From positions 307,005 to 371,004 of the forward strand of contig NMRA01000138.1 in NCBI GenBank assembly GCA_002633005.1: a stretch of DNA of 64,000 nucleotides, read 5' to 3'. A program made the translations under genes and the position numbers. Below, piece by piece: positions 1 to 64,000 of the stretch. The notes under the pieces are model-generated. The model was not told where the DNA came from. It was given only the letters and a program-made list of their open reading frames with translations, and did no database searches. The DNA is from Phoronis australis. Its lineage: Eukaryota; Animalia; Phoronida. Position 1 is the stretch's first letter, and every line of letters starts with the position of its first letter.

Positions 1-3000
1 AGTTTAGTTTCCAACTTTGGCTGGTTTATGTTCGTGATGTCTGATCAGTTTCCGAGCCACTGGTCGGGATAACGAGTCAATCCGGCCGGCCGCGATGGGC
101 CTGACCGGGCTCGGTCCGAGCCACTGGCCAGGATAACGAGCGTTTTGCGTGTTTAGAACTCAAAAAATCACAATTCTAAACAACACAGACTAGGTTCTCC
201 TGTCTGTATCTCACGAAAAAATACTTCGAATTTATCTCCGAAAAGACCCCAAACTCCTGCTACGGACCTTATTGGAATGCCGAGCCGTTGTAGGCTACGG
301 CTGTTTCCAAATACCAATAAATCCGTAACAAGCGAAATAAAACAACACGTTTTTATACGAACTCGGTGTATTTTTAAGGGTTTTACATCGAAGTTTGAAG
401 ATTTATTGGTGTAAAACGATGAATTCAAGCGATAAGCTGACACCAGTAACCCATGTTGTGAATTGCTGAACAGACTGCGTGTGAAACCAATTACGTCATT
501 GGATAATTTCAAAACCTCAGTCTGCTGTCAGGTGTCAGGTAATGCAACCGCGCGTGCTGTTATGGAGTAGAACTACTCGATCTAAATTGATACAAATTAG
601 GTTGTTTTTGGGTGGCATGCTCCTTTAATACGCTCCGCAAAATTTTTGCTGTACAAATTTTCTCGCAACACGCACTCGTTGTATAGCTTGAGCATTAAAT
701 TAAAGGTTTAAGAAATACAGGAGCAATTTTGCGCATTTAATTGTGCGTGTAAAAGGTTTTATGGATTCGTACCGAATTTGTTGCTGCAACTTGTCTCATG
801 GGCCTGTACCCGGCGCGTGAATTCGGCTATTGCGCAAGTCGACTGTAGCAAGGTGACCAGTGAAAATGTATGGCAGCAGGCCAGTGGGCGTGTGTGCTTT
901 CTAGTCTCTTATTATGAAAACCATTGAAGGCAATTATCAGCACCTGCAAACAAGAATTTTGAAGTATGGAGAATTTCAACAGGAGTTTGCTGTAGACTTA
1001 GTCGCGAAGCTGCTGACATTCCAGCCACAGTTACTGCCGGTCCTTCGAAGCAATTATAGCACATATATACGATTTTTTAAGAATGGCAAGGGTGCGTTTT
1101 GTGTTGACGGAAATGTCCATGGCGTCGAGGAATCTGAGGCATTTAATGATGAACAAGTGTTGTGGCTTAATTTGGAAAAACACTTAGCAAAACTAACTTC
1201 CAAGTATGCATACTGTGGCGGAATTAGGAAATACGATTATGGCAGTGCTAAATGTAGCAGAGCCACAAAGTGTGCTTAAATGGTAGGAAATTAGGCATAA
1301 CATTTCTGTAGCAGATAAAAGGTTGATTGGCGCAGGAGAAGGCCGAGGTCTTCAATGCTCAGAAAGATTTCGACAGGCAAGAGACTTGCCAAGAAAATGG
1401 CACAGTTGAGTCCGGGCATTCTAAATGAAAGAACTGCAGCCAATTCCAGTTACTCGGTGCAACTTCTCTCACCCGACGGCGTTGTTTCACGATACCGCAA
1501 CCTCAAACAACGTCAAAGAAACGAAACGCTGAGGGTGAGATATTTCAGAGTATTAATATTTATTCTTGGATACAGGTGTCCACCTCAAAATGAATAACCC
1601 ACGGTCATTCTTTATGCCGATAGCAATATTTTCGCCAACTGAAGAAGAACAGGAATCATAGACATCCCGCGCGCTCCGTCTATGGTTCTGACACTTCAAA
1701 CTTTCAACACGATAGGTAGCCGCAGAAAGTTCGATGTTGACCTCATTCTAATCTTCTCTGCAATCCACAGTCTGGGGACGAAAACAATTCAAATCCGCTC
1801 CTCGAAATAGGGCTTGCTTAGCTGGAATTCAGGACTGCAGTGATGAGAGTGTTTTCACCTCCTGATTGCGAAGCGATCGAGTTAGATGTGGTATCTCTCA
1901 GCGGGAGGTCACCGCTTCGTGCACTCAAGCGGTCGACAACAACTAAACTGACGAAAGTCTCAGAACTCCCACATGCAAATTTGATATGCAAATGAGGGAG
2001 TACTTGACTACTGCGCCATCTATACATCGACGGAAAAGCTTAAATACCCGTGACTGCGTGTGGGAAATTGCGATTGCGTGCGCTGAAGTCGATATTTTCA
2101 AAGTACAATTACACCACTGTTTAAGGTTGAAAAGTGAGTTTTTTGATATCCTTCTATAGAAAAAGCTTTAATCTCTCTGATAAAATCATCTGTTACTTTT
2201 TAAACGAAACTTAAGTCCTGAAATTAGTCCGGGGAAGGAGGCCAAAAACGGCGGTTTAGCTAGTTGTCCCTTCCTGGTTATCTCTTCCTGATGTTAGCAG
2301 TAAAGTAGAACGTGTTTTATTTAGCACTTGTTGATCTCATCTGGTGAAGAACATTCGAGAATTCTTTTCGGTGAGTCACCAAGTGACTGGATGCATGACA
2401 GTCTAGCAGTTATTTTCCAGGAGATTCGAGGGTGTGCAAAGGTTCGGAAGTGTTCACTATCAGTAGGTTATTTTGACTTTATAAACACCAATTTTGGTTA
2501 ATTAAATAATTCCGCCTAAAAATAACAAGAACATTTTTACGGTATTTGAAACTTTTGGAAATTAGCGCCATTATTTATTTATTGTCGTTGCTATGCTACC
2601 TGTTCCATGAATGGATAGTTCCCGAAGACTAATGTCTTCGATGACAGGTACATGTATGTAGAGTGCGCGCTTCCTGGCCCCGTGCTTTTAACAAAGGTCA
2701 ATTTTGTATTAGTGCGTTGATTCGCGGTTTTCACGTGTACAACGAAATTTGGATTAATGTTAAGAGAGAAGGTCTGTACGGGAAAGATACAATACAATAA
2801 AATCCCTTTGACAAGTATGCTGCGTCTGTTCTGAAAGGCCAGGCCATAATGGGACACTTCCTTGCAAGATCAACAAAACTTTTGCATTCTTTTTGAAGAA
2901 TGGTGGAAGTTTGAAGTGTATAGTCTCAGCTAAATACCAACATAGCGGCGAGGCTCATGGTCTACAAATTCCGCACTCAATGTCTTTCTTCAGGACCGTC

Positions 3001-3387
3001 AGATCTTATTGATAAATTGAAGATGTTACTGTAGAATTTTAGAACTGTAGGCAACTAAGGTAAGGCATTTTTTGCATGTTCACGGCGTTCATGAGACGGA
3101 TGCTTATTTTAGCGAAGTCTGAAATCGCATGGGGGGCGCTTATAGGGGCATGGGTGCTTATTAGGGCGAATACAGTAAGTGCTTTTTTCACTTAAAATGT
3201 ATTTTTGACGAATTTAGCACCTGAAACTTTATTTGTCTTAGTTTGACTTTCATGCATTTGTCGTGACCTAATAAGTTCTGTATGAGGTCTTAAACAATGG
3301 AAGATATCTTGTTACGAGGGCATGAGTAGATGTGGTATTTTTGTAGAATTATTGTGATTTAAATGGATGTTATGTTGTGATTTGTAG

Positions 3388-3748
3388 GAAGGAGATGGGT
3401 TAGATGGTGGGAGGCAGTGTTACTTGTTCAATTGTGGCTCTCCAAACAAGTGTACATTCACTCATCACAGACACTACGTCTCTATGAGCGTGAAGAAGTT
3501 GGTGAATCAACACGTGACTGAGCTAAAGGATCTGAGTAAGTCAGTGCCTGACACTGAACCTGGCAGGGACTCCGAAGAGATTGGGGAATTCCCCGGGGAT
3601 AATGAAGTTGAGGAGGAAGAAGCTCCACCCATCACAACTGAGCGCACGGTGATGCCATCCACTACTACAACTACCGTCTCCACAACAATGATGACAACCT
3701 CCCTACCAGCTACAACTCCAGCGTCCACCACAGTAGAGCCCAGAGTTG
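3388..3748 (+). CDS. LRP11: LRP11-like exon: MANSC C-terminal half plus Thr-rich mucin-like stalk
   Basis: tttgtag|GAA acceptor, G|gtaagt donor; RQCYLFNCGSPNKCTFTHHRHY...TTTTTVSTT. Confidence 0.85.
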
Positions 3749-6700
3749 GTAAGTACAATGGTCTGCTTGTATTTAATGCTGCAGTTCCTTTGGTTATCAG
3801 TTTTCAAAGTGAGACGAATGTACTCCTGCAAAATGGGTCTCGTCATAGTTTTCCTTTTTATGATAGGACTTTGATTTTGTTGCTGTGAAGAACGTGGCAA
3901 GAATTTGTCAGCAAAAATGGTTAAAAAGTCACAGGGTAGTCTAGTTCTGACAAAAATTTGCACTTCAATCCAATAATGGGTTATCTCTCCATTGTAAATA
4001 AAAATCGATTCAGCAATGGAAATTTCAAGTCTAGTTTGGTAAACTCAAATAGCATTTTTCATGATTACACATAGTCGACAATGGTGAAAATGTTTTTTGC
4101 TGCAGTTAAAAAGTACAAACTTGTGTTTTGTTATACCTTATCACCTCTCGTGCTTGATATGCTAAAAATTGGAATACTGTTTTTTGAAAAATAATTTTGC
4201 AGTAATGGAGGTTGGTGTTAAATTTCTTGATAGACAGTCAATACGGAGACGGTGATCACAGTCTCTACTGGCTCCGCAGTAGAGACTGTGAAGCTCCTAT
4301 AGGCACTTCATACCATCTGGTGCACGCAGTTTTAAAAATGGTGAGTTATTGATTTTGGGAACTGAATGAGGGACTGCTTGAAGAAAAAGTTTGATAACAG
4401 AGTATTTGATGTTCGAGTTGGAAGGAATTATATATGTCAACGGCCTCCTAAGGTGTCCCTTTGTGAGCAAAAGGTATTTATAACAATGTGGCTTTGACAT
4501 TTTAGTCAGTGCAAAGCATAATTCGCTGAAAAGCTTCCGGCGTATGAAGCTCCTATAGGAGCTCCACCGTCCTACGTGCCAGTAGGAGGGTGGTCACTGT
4601 CTAGTCAATATGTAGCTTTTGATGTCAAAAATGAGTGCAAAATTGTTGTGCATTTTGGATTCGCTAAATAAAGTCACTGTGCACATGTTGAGACTCCTGC
4701 GTGCGTGGTAATTTGATGTCAGTCTGTCTGTGTGTCTACTTGTAGTGGCCATGCTGCATCACTGCAGGCCACAAGATAAGTGTGATGGTGAAAAGACGGA
4801 GTGTATTGATGGCTTCTGTAGGTGCAAGACCGGATATCACCCCAAGAACGGTGTATGCAGTGAGTACTTTGTCATAAATATTGTTAACACATGAAGAGTC
4901 TGTGCTTGAATGTATGTTTGTACATTGCTCATGGTCACGTAGCCAACAATTTAAAATGTACACTTACTCTACGCTATTTGAGTGCAGGCCACCATTCTCA
5001 GCGTCATGGAGAGGTTGGGTTTGAATCCCATTCAAGTAATTTTTATGCGCCCACATATTTATATGTGGACGCATTATGCCGTCATCTCTGTCCGTCCGTC
5101 CGTCCGGGCGGCGTCCGTCCGGCGTCCGGCGTCTGGCGTCCGGCGTCCGCTGCTCTATCTCCAAAACCCTTTGACATACGTTCATGAAATTTGGCGCATA
5201 TGTTCCATTCATGAATGGGACGGCATGTGCGAACTTTCGGACGGATCCGACTACCGGTGTGCCCCCTAGTGGCAATTTTAGTTTTTTACGTTTACCTTTG
5301 TATCTTCAAAAGTCCGGAACGGATTTTCATGAAATTTGGTATGTAGGCACCTAGTAGTGAGATGACGCTATCCTGCCGTTTTCAGATGGATTCGACATAG
5401 TTTGCGCCACCTAGTGGCCATTTTTAGTGTTTTCGAGTCTGTTTTTGTGCGTCCACCCCTCTATCAACCAAACCGCTCAAAGGATGATTGTGAAAATTGG
5501 CATGTATATGCTTACTATGTAGAGGACGGTTGACGATGATTTTCCGACGATTTCGACTACTGTGGCGCCTCCTAGTGGCAGTTTTGTTTTTTTGCGCCTA
5601 TGGCTGTATCTCCTAAACCGTTCGCAGGATCTTTACGAAATTGTGTAAGTATATTTATATGATGTTAACAACGGAAGATGACGACTTTTGGACGGATCCG
5701 ACTACCGGTGTGCCCCCTAGTGGCAATTTTAATTTTTTTACGCTTACCTTTGTATCTTCACAAGTCCTTATTGGATTTTCATGAAATTTGGTATGTAGGC
5801 ACCTATTAGTGAGATGACGCTATCCTCCCGTTTTCAGATGGATTCGACATAGTTTGCGCCACCTAGTGGCCATTTTTAGTGTTTTCGAGTCTGTTTTTGT
5901 GCGTCCACCCCTCTATCAACCAAACCGCTCAAAGGATGATTGTGAAAATTGGCATGTATATGCTTACTATGTAGAGGATGGTTGACGATGATTTTCCGAC
6001 GATTTCGACTACTGTGGCGCCTCCTAGTGGCAGTTTTGTTTTTTTGCGCCTATGGCTGTATCTCCTAAACCGTTCGCAGGATCTTTACAAATTGTGTAAG
6101 TATATTTATATGATGTTAACAACGGAAGATGACGACTTTTGGTCGGATCCGACTACCGGTGTGCCCCCTAGTGGCAATTTTAGTTTTTTACGCTTACCTT
6201 TGTATCTTCAAAAGTATTGAACGGATTTTCATGAAATTTGGTATGTAGGCACCTATTAGTGAGATGACGCTATCCTACTGTTTTCAGATGGATTCGACGT
6301 AGTTTGCGCCACCTAGTGGCCATTTTTACTGTTTTCGAGTCTGTATTTTTGCGTCCACCCCTCTATCAACCAAACCGCTCAAAGGATGATTGTGAAAATT
6401 GGCGTGTATGTGCTTACTATAAGGAAGACAGCTGACAATGATTTTCAGACGATTTGGACTACTGTGGCGCCTCCTAGTGGCAGTTTTGTTTTTTTGCGCC
6501 CATGGCTGTATCTCCCAAACCGTTTGCAGGATCTTTACTAAATTTAGCAAGTGTATTTATGTGATGTTGACAACGGACGATGACGACTTTAGGATGATTC
6601 TGATTACCGGTATGCCTCTAGTGGCAATTTTAGTATTTGCCTCTAGTGGCAATTTTAGTATTTTACATTGACCTCTGTATTTTCATAGGTCTTCAGGTGT

Positions 6701-9700
6701 ATACTTTGTGTTACTTCGTGACTGTGAAGGAAAAGTTCCAAGTAGAAATTTGTTTCTGGCATTCTAATGCTGTGCTAATCTCGTATGTTGGTAAATTTGT
6801 TTTTAATTCTATGTTTCTGTGGTGCTTTAAGCAACTGGTGTATAGGATGTGCTTGTATTATGAAGATTACTCACATTTTGCCCCTAGCCTATTGAGGAGA
6901 CAATGACCATGCCTTTCCATTTTGCAAAGTATGCCCTCTACTGGCCACTTTATGGTACCAATAAACAACCCTAGAAGGATACCGTATGCGGTGCAATTGT
7001 GGGCGCATTTCAACGCTCTGCGTTGCTCTTGTTTAACATGTTTGCAAAAAACATTAATTTTCACTCTCTGAATGCATCTCTATGGTCATCGTTTGATCAT
7101 TTGAAGACTGAATGAAGAGGAAAGGCTATTCTTCAGAGGTAGGAAAGTCATGCATTTTCTTCTAGAATGTGTTACCTTGGTAATTTATAACACTATCTGC
7201 TGGTGCTACTAAGGTTATCACTGAAAGGATCATAAGAGAAGAGAAGGAGAAGTAAGTGTAGGTCAAATGTAATACGTGAATCTGTGCCGGTCTTGTTTAC
7301 TAGGAATGAACTGCAATCCACACTTAGAGTTTGAGTGTACCAATGGGGACGCTAAGATCAATGGTCCAGACTGTATTGCTGTCTATGATGCCTGTGACGG
7401 TATCGCTCAGTGTGCTGATGGATCTGATGAACAGTTCTGTGATAAGTCTGAAGGTAAACCTAATGCTAAATCTTAATTTATAAAGATGTGTGTCAGTGCC
7501 TGTGATTGGTGTTTACAACTGACTTATTTATGTTTGTGCAAAGTGAAGAGTTGCTTGGAAAGTTTGTCCTGAAATTGATGCAGTTTGGCAACGTGACATG
7601 TTACTAAAGTGAATCAGGGCTTGGAATTTTCCACGGAAACGCGGATTTCCGCTTTTTTCAAATGTTCTTTCCGCGCATTTTATTATATTTCCGCGTAAAA
7701 AAAATCGGATTTGATATAAAATTTCTGCGGCAAATTCCTTTCTTACCGCGGCGTTGCAGACGACGTTCACCTGGAAAAGCGGAAGTTGCTCTTTATGTTT
7801 CGGAGGAACGTAAATTGTCAACATTGCCGGGGCATCTGGGATATCGTGGTGGGATTTTCAATGGCAACTCGTGTTAGTGTAAACCGCTGCATCAAATACT
7901 GCGGCTCTGCAGCCAAAAATGTGTGGGTTGGGAGTGGACGGACGAGCTAAAAGGACTCAGATGCATGCTACTGATGGTGGTAACGTTCTTTTTTTTTTAG
8001 TCCTCCCGATGTTTGTCGGGGAAAGGTTCACACCGACCATTTCAAGGCTGGGTAGCGCGCATGATTTGGGCCGTAAAAGTTTCCGCGTTTTTTGTCATTG
8101 GTCATTCCAAGTCCTGGTGAATGATACTCAAAAATAGTCATCACATAGTTTTTATTATGCGCCCACATATTTATATGTGGACGCATTATGCCGTCATCTC
8201 CGTCGGTCTGTCCATCCGGCCGGTGTCCGGCCGGCGTCCGCTGCTTTATCTCCAAAACCCTTTGACATACGTTCATGAAATTTGGCACATGTGTTTCATT
8301 CATGAATGGGACGGCATGTGCGAACTTTCGGACGGATCCGAATACCGGTGTGCCCCCTAGTGGCAATATTAATTTTTTACGCTTACCTTTGTAGCTTCAA
8401 AAGTCCTGAACGGATTTTCATGAAATTTGGTATGTAGGCACCTATTAGTGAGATGATGCTATCCTGCCGTTTTCAGATGGATTCGACATAGTTTGCGCCA
8501 CCTAGTGGCCATTTTTAGTGTTTTCGAGTCTGTTTTTGTGCGTCCTCCCCTCTATCAACCAAACCGCTCAAAGGATGATTGTGAAAATTGGCATGTATAT
8601 GCTTACTATGTAGAGGATGGTTGACGATGATTTTCCGACGATTTCGACTACTGTGGCGCCTCCTAGTGGCAGTTTTGTTTTTTTGCGCCTATGGCTGTAT
8701 CTCCTAAACCGTTCGCAGGATCTTTACAAATTGTGTAAGTATATTTATATGATGTTAACAACGGAAGATGACGACTTTTGGTCGGATCCGACTACCGGTG
8801 TGCCCCCTAGTGGCAATTTTAGTTTTTTACGCTTACCTTTGTATCTTCAAAAGTCTTGAACGGATTTTCATGAAATTTGGTATGTAGGCACCTATTAGTG
8901 AGATGACGCTATCCTACTGTTTTCAGATGGATTCGACGTAGTTTGCGCCACCTAGTGGCCATTTTTACTGTTTTCGAGTCTGTATTTTTGCGTCCACCCC
9001 TCTATCAACCAAACCGCTCAAAGGATGATTGTGAAAATTGGCGTGTATGTGCTTACTATAAGGAAGACAGCTGACAATGATTTTCAGACGATTTGGACTA
9101 CTGTGGCGCCTCCTAGTGGCAGTTTTGTTTTTTTGCGCCCATGGCTGTATCTCCCAAACCGTTTGCAGGATCTTTACTAAATTTAGCAAGTGTATTTATG
9201 TGATGTTGACAACGGACGATGACGACTTTAGGATGATTCTGATTACCGGTATGCCTCTAGTGGCAATTTTAGTATTTGCCTCTAGTGGCAATTTTAGTAT
9301 TTTACATTGACCTCTGTATTTTCATAGGTCTTCAGGTGTATACTTTGTGTTACTTCGTGACTGTGAAGGAAAAGTTCCAAGTAGAAATTTGTTTCTGGCA
9401 TTCTAATGCTGTGCTAATCTCGTATGTTGGTAAATTTGTTTTTAATTCTATGTTTCTGTGGTGCTTTAAGCAACTGGTGTATAGGATGTGCTTGTATTAT
9501 GAAGATCACTCACATTTTGCCCCTAGCCTATTGAGGAGACAATGACCATGCCTTTCCATTTTGCAAAGTACAACATACTACATATATGCCCTCTACTTGC
9601 CACTTTGTGGTACCAATAAACAACCCTAGAAGGATACCGTATGCGGTGCAATTGTGGGCGCATTTCAACGCTCTGCGTTGCTCTTGTTAGCCTTATTGTG

Positions 9701-12700
9701 GACCATCCACTTAGTGTGTGTGCTGTCGCGCAACATGCATTGCATTATCTTGTTGTTTTGGAGCAGTCTGGTTGGAGACCATTCTACAAGACTGGTGCAC
9801 AGCTTCTTGTTGAGAAACCTAAAAAAGGTCAGGGAAAAATCTGTTAACTGTAATGGTGCCCTTAGTAAGCCTTTCTTAACATATCTACAAAGCCACCAAA
9901 ACACACCTAGCAATAAACATTGATATGCACCTTCAGATTTATATGTTTGCGCTTTATGCCATCATCACTGTCCGTCCAACATTTTATGCCATCATCACTG
10001 TCCGTCCAACATCCGCTGCTCTTTCTCCAAAGGCCTTTAACTTATGTTCATGAAATTTTGCACATATGTTCCTTTCATGGATGGGGCAGCAAGAGCAAAC
10101 TTTCGAACAGATCTGACTTCTGATGTGCCCCGTAGTGGCAATTTCATTTTTCTTTAATATTACTTCTGTATCTTCAAAAATCCTCAGTGGATTTGCATAA
10201 AATGTGGCAAATAGACATCTAGTAGTGAGATGACGCTGTTCTTACGTTTTTTGGTAGATTCTAGGTATTTTGCAACATCTAGTGGCTATTTTTTACTGTT
10301 TTTGAGTCTGTTTTTTGGTGTCTGCCACTCCATCAACCAAACCAGTGGCATATATGTTTCTACTGTGAAGAGGACGGCTGACGATGATTTTCCGACGGTT
10401 TCGTCTACTGTAGCATCTTTTGGCAGTTTTTTTGCGCTCATGGCTTTATCTTCTAAAACTCTCTGTAGGATCTTTATTACATTTAGTGTATTTATATGAA
10501 GTTGACAACGGACGACGACGACTTTCAGATGGTTCGAAGAACGCTGTGCTCCCTAGTGGCAATTTCGTTTTTTCCGTTTTGCTCCGTTTCTCTGAAGTTC
10601 CTTGATTGATTTTTATGCACCCACATATTTTTATGTGGGTGCATTGTGCCGTCATCTCTGTCTGTCCAGCATCTGCTGCTTATCTCCAAAACCCCGTGAT
10701 GTATGTTCCTGAAATTTTGCATATATGTTCTTTCGTCGATGGGATAGCATGAGTGAATTTTCGGACAAATCCGGCTACCAGTGTGCCCTTTAGTGGCAAT
10801 TTTATTTTTTTCACGTTTGCCTCTGTATCTTCGTTGTTCCTTTACAGATTTTCATGAACTTTGACAGTTAGGTATCTATTAGTTAGGTGATGCCACCTTC
10901 ACGTTTTCAAATGGATTTGACGTATTTTTGCGCCACCCAGTGGCCATTTTTACTGTTTTCTAGTCTAGGCCAAACCACAGTAAGGGTGGCTATGGAAATT
11001 GACAGATATGCTCTTACTGGAAAGAGGACGGGTGATAATGATTTTCAGATGGCTCTGACTGCAGCGGGTCATCATAGTGGCAGTTTTTTGCATCCATGGC
11101 TATATCTCCTGTACCCTCTGCAGGATCTTTGTTAATTTGGCAAGTGTATTGATGTGAAGGTGACGACGACTTTCAGACGGATCCAACAATTGTGCCATTT
11201 TTATTATTTTTGAGTCTGTTTTTGGCGTCCGCCTCTCCGGCTGTCAGCCAAATCACTCTTAGGATGATTATGAAAATTGACATATATCTTCTTACTGGAA
11301 GAGGACATGTAACAATGATTTTTAGAAGGCGGCAAATACTGTGGCACCACCCAGTGGCAGTTTTGTTTTTGACTCATCTGTGGCTTTGTCGCCTAAACCA
11401 TCTGCAGGTTGAATTAGGCAAATGTATTCATATGAAGGTTACAACGGATGACAACAGCGTTCAGATGTATCCAACTCCTGCTGTGTTTCCATGTGGTGTT
11501 TTTTTCTCCAATTTCCTCTATGTTTTTGGGGTTCTATGGTAGATTTGACTGTTTTTGGCGTCCATCTCTCTTTTTGTATAGTATTAGTTTGACTTCTGTG
11601 GCACCCCTAGTGGCAGTTTTTTTCACATCCACATCTATTTCTCCCCGGTGGATGTTTGTGAAATGTGGCAAATGTATTTCTATTACAGATGACAACGTTT
11701 GGATGTATCTGACTACCACTGTGCCCCCCAGAGCCAGTTTTATTTTTGACGTGCTTGCCATGTGTGCTCTTATTGAGAAGAGCATTGCTGATTTGCTATG
11801 CACCCCTTATAGGCTATTTTATGTTTACTAGCATTTCTTTGTTTAGTAGGAATGTTGAAAATAGTAATCATTCCTTGTATCTGCGTTATATGCTCCGCTT
11901 TGCTCTTCATTTTACAATAAAGTTTACCCTAGGAAACATTAAAAGTATTAGAATAATTGACAATGTGTAGCAATTTAGGATTGAAGTTGGTAATGTGTGG
12001 GGTGAAACCACATTCCTACTCCTGAGCGGTACAGCTGTTAATAGTTCATGGAATGACCTAATTCGTTGCCCAACCTCTAAATGAAGTTTCAGGTACATGT
12101 TCCTGGTGTTGTATACTTTAAATGTCTGTGAGATTTGTAATTTTGAGGTCAGAGGTAGGATGTGTATGACATTTGAGGTCAGAGATAGCATGTGCATGAC
12201 TTTTCAATCTTTTGTTGTAGGAGAGTTAGCTACAGTGGACAAGTCAGAGGAAGAACATTCACAGTTGAATAGTGCACGGACTGGTAGTGGTGTTGGTGCA
12301 AATGAGGAGACTCAGACTGTATTCAGATGGGAGGACAGGCCTGGTGATGGTCCTAGTGACAGTGTTAAAGCAGGGGAGAGCTTGGATGGAAAGGGTAAGA
12401 CTAGCAGTCATAGTTTATACAGTGGTGGTGAGGATGGGTATCGGGATGAGGTGGAGGGGGGTGTAGGCTTACCTCAATTGAGGGGTGACGAGCCACACAG
12501 TGTACGTGTGTTGGGTAATCTGAGAAAAATGGAGCCTCATTACAGAGCATGGAACAAGGAGGGCAATGTTGATGACAAAGAACTAGAGTCAGAGTCATCT
12601 GAAGTCAAGTTGGGGTCTCCTGAGGTAAGGGCGGGGTCATCCAAGGTCAAGTCTCGTGTAGGGCTAAGTGATCGTCGTGGACACCATATTGCTCGTGTAG

Positions 12701-15700
12701 ATGATGTGGCAGGACGCGACCCAGCGACAGTGGTAAAACATCCAACCAGAACCAGACCTAGGACGACGTCTACAACTGCAGCCTCTGTCGAGGCTCATGA
12801 ATGGTCTGGGTCAGTTGAAAGTGACCTTGCTCACCATCCTCTGGACTCTGATATATTTAAGGATGTGGAGGCTGGTTCCAAGCTTAAGAGTCATCAGATT
12901 GTCAAAGAACAACCAAAAAAACATCATCAGTATGTTGAACCACCTGCAATTCATGTCCATAAAACTCCTCATTGGTTGGTCGATCAATCTCAGTATGAAA
13001 AAGAACCACAATTGCTGCCAAAGTGGCCGAAAATGAAGCCTGACCATCGAAAGACCTATAACACAGCCAATGACTGGTTTAAGAACAGTGACAGTGGTCC
13101 TGTTGCTCCGAGACCGAAAATGGGACAACAGCATTCAAGCCAGAGCACATATAAAGTGAGACAGCCATCCAGATCAAGAGTGGATGACTCATGGTTGACA
13201 CTTGATAAATCGCCACTGCCAAGCAGACATGAAAATCGGTGGAAGAATTATGATTATTTTGACAGCGGGCCCGACTACCCGGCAAAGGTCCACACCTATG
13301 GAAGAGATCGAGGGAACAAGCATTTTCCATCATTTGATTATCGCCCAAGTTACGGAACCAAGCACCGTTACCACAGCAACTTTGACAGATTAGATTCGAA
13401 CCAGAGAGGGCATTACCCTCAGTATGACCGCTACGACTACAATTACGACTATGATAATGATGGCGAACGGGATCGCATACACGTGTATCCATCTGTCCCA
13501 GGTACCAACTGTGTTGTACACGTGTTGTACTTCCTGCTTTTGGTTCGCTTGCACTTTCTGTGCGCTGTAGTTGGATTTCTGTTTGTTGTGATAACTTTTT
13601 GGTTGTTTTGTTGTCACATTGCAAGTTTCTATAAGCACTGCTTGGGTTATAGTCTACTGAGTTGTTTGTTGTGTGTTTCATTACTGTGTGACGTAGTAGC
13701 AAGTAGAAAGCAACAAGATAGTTACAATTTTGACTACAAAGTGTGGTAATTTTATGTTGTCAATATCAATGTGAAAACGCAAGTTTTCGTTAGATCTCGT
13801 ATCGATGTTTTTGTTGGTATGCTGTTAAATTGGTAATTATTAATACTTATGTTTGGCTTTGACAGCATTGAAAGGCAAAGGACACAGTTATGTTTACACT
13901 TCCTTTGTGAAACACCCTTATTATACAAAAAAATGCCTACAATAATTTATCAATAACACCATTCCTGTAGTTGAACGCAAAAACCACATTGCTGGTTGTT
14001 AAACTTAATTTGTACAATAACTTCATTCATAGCAAGTGGTACAAAGAGCAAAGTCCCACCAGTGAAAATGCCAGACAAGGGGCAGCCGCAGTCTAATCCC
14101 ACATCTGAAGGTGAATAGCTTTTATACGACCGTCACTACCATAGTTAATGTCAAATCAGAGTTATCTTTCAAAAGTACTTATGCATGTCAGTTCTTAAGA
14201 AGTGTGTCCTGTTGTTGAGGTGTGTGGACTACATTTGTCTTGAGTTTTTATTTATTTTTAAGAACGCTGTAGAGGGTTTTTGACTTACTTTGTTCTCACA
14301 AATTTATTAATATATTAATGTGTTTGGATTTTTGGCAAGTCTGCACTCCAGTAATGATTTTTGACAACATTTATTGAAACCATGACCATTAACCCCTAAC
14401 CCAATGTACGCTTCATATGGTTTCGAAAGTTTTTGATACTTTTTGCCAAGTAGTTATTACTCTTTTGAGTGCTTGGTCAGATTACCAGTGAAACACTAAT
14501 GTCGTGTCACTGATTGCTAAATCTTAATGCAACTTGTTCATAGATGGGCAGGAAGTTAATAGACCCAACTTGGATCACTTAGAGCATAAGGAGTCAACAA
14601 AGTCCAATATTGAAGGTAACTTTACTATTGTATTGCTTTGGTTAAGGATATGTTTAGGCCATCAGTTCTCATTAAAAGTGCTGCGTAGGATTGTACTAGA
14701 CGACGTCCAGTAGTTTGTTTAGGAAATAGTAAAATATTTATTTGATGCCATCAACAGAAATGGTTGTCAGTTATTTTAGATTAACATCGTTTAATAACTT
14801 ATCAACTGTCTATTGCTAAGCCCAAAAATATTTCTTGACTCCTCAATGCCTGAAAAATATGAATTAAACCCTTAAAGCAGTGAACATTGGTTTGTAATCA
14901 TGTGACAACCATTTTGTATGAAACAAGTGTCATTTTTTGCTTTAGAATATCTAAATGCAGGCAACATTCTTGAAGTAGAATTATTGTCCAAACGCTGAGA
15001 AATGAGTCCCAGATTTTCACCCTCAAACAATGAAGACTCACCAACTAACCAGTTTATGTATGTTTTTTGTAGTTAATCCAAGCAAAGGCAGCGAAGAAAA
15101 TCAAGGTGTGTATGGAAATGTTGTGCTGATTTTAAGTTATCAATGAGCAATCACTTTGTATTCAGAATTTCCTTCAGAACAATTGGGGGTGGGGCTAATT
15201 TTCATGTTTTTCACACTTCACCATCAACATTGGTGCTTGTATCTGCACTCTTGTTACACTATTTCTGACATTTTGCTTCTTGCACCGCCATATTAGCAAA
15301 TCTAGTCACCCTTGCTGTTGGTTGGTTCGCAAAAGGATGTGATGGTGCAGATAAGCTAGCTGAACCATGTTTTGAATTAGGTGTTGTTTAGAGATTGTCA
15401 TCGCAACAAGCTTGTCAGTTAACCAATCTTTGCTGGTTTCTGTAGACAAAGAAATCTCCATTGAAACAGTTTACTTTTTTATCTGTGTCACAGTTGTGTG
15501 AATGACATAAGGTATCCCGAGGGACATTCAAGTTACAAAATTTACTTCTAAGTGAAATAGATCTCTCTGGAAGTACATGTGTTGCTAATGGAAAATTAGT
15601 GATTTAAGCCTCAGTTTGTCTTGATGTACATTGCCTGTGACTAAGTAGTGCCAAGGCCTTGGCAGATAATCCAACTCATATGATTATACCCTGGAAAACT

Positions 15701-17892
15701 TTCAATTAACATAAGTCAAAGCACCTTGCAAGATTGGTGAGGTCACTCTAGTTTGATGCAAAGTTTTTAACTGTTCAACAAGTAAACAGCTAACCTTAGC
15801 TGACAATACTAGCACAATGACTGCTTTTGAACAGTGAGTGGACAGCTTATCAAACTTCATATCAAGTTAAGTGATTGGTGACTATTTCCCTTTCCTTCAA
15901 ACCAAGATAATTTGTTGCTAATATCTCGTGAATGTCCAACATTATTAATCACATCCCAGAGATGGAGCTGGGGCATGTTTTGAAAGTGCATAACACTTGT
16001 GTCTTCAGTTATGGAATTTCACCTCCAAATTGACATTCCAGCCTCACTGACCAATCACTTCAACAATAACCATCTTGTTAGTCTAGGTTAGTAAGGTATC
16101 GAGGTTACTTGTGATATACTCTCCTTTTGTTTGTATGATCTAACCATTCTCACAAGAGTCTTGTTTAACAGACTAGTTTCCAATTAGACCTGTAGTGTTG
16201 TATCAGGATTCATTAACATTATGGCTTGCCTGGCCAGGGACACTGATTATTCACTGAACTATTAACATGCATGCTTCCTTTAACCAGTGCTAACAGAGGT
16301 CACGTCTGCTGGGGAACCACAACCGTACAGCACAATTCCTGCGCCGACAACATCCTCAGAACCTTTTAATACAGGTATGAAAAGTCTAACCGCACTGTAA
16401 GCTCTATGACTGTGTTCTCTTGGTTGATCTTACTGAGTCTCATCTGAACATGATAAGTTTTTCTAGTCCACTATATGGTAATGTTCATTTTTGAATCTAG
16501 TTCGCTACACATGCAAGTGTTGCAATATTCTTACATGGCGCCCTCAGTACCTCGATATTGGCATTGAATATTGGCTCCACTTGCCTAAGAAAAAAAATTA
16601 AAATCATGAGAAATTCCCCTTGTCAGTCGCAAAATTCCTCTCAGTCAATATTAGTTTGGCTGTTTTAAGAATTGCTGATGAGGGCTGGCGACCACGGGCT
16701 TGAATGAGAAGGGGCAAGTCTTCCCTTCAAGTGAATGAGGGCCTTGTTACACCTAGAGCATGTGCATGTGTGTGGAAAATTGCAATAAAATTCTGCATTT
16801 TCTATGTAGCTTTCTTCTAAATATTTGGTCTGGACACAGTTTGGCTGTTCTAGCTTGAAAAAATTGAAATGCGTTTGGTCTTTATATGTCTAGTGTGGTC
16901 CCTTGAATTTGTTTTAGGTAACAAGGATGTTGATATGACCACAGCAGGCATTACTGATGTTATTATGCCCTCAGAGAGATCAAAACTTCAGCCAGGCAAG
17001 AAAGCAACCCCATCTCCCAACCGACCTTCAGTCAGTAGCATTAACAACATTGGCAAAGAAGCCAAATCCTCGTCAACATCAGTTTCCAAGTCGGAGGCAC
17101 AGGGGGCTGTCATTGCCTTGTCACTGGGTTTGTCTGTCACCGCATTGTTACTACTGTTTGTTGGTTGTCGCTATCGCAACATGAAGAGAAAGATCCGACG
17201 CGGCCGTCCTCTTAACTNCTTAGAAAAAAAATTAAAATCATGAGAAATTCCCCTTGTCAGTCGCAAAATTCCTCTCAGTCAATATTAGTTTGGCTGTTTT
17301 AAGAATTGCTGGTGAGGGCTGGCGACCACGGGCTTCAATGAGAAGGGGCAAGTCTTCCCTTCAAGTGAATGAGGGCCTTGTTACACCTAGAGCATGTGCA
17401 TGTGTGTGGAAAATTGCAATAAAATTCTGCATTTTCTATGTAGCTTTCTTCTAAATATTTGGTCTGGACTCAGTTTGGCTGTTCTAGCTTGAAAAAATTG
17501 AAATGCGTTTGGTCTTTATATGTCTAGTGTGGTCCCTTGAATTTGTTTTAGGTAACAAGGATGTTGATATGACCACAGCAGGCATTACTGATGTTATTAT
17601 GTCCTCAGAGAGATCAAAACTTCAGCCAGGCAAGAAAGCAACCCCATCTCCCAACCGACCTTCAGTCAGTAGCATTAACAACATTGGCAAAGAAGCCAAA
17701 TCCTCGTCAACATCAGTTTCCAAGTCGGAGGCACAGGGGGCTGTCATTGCCTTGTCACTGGGTTTGTCTGTCACCGCATTGTTACTACTGTTTGTTGGTT
17801 GTCGCTATCGCAACATGAAGAGAAAGATCCGACGCGGCCGTCCTCTTAACTCTAATGAAGCCGATTATCTGATAAACGGCATGTACCTGTAG
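3388..17892 (+). CDS. LRP11: LRP11-like MANSC/EB/LDLa single-pass membrane protein (multi-exon, 5' part not found)
   Basis: Phase-consistent exons 3388-3748, 4746-4859, 7304-7453, 12221-13501, 14033-14110, 14544-14615, 15073-15105, 16288-16374, 17552-17892. Contains MANSC C-terminal motif CYLFNC..CTFTHH, EB module, LDLa repeat, TM helix and the family-typical C-terminus DYLINGMYL. Confidence 0.85.
4231..4603. mobile_element. MITE with tagacagt..actgtcta termini (family C)
   Basis: Inverted termini with internal hairpins; homologous to 33401-33937 and 31545-31720. Confidence 0.6.
4746..4859 (+). CDS. LRP11: LRP11-like exon: EB module (6 Cys)
   Basis: Phase 1-1 exon; CRPQDKCDGEKTECIDGFCRCKTGYHPKNGVC; donor gtgagt. 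Confidence 0.8.
5041..7033 (+). mobile_element. Helentron-associated non-autonomous element (HINE/DINE-1-like), family A, with internal ~451-bp tandem repeats
   Basis: 5' subTIR/IR atgcgcccacat..atgtggacgcat, (gtcc)n microsatellite, internal repeats, 3' subTIR tgtgggcgcat plus hairpin caacgctctgcgttg, T-rich flanks. Confidence 0.8.
7304..7453 (+). CDS. LRP11: LRP11-like exon: LDL-receptor class A repeat
   Basis: CNPHLEFECTNG...DCIAVYDACDGIAQCADGSDEQFC; phase 1-1 splice sites. Confidence 0.9.
8151..9688 (+). mobile_element. HINE family A copy (one internal repeat fewer)
   Basis: Near-identical to 5041-7033 with the same termini. Confidence 0.8.
9950..11830 (+). mobile_element. Older diverged HINE family A-related copies
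   Basis: Degenerate 5' end at ~10611 (atgcacccacat..atgtgggtgcat) and diverged ctagtggc subrepeats. Confidence 0.65.
12221..13501 (+). CDS. LRP11: LRP11-like large low-complexity exon (427 codons)
   Basis: Long ORF with ttgtag acceptor and G|gtacca donor, phase 1-1. Confidence 0.8.
14033..14110 (+). CDS. LRP11: LRP11-like small exon
   Basis: Phase 1-1, 78 nt, open (ASGTKSKVPPVKMPDKGQPQSNPTSE). Confidence 0.65.
14544..14615 (+). CDS. LRP11: LRP11-like small exon
   Basis: Phase 1-1, 72 nt, open (DGQEVNRPNLDHLEHKESTKSNIE). Confidence 0.65.
15073..15105 (+). CDS. LRP11: LRP11-like micro-exon
   Basis: Phase 1-1, 33 nt (VNPSKGSEENQ), strong T-tract acceptor. Confidence 0.55.
16009..16086 (+). 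CDS. possible additional LRP11-like cassette exon
   Basis: gtcttcag acceptor, G|gttagt donor, 78 nt phase 1-1, open (VMEFHLQIDIPASLTNHFNNNHLVSL); no homology support. Confidence 0.3.
16288..16374 (+). CDS. LRP11: LRP11-like small exon
   Basis: Phase 1-1; alternative in-frame acceptor at 16297; donor gtatga. Confidence 0.6.
16587..17851. other. ~634-bp near-identical tandem duplication joined by a single N (probable haplotype-overlap assembly artefact)
   Basis: 16587-17217 vs 17221-17851 differ by a few SNPs; an N sits at the junction (17218); first copy of the terminal exon is truncated. Confidence 0.8.
17552..17892 (+). CDS. LRP11: LRP11-like terminal exon: TM helix and cytoplasmic tail
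   Basis: GAVIALSLGLSVTALLLLFVGC, basic stop-transfer segment, EADYLINGMYL*. Confidence 0.9.
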
Positions 17893-18683
17893 TATTTGAC
17901 TGGAAAACATTCCTTCTCGGTTATAGTCAAATTGTCTTTCAGACTTAAGTATTTAAGCTGTCCGCATGTTTTCCAATGACAAACTTGTTAAAAAAAAACT
18001 TCCATCTATGTTAGAAAAGTGGTGACGAGTTTCTAGTGGTATTGTGATAAAAATTTGATGCATTTTCTCGTTCATTGTCAACGAATCTTACAAGCGCATT
18101 TTATGTAATTGTTAAATTTTAGTATTTGACTTTATCATTTGATTTTTTGCAATACTGATTGCTGCATTTTGTTGAACTGAGTGAGGATCATGGTTTTTTA
18201 CTTGTGGTATGGTCGTTTACAAACGCTACCTGTACCTCATTGTTCATTGTGAGCGGAGGAGGGTTGTCATTGAAAATTTTCCCTGTAATTATGAAAGGTT
18301 TGATGGAAACGCTGACTGAGGTAATATTATGCTCTAAATGCAAGTGGCTGCTCTCAGTGCCAGTAGACAGATTTTTTTACGAACGAGTTGATGCGCGGTA
18401 ACATGAAACTGCACTGCTGTTCTGTTATGATTTTTGTAAGGATTTTTATAGTCTGTTCGATGTTACTGAGAGAGTTTGTGAAAAGCCCAAGTCTTGATTT
18501 TCCACTTTATCAAATTGAATATGTCTGAATTTAATCTTTATGTTTATAAAATGATTTTGACTGTGAGGGAACAATTTACTTTTTGGAAATTGCATTATTT
18601 TCATTTAGTGACTTTTGTTGTCTAAAATAGACGTAAGAAATGCTTATACACCTCGTAGAGATTAACATTTGGATTTGTTCTTA

Positions 18684-19522
18684 GGGCTGTTCCAGCAAAA
18701 TCTGTATGGGAGGGGGGGGAAGGCACTTTTATTTCGTACCCACCGCCCATATTTTTCATTTATTTCTCCAACCCATGACCCATAATTTTTTAATTATTTT
18801 TAATAGGTTAAAATATAAAATCCAACACTTGCAAACAAATTGCCTCCAGGAGGACCTGTTAAGAACTTAGATGATTGACAGACAAGAACTAGTTGTCTTG
18901 TCCAATATTGTCAAAAATTAAAGTAGCCTGTGAACAATACTTTTGGCAGCCACCAGGTGTCTCTGTTCACCATGTGTCTATAATTTCAATGAACATTTTT
19001 TCAATTATAAGGATCTATGAATCTCAAACTGTCTCCACAAACTCTTTTATACTTCTATGTCAAGTGAATATTGGAACTTGTTTATCTTACTCCTCATACT
19101 TTTTATTTAAAAATCATCAATTTTCTTATATGTGTTAACACCAGTTTAGTGTTGCATAACTTTTCAATTCAATAGGACTGCAGACAAGCACTTGGCTCAA
19201 ATCAAGTTGCCCATGACTTGATTAATGGCTTAGTGAACATATTGCACTCTGTTCACTGGCAATATGGGCTTTTTTGTATTGGGATAAGTTGGGATATATG
19301 CCAATTGCATTTTTTGAGTTTTGATTTCTTTGGAGATGTGTTGGCTGAATTAACCAACCTGTCAAGGTTAACAGATCAAAAAATACCACCCATTTTTAAT
19401 GCATCACTTCTTACAGGAACGACCACCCATAATTTGAGTTTTTTTCTGAAGACCACCACCCATGAATTTTTATTTCTACTGCTGTCCCCCCCCCTCCTAC
19501 ACGGATTTTATTGGAACAGCCC
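18684..19522. mobile_element. PIF/Harbinger-like MITE in LRP11-like 3' UTR region
   Basis: TIR gggctgttcca...tggaacagccc, TTA target-site duplication, inverted subterminal G/C runs. Confidence 0.75.
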
Positions 19523-21145
19523 TTACTTTGTCAGTGTTGCTAGAATGGTGAATGTCTTTACCAAATAACTGTGTTGTTTTTCACTGTTGTATGTTAATCA
19601 TGTGATTTAAGAAGAATATGCTGGAAATATCGCTTTTGCGTTATTGTCTCCTAATATATATATATATATATTTATGGTTAGAGTCGTGTTCTGTAATTTT
19701 CATTTTTGCTTCATTTAGTTGAGTTGATTGAACATAGTCATGCTGTAACATACTACAGTGTCTCTGACAATGGATGAGAATGATGCACCAGCAGATAGTC
19801 AGGATTAAGCCCAAAATGGATAGGACGAACAAGAAATAGGATGGACAAGAAATAGGATGGACAAGAAATAGGATGGACAGGGTTGTGGTGGGAGGGACGG
19901 ATCTTTTCATCTTGTTATATGAGATTGCGTTTATGAATATTATCACTCTGCTAAGGAGGGATGTATGCCGTCACGAACAACAAAATTAAATTTTACTTAA
20001 AAATAAAATCAATTTTTGCGTATTTATGGTACAGCTGTTGTGGTTTTACTAAAGATGTCCTCTTCAAAAGGAGGTATTCACTGCAAGTTGTAAGGGTGTA
20101 CTAATAAATCAAACAATGGCGCTACTTTCACAACCCTGTCCCTCCCATTTCTTGTGTCAAGTTGTTGGGTCCATGCTCCCCATCGACGATCTGAGCTTCG
20201 TATTGTATGATAAAGTCTAAAGCTTTGTGAAGGGTATTTGCATTTAATGTGAAGTCTTTTACGGAGAAGGAAGTTGGTCATTTTTTTCTATTTTCTTATT
20301 CATTGTCACATCATGATTATTTGTTCATGACTGCATGGTAAGTTTTTGTATTGCTGAATTGTTGTTTAGTTATTTGTCTTGTCCACCTACGTTTGTTCGC
20401 AAGCATTGCTTTTATGTCAACAAATGTCAGGAAAGATTTGTTTGCTTTTTAGTTACTAAGGTATGTTGTTCTGTGGGTCTCTGGCATGTCTTTTCCTATA
20501 CAATAAAAATCATTTGCTTAGCTTTGTAGACATTTGCTGTTACCAGATTAAGAATTTCAGATACTTGCATTTCTATGATACTTCATTCCCAAGTGTAAGT
20601 TGTTTCCTAGATAATGTAGATTGCTAGTCTGATTGTCAGATGAACATCAGCTTATTTCTTCATCTTATGATTAAAAAGTAAATAATTCTTCAAACTGAAG
20701 CCAAGTTTTAGCATTGTGAGTGTTTAGTCACCTGTATTTTTTGACGCTGGTTTAAATTAATCGTCAACAGATCATGTTTTTGAAGATGACTCAATTATTA
20801 AAAGAACCTTACTGTCGTGTGGTTGGATTTTGCTGAACATTTTAATATGGAAGCATTGTAGAATATCCCCCTTGTGTGCAATAACAATTTTCTGTGGTGA
20901 AATTTTCTCACTGTGCAATGTTTTATAGAATTGGGTAAACATAGACCTTCACACATTTCTGTTGGTTTGTAGGGTCAGTTTCTTGGTTTTCAACATTATT
21001 TTGTTGTCCATGTATGCAAAACTAACATAACACATTGGTTTCTCAAGCTACTGCTAGAAGTATGGGTATATCTGTCCATTACTGTACATAATTTATTATG
21101 TATATAAACACTGTTATTGTATTGTATTGTATTGAATGTTATAAT

Positions 21146-21177
21146 AATAAACTGGATTAAAATTGCCATGTTTTATT
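21146..21177. terminator. Facing polyadenylation signals of LRP11-like (+, AATAAA 21146-21151) and PCMT1 (-, AATAAA 21177-21172)
   Basis: Two opposed AATAAA hexamers; repeated TGTA upstream of the + signal; strand composition flips from T/G-rich to A/C-rich here. Confidence 0.55.
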
Positions 21178-23605
21178 ATACTGGAAGGCTGTTTCGCAAG
21201 GAGCAGTGGCCCCAGAGACAAAGCTTTTTCTTCAATTCCAAATTTAATCAGCGAAACCTGTCAAAACAATGCTTTGACAAATAATACAGTGTTAGCCAAC
21301 AGCAACAACTACATTTCAGGTAGCAAGAGTTGATCACATCCCATTTGTAAGCGATACTTTCTTCACTAATATTTAGGCAAAGTCAACTGACATGACATTT
21401 CACACAAAAAAGCTATCGACAATGAACCAGGCAATTGAAAATCTGTCCTCTCTTTCACTATACTGCACTGAAATCAACACTCCTAAAGCCTGTAAGCTGC
21501 TCTTGAAATCATGCAAGGTAATGAAAAGTACATTGTGTTCACACTACGCTATACTGGTCAATAAGACGCCTTGATTAGTGGAGCTGAGTAAACGGATTCC
21601 ATTTAATTAGTGCAACACATTGACCAAGACAAACTCAACAATTACAGTGAGCAAAGTACTCAATAAATTGCAGTGGAACGATCCTCAGTAAATATTAGCG
21701 ACTATTGGTTGAACTCAATGAAATTTAACTACCGGCCCACAAGCGCACCTTTTGATGCAAGTTGCCCGTTCTCGATCTATGGAATCCTAAATTTCTCGAG
21801 AAACAACTGCAGACGACACTTCTACTAAATTCTGAACAAAAGGCAAATTTCTACATTTTCCTGTTTTTGGAATTTTTATTGATAGCTTACCTGTCAATGC
21901 AATGCACCGTAAACTGTTCATTGCCAGGTTAAATTGACTCAAATTCAAGGATCCGAGTTTGAAATGTCTGACGGCAGACAAGGTATGTACCTGGGGTGGC
22001 AAAGTACGCATTTCAACCAAAAACTTTCGCTGACCAATGATAGCATTTTTTCACCTGATATCAGGAAGGCTTTTCCTGCCTCAATAAACAATGTCATTAT
22101 CTTAAAATGTAAAACAATGTGTGACCAATTCTAGAGTTTTTAGTGATTGTTCTACTTTAATATCATGGCAATTTATTTAGTACTGGGAAATGCAGTTCTA
22201 GAAAAAAAATTGATGAGGAAAGATTCAAAGCTAGTAGGCTAGTCCACAAAATTAGTGAAAGACGAAAACAAATTGTTTCAATGCCATGAGCTAATGTGTA
22301 TTGAGCTTGAAGTTAATCACATGTTGTCAGCTGAACACATGGATTGCTCAGGAGTCTCGACCATTGAAACTGTTGAGGTTGCAACTCGGGATGGTCGATC
22401 ACGATGAAATTGTGTTAAGGTAAAATATTTTCTATCTGGGACACAAATAACAGCTTTTGGAGGCTTACTGCATTGATGCAGATTCCTTTTTACCAAATGT
22501 TGACTGATGACAGCTGTGCAGTACAAAGAACCCAAAAAGCAAAGTAAAATTCCTGATATTTTTGAAATAAGACAAAACAAAATTTCACTTGTCTGCCACG
22601 TTGTCCCAAACTGATTTTTTTCCTGTAGGTAATGAACAAGATGTGACTAGTTCTACAGCTGGTGCATTATACCTTAAAATCAGTTCATTTAACACGCTGG
22701 TATCACTTACAAAAACTAAATTATCTAAGCTCAAGACTAAATGAAAGCAACACAGTGCATGACCACAACCAAAGTCTGACACAAAATGCTTCCACTGGTA
22801 GGTTTATTACAAACATTGTACTAATTAACTAAGACTGCTTGTACCACTTGTCTTGACTCTGCTTGTAAACTAATACTGGACAACACAGCATATAAATAAA
22901 CCATACAAGACCGTCAATTTGATTGTTAAAACAATCCAGAAAACAGCAACTTTCCCTAGAACATCTTGGAAATCTTCGCATATCTGAGTAAACTCAGGAT
23001 TTGCCACAGCAGCAGTTTAAAATTGAACAACACAAACAATTGACAATGTTTATAAACACACATAACAAATTTCATTTTTCTTCTAGTGTTTAAATTACTA
23101 AAAACTATCCCCAGGTTTTGCATAATGTAACCTTAAGTGATACAATGTGTTGTCCGTAATCTGTTGGATGTCTTCACCTCAGCACGTGAAGTAATCAATC
23201 AGAAAATGCAGTCGTACCACAAACAATACAAAACAGCTCGTGAATAAAGACACTAAATACTTTGTGATTCCTATTAATATATCATGGTTGCAAAATGACA
23301 ACAGTAAATTCAGTATCAGTGAAATGCTGAAGATGAGACAACAATTTTTAGTTATTTAACTACTGTCAAAACCAAAACATTTGTGTTGCATTTACTATAA
23401 ACATTGTATAAAAATTCCATAAACATCAACAGCAGGACTTGAGCAGATATTCCTCCAACAGGGAAATAACACAAGAGAACGTGTTAGAAGGGTATGCAGA
23501 AAGCAGACGACTTCATTCTCCAAAATGGCCTCTCGTCATACATGACAACAGGAAGCAGTTGGGCGTGGCCATAAACACACTAGACAAGCTGTAACTTTGC
23601 CTTTT

Positions 23606-23624
23606 TTACAAGTCATTTCTTCCA
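23606..23624 (-). CDS. PCMT1: PCMT1 alternative terminal coding segment (-SGRNDL*)
   Basis: Acceptor ttttttgtttcag; joined to the phase-2 donor at 24989 it reads QWSSGRNDL*. Confidence 0.7.
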
Positions 23625-26600
23625 CTGAAACAAAAAAGTACAGTGAGAGATAAATGTAAATTTCACGCACATTTAAGGAAAATTACTTATTCTTTGAACA
23701 ACGCAGTCACGTAAATCATTTACAATACCTGTTAAATCAACCAGAACCCAATCCATCAGTGGCTGCTATCACAATACAAGCAATAAGCAAGCACACAAAA
23801 TGACCAGCAATTCTGCCATGACCAGGTATGAGAGACAACTTTCTAGAAGGTGGAAACGCTATTCTGTCACAGGATTTTTGGGCAATGGCAAGTAATACCC
23901 AGCCATTTCATCCCTCATTACAAGGAATGGCAATTTATCTGATTGCTTTTGACATGTGAAATCTCACCAATTACCGACAAAAATATTTGCCAAAATTATC
24001 TTTTTTTTTGTTTTTCAAGGTTTTCTAACATTGTTGTGATCCCACAATTCTTTCAATATATTTTCTAATGGTTGCCATGGTGCAGAACTTGAACATGGTA
24101 AAGAATTGTTTTGATGTTACATATCTTTTATGAAAAAATGAGGAAATAAAATTTTTTCAAGTCTGCCACATTGTGTCCTAATATGGGAAGACTTTACCGC
24201 ACATACAGATCACAAAAGTTTCTTTTTCAGCAAAATTTCATTCCTCATCTCAACTACGGGTACCTTTAATGTCACGGTCCAAAACGTGATTCAGAAAATT
24301 TTCAGTTCCAAACATTTGAGAGCAGGAAAATGACTGTTGCTTGACACAGTGTCAAACTCTGCCCACTGCACGGCAATTTTAATGTGACCACAGGCTGGGA
24401 AATCCCACGGTGTAAAATTCCCATGCAAGAGTGCTGAACGCTCTCTACCAACCAATCAATCGCCAAGATGTATTTCATTATCTTGTCGTTACATGGAGCA
24501 AAACTACCAGCACTAATTGATGATTAGTTGCTCTAACAATTTTAATGTATAGTTAGAACAGGTGTCAAAACTGAATAATAGTCGTCAGATTATTTTTGAT
24601 AGAAAAATGATATTCAAGTACATGAAAAATTAGGTATTTAGCAAGGGAATATACTCGCAGAAGGCATTTTCGATTTACGTCAATACTCTAGACAAGAATA
24701 AATGGAAATTTCTAAAGAACTTATCCCCAATAATGCACTGTTACAGTAATGGAAATCATTTGTTTATAACACAATTGCAAGGAAGTACTTGCCTTTAAAA
24801 GTTCATTATTGAAACCAGCTTAAGTTTTAGGGTTCAACCATTCATAATTTTTCAAATATCCACCCTGGGCATCTACCCTAAACATGTTTCTCACACTCTC
24901 ATTGGGGGTCTATTTGTCACGGTTTGTAAGTGGAAAACATAATTATGTGTATGCTAACAAATCTTAAAAATATCTAACTTATTTCCACCTTGACCACTGC
25001 TTTTCCTTGTCAGTCAGAGGCACATAAATGACGCCCATCAGGTCAGTAGTGACCACAGTGCCATCTGGCTTCTTGTCCACCTGTTTCAGGTACTGGCTGT
25101 GACCCTCCGGTCCAACAGGACAGATCAGGCGCCCCCCTGGCTTCAGCTGCGCTATAAGCTGGAAGAAGAAAAGAGGCTGCTTAAAGTCATGTGCAATGTG
25201 CTATTTTCAATTGGTCAGGAGAGCTATTTGCAATTGGAGAGCTATTTTCAAATGGAAAGCTATTTTCAATTGTAGAGCTATTTCCAATTGTAGAGCTCTT
25301 TCCAATTGTAGAGCTATTTTCAATTGGAGAGCTATTTTTATCATTGTCAGTGAAGTTCTACTGGCTTTGATAGATTACTATGTTGTATTATTTATAAAAA
25401 TTTTCAATCTAATGAAACTAGCATTCCAGTAACGCATTTTTAGATGGTTGCTGGACAAGGGAAATTTTCACTTGGCTTTGAGTAAAGAAACAGTAAAATG
25501 TGAAAAATCCTGTTTGTGACAACAAACTGTTAAACTGGATTAGTTTACAATGTAAGCAATTTATTTATTTTTATAGTAAACAAACACAAAAACAACAAAC
25601 ATGAACTAAACTTTGTGATATTTCTGGAAATTGTAGAACAAGAATCCAACCTTTAAAAGAACACGTTCATTTTGTTAGAATTAGAAAGTGAGTGGAAACA
25701 CTGGTTGCAGATTTTTGTTCAGCATTCAAGTTAAATTTATGCAATACCCCCACTCTATTTATGCATTACCCCACTCTATTTATGCAATACCCGCACTCTA
25801 TTTATCCATTACCCCACTCTATTTATGAATTACCCCACTCTATTTATGCATTACCCCCATGCTATTTATGCATTACCCCCAATCTATTTATGCATAACAC
25901 TACTCAATTTGAGTTGTTATTTTGCATATAGTTACCAAAAATAATTCTTGTAAAACAAACTCAGAAATAAATAAATAAATATATCTAAAAATGTCCACAT
26001 CAGTAACTAAATTATGAGGATTCTTTTTACAGATATCCAAGTCCAGACTTTCCACCTTGTTGCCTCTAGGTAGGCAGTGCAACTAACTACCACACAAACC
26101 TACAACCATTCAACGTTGCTCTGAGTTTGATGCTTTAGTTTGCAGGTATATTTTGAACACAGGGGCGCAGTCAGAAACACAGTGGTACGTGACAATTTTT
26201 TTGGCTAACCTCTTATTGGGTATTACAAAGGCTACTCAAGATGTTTCTGGATACCTTTTATCGTGCTTTGAAATGGTAAAATTACCACAAGGGAGCACAG
26301 AGGTAGGCAGATCCATCCAAAAGACAAGGTGAGCCGTGCTAACACTAACAGGAACACACATTCCAATTTTCCTGATGGTCCATAAATAGCTTATAGGTGT
26401 TGAGACAGGCACAAAAAATAATATTGTCATTAGGGGAATAGCAGTAGTAGGTTTCATTCAAAATCAGACACATGTGTTAACTTACATCAGGTGGAAGAGT
26501 GGGGGCAGCTGCTCCCACGTGTATAGCATCATAAGGGGCACCAGGGGCATAGCCCTTCCGGCCGTCCCCTGTCACCAGCTTGATGTTTCCAGAATCGACA

Positions 26601-29600
26601 AGCTTCTCCAGCTTGGGGTCTTTTTTAACATTGTCAATAGACAAGTTGACTAGTTCATCAATATGGTCGATACCAATTGCTTTTCCTGAAGGCCCCACCT
26701 AAAATAAGATTAAGGGTTTCATAAAGTCATTAAAGTAAACATAGTTCTTTTACTTCACTGGATTATTCTAATAATTTCATTTACGTATCAACTGGACCCA
26801 CTAATTGTGTTTTTAACTCAGGCTTTTCTTGCAAACATTATGCTAGCCAATAAAAATTGGTAAATCTAATCTGCAAAATTTCATGAAGTTCCTTCATAAA
26901 AGTTGATACTAACAAAAACTGCCACCAGGGGAAGTAGCAATAGCCACAAAAGTCCAAAAGTCAACATCAGGCAGGATTCTTTCAATAGAAACTCAATCCT
27001 CATTAATCGTAACAGTTCATCATACTGTTTGGCAGACAGAAAGGAACTACCAAAATGGAACCAAAATATCAAAATTGCCACGAGGAGCAATGCGGAAGAG
27101 GGGAGGTGCCGTCTTCTTTTATTTTAACAAACCTCTCAAATTTAATGAAGTTTCACCTAGGCCTACGCAAAAAAGGTAAAAAATACCACAAGGGGCACAG
27201 CAAGAGGCAGATCCATCCAAAAGTCTATGTAAGATGTGCTTTCACTAACATTCCAAATTTCATGACGATGCTTAAAGAACTTATAGGTGTTAAGGCAGGC
27301 ACACAAAATAAAATTGCCACTAGGAGTGGTCAGATTTGTCTGAAAATTGATGTCAGCAATGCCTTCATCCCTAGAGCTATACATGTCAAATTTCACTACA
27401 ATCCTTCTCTAAGCTTTGCAAGCATTGAGGCTAAGTCAGGAGAAAAAAAAATGGCACAGCAGAATTTGGTTCCATCTAAAAATCAGCCACAGCCATGCTT
27501 TCATCAACAAGAACACCTCCGCCAAATTTTATGATGATACTTGGCAGACACGGATTGAAGCAGACACCAAAAATGGACACAAAATACTTTTAAGTTTACC
27601 AACTGCCACCAGGGGGCACACAACATGACACAACAGTCAGAAAATTGAAAGGTCATCCTCACCTTGACACAAAAAAATCTGCTAGATTTCCAAAAATGTG
27701 TTGGCAAGGGGATATTATAATAGCAAATGTTGGCAAAACACGTCCTTTACTTGATAGAAACTTGTCTACTAAATTTAATGTTAGACATCCAAACAGCGAT
27801 GTCATGTGGAAATAAGAGTGTACACATATCAAACATGTCAGAACACCACACAATGGACATCCATAGGTTAAAGTTACTCTGTCACCAATGGTTCCATAAC
27901 AACAATCCAACTATCACCTATCGACCAGCAGTACACACCATTAGTGCCATGCAGGCTGTAAGGTAGCCACTTCCTGACCCCACATCCAGGGCCGTGGCGC
28001 CCTCTTTGAGATGGCCACTGAGGATTTGAAGAGCATGAGCATGCTGAAAATGGAACAAAACGCAGCACAAGGTAACAAGGAAACATTCAGTGTACACAAT
28101 GGCCACCCTTGTATTTAAGAAAGAATTTTCACATTGAGGAACTTTCAAATTGAGAGAAAAACATTTTCCCTAGGTGTCTCAAAAGCAATTTTGTACATTT
28201 TTGTAGTAAAGACCCCATGTTTATGTTTTCACAAACATTTTTGCAAACACAAAATTGCCTTTGTTTCAATTTTTAAATTATCAAATTCTGCTTTACTATT
28301 TCAAGTGATACATAACAAACAACCTCCTTTACTTTTTCAGCTGAATCACACTGCAGTTCTGTTTTCCCGATATCTTGAAACATGCCATGTTCATGGTTTC
28401 GTAAAACAAGAAAAAGATCCATGTCACCTTCAGAAAGTATCCACTTAAAAATTTCAGCTTCAACATAATTGTTGATGTTGATTGATTTGTGGCCAAAGTA
28501 TGCCACATTTGATGGATTGTATTATATTAATTAATTTTTGGTTCTTAAAAATCAAAACTATTAGAACTATGGCATCTGCTACTGAAATATGAAAATTCTG
28601 TTTGAAATATTAAAAATGCTGGGAAATAAGCCAGATTCCAGGAATTTGGTGCATTTTCTGTAATTGCAGAAAACTAAAGTCTCTATAGTAGTTTATATTT
28701 TTCACCAACATCATAAATGTCTCAATTCTCTCAGAATCAGTAAGAGCATTAAATTTAAATGAATTATTTAGTACTTGGAATTCCAAACGTAGAAATACTT
28801 TACGTTATCATAAGCTAGAGATACAAACATCCCTCTACTCTGTACCTAAGGTCTACGAGTATTCAAACGTCTACATAACAAAGTGAAACAATTCAACTTA
28901 AGATAATTCAAAAGCACAAAAACTTAATGATCATTTGATGCAATTGAAAAGAGAAAGAATATGGATGTAAAAAAGTCCAATGTGAGTTTTGAAATTAAAA
29001 TTTTGATTACCATTTTCAAACTAATAAGAACAAGACTTATCTTTTATTTTGGCTCAACTCTTGCTTCATTTCATTTGCAACTGAAAATATGACTGAAGGG
29101 TGTTGAAAGTCCATGAGCATGCTTCCACTACACAAAATAACTTTATACACTCAGGTTTTAGCCAAGGTGAGGCACACAAATACAACTTTTATCAAAGGAT
29201 GACATTTCGCTCTATCAATTGGTGATTACTCACCATGTGGGGTGCACTTATCGTCACATGGTAACCAATGCCTTGTGGAGAGTCAACATATGGATTGCGA
29301 GGACAGTACTGCCCCCTATCAACTGCTTTCATTGCCTCATAAACGCGGTTATCGCTGATAATACCATTCACTGAAAAACAAAACAACTCTTAAATGACTA
29401 GCTTCAGCCTTACAGCCACATGCCTTTAACAATATCAGAGTAATACACCACTAGACAATAACTATAAATGAAACACAAATCAATAGGCAGATCAGCGTTT
29501 GAGCACCTGATTGAAAGAGCAATCTTGAGAATGCAGTAAAACTTGTAGAAGTCATTTAAGAGATTTTATCAGAGAAAGGCTAAATCCATGTCACAAACCG

Positions 29601-31072
29601 TACCACAGAACTTTCTCCAAAGGGAAGATACGACTTATGTGCAAAAGATTTGATATGCATGTATGTTTCAGTTTAGTTCATTTTAAAACTAACTGAGCAT
29701 TTGATAAGATGTATTGACACTCACATTTTAAGTTATCAATAAGTTCATCATTGGTCTGGCCCGTTGATCTCCATGCCACATTTAAACTTATAAAACAAGC
29801 AATCAATAGGCCTGTTAGACGTATGAATTTCTTCCCAAAATTAGCTTCCATTTTGAAAGGACAAGGTTCAGAGTTCAGAAATTCCTGAAAAGAGGACAGA
29901 ATGATGCTTGTGATCAGAATTTAAAGAATGTATCCAACAGATCAGCAAACCCAGGACGCACAACAAAGATTACCATATCGAAAAAAGTGTCCAAGCATCA
30001 CTAAGCCCCCTTTCCTATGACATGTCCAACTCTAAATGTACACAGTCCTCACAAACCACTCAAAGACACTTCTGGTTGCATCAGTAAAATACGTCCGTGA
30101 CAAATATGTCCGTGACAAATATGTCCGTGACAATTATGTCCATGACAAATATGTCCGTGACAGATATGTCCATGAAAAATATGTCCGTTACTAAATAATA
30201 AACAACACTGCCTTTGACAAAAGTGCGTATAAACCTGCCTTCCATCAACAAATATAGTTTTCGATTTGTAACAATACCTTAAGTTATGAAATTGGATCCT
30301 CACCAAACACGATTTCTGGAGTTCGGAAGATCATACAGTTTGTTAATGCATGAAATAGGATTCAACAAGTTGGCTCGTCACAGGTCATTTGATGTGCCGA
30401 GCACGGTCTCAGTAAACATCAACTTTTTCGAAGTCCAGAATATTTTCTCAGCTGAGATCAGTTTTCCAATGGTAAGTGGTCTAAATTCAAAGTTTGTTTC
30501 CTTGAAAGAATATAGGTTTATAGTAGGTTTCTGCAAGTTGAATTGTTTATACCGCCCTACACACCTACACAGGCACTGCAGTGATTAGTGCTTACAAACT
30601 ATATAGCACTGCTAGACCTTCACACAGGCACTGCAGTGATTAGTGCTTACAAACTATATAGCACTGCTAGACCATCGCACAGGCACTGCAGTGATTAGTG
30701 CTTACAAACTATATAGCGCTGCTAGACCATCACACAGGCACTGCAACGATTAGTGCTTACAAACTGTACAGCCTTGCTAGACAATCAACATAAAATAGGG
30801 ATTTTCTTGACTTCAGGTATACATACAGACAATACTAATGTGAGATTTCTCTCAATGAGTGCAAACTATGTGCAACACCGGGCTGTGCCCTTAAGTGATT
30901 AAAAGGACAGTCACATTCACATTTGTTTTTTACATCTCTAGTGCAGGTTCTTACTTCGCAAGTTTGTAATAAGTTCAACATTTGTGCGTCCTGAGGACTG
31001 CCACGCCATGTTGCCAAACTGTCGGATTATAAAAGCACCAGTAATACTAGCTACAGCAGTGCCCAGTCTCAT
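23606..31072 (-). CDS. PCMT1: Protein-L-isoaspartate(D-aspartate) O-methyltransferase (PIMT), alternatively spliced
   Basis: Exons 31009/31072-30955 or 29851-29725, then 29370-29234, 28043-27939, 26698-26486, 25158-24979 (or -24989), optional 23624-23606. Motifs [60 protein letters not shown]. Confidence 0.95.
24979..25158 (-). CDS. PCMT1: PCMT1 exon (motif III, -RWK end; internal donor at 24989)
   Basis: [19 protein letters not shown]...[19 protein letters not shown]. Confidence 0.95.
25218..25338. repeat. 18-bp minisatellite (gagctattttcaattgga-like)
   Basis: About 7 degenerate copies. Confidence 0.75.
25737..25897. repeat. ~20-21-bp minisatellite (tttatgcattaccccactcta)
   Basis: About 7 degenerate copies. 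Confidence 0.75.
26486..26698 (-). CDS. PCMT1: PCMT1 exon (motif II)
   Basis: [17 protein letters not shown]...[28 protein letters not shown]. Confidence 0.95.
26860..27625 (-). mobile_element. Diverged HINE family A-related remnant (another piece at ~26270-26460)
   Basis: Reverse-complement subrepeats gccaccagggg / gccactagg with aaatttcatga motifs. Confidence 0.55.
27939..28043 (-). CDS. PCMT1: PCMT1 exon (SAM-binding motif I)
   Basis: [35 protein letters not shown]. Confidence 0.95.
29234..29370 (-). CDS. PCMT1: PCMT1 exon
   Basis: [21 protein letters not shown]...[20 protein letters not shown]; canonical splice sites. Confidence 0.95.
29725..29851 (-). CDS. PCMT1: PCMT1 alternative first coding exon 1b with signal peptide
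   Basis: [43 protein letters not shown]|gtgagt donor (phase 1); acceptor ctcttttcag at 29884; paralogous to exon 1a. Confidence 0.8.
30093..30190. repeat. 15-bp minisatellite (gtccgtgacaaatat)
   Basis: 6-7 copies. Confidence 0.8.
30568..30782. repeat. 55-bp tandem repeat x4
   Basis: Units start at 30568, 30623, 30678, 30733. Confidence 0.85.
30955..31072 (-). CDS. PCMT1: PCMT1 first coding exon 1a (canonical MAW start at 31009; upstream in-frame ATG at 31072)
   Basis: [40 protein letters not shown]|gtaaga donor (phase 1); acceptor at 31111. Confidence 0.85.
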
Positions 31073-31544
31073 GTACAGTCATTCCATCTGGTATGAAGGC
31101 AGCAGAAAGGGCTGTAAAATAAACAGAGTCAGTTTGAATCTCCATTGATAATTATAATATCCCTCAATTTCACTAAAAAACTATAACATAATTCATGAGA
31201 TTTCATCGGTGGGGTAACTTACTCACTAGCAGCACTGACGGTAGTTTTTCAAATGCATTGTGGGATGTTTGTTCGCTCATAAATACCTGCTGATGTTACG
31301 TTAGTGAAAGCATCTGTGGGTGAGTAATACTTGTGTGACCATGAGCTTCCTTTATAATGCAAGGGAACTTCTCTTGTTTTCACAAGTTTCTTGGGACATC
31401 AGAGCCCCAGTCTGTCATTTTTTTTCTTAACCGCAGCATCATTAGATGGTGTTTGAAAAACTCTGTATTCATTTGACGCATTTGTAGCTCATTTTTTAAG
31501 TTATAATATGACCGTTGCTTAAGCAGGCAAGAGTTAAATATATA

Positions 31545-31720
31545 AACGGCCTCCTAAAGTCTCCCTTCATGCGCAAAAGGTACTCATACTATACAGCAAT
31601 GTGACTTTGATGGCTTAATAAGTGTGAGACATAATTTGCTGAAAACCTACAGGTGTATGGAGGGCCAATGGGACGATTACCGTATCTTCTGGGGTCAGTT
31701 GAGACGGTGGTACTGTCTAA
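31545..31720. mobile_element. MITE family C fragment
   Basis: cggcctcctaa..caaaaggta..gactttga..cataatt..actgtcta shared with 4441-4603. Confidence 0.5.
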
Positions 31721-32199
31721 GCCAGAGGCAGAGAAGAGACAGTTGAAGAGAATTGGGAAGACATTAGAAGATATCTGGGTAGAGTTCAGAAATGCTATGA
31801 CCTCACTGAAATGCAAAGCTTTGTGAAATCATGTGATTTTGGCAAGATTTTAGCAAGGTCCTAGCGTTACTGAACCCTACCTAGCCAGCCAGCTAGCTGC
31901 ACAAAGACTATCATCAAAATGCAGCCAGGTACCACTGCATGCTCAGCTTCTTATACCCCAAAATTTCACACAGGCCAGGTAGTTCCACTCGTGACCTCAT
32001 CAAAAACTTTTTTCAACATGTTGAGCTAATGACCAGTGGGGGAACATGCAAAATCTAGGAGACAACCAACACTCTCACCAAGCTGTGAAAAACAATCATA
32101 ATAAACATCATTTTCTTGCATAATTCTCTGCCTCTTGAAACAAATACGTCTGTCGTTATTTTGAAAACAGTATGCTCGTGACACGCGCACACGCAATTT

Positions 32200-33240
32200 T
32201 CCTAATTTTTGCGACATCTGTTGGGTGATGACGACAACCTCGCGGCAGCAAAATTTGTTCCAAAATTTGGTTTGCTGACTTGTAATGAAATGACACCAGC
32301 TCTAATAATTTCTTGTGCCATATACGCAACCTTGTGGAAAATGAGTTGATTGAAGAATCGGCAGCTGAAACTGAAACTGGGCAATAGGTGGCACTACTGT
32401 ATTACGGTGGTGAAAGCCAACGTATAAGATTGTTAAACAACTTACGCAGCAGAATAATGGTAAAGCGCAATTTCAGCAATACCAGTTAACAATTTAGTTT
32501 ATTTAAGGGATGTCAACTTCATAGCTTTGTCACCTAGGGCAGGCTTTGTGAATAAATCAGCAATCTGATCAGTGGGTACATATTCAATTTTTCTGTATTT
32601 TATCACTGACAAAATGGTACCTAATATCAATATGTTTGGACCTCTGATGCACAACGGGGTTTTTGGTCAGTGCAACAGCACTCTGTCACTGTCACAGTGC
32701 ATACTGTCACTGAAATTTAATGACACTATTTTTTCAGTTCTTACTAGACCAGTTTTTTACATATATTTAGTGTACAGCTCTGGGCACTGGTTGGATACAG
32801 TGGGACCGCTATATCTGACCAGTGCCCAGCCCAGATTTGCATCAAGGCTACTAAACTCTAAACTAGAGTTTAGCCTTGGTCTGATCTGGGTATTTATTTA
32901 GAGCTAGACTAGACTCTACTCCAGATCAGAAAAAAACATAGTCAACTTCATCGCATCTTAGTCCACGTATTCCACAAAATAGTAGGAAATAAGTACAGTT
33001 TAATATATTTAAAGAGCCCGAATTTCCTTTCGAGCTTTTTGATAAAAATTGTCACAGGATAATATACCTGTTGTTAGAGTACAAAACTCTAAACACCAAT
33101 TTTTGGAACTGCCTTAGAAGCTGACCTTCACATGTGCAGTGGTAATAGCTACTTTATCAATTCTCCCCAAAGAGTGCGCTGTAAGTGTCAATGTTGTTCT
33201 TGGCTGAGATTTGAAGAGGGCCGCAAGTTTTCAAGTATCA
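32200..33240. promoter_or_regulatory. Putative divergent promoter region between PCMT1 and arginase
   Basis: Head-to-head arrangement; candidate PCMT1 non-coding first-exon donor (gtaagt on - strand, ~32445). TSSs cannot be determined from sequence. Confidence 0.35.
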
Positions 33241-33362
33241 TGAAGAAGTTTGGTCCACTGATTCAAAGGCTTTTAATGATACCCGGAAAAGTGAATAACT
33301 ATCGTTCATTTCACCAGCAGTATGGTGTAGGAATTCTTGGTGTTCCTCTTTCGCGCGGTCAG
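33240..33362 (+). CDS. ARG: Arginase exon 1 (presequence plus [11 protein letters not shown])
   Basis: Matches arginase N-terminal G.P.S.GQ motif; ends at CAG|gcacgt (GC donor). Confidence 0.75.
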
Positions 33363-36300
33363 GCACGTCAGTTTTATCATTTCTTCACTAAACTAAGCAG
33401 TAGACAGTGATCACCGTCTGTAGCTGGCCCAGTAGAGACAGTGAAGCTCCCATATAGAAGCTTCATAAGCTCGTCTTATGCCTCACACATCAAAGCCACT
33501 TTGTTATAAGTAGTTTTTGTGCATAGACGGACATTTTAGGGGACTTCAATGTCTTTAAGGCCGTCCATCTCAGACAAATACTCCCATTTTTGTAATCAAA
33601 CTTTTTCTTCGAGGAGTCCTTTGTGCAGTTGCCATGTCAATTTTTAACCTTGCAAATGCAGCAGGTGGTATTGGATGTCATATCTCTTGCGCTGTGTAAA
33701 AGTGGACAGTTTCCGATTTTGGGAACTGAACAAAGGACTGCGCGAAGAAAAAGTTTGGGAGTAATTGTTTGAGTTGGAAGGATCATTAAGTTTAAAGACA
33801 TCGGCAGCCTCTTTAGGTGTCCGTCTATGCACAAAAGGTACTTAAAACAATATGACTTTGATGTTTTAATAAGTGTAAGGCATAATTTGCCGAAAAGCCT
33901 TTGTCTCTACTGGCCAGCTAGAGATGGTAGTCACTGCATGTTTAGCCAAGAGGCAATTGCCACTTGGTAAGTGATTTAAAGAGGCTTTATATAGCTGCAT
34001 GTCACTCCCAGAAGTCACGTGTCACAGTACTTCTCTCCAACAGATCAAGCGTGCTGCCAGCCCCGAGGTGGGCCACGTCTCTGGTCTGAGTTTCCACTGC
34101 AGTTGTTGGAGCCTGACTCCAGACTGCCCCAAGAGGTGTGGTGACACCCCTATAGGTTTGCTGACATCCTGTGTGTTCTTCTGTTCTTGGACACCACTTG
34201 AGTTGACTCTTATCAGAATTTTTTTCAGAATTGATTACTCGAAATCGTTTTGAGTGACGTCAATGAGTACTGGTATGACTGGAGGTACGATCAGGAACTC
34301 AACAGACGACATTGTGAGAATGAGAGTGGATCAAACCATTGTTAAAACTGTCTGGCTTTTGGCGAGATTGTCCCGCTTTTTGAAAGTGTCCTATGTTCAG
34401 CCACAATATCAATTTTTGACATGTGATGATATTCAGACAATGACGCCATTGTGTGAACGCAAATTGCTTTCATGCTTTTGCACACTAAATACCCTACTTC
34501 CTGTTCCATTTTCGTGCATGACTAGAAAAGAGAAAAATGTTGGCATGGTGTTTTTGAGTGTTTTTAAAGGCTTAAGAATTTTCGTTGTCATTACTAATTG
34601 GGCTTGAGTCGCAGGCCGTCATGTTATTTAAGCAAATATTTTGCTTTGGTGACATAGAATTCTAATGCTAATGAAATGAAAGTGTGTGGACAGAGGGACA
34701 TTTGCCGAAATTGACTGAATAAGGATGTTTATAAGTGATGGAGAAAGCAGCCTGTCTTTAGACAACAATGCTCATGTCACCCTTGACGAGGTGCATTGTT
34801 AGCTTAATTAACAGTCTGACTTGACCTGTTAACATTTTGGTAATTCGTAATTTTGTTGTAGGCAGAGATTGGTGTTGAGTTTGGTCCTAGCGAAGTCAGA
34901 AAAATGGGAATTGAACAACGTCTGAAAAGTGTTGGTAAAGAAAATATATAATTTCTTATGTACAACTTCTTTCCCTTTTTAAACTCTTGCCATGAGTTTT
35001 ATGTGCTCATTATTGGACATTTCATCATCCAATAAAATCACAACTCCATGGATCAGAATCTTAGTTGCTTGCCTAGCACCCTTGTTGATGTGTCTTTAAT
35101 TACAAATTGCTGTTTGTCTGGATGTTATGTGCATTTTTTGATGTTGTGAATACAGGACATATATATTTGAATCAAGTTCTGAAGAGATTTCTTTTTATTG
35201 ATGAGTTTAGAAACCTGTGAGCATGAATATAAACTCATGTATTGAGTAAATTTCATCCAAAGCTAGGTTTCCGCTATTTTAGAAAATGGAAACTTGGATA
35301 GATAGATATTGGTTTCATTAAAAAAGATAAAAAAACACCATAGCACGATAGCAGAATCATCATGTATTTCATCATGTTTAATATTAAATTAAGTTTTGAA
35401 AAAGTCATGGAAGTTACGTTCCTTTTGAATATCACGTTTTGACCTTTTCAAATAATGGATTATACTCTTAAGTCCTGTGTCTTAATGTTGTAGGCTTGAA
35501 TGTGTTTGACTATGGAGACATAGATGTTTGTGTGGAACGAGATGACTTTCCTGTTCATGGTGCCAAGTTTCCAAGGACTGTTGGCAAGACTGTAGAGAAG
35601 GCAAGCACTTCATATAGTATTCATATGTCAGTCATGTGCTGTACTGGCTGCCAGTACCAAATCACATTTTCAGAATATTTTTCGAAACCTTATTTTATTA
35701 GGTGAACTAAATTTTGATTTCATTATTGCTTCAGATCACTGATATCTTCGAAATTTATATCTTCTGTTGTTCTAAAGAAATTTATGTAGACTGAACATTG
35801 CTGTTACTAGGGCCTTTTGGTGTCAATTTTCTGTTTTGTAGTGGAAATTCCTTTGCATTAAAAATTTGCTTTCTTTTGTCACTTATGAGTAGAAATTACT
35901 CTTGACCCTGCTGCAAGGTAAATTGTTGGTATTTCATTTTTTTTGTTTTAATTACACATAGCTTCTGTCCTTGGCTAAGTGGTTCATCAAACATCATTAC
36001 ATTCACTATATTTCTTGAATTAAAACAGCAGAGGGCATTTCTACACTTTCCTGTTGCAGTTGTCCAATCACGTCTATGAGATCATTAAACAAGACAAGAG
36101 AGTTCCATTGGTCATAGGCGGCGACCATAGCATGGGAATTGGTTCCATTTATGGTCACATGATGGCTGAAGAGAACGTATGCATCATTTGGGTGGACGCC
36201 CACGCAGACATTAACACTCCCCTGACATCTCCCTCAGGCAACATTCACGGCATGCCGCTTTCATTTCTTATGCATGAGCTTCAGGAGTACATGCCTCAAA

Positions 36301-39300
36301 TTCCTGGCTTTGACTGGTTAAAACCATGGTGAGTATTGATTGTTAGCTGGGCTTTGATTGGTTAAAACCATGGTGAGTATTGATTGTTAGCTGGGCTTTG
36401 ATTGGTTAAAACCATAGTGAGTATTGATTGTTAGCTGGGCATTGATTTCATGAAATTGCTGTGAGTTCTGATTGTTTACTAAATTTTGATTCCATGATGT
36501 CATGGTAACAGTTCCAATGTGTTCTAGGCTGTGATTGGTTGGCACTGTGGTTGAGTGGTAAAGATTAACCCAGTAATGGTTGGATTTCATTGTTTGGGGT
36601 GGCACTCAACATTTTTGCTGGTATTGGGCCTTGGAAAAACCAGGTCCAGACAGCTCCACCTCCCTGTTGGCACATGATGGACGAAATTTGAGTATGAAGA
36701 GCATACTGGACCAAAAACCTTGCACAGAATCCAAGAATTTTGACTGTCAAAACCCTCCAGATTATAGAAATCAGCTGACGAGTGGATAACGATCAGATGT
36801 TTCTTTAGTGTCTTCTCTGAAGGGTACCTGAATTTCTTGCTAAACTTTCTGCTTCCTGGTAGTTAAGGTTTAAGAGGTCAACAGCTATCATTATTTTAAT
36901 CAGAGCAAGCTCAAAAGTCAACCAAATGTCACTTGTAGTTTCACATGTAGTTCAAAACTCAAACTGCTTATCAACACAGCAGCCGCCAATTTCTACTGAA
37001 TGTGGGGTGAGGTATATTTAACCATGGCTCAGAAAAATTATTGAGTGCCACCAAAGACCATAAGTTTCTGAGTAAGTGGAATTGTGGTATAGGGTAATAA
37101 TTGGGATTTGAATGTGTGAAACTTTCAAATTATCTGGGATTTATCTGGGTAAACTTGTAGTGCTGAGATTTTTTATCACAAACCAATTTGAATTCCTGGT
37201 GTTAAATGCACTTTGAATAAAACTATAATCAGGAATATCGAATGGATGAAGGGTGTTGTGAGTACTGATAGTGGATTGGATTTTGGCACCAATTATGGAC
37301 CTTGCTGATTTTGATTTGGTGAAGCAACAGAATTCAAAGCTTAGACTAACAAAACAAATTCATCATGGTGTCATGAAGGGATTTCTGAATTCTTCATTTT
37401 TCTATTTTTGTGAATCTAATTTCTTACAATGTAATCAGTCCTTCCCAAATGCGTAAGGACTTCTGAATCACTTATGAAATAAACACTCTCATTATGTTTT
37501 GCTCTTCATCAACTCTGTCTGTTTTTTAAGTTTTTCAGCAAAAAAAGACATTGCATTTATTGGATTACGTGACGTGGATCAGGCCGAAGCCTACATGCTT
37601 GAAAACTTTGGCATGGCAGCTTTTTCCATGCAAGACATTGATCGATATGGTATCAATGAAGTACTAAAGAAGGCACTGGAAGCTGTAAATCCTAAGTAAG
37701 AGTGTAGTTCACGGGTGAGAAACAACATGACCGCCGGTCCTCTAAATCGGACCGACTCACCCAAACAGGACTGACGCACCTAAAAACATGACCGTCCCAC
37801 CACAAAACAGGACTGACGCACCTAAAAACATGACCGCCCCACCACAAAACAGGACCGCCGGGGACTGAGTAGTTAAGGCCTTTGTGTGATACTGCGGGTT
37901 ATGACGTAACCGGTCAGATAGCTGTGTAAAGACTATCGCCAAAATAAAGCTTGACAGCCTTGCGTTATTGAGCTCCGTTACATCCCCGACATTGCCCACA
38001 GCCCGGGTAGTTCTGCTCGTCACCTCGTCGTGNNNNNNNNNNNNNNNNNNNNNNNNNNNNNNNNNNNNNNNNNNNNNNNNNNNNNNNNNNNNNNNNNNNN
38101 NNNNNNNNNNNNNNNNNNNNNNNNNNNNNNNNNNNNNNNNNNNNNNNNNNNNNNNNNNNNNNTTATGCAGTGGATAAAATTATAATTATTTAGCTCAAAA
38201 GCGTACAACGAGGTTGTTTTGTGTTAGATTTATTAAATGTTGACCTTTCAACTGTTTATAAGTCACATACCGCAGCCGGGAGCCTGGTGATGAGTAAAAC
38301 TCAAAAGCGCCGCGTATTACAAAGCGAAGTGTCCTTTGTTGCTCACAAAAGATTTCGGTGGATTAATCGGCACAAGACCTGCATATGCATACGTATATAG
38401 CCCCATTGTATGATCTGTGTAGGCCTAACGGTAATAAATCTTAGCCTGTTAGTTATTGCGGTTTTAGTCCCCGGCGGTCCTGTTTTGTGGTGGGGCGGTC
38501 ATGTTTTTGGGTGCGTCAGTCCCATTTTCTGGTGCGGCGGTCCCATTTGATCCCCGGAGGTCCTGTTTAGAGGACCGGCGGTCATGTTGTTTCTCACCCG
38601 TGTAGTTGTAATAACCAATAGATTGGCATTTAACTTGTTTTACATTTTAATTACAATCCATGCATTCCAATTTCATTGCATTTTTACTAAAAAGTATATC
38701 CATTTCTAGATCTTGTAAATATCTGTGGTGAACATGCTCTTCAAAGGAGATTCCTTCTTCACAACTGGTTTTATCTCCACATTCTCTCAGGCACAGCTTC
38801 TATTGTGAGTTAGTGATGCATATAATTAGCTGGTAAGCCATGCTGGAAACTATGTTCCAATGAATAGCTAAGGCTAGGTTTTTAGTAACAAAATCGCTAT
38901 TACTTGACCAATTTGGAAAAATTCAAGAACCCCCGTAGTCTAATTTTTACTCCTTTATTCATATTTTACGGTTTCCATTGGTTTTCATGTCCCAAAAAGA
39001 AAGTGGAAAAATACAGTATAGAAGTTTTCAAGACCTATTTAGATGTGATCTGATAGGAAACAGTAATTACCCTCACTATATGACCCAGTGAATAGAATCA
39101 CTCTATTGGTGACTAGCTCCCTAGTAAGATTGGAATGTGAACTAGTGTGGCTGACCACCTGACATAGGAAATATTTCTCCAAACCGATCCTTATCTCATT
39201 TAAAGTGCTTAAAGAGTTCCCACCATGACTCTGTGTCTCAAAAAGAATTTTTTTAATGCATCTTCAGAGATTTAATAGCCTTTAGTATACCTGTTGGTAA

Positions 39301-42300
39301 GAAAGAAGCCAAAAATTTTAAGAAAGTATTTTCTGTTGTCGAGGTTGTATGTAATGGGTGGAAGACTGTCTCTGTTGTTGTTTTTTTTACCAGTGCAATA
39401 CTCAGGAGTTGTGAGGATGGTGGGCAGCCGCCTTGTTCAGACACGAAAAGTTGTGTTTGTGGAGGCTGTAGTAACAGCAACTTGACTGAGAACTTCCCTT
39501 GTATTCAAATTACTAAATACGTGAAAGCTACCCAGAAATTGCATCGGTTTGTGAGTCGTACGAGAGTGTGGAATGGCAGTATGGAACATGTGATTCAGTC
39601 GTGAGCCATACTTTGTTCGAATTGATTGTCGGATTCTTTGAGTACTTGAGAGTGATGTCCATATCCACTCTCTTCTCAGCCGGCATACTAATTGTCCAGT
39701 TCTCACTCAAAATCGTCCTTGTCTTTTGATCTGCTGTGTTTTGCCATTACAATTGATTGTCAAGGGACCAAACATCTTCCACCCATTACATCATTTGGCG
39801 GGAAACTTGGAAAAAACACCTTTTTTCTTAAAAATTAAATTCACTACTGTTTGGCATCAAAAGTGCTTAGTTAGATTTATGGTATTTATTTCGTACCAGC
39901 TAACTGAAACCTTAAAAACTAAGAAAATGCATCATGGGAACTCTTTAAAACCACCATTTACCTTATTCTGACAAGTGAATACAATGTCAGCCACACTACC
40001 CTGAATAATATGCTTACAAGTCACGCATTTCTAAAGATATGTGGGAATTTTAACCTCTCGTCCTTCTGAGCGGCTTTTACCAGTATCAAAGAGAACACGG
40101 CGCCCGAGTCGCATAAAGTTGTGATGATCGCATTGTCCGGTGCGAGCAAGACCCAATTAAGTGTAACTACCCAACCATTCTACCTGTACATTGTACTGGC
40201 AAATTTTCAAAATGCATTAACCAATAATTTTTGTTAAAAAAGAACACCACAGTGGTATTCACCTGGAAAACAACAACAAAATATAGTTATCGATTAATAT
40301 CAAGTAATAAGCTAAAAACTACAAACATTGGGTACGATTGAAGATAAACGATGTTGCGTATTGATATACTTGGTGGATTTACAAACGCTGATCACATGGA
40401 TTATTGTTTTAATATTCTTTCCATCTTGTTTAACCTGATTTTTGACTAGGAAACAGTATGTTGTACTTAACTTCTGCTCACTCTTTATTACTTATTATTG
40501 ACAAAAAGCGAGAATAGTTAATGTATTCATTGTTCAGAAATTTCAATTCAAGTGTTCAGTTTGGCTATCACCATATTTGCACTTTTGTATGTAATTTTAT
40601 GATTTGAGTTCCAATAAAGATTAAATTTGAACTAATGACGGGTGTATTTTTGTTTGCTGTGAAATGTTTACTGTAGATGTAATCTGGAAAGTTGCCAGTT
40701 TTATAAAAGTTTTTGAAAAGTGTTATTCACTAAACAGTGCGACCTTTTTACATGCTCACGCCTGTAGGTGATTGTGACGTCATGTCCATGTTGAGGAACT
40801 GACTTAGAGAATGTCATTTTAATTCTATAATTCACTGTTCTCTTACATGTGATGTATCCAGTGGGTTGTCAAGAGGTTCGTTTCCTCTGCTTGACCAATT
40901 TTGTATTGCTAAACAGTGGAGGAATGTAAAGTGCTCCATGTCTGTGGATTGTCATACATCTCTCTGGCTGGTGATCTTTTCTTGTCAGTTGTTTATTACA
41001 CAAGCTTTGCTTTTTTCACAGCATGGATCGACCAATCCACCTGAGTTTTGATATCGACGCCCTCGGACCATCCGTGGCGCCAAGTACGGGCACACCTGTG
41101 CCGGGAGGTATGACTTTGAGAGAAGGACTGTTCATTGCAGAGGAGATAGGGCAAACAGGTAAGTTCACTGTTGCTCAGGAGGAGGGCAAAAGAGTAGAAC
41201 TGGCAGATGGGCTGTGCGAGTCCGTTGTCAAGTCTGTAACCACCAAACTTTACTTTAGAATCAACTTGACCAATCATATTGTGTGAAGCAGAGCATGTGG
41301 TACGTCAGTTTTGTGAGCCTGAGTCTTAAGTAAAGCTACATTAGCTTTAGGTGTTACGTGGGTCTTTGATGTCAGCATTTCTGATGAATGATTTCTGACC
41401 ATTTGGGTTTTGTGAAATTTAAGTGTTTTCCTATCAATGTGGCAAGAAATAGTGTCCACTTTTGGAGGGGTCTGACTCAGTCCTGCCATTCTTCCTTGAG
41501 GCAATGTCAGTTTACCTCTGCATCTTCAGCATTTGTGGACAGATTTTCATGAAGTTTTTTAAATAAGTTTATATTAATTTAAGGTGACGACGTCGTATTT
41601 CTACTTTTGGATGGATTGTAATAGCCATTTTCATTATTTATGAGTCTACTGTTTTGGAGTTCGCTTCTCCATCTGCATGAAAATTAAAAACGATCTGTTT
41701 TCTGTGGCACCCGCTAGTGTCAATTTTATTTATTTTGCGCCTGAAGCTATGCAGATTTTTTGTGAAATTTGGCATTACGTGTTTTTTTCTAAGACCACGG
41801 CTTACATTGATTTTGTGTGGGTATGACCCCTGATGTGTCTGCTGGTGGCAATTTGTTTTTTTTTTACTTCCACAGAATCATTGCTAAATTTATTAAGTGT
41901 GTTCCTATATGAGCAAGGTCACAAATGGATCTGACTACCACTGTGCCTTGTAGTGGTAACTCTCTTTGTTTGCATTTGCCTCGAGTTCATGGATGGATTT
42001 TCATGAAATTTGGCAAATGCATTTCTGTTAGGGAGGTGACGAGGTCTTCTCATTTATATGCGCCCACATATTTATATGTGGATGCATTATGCCGTCATCT
42101 CCGTCCGTCCGGGCGGCGTCCGTCCGGCGTCCGCTGCTTTATCTCCAAAACCCTTTGACATACGTTCATGAAATTTGGCACATATGTTCCATTCATGAAT
42201 GGGACGGCATGTGCGAACTTTCGGATGGATCCGACTACCGGTGTGCCCCCTAGTGGCAATTTTAGTTTTTTACGCTTACCTTTGTATCTTCAAAAGNNNN

Positions 42301-44233
42301 NNNNNNNNNNNNNNNNNNNNNNNNNNNNNNNNNNNNNNNNNNNNNNNNNNNNNNNNNNNNNNNNNNNNNNNNNNNNNNNNNNNNNNNNNNNNNNNNNNNN
42401 NNNNNNNNNNNNNNNNNNNNNNNNNNNNNNNNNNNNNNNNNNNNNNNNNNNNNNNNNNNNNNNNNNNNNNNNNNNNNNNNNNNNNNNNNNNNNNNNNNNN
42501 NNNNNNNNNNNNNNNNNNNNNNNNNNNNNNNNNNNNNNNNNNNNNNNNNNNNNNNNNNNNNCCTAGTGGCAGTTTTGTTTTTTTTTTTTGCGCCCATGGC
42601 TGTATCTCCCAAACCGTTTGCAGGATCTTTACTAAATTTAGCAAGTGTATTTATGTGATGTTGACAGCGGACGATGACAACTTTTGGATGATTCTGACTA
42701 CCGGTATGCCTCTAGCGGCAATTTTAGTATTTGCCTCTAGTGGCAATTTTAGTATTTTACATTGACCTCTGTATTTTCATAGGTCTTCAGGTGTACACTT
42801 TGTGTTACTTCGTGACTATGAAGGAAAAGTTCCAAGTAGAAATTTGTTTCTGGCATTCTAATTCTGTGCTAATCTCGTATGTTGGTAAATTTGTTTTTAA
42901 TTCTATGTTTCTGTGGTGCTTTAAGCAACTGATGTATAGGATGTGTTTGTATTTGAAGATCACTCACATTTTGCCCCTAGCCTATTGAGACAATGACCAT
43001 GCCTTTCCATTTTGCAAAGTACAACATACTACATATATGCCCTCTACTGGCCACTTTATGGTACCAATAAACAACCCTAGAAGGATACCGTATACGGTGC
43101 AATTGTGGGCGCATTTCAACGCTCTGCGTTGCTCTTGTTTTAATGGGTTTGACATATTCTGTCACCTAGTGGCCGTTTTTATGGCACTCAACACCCCTAG
43201 CAGTATACAGTTTGTGGTGTTTGCTCTTGATATGCATTGCATCAGTGTTAATGTTTCAATCAGGTACTGATATTAGCGAATTGAATGTCTTAGAGGTATT
43301 GCAATTACATTTCTTGCCTTTTAGTTGCAAAATTATCTCCCCTTATCAGAACAAGAAGTCATCACAATACTGAACCATGCTGAGGCTCACAATGGCTTGA
43401 TGGATTGCCATATCCCAGCATCTTGTCATTAAAAGATATTGGTGGCAACATTGTCAATGTTTTATCATTTGGAAAGCGAAAAATAATGGGTCTGACAGAT
43501 TGGAGTAAATTTGGACGTTGACTCCGAAACAATCATCACGTACCCATCTGCTGTTTGACTTCTTGAAATTGAATCTGTAAAACCTAGCTGTTTGTCACAT
43601 CTGATAATTGTCTTGGATTAATTTGAGTGATGCTGTTACATGTTTTAAGAATCAAATTTGCGTTTGGTGCCATTCAAGGTGATTTTAAACAGGAGTTGTG
43701 TTCAGTGAGGCCATAGTAACGTCCGAGTTTGATGAGGTAACACTAGTGTTAGACAAAATCTCTCAAGTAAATACATGATTGTATGTTTTCCACCTTACTA
43801 GCATACACTAGTAAAAGTGGTGCCATTGTAAGTGATTGAACATCTACACTGTAATGTTCAATTCTGGGGAAACAGTTAAATGGACATTTACAATACTAAA
43901 AATTTCTGTTGTATAAGCTATGATTACTCGACATAAGTGTGTCACAGAAGCGAAACGTTTCTCACTGAATACGCCCCAGTATACATATTGGCCCACTACA
44001 TGGCCTTCCTTCAGTAAAAATCTTTGAATAATCTCTAACAACTTGTTTGCCCATCAGGTCTTTTGTCCGCCATGGATTTTGTTGAGCTGAACGTTCAACT
44101 GGCCCGCGACAGTCAACAACGGGACCTAACACTGACCACCGCCATTGACATTATGACGCACTGCTTTGGAGTAAAGAGGTATGGCAACTACTCACCAGAG
44201 TTCAAGCTGCCGAGGCCTGAAGTTTCAAAATGA
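33240..44233 (+). CDS. ARG: Arginase, with mitochondrial-type presequence (multi-exon)
   Basis: Exons 33240-33362, 34862-34934, 35494-35600, 36060-36328, 37531-37695, 41022-41158, 44058-44233. Mn-binding motifs [30 protein letters not shown] are intact. Confidence 0.93.
33401..33937. mobile_element. Fold-back MITE family C in arginase intron 1
   Basis: Left (33401-33635) and right (33720-33937) arms are imperfect inverted copies. Confidence 0.65.
34862..34934 (+). CDS. ARG: Arginase exon 2
   Basis: [24 protein letters not shown], 73 nt. Confidence 0.85.
35494..35600 (+). CDS. ARG: Arginase exon 3
   Basis: LNVFDYGDI...[12 protein letters not shown]; ends AAG|gcaagc (GC donor). Confidence 0.85.
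36060..36328 (+). CDS. ARG: Arginase exon 4
   Basis: [33 protein letters not shown]. Confidence 0.95.
36304..36445 (+). repeat. 44-bp tandem repeat x3 spanning the arginase exon 4 donor
   Basis: ctgggctttgattggttaaaaccatggtgagtattgattgttag repeated. Confidence 0.85.
37531..37695 (+). CDS. ARG: Arginase exon 5
   Basis: [14 protein letters not shown]...[11 protein letters not shown]. Confidence 0.93.
37710..38602. mobile_element. Non-autonomous DNA transposon with CAC termini and 5-bp TSD (Transib-like)
   Basis: 37-bp perfect TIR CACGGGTGAGAAACAACATGACCGCCGGTCCTCTAAA, flanking TAGTT duplication, inverted subterminal repeats; contains an N gap. Confidence 0.8.
41022..41158 (+). CDS. ARG: Arginase exon 6
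   Basis: [33 protein letters not shown]. Confidence 0.95.
41500..43140 (+). mobile_element. HINE family A copy (42053-43140, gapped) abutting an older remnant (41500-42045)
   Basis: Same termini and body as 5041-7033; N gap inside the tandem array. Confidence 0.8.
44058..44233 (+). CDS. ARG: Arginase terminal exon
   Basis: [12 protein letters not shown]...[23 protein letters not shown]. Confidence 0.9.
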
Positions 44234-44477
44234 TACTAGGGATTCTCAATATTTGGATGTTTGTATTGCAGTAAAACTCACATAAGTTGAACATGCACAT
44301 GGGGGATCTTGTTGCAGTTGGGCCTCACTTCAGCGAGTTTTACTGTAGCTGAACTGTGCAGTGTTGTTTGTTTGTTTCTGAGTGTCTGTGCTGCTAACAG
44401 TGGGGGTGTGTCAACCTCTCACTCAGTAAAGGTTGGTTTTTGGATGGAATGAGTGTGATAACTGAGACACATCTCGA

Positions 44478-45392
44478 GGGGGAGATACATTGGTGACGAC
44501 TGGGTACAGGTAGTGAGGTAGATACATTGGTGATGACTGGCCTGGGTACAGCTAGTGAGGTATATACATTGGTGACTACTGGGTACAGCTAGTGAGGTAT
44601 ATACATTGGTGACGACTGGGTACAGGTAGTGGGGTAGATACATTGATGACGACTGGGTACAGGTAGTGGGGTAGATACATTGGTGACGACTGGGTACAGG
44701 TAGTGAGGTAGATACATTGGTGATGACTGGCCTGGGTACAGCTAGTGAGGTATATACATTGGTGACTACTGGGTACAGCTAGTGAGGTATATACATTGGT
44801 GACGACTGGGTACAGGTAGTGGGGTAGATACATTGATGACGACTGGGTACAGGTAGTGGGGTAGATACATTGGTGACGACTGGGTACAGGTAGTGAGGTA
44901 GATACATTGGTGATGACTGGCCTGGGTACAGCTAGTGAGGTATATACATTGGTGACTACTGGGTACAGCTAGTGAGGTATATACATTGGTGACGACTGGG
45001 TACAGGTAGTGGGGTAGATACATTGATGACGACTGGGTACAGGTAGTGGGGTAGATACATTGGTGACGACTGGGTACAGGTAGTGAGGTAGATACATTGG
45101 TGATGACTGGCCTGGGTACAGCTAGTGAGGTATATACATTGGTGACTACTGGGTACAGCTAGTGAGGTATATACATTGGTGACGACTGGGTACAGGTAGT
45201 GGGGTAGATACATTGGTGACTACTGGGTACAGGTAGTGAGGTAGATACATTGGTGACGACTGGGTGCAGGTAGTGAGGTAGTTACATTGGTGACTACTGG
45301 GTACAGGTAGTGGGGGAGATACATTGGTGACTACTGGGTACAGGTAGTGAGGTAGATACATTGGTGACAACTGGGTACAGGTAGTGGGGGAG
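44478..45392. repeat. 37-bp minisatellite with 190-bp higher-order repeat
   Basis: Unit gtagatacattggtgacgactgggtacaggtagtgag; four 37-mers plus one 42-mer recur every 190 bp. Confidence 0.9.
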
Positions 45393-47254
45393 CCTGAGTG
45401 TAGCTCTCATACATTTTTGTGCACTTTTTGTTGACTGCACTGATGTACAAGAATGTCCGGGTATACAGAATGAGAAATTTTCTGTTCATTAATTTGCGTA
45501 CACTGGCCATTCCCCATGGTGAGGTATTGACGTGATTCTTCCATTTTTGACTTCATGTTATGTAGGACCCTAGAAAAATGCTCAATTTTAGCCAACTTTG
45601 GAACATCGTATCTCAGAACTGGCTTATGGGATTCACATGAAACTTTCAGATACTAGGCTTTGTACACTCTTCTCAAAAACTACAAATTGTTTTTAAAGTG
45701 TTCCACTTTTGCACGAGGACTATCAAAAAATAGGACTCATGATTTTCATGAAAAAAGATGAAGTTGCTCTAAACAAAAACAAAACAATAATTTAGAAAAA
45801 AGTTGCATCATTTTTCAGGTTTTATCTTGAACATATGTCGTAGTTTATGAAATTTGGTGATGTCATCGAAATTGTTGTTTTGTTACGAATGTACCTTTCT
45901 TTTTTGCTTAATTTTCCTAACAAAGCAAGGTTACATGACTTAATTAGTGTTAAGATTGGTTTAAGGTCAAAAATCAAATTCTATAGACTTTCTTCTTTCA
46001 GAAAATATATGATTTTGCCGAGATAAATTATATTATAGTTTCATAGATATTTGTCTAATTGTACAGACTTTTCGATAAGGTCCTGCATAACCTTTGTTGT
46101 TTTTATAATAATTATAATAACTTGCAGTCACGTTGATGGTATATCTTTGTTATGCATTTTGTGTAGGTATTATAATCCCCTTGCACCATATGTTTTTATG
46201 CATTTTGTGTTGGTTATAATACCTTTCCATACCTTTGCATGTCTCAGTGGTGTTATATTCCTATAAAGGCAGCTATCGTAACAACGAAAAAGTGTGTTTG
46301 ACGTTCACGCACAAGTTGTGGTTTTGTATTTTTTGTACTGAATAATATCGTGTGAACATACTTTAGTGTTGGTCTTGAATCATTTCAGTCTTTATCTATT
46401 ACTGTTATTTCAGTGTTCATTAATCGTAAAGCCTCTGTGATCAAGGTTTCTCTGGGACTTTCATATCATGTTGTTTAATACTGCATGACCCAAATACTAT
46501 GAAGCGTTTGACATTTTTCTTCTATGCTAACTGACTCAAACTATTTACTCTCTTGATTCCATAATATGTTAAAACACCTTTGTATGAGAGCATTTTGGGC
46601 TTGAAAGGGGTAACTGGTCCACATGTTGGCTTAGAATTTTGCAGTTGGTTGTAAATCACGTTTTGCTCACAAACAACAGGCCTTTAGAGATTAACATGCA
46701 ACATTACAGCGTTCTGTCGTTCAGTAACTTTTCCAGACGTGAGGGGTGCTGAACGTGCGATAACATCTGGCTCAGCTCAGTCTTTTGTCCCATATGATAA
46801 CAAGCAGGCCAATTATCTCCCAGGCTTCAAAGGAAACGTATGGTGGTTGCACGCTATTGGCGAACGCGTATGAACACAGTCAAACCAAGTGCGTCCGTTT
46901 GGACAGAATAGATTGTGTTAACTTCTGTTGTAGTTGGGCGATTTTGGTGATTCAAAAACGGAACATGATCAACATTTGACGAGAAATTCAGAAATTCTAT
47001 TGGTTTAAGCTCAAATATGTTATAACTTAACTTTATTTTTAACAGCACAACCCAGTCAGGCTAGATACGATCTGATCGGAGATTAGAGCAATTATCGAAG
47101 AAAAGAGCACAGGCCCTCCAACCATAAATGCCAGAATGGAGTTAATCAGTTGTGTAAGATATTGGCTAGGGGGGTAAACTTCCCAACTTGTTGTTGGGCT
47201 ATAGAATCGAACAAGTTGGGAGCAACGGGATGTCGCCTTCATGAAATCAGTGAA

Positions 47255-47840
47255 AGAAGATCATTGTGAACCCTGTTCTTTATATACAACTGTCCCAGCT
47301 GGACTATGGAAATAAACACAACTTGGCCATGGGTTTATGGTCCTGGGTAAGAAGATAATTGTTTGATTACTCCCCTTGTGGATAGGTGAGCCCAGAATGA
47401 GGGTGGGTTAAATACAGACTCCACTGTATGCTGATTGGTCTGGTGTGAATTCCATCAAGACAGTGAGTCTTCCTTGTTCATCGTGGTAGAATTGTCACAC
47501 AGGTCTATTGTCTCGTGCCAAAATCCCAAATTTCAAATTGCAATAAATGGAATCTTCCTGTTTAAATTATCATTTTACTGTATTCCATCCATGCCTTTAC
47601 TATGTGTAATGATTAGGGATGCTGAATTGCTCCACCCCAAAATATGAACTAGTGACGGGTGCTGCATGTGACAGTTTCAGTAGCATTCAGGGCTGTGCTA
47701 TTCAAAACCCATGGAGGTAATAAGACAATTATTTTCTCAGCCAGGACCATAAACCCTTTGTTGAAAAGTGTTTATTGACACAGGCCTACTGGGACAGTTG
47801 TATGACCAAGAGCAGAGTTGACAAAGAACTACTTTCTCTG
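47255..47840. repeat. Old fold-back/MITE-like inverted repeat
   Basis: ~100-bp imperfect inverted arms (caactgtcccag..gggtttatggtcctgg / ccaggaccataaaccc..ctgggacagttg). Confidence 0.55.
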
Positions 47841-48263
47841 ACCTTGCATGTCAATTTCAAGAAGCCTATTGTGTGTGAACGACACTGATGATTTACACCT
47901 ATTGCAAAATTCTAAGCCACTGCACGGTCTAGTTACCCCCTCCAAGCCCAAAATGAGGGTGTAGTGAATGGTTTGAGTAAATTCAGGTAGAAAATTCATA
48001 TTTTTGTACTTGAGAAGTAAATAAACGTTTTAGTGTGAAAGATTGTATTGATATAATAATCATATTAAGATTTTTTTCAAATTATACTGGAGTCATTTAG
48101 ATTCATGCTTGATTCTGGAAAGTGAAGTGTGCTTTCAGAGCCATGTCAGATGGGAGGGTGTGCCCTGCCAGCTTATGAATCTGCATGTAATAAATTTATC
48201 CACTGGATGTTCGTGTAGGGTGTGATGATATGTCCCATAACAGACTGTAGCTAGTGTTGTTGG

Positions 48264-48496
48264 TTATGTCTGGTTAAGATATTTCAGTGTCTGCGAATGT
48301 GCTAGGAATGTCACAGCATTGACCGGAAATGCCCTTAAACTGGTGATGAGTGTGCCATTAAAGAACACTCGCACACCATGAGCCAAGTACATCTGCACCG
48401 CACAGTCCCAAGCATTGCGATACTGTCCAATCATATCACTTTGTAGCCGACTTTTGATGACGTCAAAAGGCATTATGCTCATCCAGGCAATCACTC
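48264..48496 (-). CDS. SLC25 terminal exon
   Basis: PFDVIKSRLQ...RAFPVNAVTFL...NQT*. Confidence 0.9.
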
Positions 48497-51400
48497 CTGA
48501 AAAAGTCAAAGATGTATGGTTACCATGAGGGCAACTCCACTGGGAAGCAGCACCCCCTGGGTGAGCAGAGTTCAAGTTTAGTAGAATATGTAATTGACAT
48601 CATGAAAACAGCAGTCACCATGATTATTTATGTTTGTAGAAAACTCTCCTCTGAAGCTGAATCTGTCCATTAGGTTGCAGTAACCAATACTGGCATCCTG
48701 GCTACGGGAAGAGAGCACAGTAATCAAAACAACAGCAGCGATTTGAGGCCTGGTCGAAAGGCTTCGATAGATTGAGCTGTTAACCATTTCTTATTCAGAT
48801 CAAATTGTTAGAGGGAATTGTCGCGTAGTCGGCTTACCTGAACACCCTCCAGCAATGAGACTAGCAGCGACACCAGCGGAATCGCAATGCGGCGACAAGT
48901 AGTTAAAGAGAACCTCGTACGTTAATATGTAAAATCCAAAACTATAACTGTCTCTGACTGCCAGTACCGGGAGGCCCCTGAAAAAACCTCTCAGACCATA
49001 TTTTCCGTGTACGTATCTTACACATTCAATTGGTCCTTTGTAGAAAGCACTGTTAACTGAAAAAAAGAACAGACTTACTAGTAGTGCGCACGGCGGTTTC
49101 CGGGCCCGTCCCTCACGAGCCCATTATCATACATGAAACCAGTTTGTATGCAGATACGTCTTCTGCCGAAAACGACAACCAAAAACGGACGTTTGAGAAA
49201 ACGCTGTCCACTGAGTGCGGAATAATGCCATGTTCACTGTAGTCGTGTGAAAGGTGAACACTTTCTGATTTTCGCATGAAATGCTAGCGTCACGCTTATT
49301 CGCCGTGTGAACGGGAATTAAGATGTGAAAATGATGCGGGCGTTTTCAAAATGAAAACGCAATCGTGTGGACAGGACCTTAGTGAAAAGCTGTTACAAGT
49401 ACATTCACTAAATAAGTCAGTTCTGGCCCTTCTTGTGCCACTGCTAAAAAATCTAAATAAAAGCATGGGCGGCGAACAAGGGGGGGCGCATTTTTTAAAA
49501 AGCTCTAGTTGAATTTCCCTAATGTTAAGAAACAAGTGATATAGGGCTTGCTGGGAAAATTTTAATTTTCTTAAATATATCCCTAATGTTTTCTCCATTA
49601 AAGTTCACCGTGTCTTGCGTGACCGACGTTACCCTGCCAGTAGAGTTGGCTCCACCGCCCATGAAAAATGTGTCAGTTCTGAAGGAAACGTGAGATTCTA
49701 TGCAAACGAATTTTCTTTGACCCAGTCATACTGTTATGAGACCGCTTGAATTTATTACAACAGTCAATGCTTGTAAATAGCAAGCTACTGATTCAATTTT
49801 TAGTGCGAAAATCATTGAATGATGAGATAGATATTACATGCAATTAGACCATAAGAAAGGGACCAACACGATAATTGACAAAAATGACAAATACTCAGTG
49901 GTCGACATTGATAACTTACCCTTTGAAACGGAGTTGTTTGAAACCTGAGCTTGTAGAGTACACTTAACGACCTCTGTCGGACACATGGGTAACGTTTGAG
50001 CAACTCCAGCAATGCATCCTGCGGCGAATATCTGAGCATATGAGGCCGAGTTACTTTCATGAATCCCAAGTATTACTTTCAGTGAATGTCCATAAACACC
50101 GAAATAAACAGTATTCTGAATCACTCCGTTTAGCAGTGGAAAAGACATACCGCGGAACATCCCTTGAACCTGGATAAAATGGAGAACATGTGACGTAAAT
50201 GTGAAATATACGTTACCGCGATTAGTAAATATAGGTTTGATGATTGAGCAGGAATCATGAACAAATAATGTGTATACCCAACCAAATTTAACTTCCGACA
50301 TGCTTTTATGTGTAGTTGGCTATTTGTAAGATATCTGCTGTTTTAAAGTTCAGGAACACCTGTGATTTCTGTTCCTTTCTCAATCTTGAAATACAAAAAA
50401 TATCAACTTTCACAACCCAATAATAGTCATAGTACATATCAAAGTGTTATGACAGATCTTATGCCCCAATGTTGTTGCTTTACAGCAGTGGAGGCTTCCA
50501 GAATAGTGCTACGGGGACAACTGAAAATGAACGCATGTCATTCTGTAAATATAAGAGGTGCAATTTTATGAACGCGCTCACTAATCAACGCGTTTGGCAA
50601 ATGGTGGGCAACTGAATTTGAAGAAGCTTTTGGCTAATAAGGCCTATCGGTCTGAAGTCGCCACCTGCAATCTGAAGTCGCCTTTGTCAGACAAATCGGG
50701 CGCTCCATGGAATGGACATGCTTAGCTTGCTACAGTCGGGAAGCCCCAAGCGACGGGCTTCGAATTGACTGACAATTTAATTCTATAATACTCAGTTGAC
50801 CATTTTGAATTTTCCCGAAATAAATCTTTTTACTCTCTCTTGCTGAAATAATAGGGTTCACACGAGCAAATGCGCCATCAAATTGCGAAACGTGGTCAAT
50901 GTAACCCAATCACTGAGAATCAGGAAAATCTTTTTACTCTGCGCGTGTAAGCGCAGAGTACTATTGTTCCTGGGTTTTCTTCAATTTTATATTCTTATTA
51001 CTCTGCGCGTGTAAGCGCAGAGTACTGTTGTTCCTGGGTTTTCTTCAATTTTATTCTTATTCTTCTTCTTATTCTTCTTCCGACCAACTTTGAGGCTTAA
51101 TAACTCCAAATTGGGTGCAGATACGGTCTTTAAATTCAGCATATGACTTTTGACAGTATATAAATTTTGATTGGTTATATAATCATATTCCATATTGCAC
51201 AGGAAGAGGTCGTTTGGTGCAAAGGTCATATAATTTTCAAAATGCTACTCCTCCTTCAGTTTTAAAGCTATCTTTTTCAAATTCGGTGCACAGGTATAAG
51301 TCAACATGACAATTTAAAAAATTACTTTTCTAAGTAATCGGGTCATCCAATCAGGTGAAATAGGTCAAAGGTCATTAGGTGCAAACTAAAATTTTGAGCT

Positions 51401-54400
51401 AGACACTTCAAATTGACAGGTCTGATTGCCACAGGTAAATCAAATCGGAATCCAAAGTTTCAGGTCATTTAGTGCAAACATGGGGTCATTAGGTGCATTT
51501 TTCTTCTGAAAATTTGACCTTTTCAATCAGCAAGTATTCTGATGTGTCAACCGTTAGACAACTGTGATTCTCAGCGTTAAACACATTTTCCATGGGCTTT
51601 GCAATAATTCTCCTAAAGATGCTTAAAATGCACCGGATAAGGTCAATTAGTGCAAAGGTCATGTAACGTTCAAAATGTTATATCTCTTACGTTTTTCAAG
51701 GAATTCTTTTCAATTTCAGCACACTGGTGTAAGTCAACATGCCAATTGAATACCCTACTTTACTTCGCAATAGGCCTAACCAATCAGAAAAAATAGGTCA
51801 AAGGTCATTGAGTGCAAACTAAAATTTTGAGCTAGAGACTTCAGAATTACGTATCTGTTTACTAAGTGCGATTGAGTATGAATTCTAAATTTTCAGGTCA
51901 TTTGGTGCACCCATGGGGTCATTAGGTGCATTTTTCTTCTGAAAGTTTGACCACTTCATTCATCTTGTATTCTGAAGTGCTTAAAGTAAAACATCTGTGA
52001 TTATTAGCATTAACCACACTTTTAATCGAGTTAACAATTACTTCCTCATCAGGGCTCATAATGCACCGGAAGAGGTCAATTAGTGGAAAGGTCATCAAAA
52101 AATTAATATGTAATTTCTCCTACAATTTTAAAGAATTACTTTTCATATTGGTAAACGGGTTGCTGTCAGTAACTTCCAATAATAATTCCAGTAATACGCC
52201 CGCGCAGAGTCCGTTATTGTCACGCCGTGACAATAATCTTTCTAGTTTATAATTATTATTGTCCAATTACTATTGTTCGTGTAGAAAGAGATGAAACACT
52301 TTAAGAAATGAGGCACCCGTCTTTTTCATGTGTTACTGATCTTTGTTTATTATTGAGAACACAAGTAAAAATACACCAAAACCTGTCGCATGCCGATTTC
52401 ACCAGATATCAACAGGGTTCCCCGACGTATAATCGCCTTCATGTTTGGGAAGATTGGTGGAAACTTGGTTGAAGGCACGATTGTACTTTAGACAGCTTAA
52501 TATATACTCGCTCGTAGTCTCTATACTCTATGCAATCTCCTATCTTCAGGCGTGTGATTATGAAGCAAAACACCAAGAGCGACGTAACGGACAAACAATT
52601 TATAATAGTTGCTATAATTTGAGACCACGTATCATCATCAGGCAATAGGGTGAAATGAACGTGGAAGAGAAATAAACTGTGAAATAAAACGGTAACATCG
52701 GGTAGAAGGGCATGCAAGCAGAGAGTGTAAATGTGTCACACGGTACCACAAGACTAACGGAACACGGCTACAAAATGTTTAATCGAAATGTGTCATTTTC
52801 TGCATAGCGAATAGCGGTATTGTCAACTACTTATTTCCTAGTTATTTTCCGGCCATGTTTGGCAGTGCTGTAGTGGTAAAATTAGAGGTAAAATGAGTAG
52901 GCGCTCAAAGCCCACCTCATCATCTTGAGCACTGAACGTAACTTACGGTGTGTGGGTGCTACGTTCAAATGCCAAAAGGTGGTTGGCTGCACCTACGTGC
53001 GCCTACGCCCTACTACAGCATGTTTGGTGGAGATAAGATTTTTTAGTTATTCCACGAAAATGCCTTCGGAGATTAACACGGACATCGAAACATGCATTTT
53101 GACCATTGATGATTCTTACGAACAAATTAAGTCCATGATCGCCCTGTTTACGCGGTCTGCTAATTACAATGTTAGAAAATTTGGAGGCGAACTGAGTAAC
53201 GTACTCCAAGGACTATTGCGATCTGAAAGCACTGCGTAAAGTCATTTATACTGTGAAAGCGAAGAGAGAAAGAGTGAAATGGAGAATGCCTCATTCAATC
53301 ATTTTTAGACTCACCATACCGCGGTTGAACATAAGTTTTACAGCCTCCCATGTGCCTTGATGTTTCGTGGAGGTTGATTGAACTTGTAGCATTACCTGCA
53401 ATGAGGACGAGACATCATTCCCAGATCACTGTTAGCATGTGAGTTTATGAATAGATAAAATCAATCCGGTTTTCCTATGAACATTTCGCACAAACTTATT
53501 CGGAAGGAGAGAGTACTATTAATATGTTCAATTGGTATATTAGGCCATCAAAAACATATTTGCTTCTGGCCTGTATCCCGACTCATTTTGAGACATGCGC
53601 TTACCGACATAAAACATCCGCACTCATCACGTTGCTCGTGTTCTTTTTTGAAAAGCAGCACAAAGGCATGTCAGCAATATTTAAAAACGCCGTGATTTGC
53701 CAAGGGATGAGCAAAAACAAACCCTGCAACATTTTGCTCGTCTCGCATGAAGCTTCTTATTGAAAAGGTGAGCAACAATAGAAAGGACCTGAATGCCTAT
53801 TCTAGAGAAGTTACTCCCCCAATTGCTTTCTGGGATAGTCGCCTCTAAGGAGCCAATTGTCTTTTTTCAGTTTCTTTTTCACGCACGCTTTGATCAACAA
53901 TACACACTGCCTTCGTCGTTCTTTTTCACGGGCGCCCAGGAACGATTTCAGATAACTTTGAATTGAGGCTTTCGTTAAAACTTGCAATTAAATCACAAAA
54001 CACAACAAATTTTGCTGTTTTATAGCTCTGTAACAAGCGTTTAATGACTTGAAGAAGTCATTCTTATCCAACCCCCAAAATGTGGTGCGAATGCGCACCT
54101 TAAAAACGAGATGATTTAGAGTTCTCTGAACAAATCTGTATTGATATAAAAAGGGGTTTACTTTTTTGGTGAAGAAATTCCAGGAACATTCAGCAAACTT
54201 GTTTTTAAAATTTGAATATACTATAAGTTTCTCGGAGAACGTCATCAGATAAAGTCTTCGTAACAAAGAAAAACAATTCTTTTGTTGTCAAACTAATTTT
54301 ATTTCTAGCTAAGTTTCAATAGTTGCAGATAACGGTAAGATTGGGTTGTGCAATTTTTAATGTATTCAAAACGAAAAGAATCGTGAAAACGAATTTATTT

Positions 54401-57400
54401 TGGGCTACGAAAATACCCGAGGTGTTCCGGATGACCTCGGAAAAATTCGTCAAGTCTTCGAGCCTCTGAGTTCGACAGATAAGGACTTCTCTGTCGAAAA
54501 TTAAAACGCTAAACAGGTTGTGCCACGGCACCTGAATAATACACGAAAATCAACTGGTCCCGACGTACTCTGTACACTATTATCAGTTCAGTTTACCATA
54601 TTAATCGTCCGTTGACAGACGTGTTTAAAACGTAATTAAAATTACAGCCAAGACCACGATTTTTTTGGTTATCTGTCCAATAATTTGGATATTTATGACA
54701 TTGAAAAGAAGATAATTGTAGTTTTTCAATGTATTTATATCCATTGTACTATTCACTGGTAAATTTATCAATCAAAATGTAATTTGGTTGAGCACTTCGA
54801 GTGCATTGGTCATAACCTCAAAGAATAGGGCTCGAGTTTCGAGATTGTGGATGCTGATTTTTATAAAGCGAGCATGTTAATGAACTAGGGCGCTATTGAA
54901 TTTGTGAGGAACTACAAGACAGTATATTTCAAGTTATACATAAAAACTCAATTACTTTTGACTTTTTTCTCAGGGATCGATGACATTTATCCACCTTCGG
55001 ACATAGCATTGACACTAACATAATTCACAGCTGTTCGCTTGTTGACTTGACAGCCCAGTGTTCCTTTATCGTCACCCCTGATTTTTAAGGCACCTACTAA
55101 CCCCAATATATGGATAGGAGCCACTTAATATTATTAGAAATTTGTGGAACCTTCCTGAACCGCCTGTAGCCTTTGATTGGATATAATTCAGTACGGATGT
55201 TGAAATAAAATATTCATATTGATTAACGTACGCGTTGAATTATCAATTCTGCGCGTTGAATATGCAATTGTGCTCGTTGAATAAGCAATTGTGCGCGTTG
55301 AATTACTAATTCTTCGCGTAGAATAAGCGCAGAAATCGTTTAAAAACCAAATCTGTGAGTAAAATTACTAATTTTGCGTGTAATCCAGTTCGTCCAACAA
55401 CGCCCCGGCGCATATCCGCCGTATTATTCTCTGCCGAAATTCATCGTTATCTGTCAAGTGAACGGATAAGGAAAGGTATCCACGGACAGAGGTTAGACAG
55501 GTAAGATGCTACAAAATTCTGCCGACTAAGCTGACGTAGTGGTTTGAAAAATTTGGGGTGACATCCATCGATCGAGGTACTTGTGACAGATATGTGAAAA
55601 AAGTAAAAATCGAAAATAACCTCAATGTTGCAGAGTAGCAGAATTTGTCCGAAATTCGTCCTCCAGGGATTAAAAAATGCAACTGCGAACACGGGATACA
55701 AGACGAAGAAGACTATAATATGGGGGCGCGAGAGCATAATAACAATAACCCATACCAAATATATAACAGCTGCGGCGTTGTTGTGGAGTGGATACAAGTA
55801 CCAAGCGCTTACCTTTGCGGTGTCAAATGGGTAACCACACAGCATTCCAGCAGTACCTAAAATATGAACTAACTCTTTAATAAGACCCTCATTTTCCGAT
55901 TATTACAACAAACCTTAACAAGTAACACGTATGCAGGGAGCAGCATGCCAAAGGTTGTAAAAAGCGGCTATAAGTCTGACTAACATAGGAAAAAACTTCT
56001 GATTTTATGTAGAGTATCTACCGTTACGAAACTGGTCTCAAATTGGTTACTGTTTGAGGTCAGGCTCTACCAGTTGGCTTGTCACGTCGATCGTTGCCAT
56101 TTTATGCAACGAGCGTGGTCTCAAGGAATAACGAGCTAGGCCTATCAGTTATTTTCAAACTTAGAAATTACTTCTCACCTGAGTAAGCAACAAACTGAAA
56201 CCAATTTTATAAAGGCAAGTGGTCTAAATCAAAAGTTAGCTTCTTGAACGGAATGGGGGTTTATAGGTTGACGATTTTGCCGTCACCGTTTAGATGAATG
56301 GCTTTTTACGTCAGTGTTGCTGTGGCCATAGGACCAGAGCTCTTGCTGAGGGGAAGAGACAGAGATTGAAGCAGCATTTCGTGATAAAAATATGATCACA
56401 GCCCCATAAATCACTTTCACATTATATCCAGGTTCTCATTCACTCCCACTAGCTAGTACAACCGAGCTCAGAGGGGTAGGAGACACTTTTGTGCAATGCT
56501 CGGTTGTCTGCCAGTAAACCAGGATTCCAACCCAGGTCTCCCATACGGGAGTCCGAAGCTCAAACCACTGAGCCACACTGTACGTCTCCTCAATTTCATG
56601 ATCAGATTATTCAAAATTCTACGGAGTTACAACGGTTTGCTGGTCGTAAACCCCTCCTCATGGAAAATGTTTGAAATGAAGTGTTGTCTGAAGTGAGTTT
56701 TGTAGAGTAGTATCGTGTTCGAGGACTCGATACGGTTAACTCGTGAATTTTTGGAACATGTTGTGGACTTTCAGGTCATAAATCCGCCATTCAGTGATGA
56801 AAAAATATTCCTCATATTAATCAAATTACAGCCAGAAGTGAGTATTCCAGTGTGTGGTCAGTAGATACTGTAAGGTACCCAAGCTGGGACCTCTGCACAT
56901 GCATCGGCTGGTTCTATCCTCAACGTAAGCTGTACATAAGGTTGCGGGAGCTGAAAACTAATTAGACCACTTGTCATTTTGAGGCCTAACATTGCTCTCC
57001 CGAGCAGGTCCATGACCTGATAAGCTTGAGGCATCGGTTTGCGATGTCACTAGAATTGCCTTTTTCCTCTAATTTTGTTCTTCTGGCAAGTTCTTATATA
57101 GTTTGATCATAAAACTCTAGGTCTACAGTTCTATATGCCTTGATGTACGATGCTGTTATCGTCTGCTCATTTTGTTTGCAAGGCTATGAGTCTATGGTCT
57201 CTGCAGACTGTAATTGGTCATCGGGTCATAAACAGCGACATCTCAATAACATTCGGCGGCTTGAATGCCAGTATAGCCATGGCATATAAGCATGTGGCTC
57301 AGACCGAAGCATTATGGCCATGCACTTGGGTCGAGTTACCTTGCCTTACGAAACCGACGGAAACGGCAAATTCTAGCCTATAATTCACGAATTCTATCCG

Positions 57401-57979
57401 ATAATTCACGAATTATAACATTGCAACCTCACTAACCATTCACTTCAGTGGCCGCATGGTGGCCGTCATTTGCTAGCGCGAGTTACTCTGGTAAGGACTC
57501 GAGCACACTTCAGTTGCAAAACACTCGCCTTATCTCTCGTGATTTTGCGTGCGTGGTCTTACGTGATCTTGCTTTTCTCGCAAGAAACCTAGTCTACGGA
57601 ACGCATTGCCGTTCGACATCACACAAGGAAAGTTGTAATGCATTTTAGCCCGCAATCAGAGGACGAAGTATCAGCACTTGCTCGCGTAATAAAACATCCG
57701 ATATTTACTGCATTTACCTTAGCATCAACGCTGTGCATACTGCAGTGAAGCTGCATGCATTATCACTGGAGAGAACGGTGCTTTACCAGAGAATACTATA
57801 CTTCCTCTATGCCGTCCATCGATGAAAACGGACTGGACAGCATTTTGTAGTCGACTTAAAGAATATAGTAGCTGAACTATAATTAATCACATTACAACAT
57901 CCCAAGCAAAACGGTTGTTGCATGAAAACTTACCTGCAACACAGCCTGCAATATAATCGTGGCTAACACCATCTGCCAT
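48264..57979 (-). CDS. Mitochondrial carrier, SLC25A45/47/48/29 clade (multi-exon)
   Basis: Exons 57979-57934, 55856-55813, 53395-53315, 50169-49920, 49056-48838, 48496-48264, all phase-consistent. Three carrier signatures PFDTAK, PTEVVK, PFDVIKSRLQ; C-terminal RAFPVNAVTF. Confidence 0.9.
48838..49056 (-). CDS. SLC25 exon 5
   Basis: YKGPIECVR...GLRGFFRGL...RDSYSFGFYILTYE...IAGGCS. Confidence 0.9.
49920..50169 (-). CDS. SLC25 exon 4
   Basis: GMFRGMSFPL...AGCIAGVAQTLPMCPTEVVKCTLQ. Confidence 0.9.
50932..52247 (+). mobile_element. HINE-like element, family B
   Basis: 5' IR actctgcgc..gcgcagagt (duplicated), (ttc/tta)n microsatellite, ~433-bp internal duplication, 3' subTIR cgcgcagagt plus hairpin ttattgtcacgccgtgacaataa, ends ctagtt. 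Confidence 0.75.
53315..53395 (-). CDS. SLC25 exon 3
   Basis: VMLQVQSTSTKHQGTWEAVKLMFNRGM, phase 0-0. Confidence 0.8.
55813..55856 (-). CDS. SLC25 exon 2
   Basis: GTAGMLCGYPFDTAK. Confidence 0.88.
57934..57979 (-). CDS. SLC25 exon 1
   Basis: MADGVSHDYIAGCVA, G|gtaagt. Confidence 0.8.
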
Positions 57980-60900
57980 TATTGTACTATGTTGAGTGGA
58001 CCTGCTGCTTATCACCCTGGGTTGACTTTGATCTCATTCTTCGAATGTTATGTGTACTGATGAATCCTCTCAAACATGGACCTCCTGTGAGCCTATGTCT
58101 CAAGGCAAGGTACACATATCTAATTGGACTAGCCAATCTCATCGGTTCAAGAATTTCTTCTCACTCGTGATTTGTCTTGAAATTCACGTCGAGTAAATTA
58201 TGAAGGCTGGCCCTCTCAACAACGGCATAGAGCGATCATCTCAACTACATTAATTGTTTGTTACTTTTTAAAATGACACAATCGAGGACAATGAGCACGA
58301 ATAAAATGCACAAAGTTGAACAAACTTACACAAAAGTTATCTCAGTCAACACTTCAAGACTTGTTTGGACTTTTTTCATTAAGTTTATACTTCGATTTTT
58401 TTACATGAATGTGTTTTTCTTTCGCCCTCGCAAACATTTCCGAGGCCACTGACCGTCGACCTTGAATGACGGACGTGAGCTTCAGGCGCCTCTTAATTTA
58501 TTCGCAAGGCCATGTTGCCCGGCGCAAATGTGTTTGACTTTACAGTTCAGACCTTATATCCAAAAACACATTACTCTGGCAATGATTCAGTTCCCCAAAA
58601 ATGTATTGATAGGTTAGCAGTTATATTTACGATCAAGTTATCGGATTTTCAAAACAGATTTGACTATTTTGGAAAGAGATTTCAGGGGCGGATCAAGGAT
58701 TTAGATTTGGGGGGATAGGACAGAGTTCAAATAGCTAGGATTTTACCCGTCAGATATTCGCACCCCCGAACTGCCAAATGGAATCTCGGAGAATTTTAGA
58801 GGGGACCATGGCCCCTTGGCCGCCCTTAAAGCCGCCATTGGATTTGTAATTGTATTTGGCCACGAACATTGGAGTTTTGTTGATTTACGCAAATGTTTAT
58901 TGTTGTTAATGGTGTTAATTAATTCTTTACGGCATAAATTAAATTACAACGAAGTCTTATTTTAAAGTATCAGACGTTTCATTAAAATGTTAAAACTCTT
59001 TCTTCTTAATGCAACCTTGTGTAATTCTACAGTTTACTGAACATTCTATCAAATGCGTTGAAACGATTATATGCGTAATGAGAAGACACTTTTCTGAATA
59101 ATTATGCAGTTCTTAGAGCAGTCTCTATAAAGCGTTGCAGAAACATAACCCGTTCGTTCACAACATACATCTACAGGTGCGGATCCTATTTAGGTTAAAA
59201 TTTTAGGAAATAGAAATTGTCCAGTGTTTTGCGTAACATGGCGCATTCTACAAAAGCATCAGTTTGTTTTGTTTTGTATGTTTATGCAGCATTCTCTCGT
59301 TCTGAGAGATTTTGTGTTGTTACTTGTTCGAACTGTCACAAAGAGAAGGTCAAGGCCACAGCTGGTAGGCCAACTAAAACTATTCATTCGCGCCATACGT
59401 TGTTGAAAATGTACTATATCCACTTATTGTGTTTAGAAGTGCTTTGAATCCAACCAAATTGCAAACGTCCATGCATTAATAAACAGACAAAATCTGTTTA
59501 TGTGTCTCGATAAAAAGTAGGATTAAGCCCCCAGCACCATGTCTCTGACGATATTTCAAAAGCACACGCCACTTTAGTTATTAGTTGACTGAAGAATGGA
59601 TTCAATTCTACGTGACAAACTAATTAATTATGACCAGTATAAATTATCCCACAAACAGCACTTTGTTTGCAGGTGTTACATCACGAATCTGTATTGATTT
59701 GAGCACAAACAAGGTTCGAGTCCTGCTCCAACTCATTTGAAAAGGCCCCCACTGCTATACTGCAAAACAACCCTTGTATAAGAGACTGATCATACACGAA
59801 TTAACGCGTAAATTAAGCACTACTATCGAAAACATGTCACCTACCGGAAATTTCTGATCATAAGGCCCTGGGCGTATATTCAGAAAACAATGCACCTCGT
59901 GAACACCAGGGCATACTTTCGGAAGTACAAGCGTTCCAAACTCAAAATGCATAGCGAATACAACTGCATATGTTTTGCTATGGTGGTCATTTAGCAAGAC
60001 AGCAAGACTGCTATGCAAAAATTCAGGTTCAGAATAATTGAAAATAACCCATACCTGTACAAATTAACAAACTCCATCTTTGCCAAAGCCTCCAGGGTCT
60101 AATTATCAACTCAAGCTCGATCAAGGCTTGAAACCTATCTAATCTCGTCACATAAGTCGAGTACATATTTGTTTGAAGTGTGCCAAACAATCAGTCAATT
60201 TTAGTCGGGTTTCGAGCACAGGGATTAGACCTCTGGTTCTGACGTCCATTTTGGGAAATTTTAGACTGCTATATAACAATAATAATTCTTACTCCGACAG
60301 TAAGCTCTTGTATGAGTCTACACTTAGATTATTACCAGTTATAAACCTTTGAACTAACAAATAGGTGGGTTTGTTTTCAGAAGTTTCCTGTACCATCGGC
60401 GCTGATGTTAGCAACAACATATGTTTCATTGTTACTGATGTTTGTTGAACACTCAATGTGATACGAAAACTTGAAAATAATGAATTAACTAATAAAATAT
60501 CCTCTGCAGTATTACGATGCGCCACTCGACAGAAGTATGCAACACAGCAAACAACAACTCTCTGAACCAAGAGGTGTATTTTGGAGCTCCGTGATTAAAG
60601 TTGCATTGAAAATTTTCATCAAAAATATTTATACAATAGCGAATACGATTTTATGAAGCATCTTGTATCATTGCAGCTTTAGGAGGTAAGTGAATATCCT
60701 AGTTTTATTAATCTAGGCCCGTAAGGCATGTGCATGCAATGGGTTTAGTAGTACAATTTACTAAGTGAAGATTAAAAGTTTTAAACGTGTGCGTGATCAG
60801 TTCACATGTACTTTCAGTCTATAATTACCCACGCCTGCAAAAGCGACCTAGAATTACTGTTTGTCGGTCTCGTTTCTCTTCCTAAAAGAATACTTCCAAA

Positions 60901-61656
60901 ATGTTGTCTTCTTCCCGTAGGAAACTCGACATTTTCGAATGTTTTAAGCTGTGACTAGGCTTTTAAAACACCTCCCCAGCATACGTTTAAACGCTTTTGA
61001 AAAAAATATTAATTGTTGGCGATCTCTTAAAATACATCGAAAAGGAATCATCGGAAAATATTACAGCGAAATAGCTTAACTGCTAATTTGCGACAAATTC
61101 CTGCGATGATTAAGATACTCTTTTGCTAGACAATTTCCCGTGACGTGTATTATTTAGTTGTTACACAGTTGTTGTATGGTCTAGTTCTCAGGACCGAACT
61201 GAAAAACTAACAGTTAAATGTTTTGTAGACTGACAACATATAAATGCATAACGAAGGATCTTCATGGGACACTCATTATTAAGACATTCAAAAAGTTTTG
61301 CAAAAGCAAGCTGTCGCATTTCTCTGCGCCTACTTGTTTAGAAAAATGTCAATAACTATTAGATTCTTTTGAAAAGCTTGAGTCATATAGATGTTTTGTC
61401 AACGGATAGAGTGCCTATACGTGTTTGAAAAATTACTTTACCATAAGCAATTTATCGAGAACATTTAAAGATTTATGAGTCGAACTACAGCTTAAAAATC
61501 AATTTGTTGGTTTTTTGATAACCGATAAAATTCATCATAGACGAAGATATTTAGTAGCGAGGGATCTGATAGTTGCTAGTCCTATACAGTGTGTTGCACC
61601 AGAGAGTATATTTAGTATTCTGAAACAGGGACGTTTGTAAGACGGAAGGACAGCAA

Positions 61657-61705
61657 ATGGACGAAAGAAACGCCACTCTGGCGACTTCAAACAGCTGTGA
61701 ATTCG
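61657..61705 (+). CDS. Probable first coding exon of the GPCR
   Basis: MDERNATLATSNSCEF with N-glycosylation sequon; G|gtgagt phase-1 donor matches the acceptor at 62664. Confidence 0.6.
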
Positions 61706-62117
61706 GTGAGTTTCAGGAAATCACTGTAATTTTATGTTCTTCACTGTCACGTCAACAACAGTACAATTAATTGGCATCATGTTTAAAGAATCGATGAAAA
61801 CTGGAATTATATAGTTCACAGACAGAGATTGAAAACAAATCGTAGATAACTCACGAAAAGTGTTCAACTGTGTGATGAAACTGAACTGTTAATTAATGAT
61901 CACGAATCAGGAGTGGTTGTCGAACTGCAACCACATAAGTACACATACCACGCACCGAAAGATTCGTTGTGCGTAGTAAAGTATTGCGGTGCGTGATATC
62001 TGTTTCGTAGTACATGTTCTGTGGCACATGGCAATCATTGCATTGTGAACCTGAACTGTATACGACTTTAAATTTTAGCTTTGATTAATTTGCACCTTAC
62101 TGACACCGTACTGAGAG

Positions 62118-62607
62118 CAGTGCCGGATTAAAAACGTAGCAGAAGTAGCGTATGCTACGAGCACCGCGCTTTTTGGGGTCTCGCGCTCACAACAGTTTTA
62201 GAGGCACTAGTACCATAAACGTCTACTCATGTCTACTCCTATAGAAGCACTGACCTCAGGTGGTGCGAACGTTTGTGCTGGGACAGCACCATTTTCAGTA
62301 TATGTAGGGTCAAGAGTGCGGGGCCCCACTGAATAAGCAAGTCAAAGAATTGTAGGTGTTATTGTGCTGGAACACCCACGGGGCCCCTGATTAACGGTGT
62401 GTGAACTCCTGAAACCGTTTAATTAGATGCGTTGCCCAATGGACACATCACCGGCGTAGAAGCCGCCTCAATTGCTTTCGTTCTCAAAAGTGAAAATTAA
62501 AGCTATTTTGCTTTAGGTTTAAAAAAACCGTTGTATGAGCATATAAGAAGGGGCCCCGTGCTTTGACTTAGGACGCAACGGGTCCTGAATTGCTTAATCC
62601 GGCACTA
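62118..62607. mobile_element. hAT-like MITE in GPCR intron
   Basis: TIR cagtgccggattaa / ttaatccggcacta; 8-bp TSD actgagag/attgagag (1 mismatch). Confidence 0.7.
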
Positions 62608-62664
62608 ATTGAGAGAAATGTATTTTGAGTTGCTATAATTTTTTATTGACTATTCCTCGTCCAG

Positions 62665-63725
62665 CAGCTAGCAGTGTTGATGACGTAACAGACAATGACA
62701 AAGGATGGGGATTTTGGCTGAAGATGTTTGGAACATTTACAATTGCTGGTGTGGGTATCGTGTGCAACACTCTCTCATTTATAGTAATGAAGACCCCGCG
62801 CCTTCGCAAGAAATCCTACGCGCACTATCTCTGCGCACTAGCTGTGTTTGACTCGCTGACTCTTTTGATATACATTTTGAAACGCGTAAACTCTTTACTA
62901 CGCTCTACAGGGGGATTATTTCACTCAGACATTGATTGCAAAGTTTTCAATTTTGTCGAACATGTTTGCTACCTGATGTCGTCGTGGCTGATTGTGTGCA
63001 TAACGTTGGAACGATTGCTGGTAATATTCTTTCCATTTAAACAATTCCGAATGTGTCGTCTTAGCGGAACGGTACTGGTGATCCTCGGACTGTTCATCAT
63101 TATGACTTACACACAAGTTTTTCGCCTGATTGTGGTTTCTCACTACGAACAGACCATTGGCAATGGAACGTACACTTGTGCAGCTGCACGAAAGTATATC
63201 GAGTTTTACATACTAATGCAAGTTTACGTTTACAAGTTTGTATTCATATTTACCCTACCGGCGACCATCATAATAACTGCGAACACAATGATTTTGGTAA
63301 AGGTCATTAAACTTCGCAAAACCTCTCTCCTTCTGGCACCAGCTCAGACTAATCGCAGGTTCCACGGAAGGAGGAAACATAAGTCGACTTGCATGCTTGT
63401 TCTCATATCTGGAAGTTACACAGTCACTCTTCTTCCTTTGATTGTTATGTCGATTGTTTTGTTCGTCGGCATGAGAAGCGATAAACCTGATCCGACGATT
63501 TATTTCAGTATCAGCCAACACTTCTCGCCAGTATTCGAAACATTTGCCCTACTGAACTATAGCATTAATTTCTTCATTTATGTTTTATCGGCAAAAGCGT
63601 TTCGTCACGAGTTAAAACTACTCTTGCTCTGCAGAAAACCACGTAGGCTATCGACGCCGAACAACAGGAGACTGTCTCCATCTAGCAGAAATTGTCAAGA
63701 AACAGTTATAATTCACAGTAACTGA
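62665..63725 (+). CDS. Class A (rhodopsin-like) GPCR, invertebrate neuropeptide-receptor-like (FMRFamide-receptor-related group)
   Basis: Seven hydrophobic segments; TM1 GIVCN, TM2 LAVFD, TM3 C..SSWLIVCITLERLL, TM5 LP, TM7 NYSINFFIY, helix 8 FR.EL. Confidence 0.9.
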
Positions 63726-64000
63726 CATGGGCCAGTGATATGAAATCGAACACATGTCGAGCGTGTATATTGTTACTAACAAGATCATTACATGTCGAGC
63801 GTGTATATTGTTAATGAAAAGATCATTACATGTTTTACGGCCGAAAAACGTATTTTGAGGATTATGGTTGGATGGAATACTTGTTGAAGTTGTTAGCTTT
63901 GATTATGAACTCTAGTAAAGCTGTGAAAACGAAACCCGATGTGCAAATCGTCAATTTTAGTCCGGTGTCTGTGAGACATTCGCTGGAATCAAGGCCGGTG

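Follow-up and report, generated by a model that had tools for sequence, protein, structure and literature searches.

The window, that is, the whole 64,000-nucleotide stretch of Phoronis australis contig NMRA01000138.1 that was analyzed, holds on its minus strand a PIMT (PCMT1) gene whose first coding exon is duplicated (exons 1a and 1b; Table 1). Exons 3, 4, and 5 score 36.1, 64.6, and 57 bits, respectively, against the Pfam profile PF01135 (cut-off, 20.3 bits), and the individual exons stay below the whole-protein cut-off of TIGR00080, as expected for fragments. The spliced frame of 256 amino acids is open to its C terminus and contains all six of the motifs sought, a set that we take to be typical of the family, and the best PDB match of exon 4 is 1i1n (E value, 9.9e-22). 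Judged by this family membership, the protein putatively methylates L-isoaspartyl peptides with SAM. It has no well-supported sister in a tree of 55 PIMT cores, where bivalve proteins come closest with at most 72% identity. Queries with the 42-residue frame of exon 1b gave no usable match in the ESM Atlas and, in a homology search, five candidates, none scored.

Table 1. Features of the PIMT locus, in window coordinates.
Feature	Position	Strand	Remarks
Exon 0	about 33125-33068	-	Non-coding, no ATG; RNA junctions to 31111 and 29884
Exon 1a	31111-30955	-	Canonical ATG 31009, context AACATGG; sequence and RNA junctions
Two-codon uORF in 1a	31087..31079	-	Met-Glu-stop; shares the frame of 31072 and 31009; aligns with 1b start (Met-Glu)
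Upstream in-frame ATG of 1a with 21-codon extension	31072..31010	-	Weak start context; peak KD9 2.0
Exon 1b	29884-29725	-	Duplicate of 1a; ATG 29851, context AAAATGG; sequence and RNA junctions
Exon 2	29370-29234	-	TISAPHM motif at its end
Exon 3	28043-27939	-	SAM-binding motif I; PF01135
Exon 4	26698-26486	-	PF01135; N-L-S sequon
Exon 5	25158-24989	-	PF01135; read-through beyond donor gives minor RWK-stop tail
Exon 6, coding part	23624-23606	-	RNDL-stop tail; stop ends at 23606

As originally predicted, exons 1a and 1b are each preceded by a separate pyrimidine-AG acceptor and followed by a GT donor that leads in phase 1 to exon 2 (29370). The canonical start of exon 1a opens a PIMT of 232 amino acids that is presumably cytosolic, the location generally held for PIMT. 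Among the reads, the 21-codon extension upstream of this start carries two non-synonymous variants. The original description lacked this extension with its upstream ATG, the two-codon uORF, and exon 0. In exon 1b, a stop of the 1a frame (29870-29868) is followed by the ATG at 29851 and a basic, hydrophobic leader of 24 codons; a GTG (29779) occupies the position of the canonical ATG of 1a, and the conserved PIMT N terminus follows. Both the replacement of Met by Val and the context of the leader start thus read as had been claimed. Since the two-codon uORF of exon 1a aligns with the start of 1b, it is likely to be the start of the ancestral 1a leader, now broken.

RNA came from three raw-read runs of one study (X2, X3, and X4, the order in which counts are given) and from a contig of another study (X1). 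Read 5' ends cluster at 33123-33125 in exon 0, and coverage of the exon 6 3' untranslated region extends to at least 21501. Exons 1a and 1b are genuine and expressed. The junction 29725>29370 between exons 1b and 2, on whose presence the original prediction had been staked, occurs in 3, 1, and 16 reads and in the X1 contig. With 24, 16, and 68 reads joining exon 1a to exon 2, exon 1b accounts for about 16% of entries into exon 2 in the three raw-read runs (20/128). The two exons had been thought to be mutually exclusive because splicing 1a to 1b meets a stop after five codons; this stop is indeed there, but the splice itself (30955>29884) is used in 3, 2, and 14 reads with canonical splice ends. 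The direct junction from exon 0 to 1b is seen in X4 only (0, 0, and 4 reads), and 19 of the 23 reads entering 1b arrive from 1a. In most such mRNAs, therefore, the 1a frame is a 23-codon uORF, separated from the 1b AUG downstream by 16 nt. The predicted alternative 3' splice to the RNDL tail (24989>23624) was likewise found, with 18, 14, and 42 reads, against an intron depth of 0.13, 0.03, and 4.31 for the RWK read-through. A special coupling of this tail to exon 1b, however, did not hold up: RNDL is the dominant 3' end and, by default, the tail found on almost every transcript, the cytosolic mRNA included.

The DNA of exons 1a and 1b aligns with a score of 75, compared with a mean of 31 and a maximum of 48.5 in 300 shuffles. 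Between the two cores, synonymous differences far exceed non-synonymous ones (pS, 0.73; pN, 0.24; Fisher P = 0.002), and a profile of 80 homologues gives the 1b core 50.6 bits, compared with a homologue median of 50.2 and 47.2 for 1a. None of 20,000 neutral simulations matched the score of the 1b core, and about half gained a stop. These comparisons indicate that the PIMT-coding part of exon 1b is under purifying selection at the protein level. A decayed pseudo-exon was rejected on the pS/pN values and on the homologue-profile score relative to the neutral simulations. That an exon devoid of the cytosolic start codon has been kept by selection argues for a function of the leader form, and, taken together with the 29725>29370 reads, it means that a leader-bearing isoform with an RNDL end is very probably made.

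By a rule-based assignment, the leader of 1b shows the basic n-region and hydrophobic h-region attributed to it, with three basic residues, a peak KD9 of 2.97, and an uncharged stretch of 16 residues. The net charge is +2 before this stretch and -1 after it, an arrangement that, under the positive-inside rule, would orient the enzyme toward the lumen. Of 2,000 intron-derived 24-mers, 5.6% reach the same peak hydrophobicity, so that the stretch by itself is not far beyond chance; the case for exon 1b is built on its splicing, on selection, and on the conservation seen across animals. A cut after Ala26 (Ala-Trp site) would place Asn at -3, confirming a residue already flagged as not ideal; by inspection, Ser-Thr-Gly at 29-31 fits the cleavage pattern, and a cut there would lose a conserved Trp. 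An uncleaved anchor is thus possible. The N-L-S sequon noted earlier is present in exon 4 (Asn141 in the 1b protein). We rejected it as a sign of luminal life, given that only 59 of 218 homologue cores hold any sequon.

As for the tail, RNDL departs from the canonical KDEL-type ending, [KRHQSA][DENQ]EL, in having Asp instead of Glu at -2. It does fit the broader retrieval pattern XX[DE][FLM] quoted in PMC8276033, with a basic residue, the favored kind, at -4. The same source lists QEDL as a putative retention sequence, and PMC8248988 names KDEL, HDEL, and RDEL as the major variants; RNDL is absent from PMC8248988 and NDL from PMC8276033.

The original prediction had assumed that vertebrates lack such a leader. 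Yet PCMT1/pcmtl models from birds, amphibians, reptiles, and fish have hydrophobic N-terminal extensions, 55 to 74 residues long in tetrapod models and about 19 to 36 in database models of pcmtl. Overall, 140 of 176 parseable homologues are extended by at least 12 residues, a count to be read with the caveat that gene models favor the most upstream ATG. Peak KD9 is at least 2.0 in 125 of these 140, and 85 end in XX[DE][FLM]. Extensions occur in 26 of 31 invertebrate genera and look signal-like in 22 of the 26 by a basic/hydrophobic/low-acid rule that was set after viewing the sequences, counts genera regardless of relatedness, and is passed by 19.8% of intron peptides. In BLAST, the match of the 1b leader continues into the leaders of bivalves. 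The annotated long human PCMT1 isoform is predicted to be in the endoplasmic reticulum (ER), with a truncation located differently, in a 2025 supplementary table (PMC12718117); searches of the per-isoform DeepLoc sheet of that paper yielded no PCMT1 row. Zebrafish Pcmt/Pcmtl and the pcmtl paralogue of fish, amphibians, and reptiles have RDEL/GDEL tails. PMC7859441 allows that N-terminally extended isoforms may exist; its TargetP run found no signal on the reference proteins. The vertebrate leaders and the ER prediction for a human isoform make the idea more general and less special to this locus: with similar leaders on PIMT in many other animals, an enzyme held to be cytosolic may also exist in an ER form that has gone unnoticed. 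Our literature search, with most subscription papers outside its reach, found no experimental ER localization of a long PIMT isoform; in PMC13626670, a signal peptide is mentioned for Cx26 only.

We consider it slightly better than an even bet (probability of about 0.52) that exon 1b encodes a low-abundance PIMT directed into the ER by its signal-like leader and retained there by the shared RNDL tail. The ancestral animal exon would have had two in-frame AUGs, the upstream one adding a leader of 20 to 35 residues and the canonical one starting the cytosolic enzyme. After duplication, a stop at codon 3 would have cost 1a its leader start, its cytosolic start remaining intact; in 1b, the cytosolic ATG would have turned into GTG and the leader would have been retained. 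In the rare exon 0-1b mRNA, the 1b AUG would come first; in the commoner 0-1a-1b mRNA, it would be reached by leaky scanning or by re-initiation after the 23-codon 1a ORF, a need that would keep output low. The product may methylate isoaspartate with SAM in long-lived proteins of the lumen or the secretory pathway; on the cytosolic form, the tail would be inert. Luminal location is a prediction, made with an imperfect cleavage site and a non-canonical tail. In its favor, Pcmt1 reportedly has calreticulin among its major substrates (PMC7859441); against it count the uncertain SAM supply in the ER (PMC10349129) and a 2025 report in which PCMT1 (isoform not specified here) is stated to have no signal sequence and to leave the cell by an unconventional route (PMC12187236).

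If the 1b protein is made, its leader could instead target mitochondria or anchor the enzyme to a membrane from the cytosolic side, with an irrelevant tail and catalysis drawing on cytosolic or mitochondrial SAM, which avoids the luminal SAM problem. We find this rather doubtful. Animal leaders are basic and nearly free of acid (median of 2 basic and 0 acidic residues), and many have an Arg right after the hydrophobic stretch, as in mitochondrial processing (at -2 from the canonical Met in 91 of 142 leaders, mostly of vertebrate pcmtl, and at -3 in 15); the 1b leader has a hydrophobic moment of 0.68, and plant PIMT2 offers a mitochondrial precedent (PMC12510314). However, the 1b leader has no Arg near the junction and no basic residue between the hydrophobic stretch and the enzyme N terminus, its one acidic residue lies at position 2, and its flanking charge favors a luminal C terminus. 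Neither destination explains why XX[DE][FLM] persists at the C terminus in 85 of the 140 homologues with an extension, and the human long form is predicted to be ER (PMC12718117). Alternatively, the protein might enter the secretory pathway, escape retention by RNDL, and act outside the cell on proteins of the extracellular matrix or plasma. There are reports of PCMT1 outside the cell and of extracellular partners (PMC8760697 and PMC12187236), METTL9 is a secreted methyltransferase with a signal peptide (preprint 10.64898/2025.12.23.696137), and RNDL lies outside the major variants (PMC8248988); nevertheless, the membership of RNDL in the broader class that accommodates QEDL (PMC8276033), together with its favorable basic residue, speaks against this reading, which is very improbable.

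Exon 1b might also be mainly an attenuating or poison cassette, the inclusion of which cuts the 1a frame short at 23 codons and so reduces the cytosolic enzyme, hardly any 1b protein being made, or none. The predominance of entry from 1a (19/23) and the direct exon 0>1b reads in only one of three raw-read runs would fit, as would the 1a AUG in a strong context (AACATGG) with only 16 nt between its ORF and the 1b AUG, because of which little 1b protein may form. Such a cassette is nonetheless unlikely to account for a core that fits the family profile as well as homologues typically do, and better than 1a does, when no neutral simulation keeps this score and about half gain a stop. Moreover, the frame that starts at the strong 1b AUG runs uninterrupted into exon 2, the 1a-1b mRNA offers a further, weak AUG (30981) in the 1b frame, and re-initiation is favored when a premature stop lies close to the start (PMC10275272).

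With the enzyme in the ER as the preferred reading, the 1a frame might further serve as an inhibitory uORF that raises the ER form under ER stress, although this is a long shot. The order of a very short first uORF, an inhibitory uORF, and the main AUG is shared with ATF4/GCN4; the 1a AUG lies 69 nt and the 1b AUG 157 nt past the first uORF stop. In ATF4, however, the inhibitory uORF overlaps the main ORF. No such overlap exists in P. australis, where the inhibitory ORF stops 16 nt short of the main AUG and two further AUGs lie between. In ATF4/GCN4 mRNAs, stress promotes re-initiation at the main ORF (PMC10275272).

Mammalian PCMT1 belongs to the same enzyme family and has the same pair of alternative tails, a read-through RWK and a spliced KDEL-like end, the RDEL isoform having been described in 1992 (cited in PMC7859441). 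Tetrapod PCMT1 models carry leader and canonical Met contiguously in one protein, whereas P. australis splits them over two duplicated exons, its leader form having Val for the canonical Met and RNDL in place of RDEL. Unlike this duplicated exon, pcmtl of fish, amphibians, and reptiles is a separate paralogous gene. So is plant PIMT2, in which an N-terminal extension also redirects an isoaspartyl methyltransferase, here to mitochondria, chloroplasts, nucleus, and cytoplasm; the source of this (PMC12510314) discusses no KDEL-like tail. METTL9 and fungal NHMT are precedents for SAM-dependent methylation of proteins in the ER or beyond it (PMC10349129 and preprint 10.64898/2025.12.23.696137), but they are histidine methyltransferases rather than repair enzymes, with an unrelated targeting arrangement.

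A KDEL-type tail on an enzyme with no known entry into the ER has been an oddity since 1992 and was left open in 2021 (PMC7859441). A hydrophobic leader conserved in both invertebrates and vertebrates is the piece that was lacking. We hold it tentatively, as possible rather than probable, that bilaterians, including humans, make an unrecognized ER-luminal isoaspartate-repair enzyme from an upstream PCMT1 start, for which P. australis has a dedicated exon. If so, the long-known RDEL tail would be explained, damaged secretory and ER proteins would be repaired in the lumen, a SAM supply would have to exist in the ER lumen of animals, and studies expressing the short PCMT1 alone would have missed one form. 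The P. australis locus is a natural experiment on the function of the leader form.

By homology, the locus is identified as a PIMT gene on the minus strand: exons 3, 4, and 5 all score above the cutoff of the Pfam PCMT profile, and exon 4 matches the PIMT chain 1i1n of the PDB with an E value of 9.9e-22. Its spliced frames comprise 232 amino acids via exon 1a and 256 via exon 1b, the duplicated first coding exons. They end either in RNDL, when exon 5 is spliced onward, or in RWK-stop, when the exon 5 donor is read through, a pair of tail types shared with vertebrate PCMT1. The sequence features of the original prediction were all found in place, including the phase-1 donors of both first exons into exon 2 and a stop five codons past a join of 1a to 1b.

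Features of the PIMT gene and of its surroundings in the window
Feature	Position	Strand	Evidence or remark
PIMT exon 0, non-coding	start near 33125	-	reads
Exon 1a, canonical start	ATG 31009	-	sequence
Exon 1b, start	ATG 29851; GTG at position of 1a's canonical start	-	sequence
Intron 2 segment	28289-29188	-	stranded depth 3-8 in X2, X3, about 1 or less in X4; candidates: retained intron, alternative end, or repeat-derived reads
Intron 5 poly(A)-type hexamers	24546, 24383, 24270		could terminate RWK form
RNDL tail acceptor	23624	-	sequence
PIMT 3' UTR	21501-23605	-	at least 2.1 kb; highly polymorphic among individuals
Arginase gene, upstream of PIMT exon 0	region 34500-41300; exon 36024-36329	+	PF00491, TIGR01229; reads show expression from strand opposite PIMT
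Mitochondrial carrier (SLC25) family gene	48267-55899	-	several exons; PF00153 on 49837-50319
Rhodopsin-family GPCR	62613-63722	+	long single ORF; PF00001
Possibly one membrane-protein gene	3388-17889	+	MANEC match weak, below cutoff
Transmembrane-like exon of that possible gene, near-identical copies	16854-17240, 17488-17889	+	probable assembly duplication, around single N at 17218
Near-identical 270-base frames	6634-6903, 9273-9542	+	belong to dispersed repeat

RNA evidence came from four public runs: three of raw RNA from a single study (X2, X3, and X4, sampled at about 18 to 19% each and reported in this order) and one contig set of another (X1), which is only presumed to be RNA. Reads support every constitutive intron. 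Exon 2 is entered from 1a by 24, 16, and 68 reads and from 1b by 3, 1, and 16, giving exon 1b 20 of 128 entries (6 to 19% by run); one X1 contig also carries the 1b-exon 2 joint. Exon 0 joins 1a through two joints 3 bases apart, a difference that we attribute to allelic variation of a short repeat at the end of the exon. Exon 1b itself is entered from 1a by 3, 2, and 14 reads but from exon 0 by only 0, 0, and 4. Contrary to the original claim, the two exons are thus not mutually exclusive; exon 1b is mostly a cassette added downstream of 1a. The RNDL tail is spliced in 18, 14, and 42 reads, and immediately past the exon 5 donor, within intron 5, depth falls to 0.13, 0.03, and 4.31; the 300-base bin containing the 170-base exon 5 has 14.1, 13.8, and 38.1. 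Read-through, estimated by hand, is roughly under 1%, under 1%, and 6%, so most 1b mRNAs must end in RNDL, but nearly all 1a mRNAs end likewise. Short reads do not span whole molecules.

Aligned from acceptor to donor, exons 1a and 1b score 75, compared with a mean of 31 and a maximum of 48.5 in 300 shuffles. The 1b start aligns with an ATG of 1a (31087) that is in frame with both a weak ATG (31072) and the canonical one and is there followed by Glu and then a stop, so that the original leader start appears to have been lost in 1a and the canonical start in 1b. Across the 18 codons common to both, pS is 0.73 (inflated somewhat by path averaging) and pN 0.24 (Fisher P = 0.002). Scored against a profile of 80 homologues, 1b reaches 50.6, at the median, and 1a a lower 47.2; none of 20,000 neutral simulations attained the 1b score, whether run with 19 substitutions or 9. 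By these comparisons, exon 1b has been selected as protein. Two non-synonymous read variants lie in the residual extension of 1a and a third in the core of 1b. The 1b leader has none among the variants listed, at low depth and with six rows missing from the listing.

Leaders were compared in 226 homologues (the best 120 of 493 and best 120 of 4,053 matches, overlapping), of which 176 had a parseable full core and 50 did not. Within this best-match set, an extension of at least 12 residues is present in 140 of the 176, absent in 34 (12 of them bird models also ending before the tail), and shorter in 2. Among the 140, 125 reach a peak hydrophobicity of 2.0, compared with 30% of intron-derived peptides, and 85 end in XX[DE][FLM]. 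Since the set is rich in vertebrate pcmtl, we took one protein per named invertebrate genus (n = 31); Phyllotreta, whose over-long model has no extension, and Aphelenchoides, which could not be parsed, were excluded. Extensions occur in 26 genera, and 22 pass a basic/hydrophobic/low-acid rule, versus 19.8% of controls; the rule was devised after the data were seen, and its test does not correct for kinship. The genera that pass include molluscs, chelicerates, an insect, a tardigrade, echinoderms, and hemichordates; Lingula, Diadema, Mactra, and Cordylochernes do not pass. PCMT1 models of bird, Xenopus, and caecilian carry extensions of 55 to 74 residues with a hydrophobic stretch at their end, and the three named fungal proteins among the matches listed have neither extension nor XX[DE][FLM]-type tail. 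A differing first segment without the canonical Met was found in only one homologue of the best-match set, from Limulus. From this distribution, the leader probably goes back to the bilaterian ancestor, and the local feature is the split of starts over two exons. The first segment of Limulus isoform X1, non-hydrophobic and without the canonical Met, possibly reflects an independent first-exon duplication. The PIMT cluster also contains two longer Mytilus models that carry the name VRK kinase, which suggests that annotation merged adjacent genes.

In the 1b leader, three basic residues are followed by 16 uncharged ones, with a net charge of +2 before and -1 after, a pattern that favors a luminal C terminus. 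A cut after Ala26 would have Asn at -3; the leader may therefore act as an uncleaved anchor. We put the probability that the 1b protein enters the ER and is retained there at about 0.52. A less likely alternative is that the leader directs the enzyme to mitochondria or anchors it facing the cytosol; the mitochondrial route is favored by an Arg that 91 of the 142 leaders in the best-match set have at -2 and by the precedent of plant PIMT2 (targeting summarized in PMC12510314), but 1b lacks that Arg. A mainly attenuating role of exon 1b is unlikely, and secretion of the 1b protein seems very improbable; secreted PCMT1 is reported in a passage of PMC8760697, and one in PMC12187236 describes PCMT1 as lacking a signal sequence and being secreted unconventionally.

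In the exon 0-1b mRNA, the 1b AUG comes first, in strong context. In the 0-1a-1b mRNA it is preceded by two uORFs, of 2 and 11 codons, and by the 1a frame, which counts 44 codons from its weak AUG or 23 from its strong AUG and ends 16 nt before the 1b AUG; a weak AUG at 30981 shares the 1b frame. Output of 1b protein from this mRNA would depend on leaky scanning or re-initiation. The layout may loosely resemble that of ATF4, although the overlap feature is not matched here.

Passages of PMC7859441 cite the RDEL isoform of 1992, name calreticulin as a PCMT1 substrate, and find no signal in zebrafish reference proteins while allowing for extended isoforms. A supplement row of PMC12718117, where such location calls come from DeepLoc2.1, places the annotated human PCMT1 isoform in the endoplasmic reticulum, with a differentially localized truncation; in the parts of the supplement covered, PCMT1 was found only there and in a proteomics sheet. 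Luminal methylation has both precedent and doubts in parts of a METTL9 preprint and PMC10349129, and retrieval motifs and re-initiation are treated in sections of PMC8248988, PMC8276033, and PMC10275272. Our literature search, which did not include subscription papers or bioRxiv supplements that may bear on it, found no experiment placing long PIMT in the ER.

The idea of an ER leader is plausible, and wider than originally proposed given the leaders across homologues, but its exon logic was wrong, as the reads joining 1a to 1b show. The PIMT of Phoronis australis with its duplicated first coding exon is a real, expressed, and selected variant of a known enzyme, and its locus offers a direct way to test the old RDEL puzzle.
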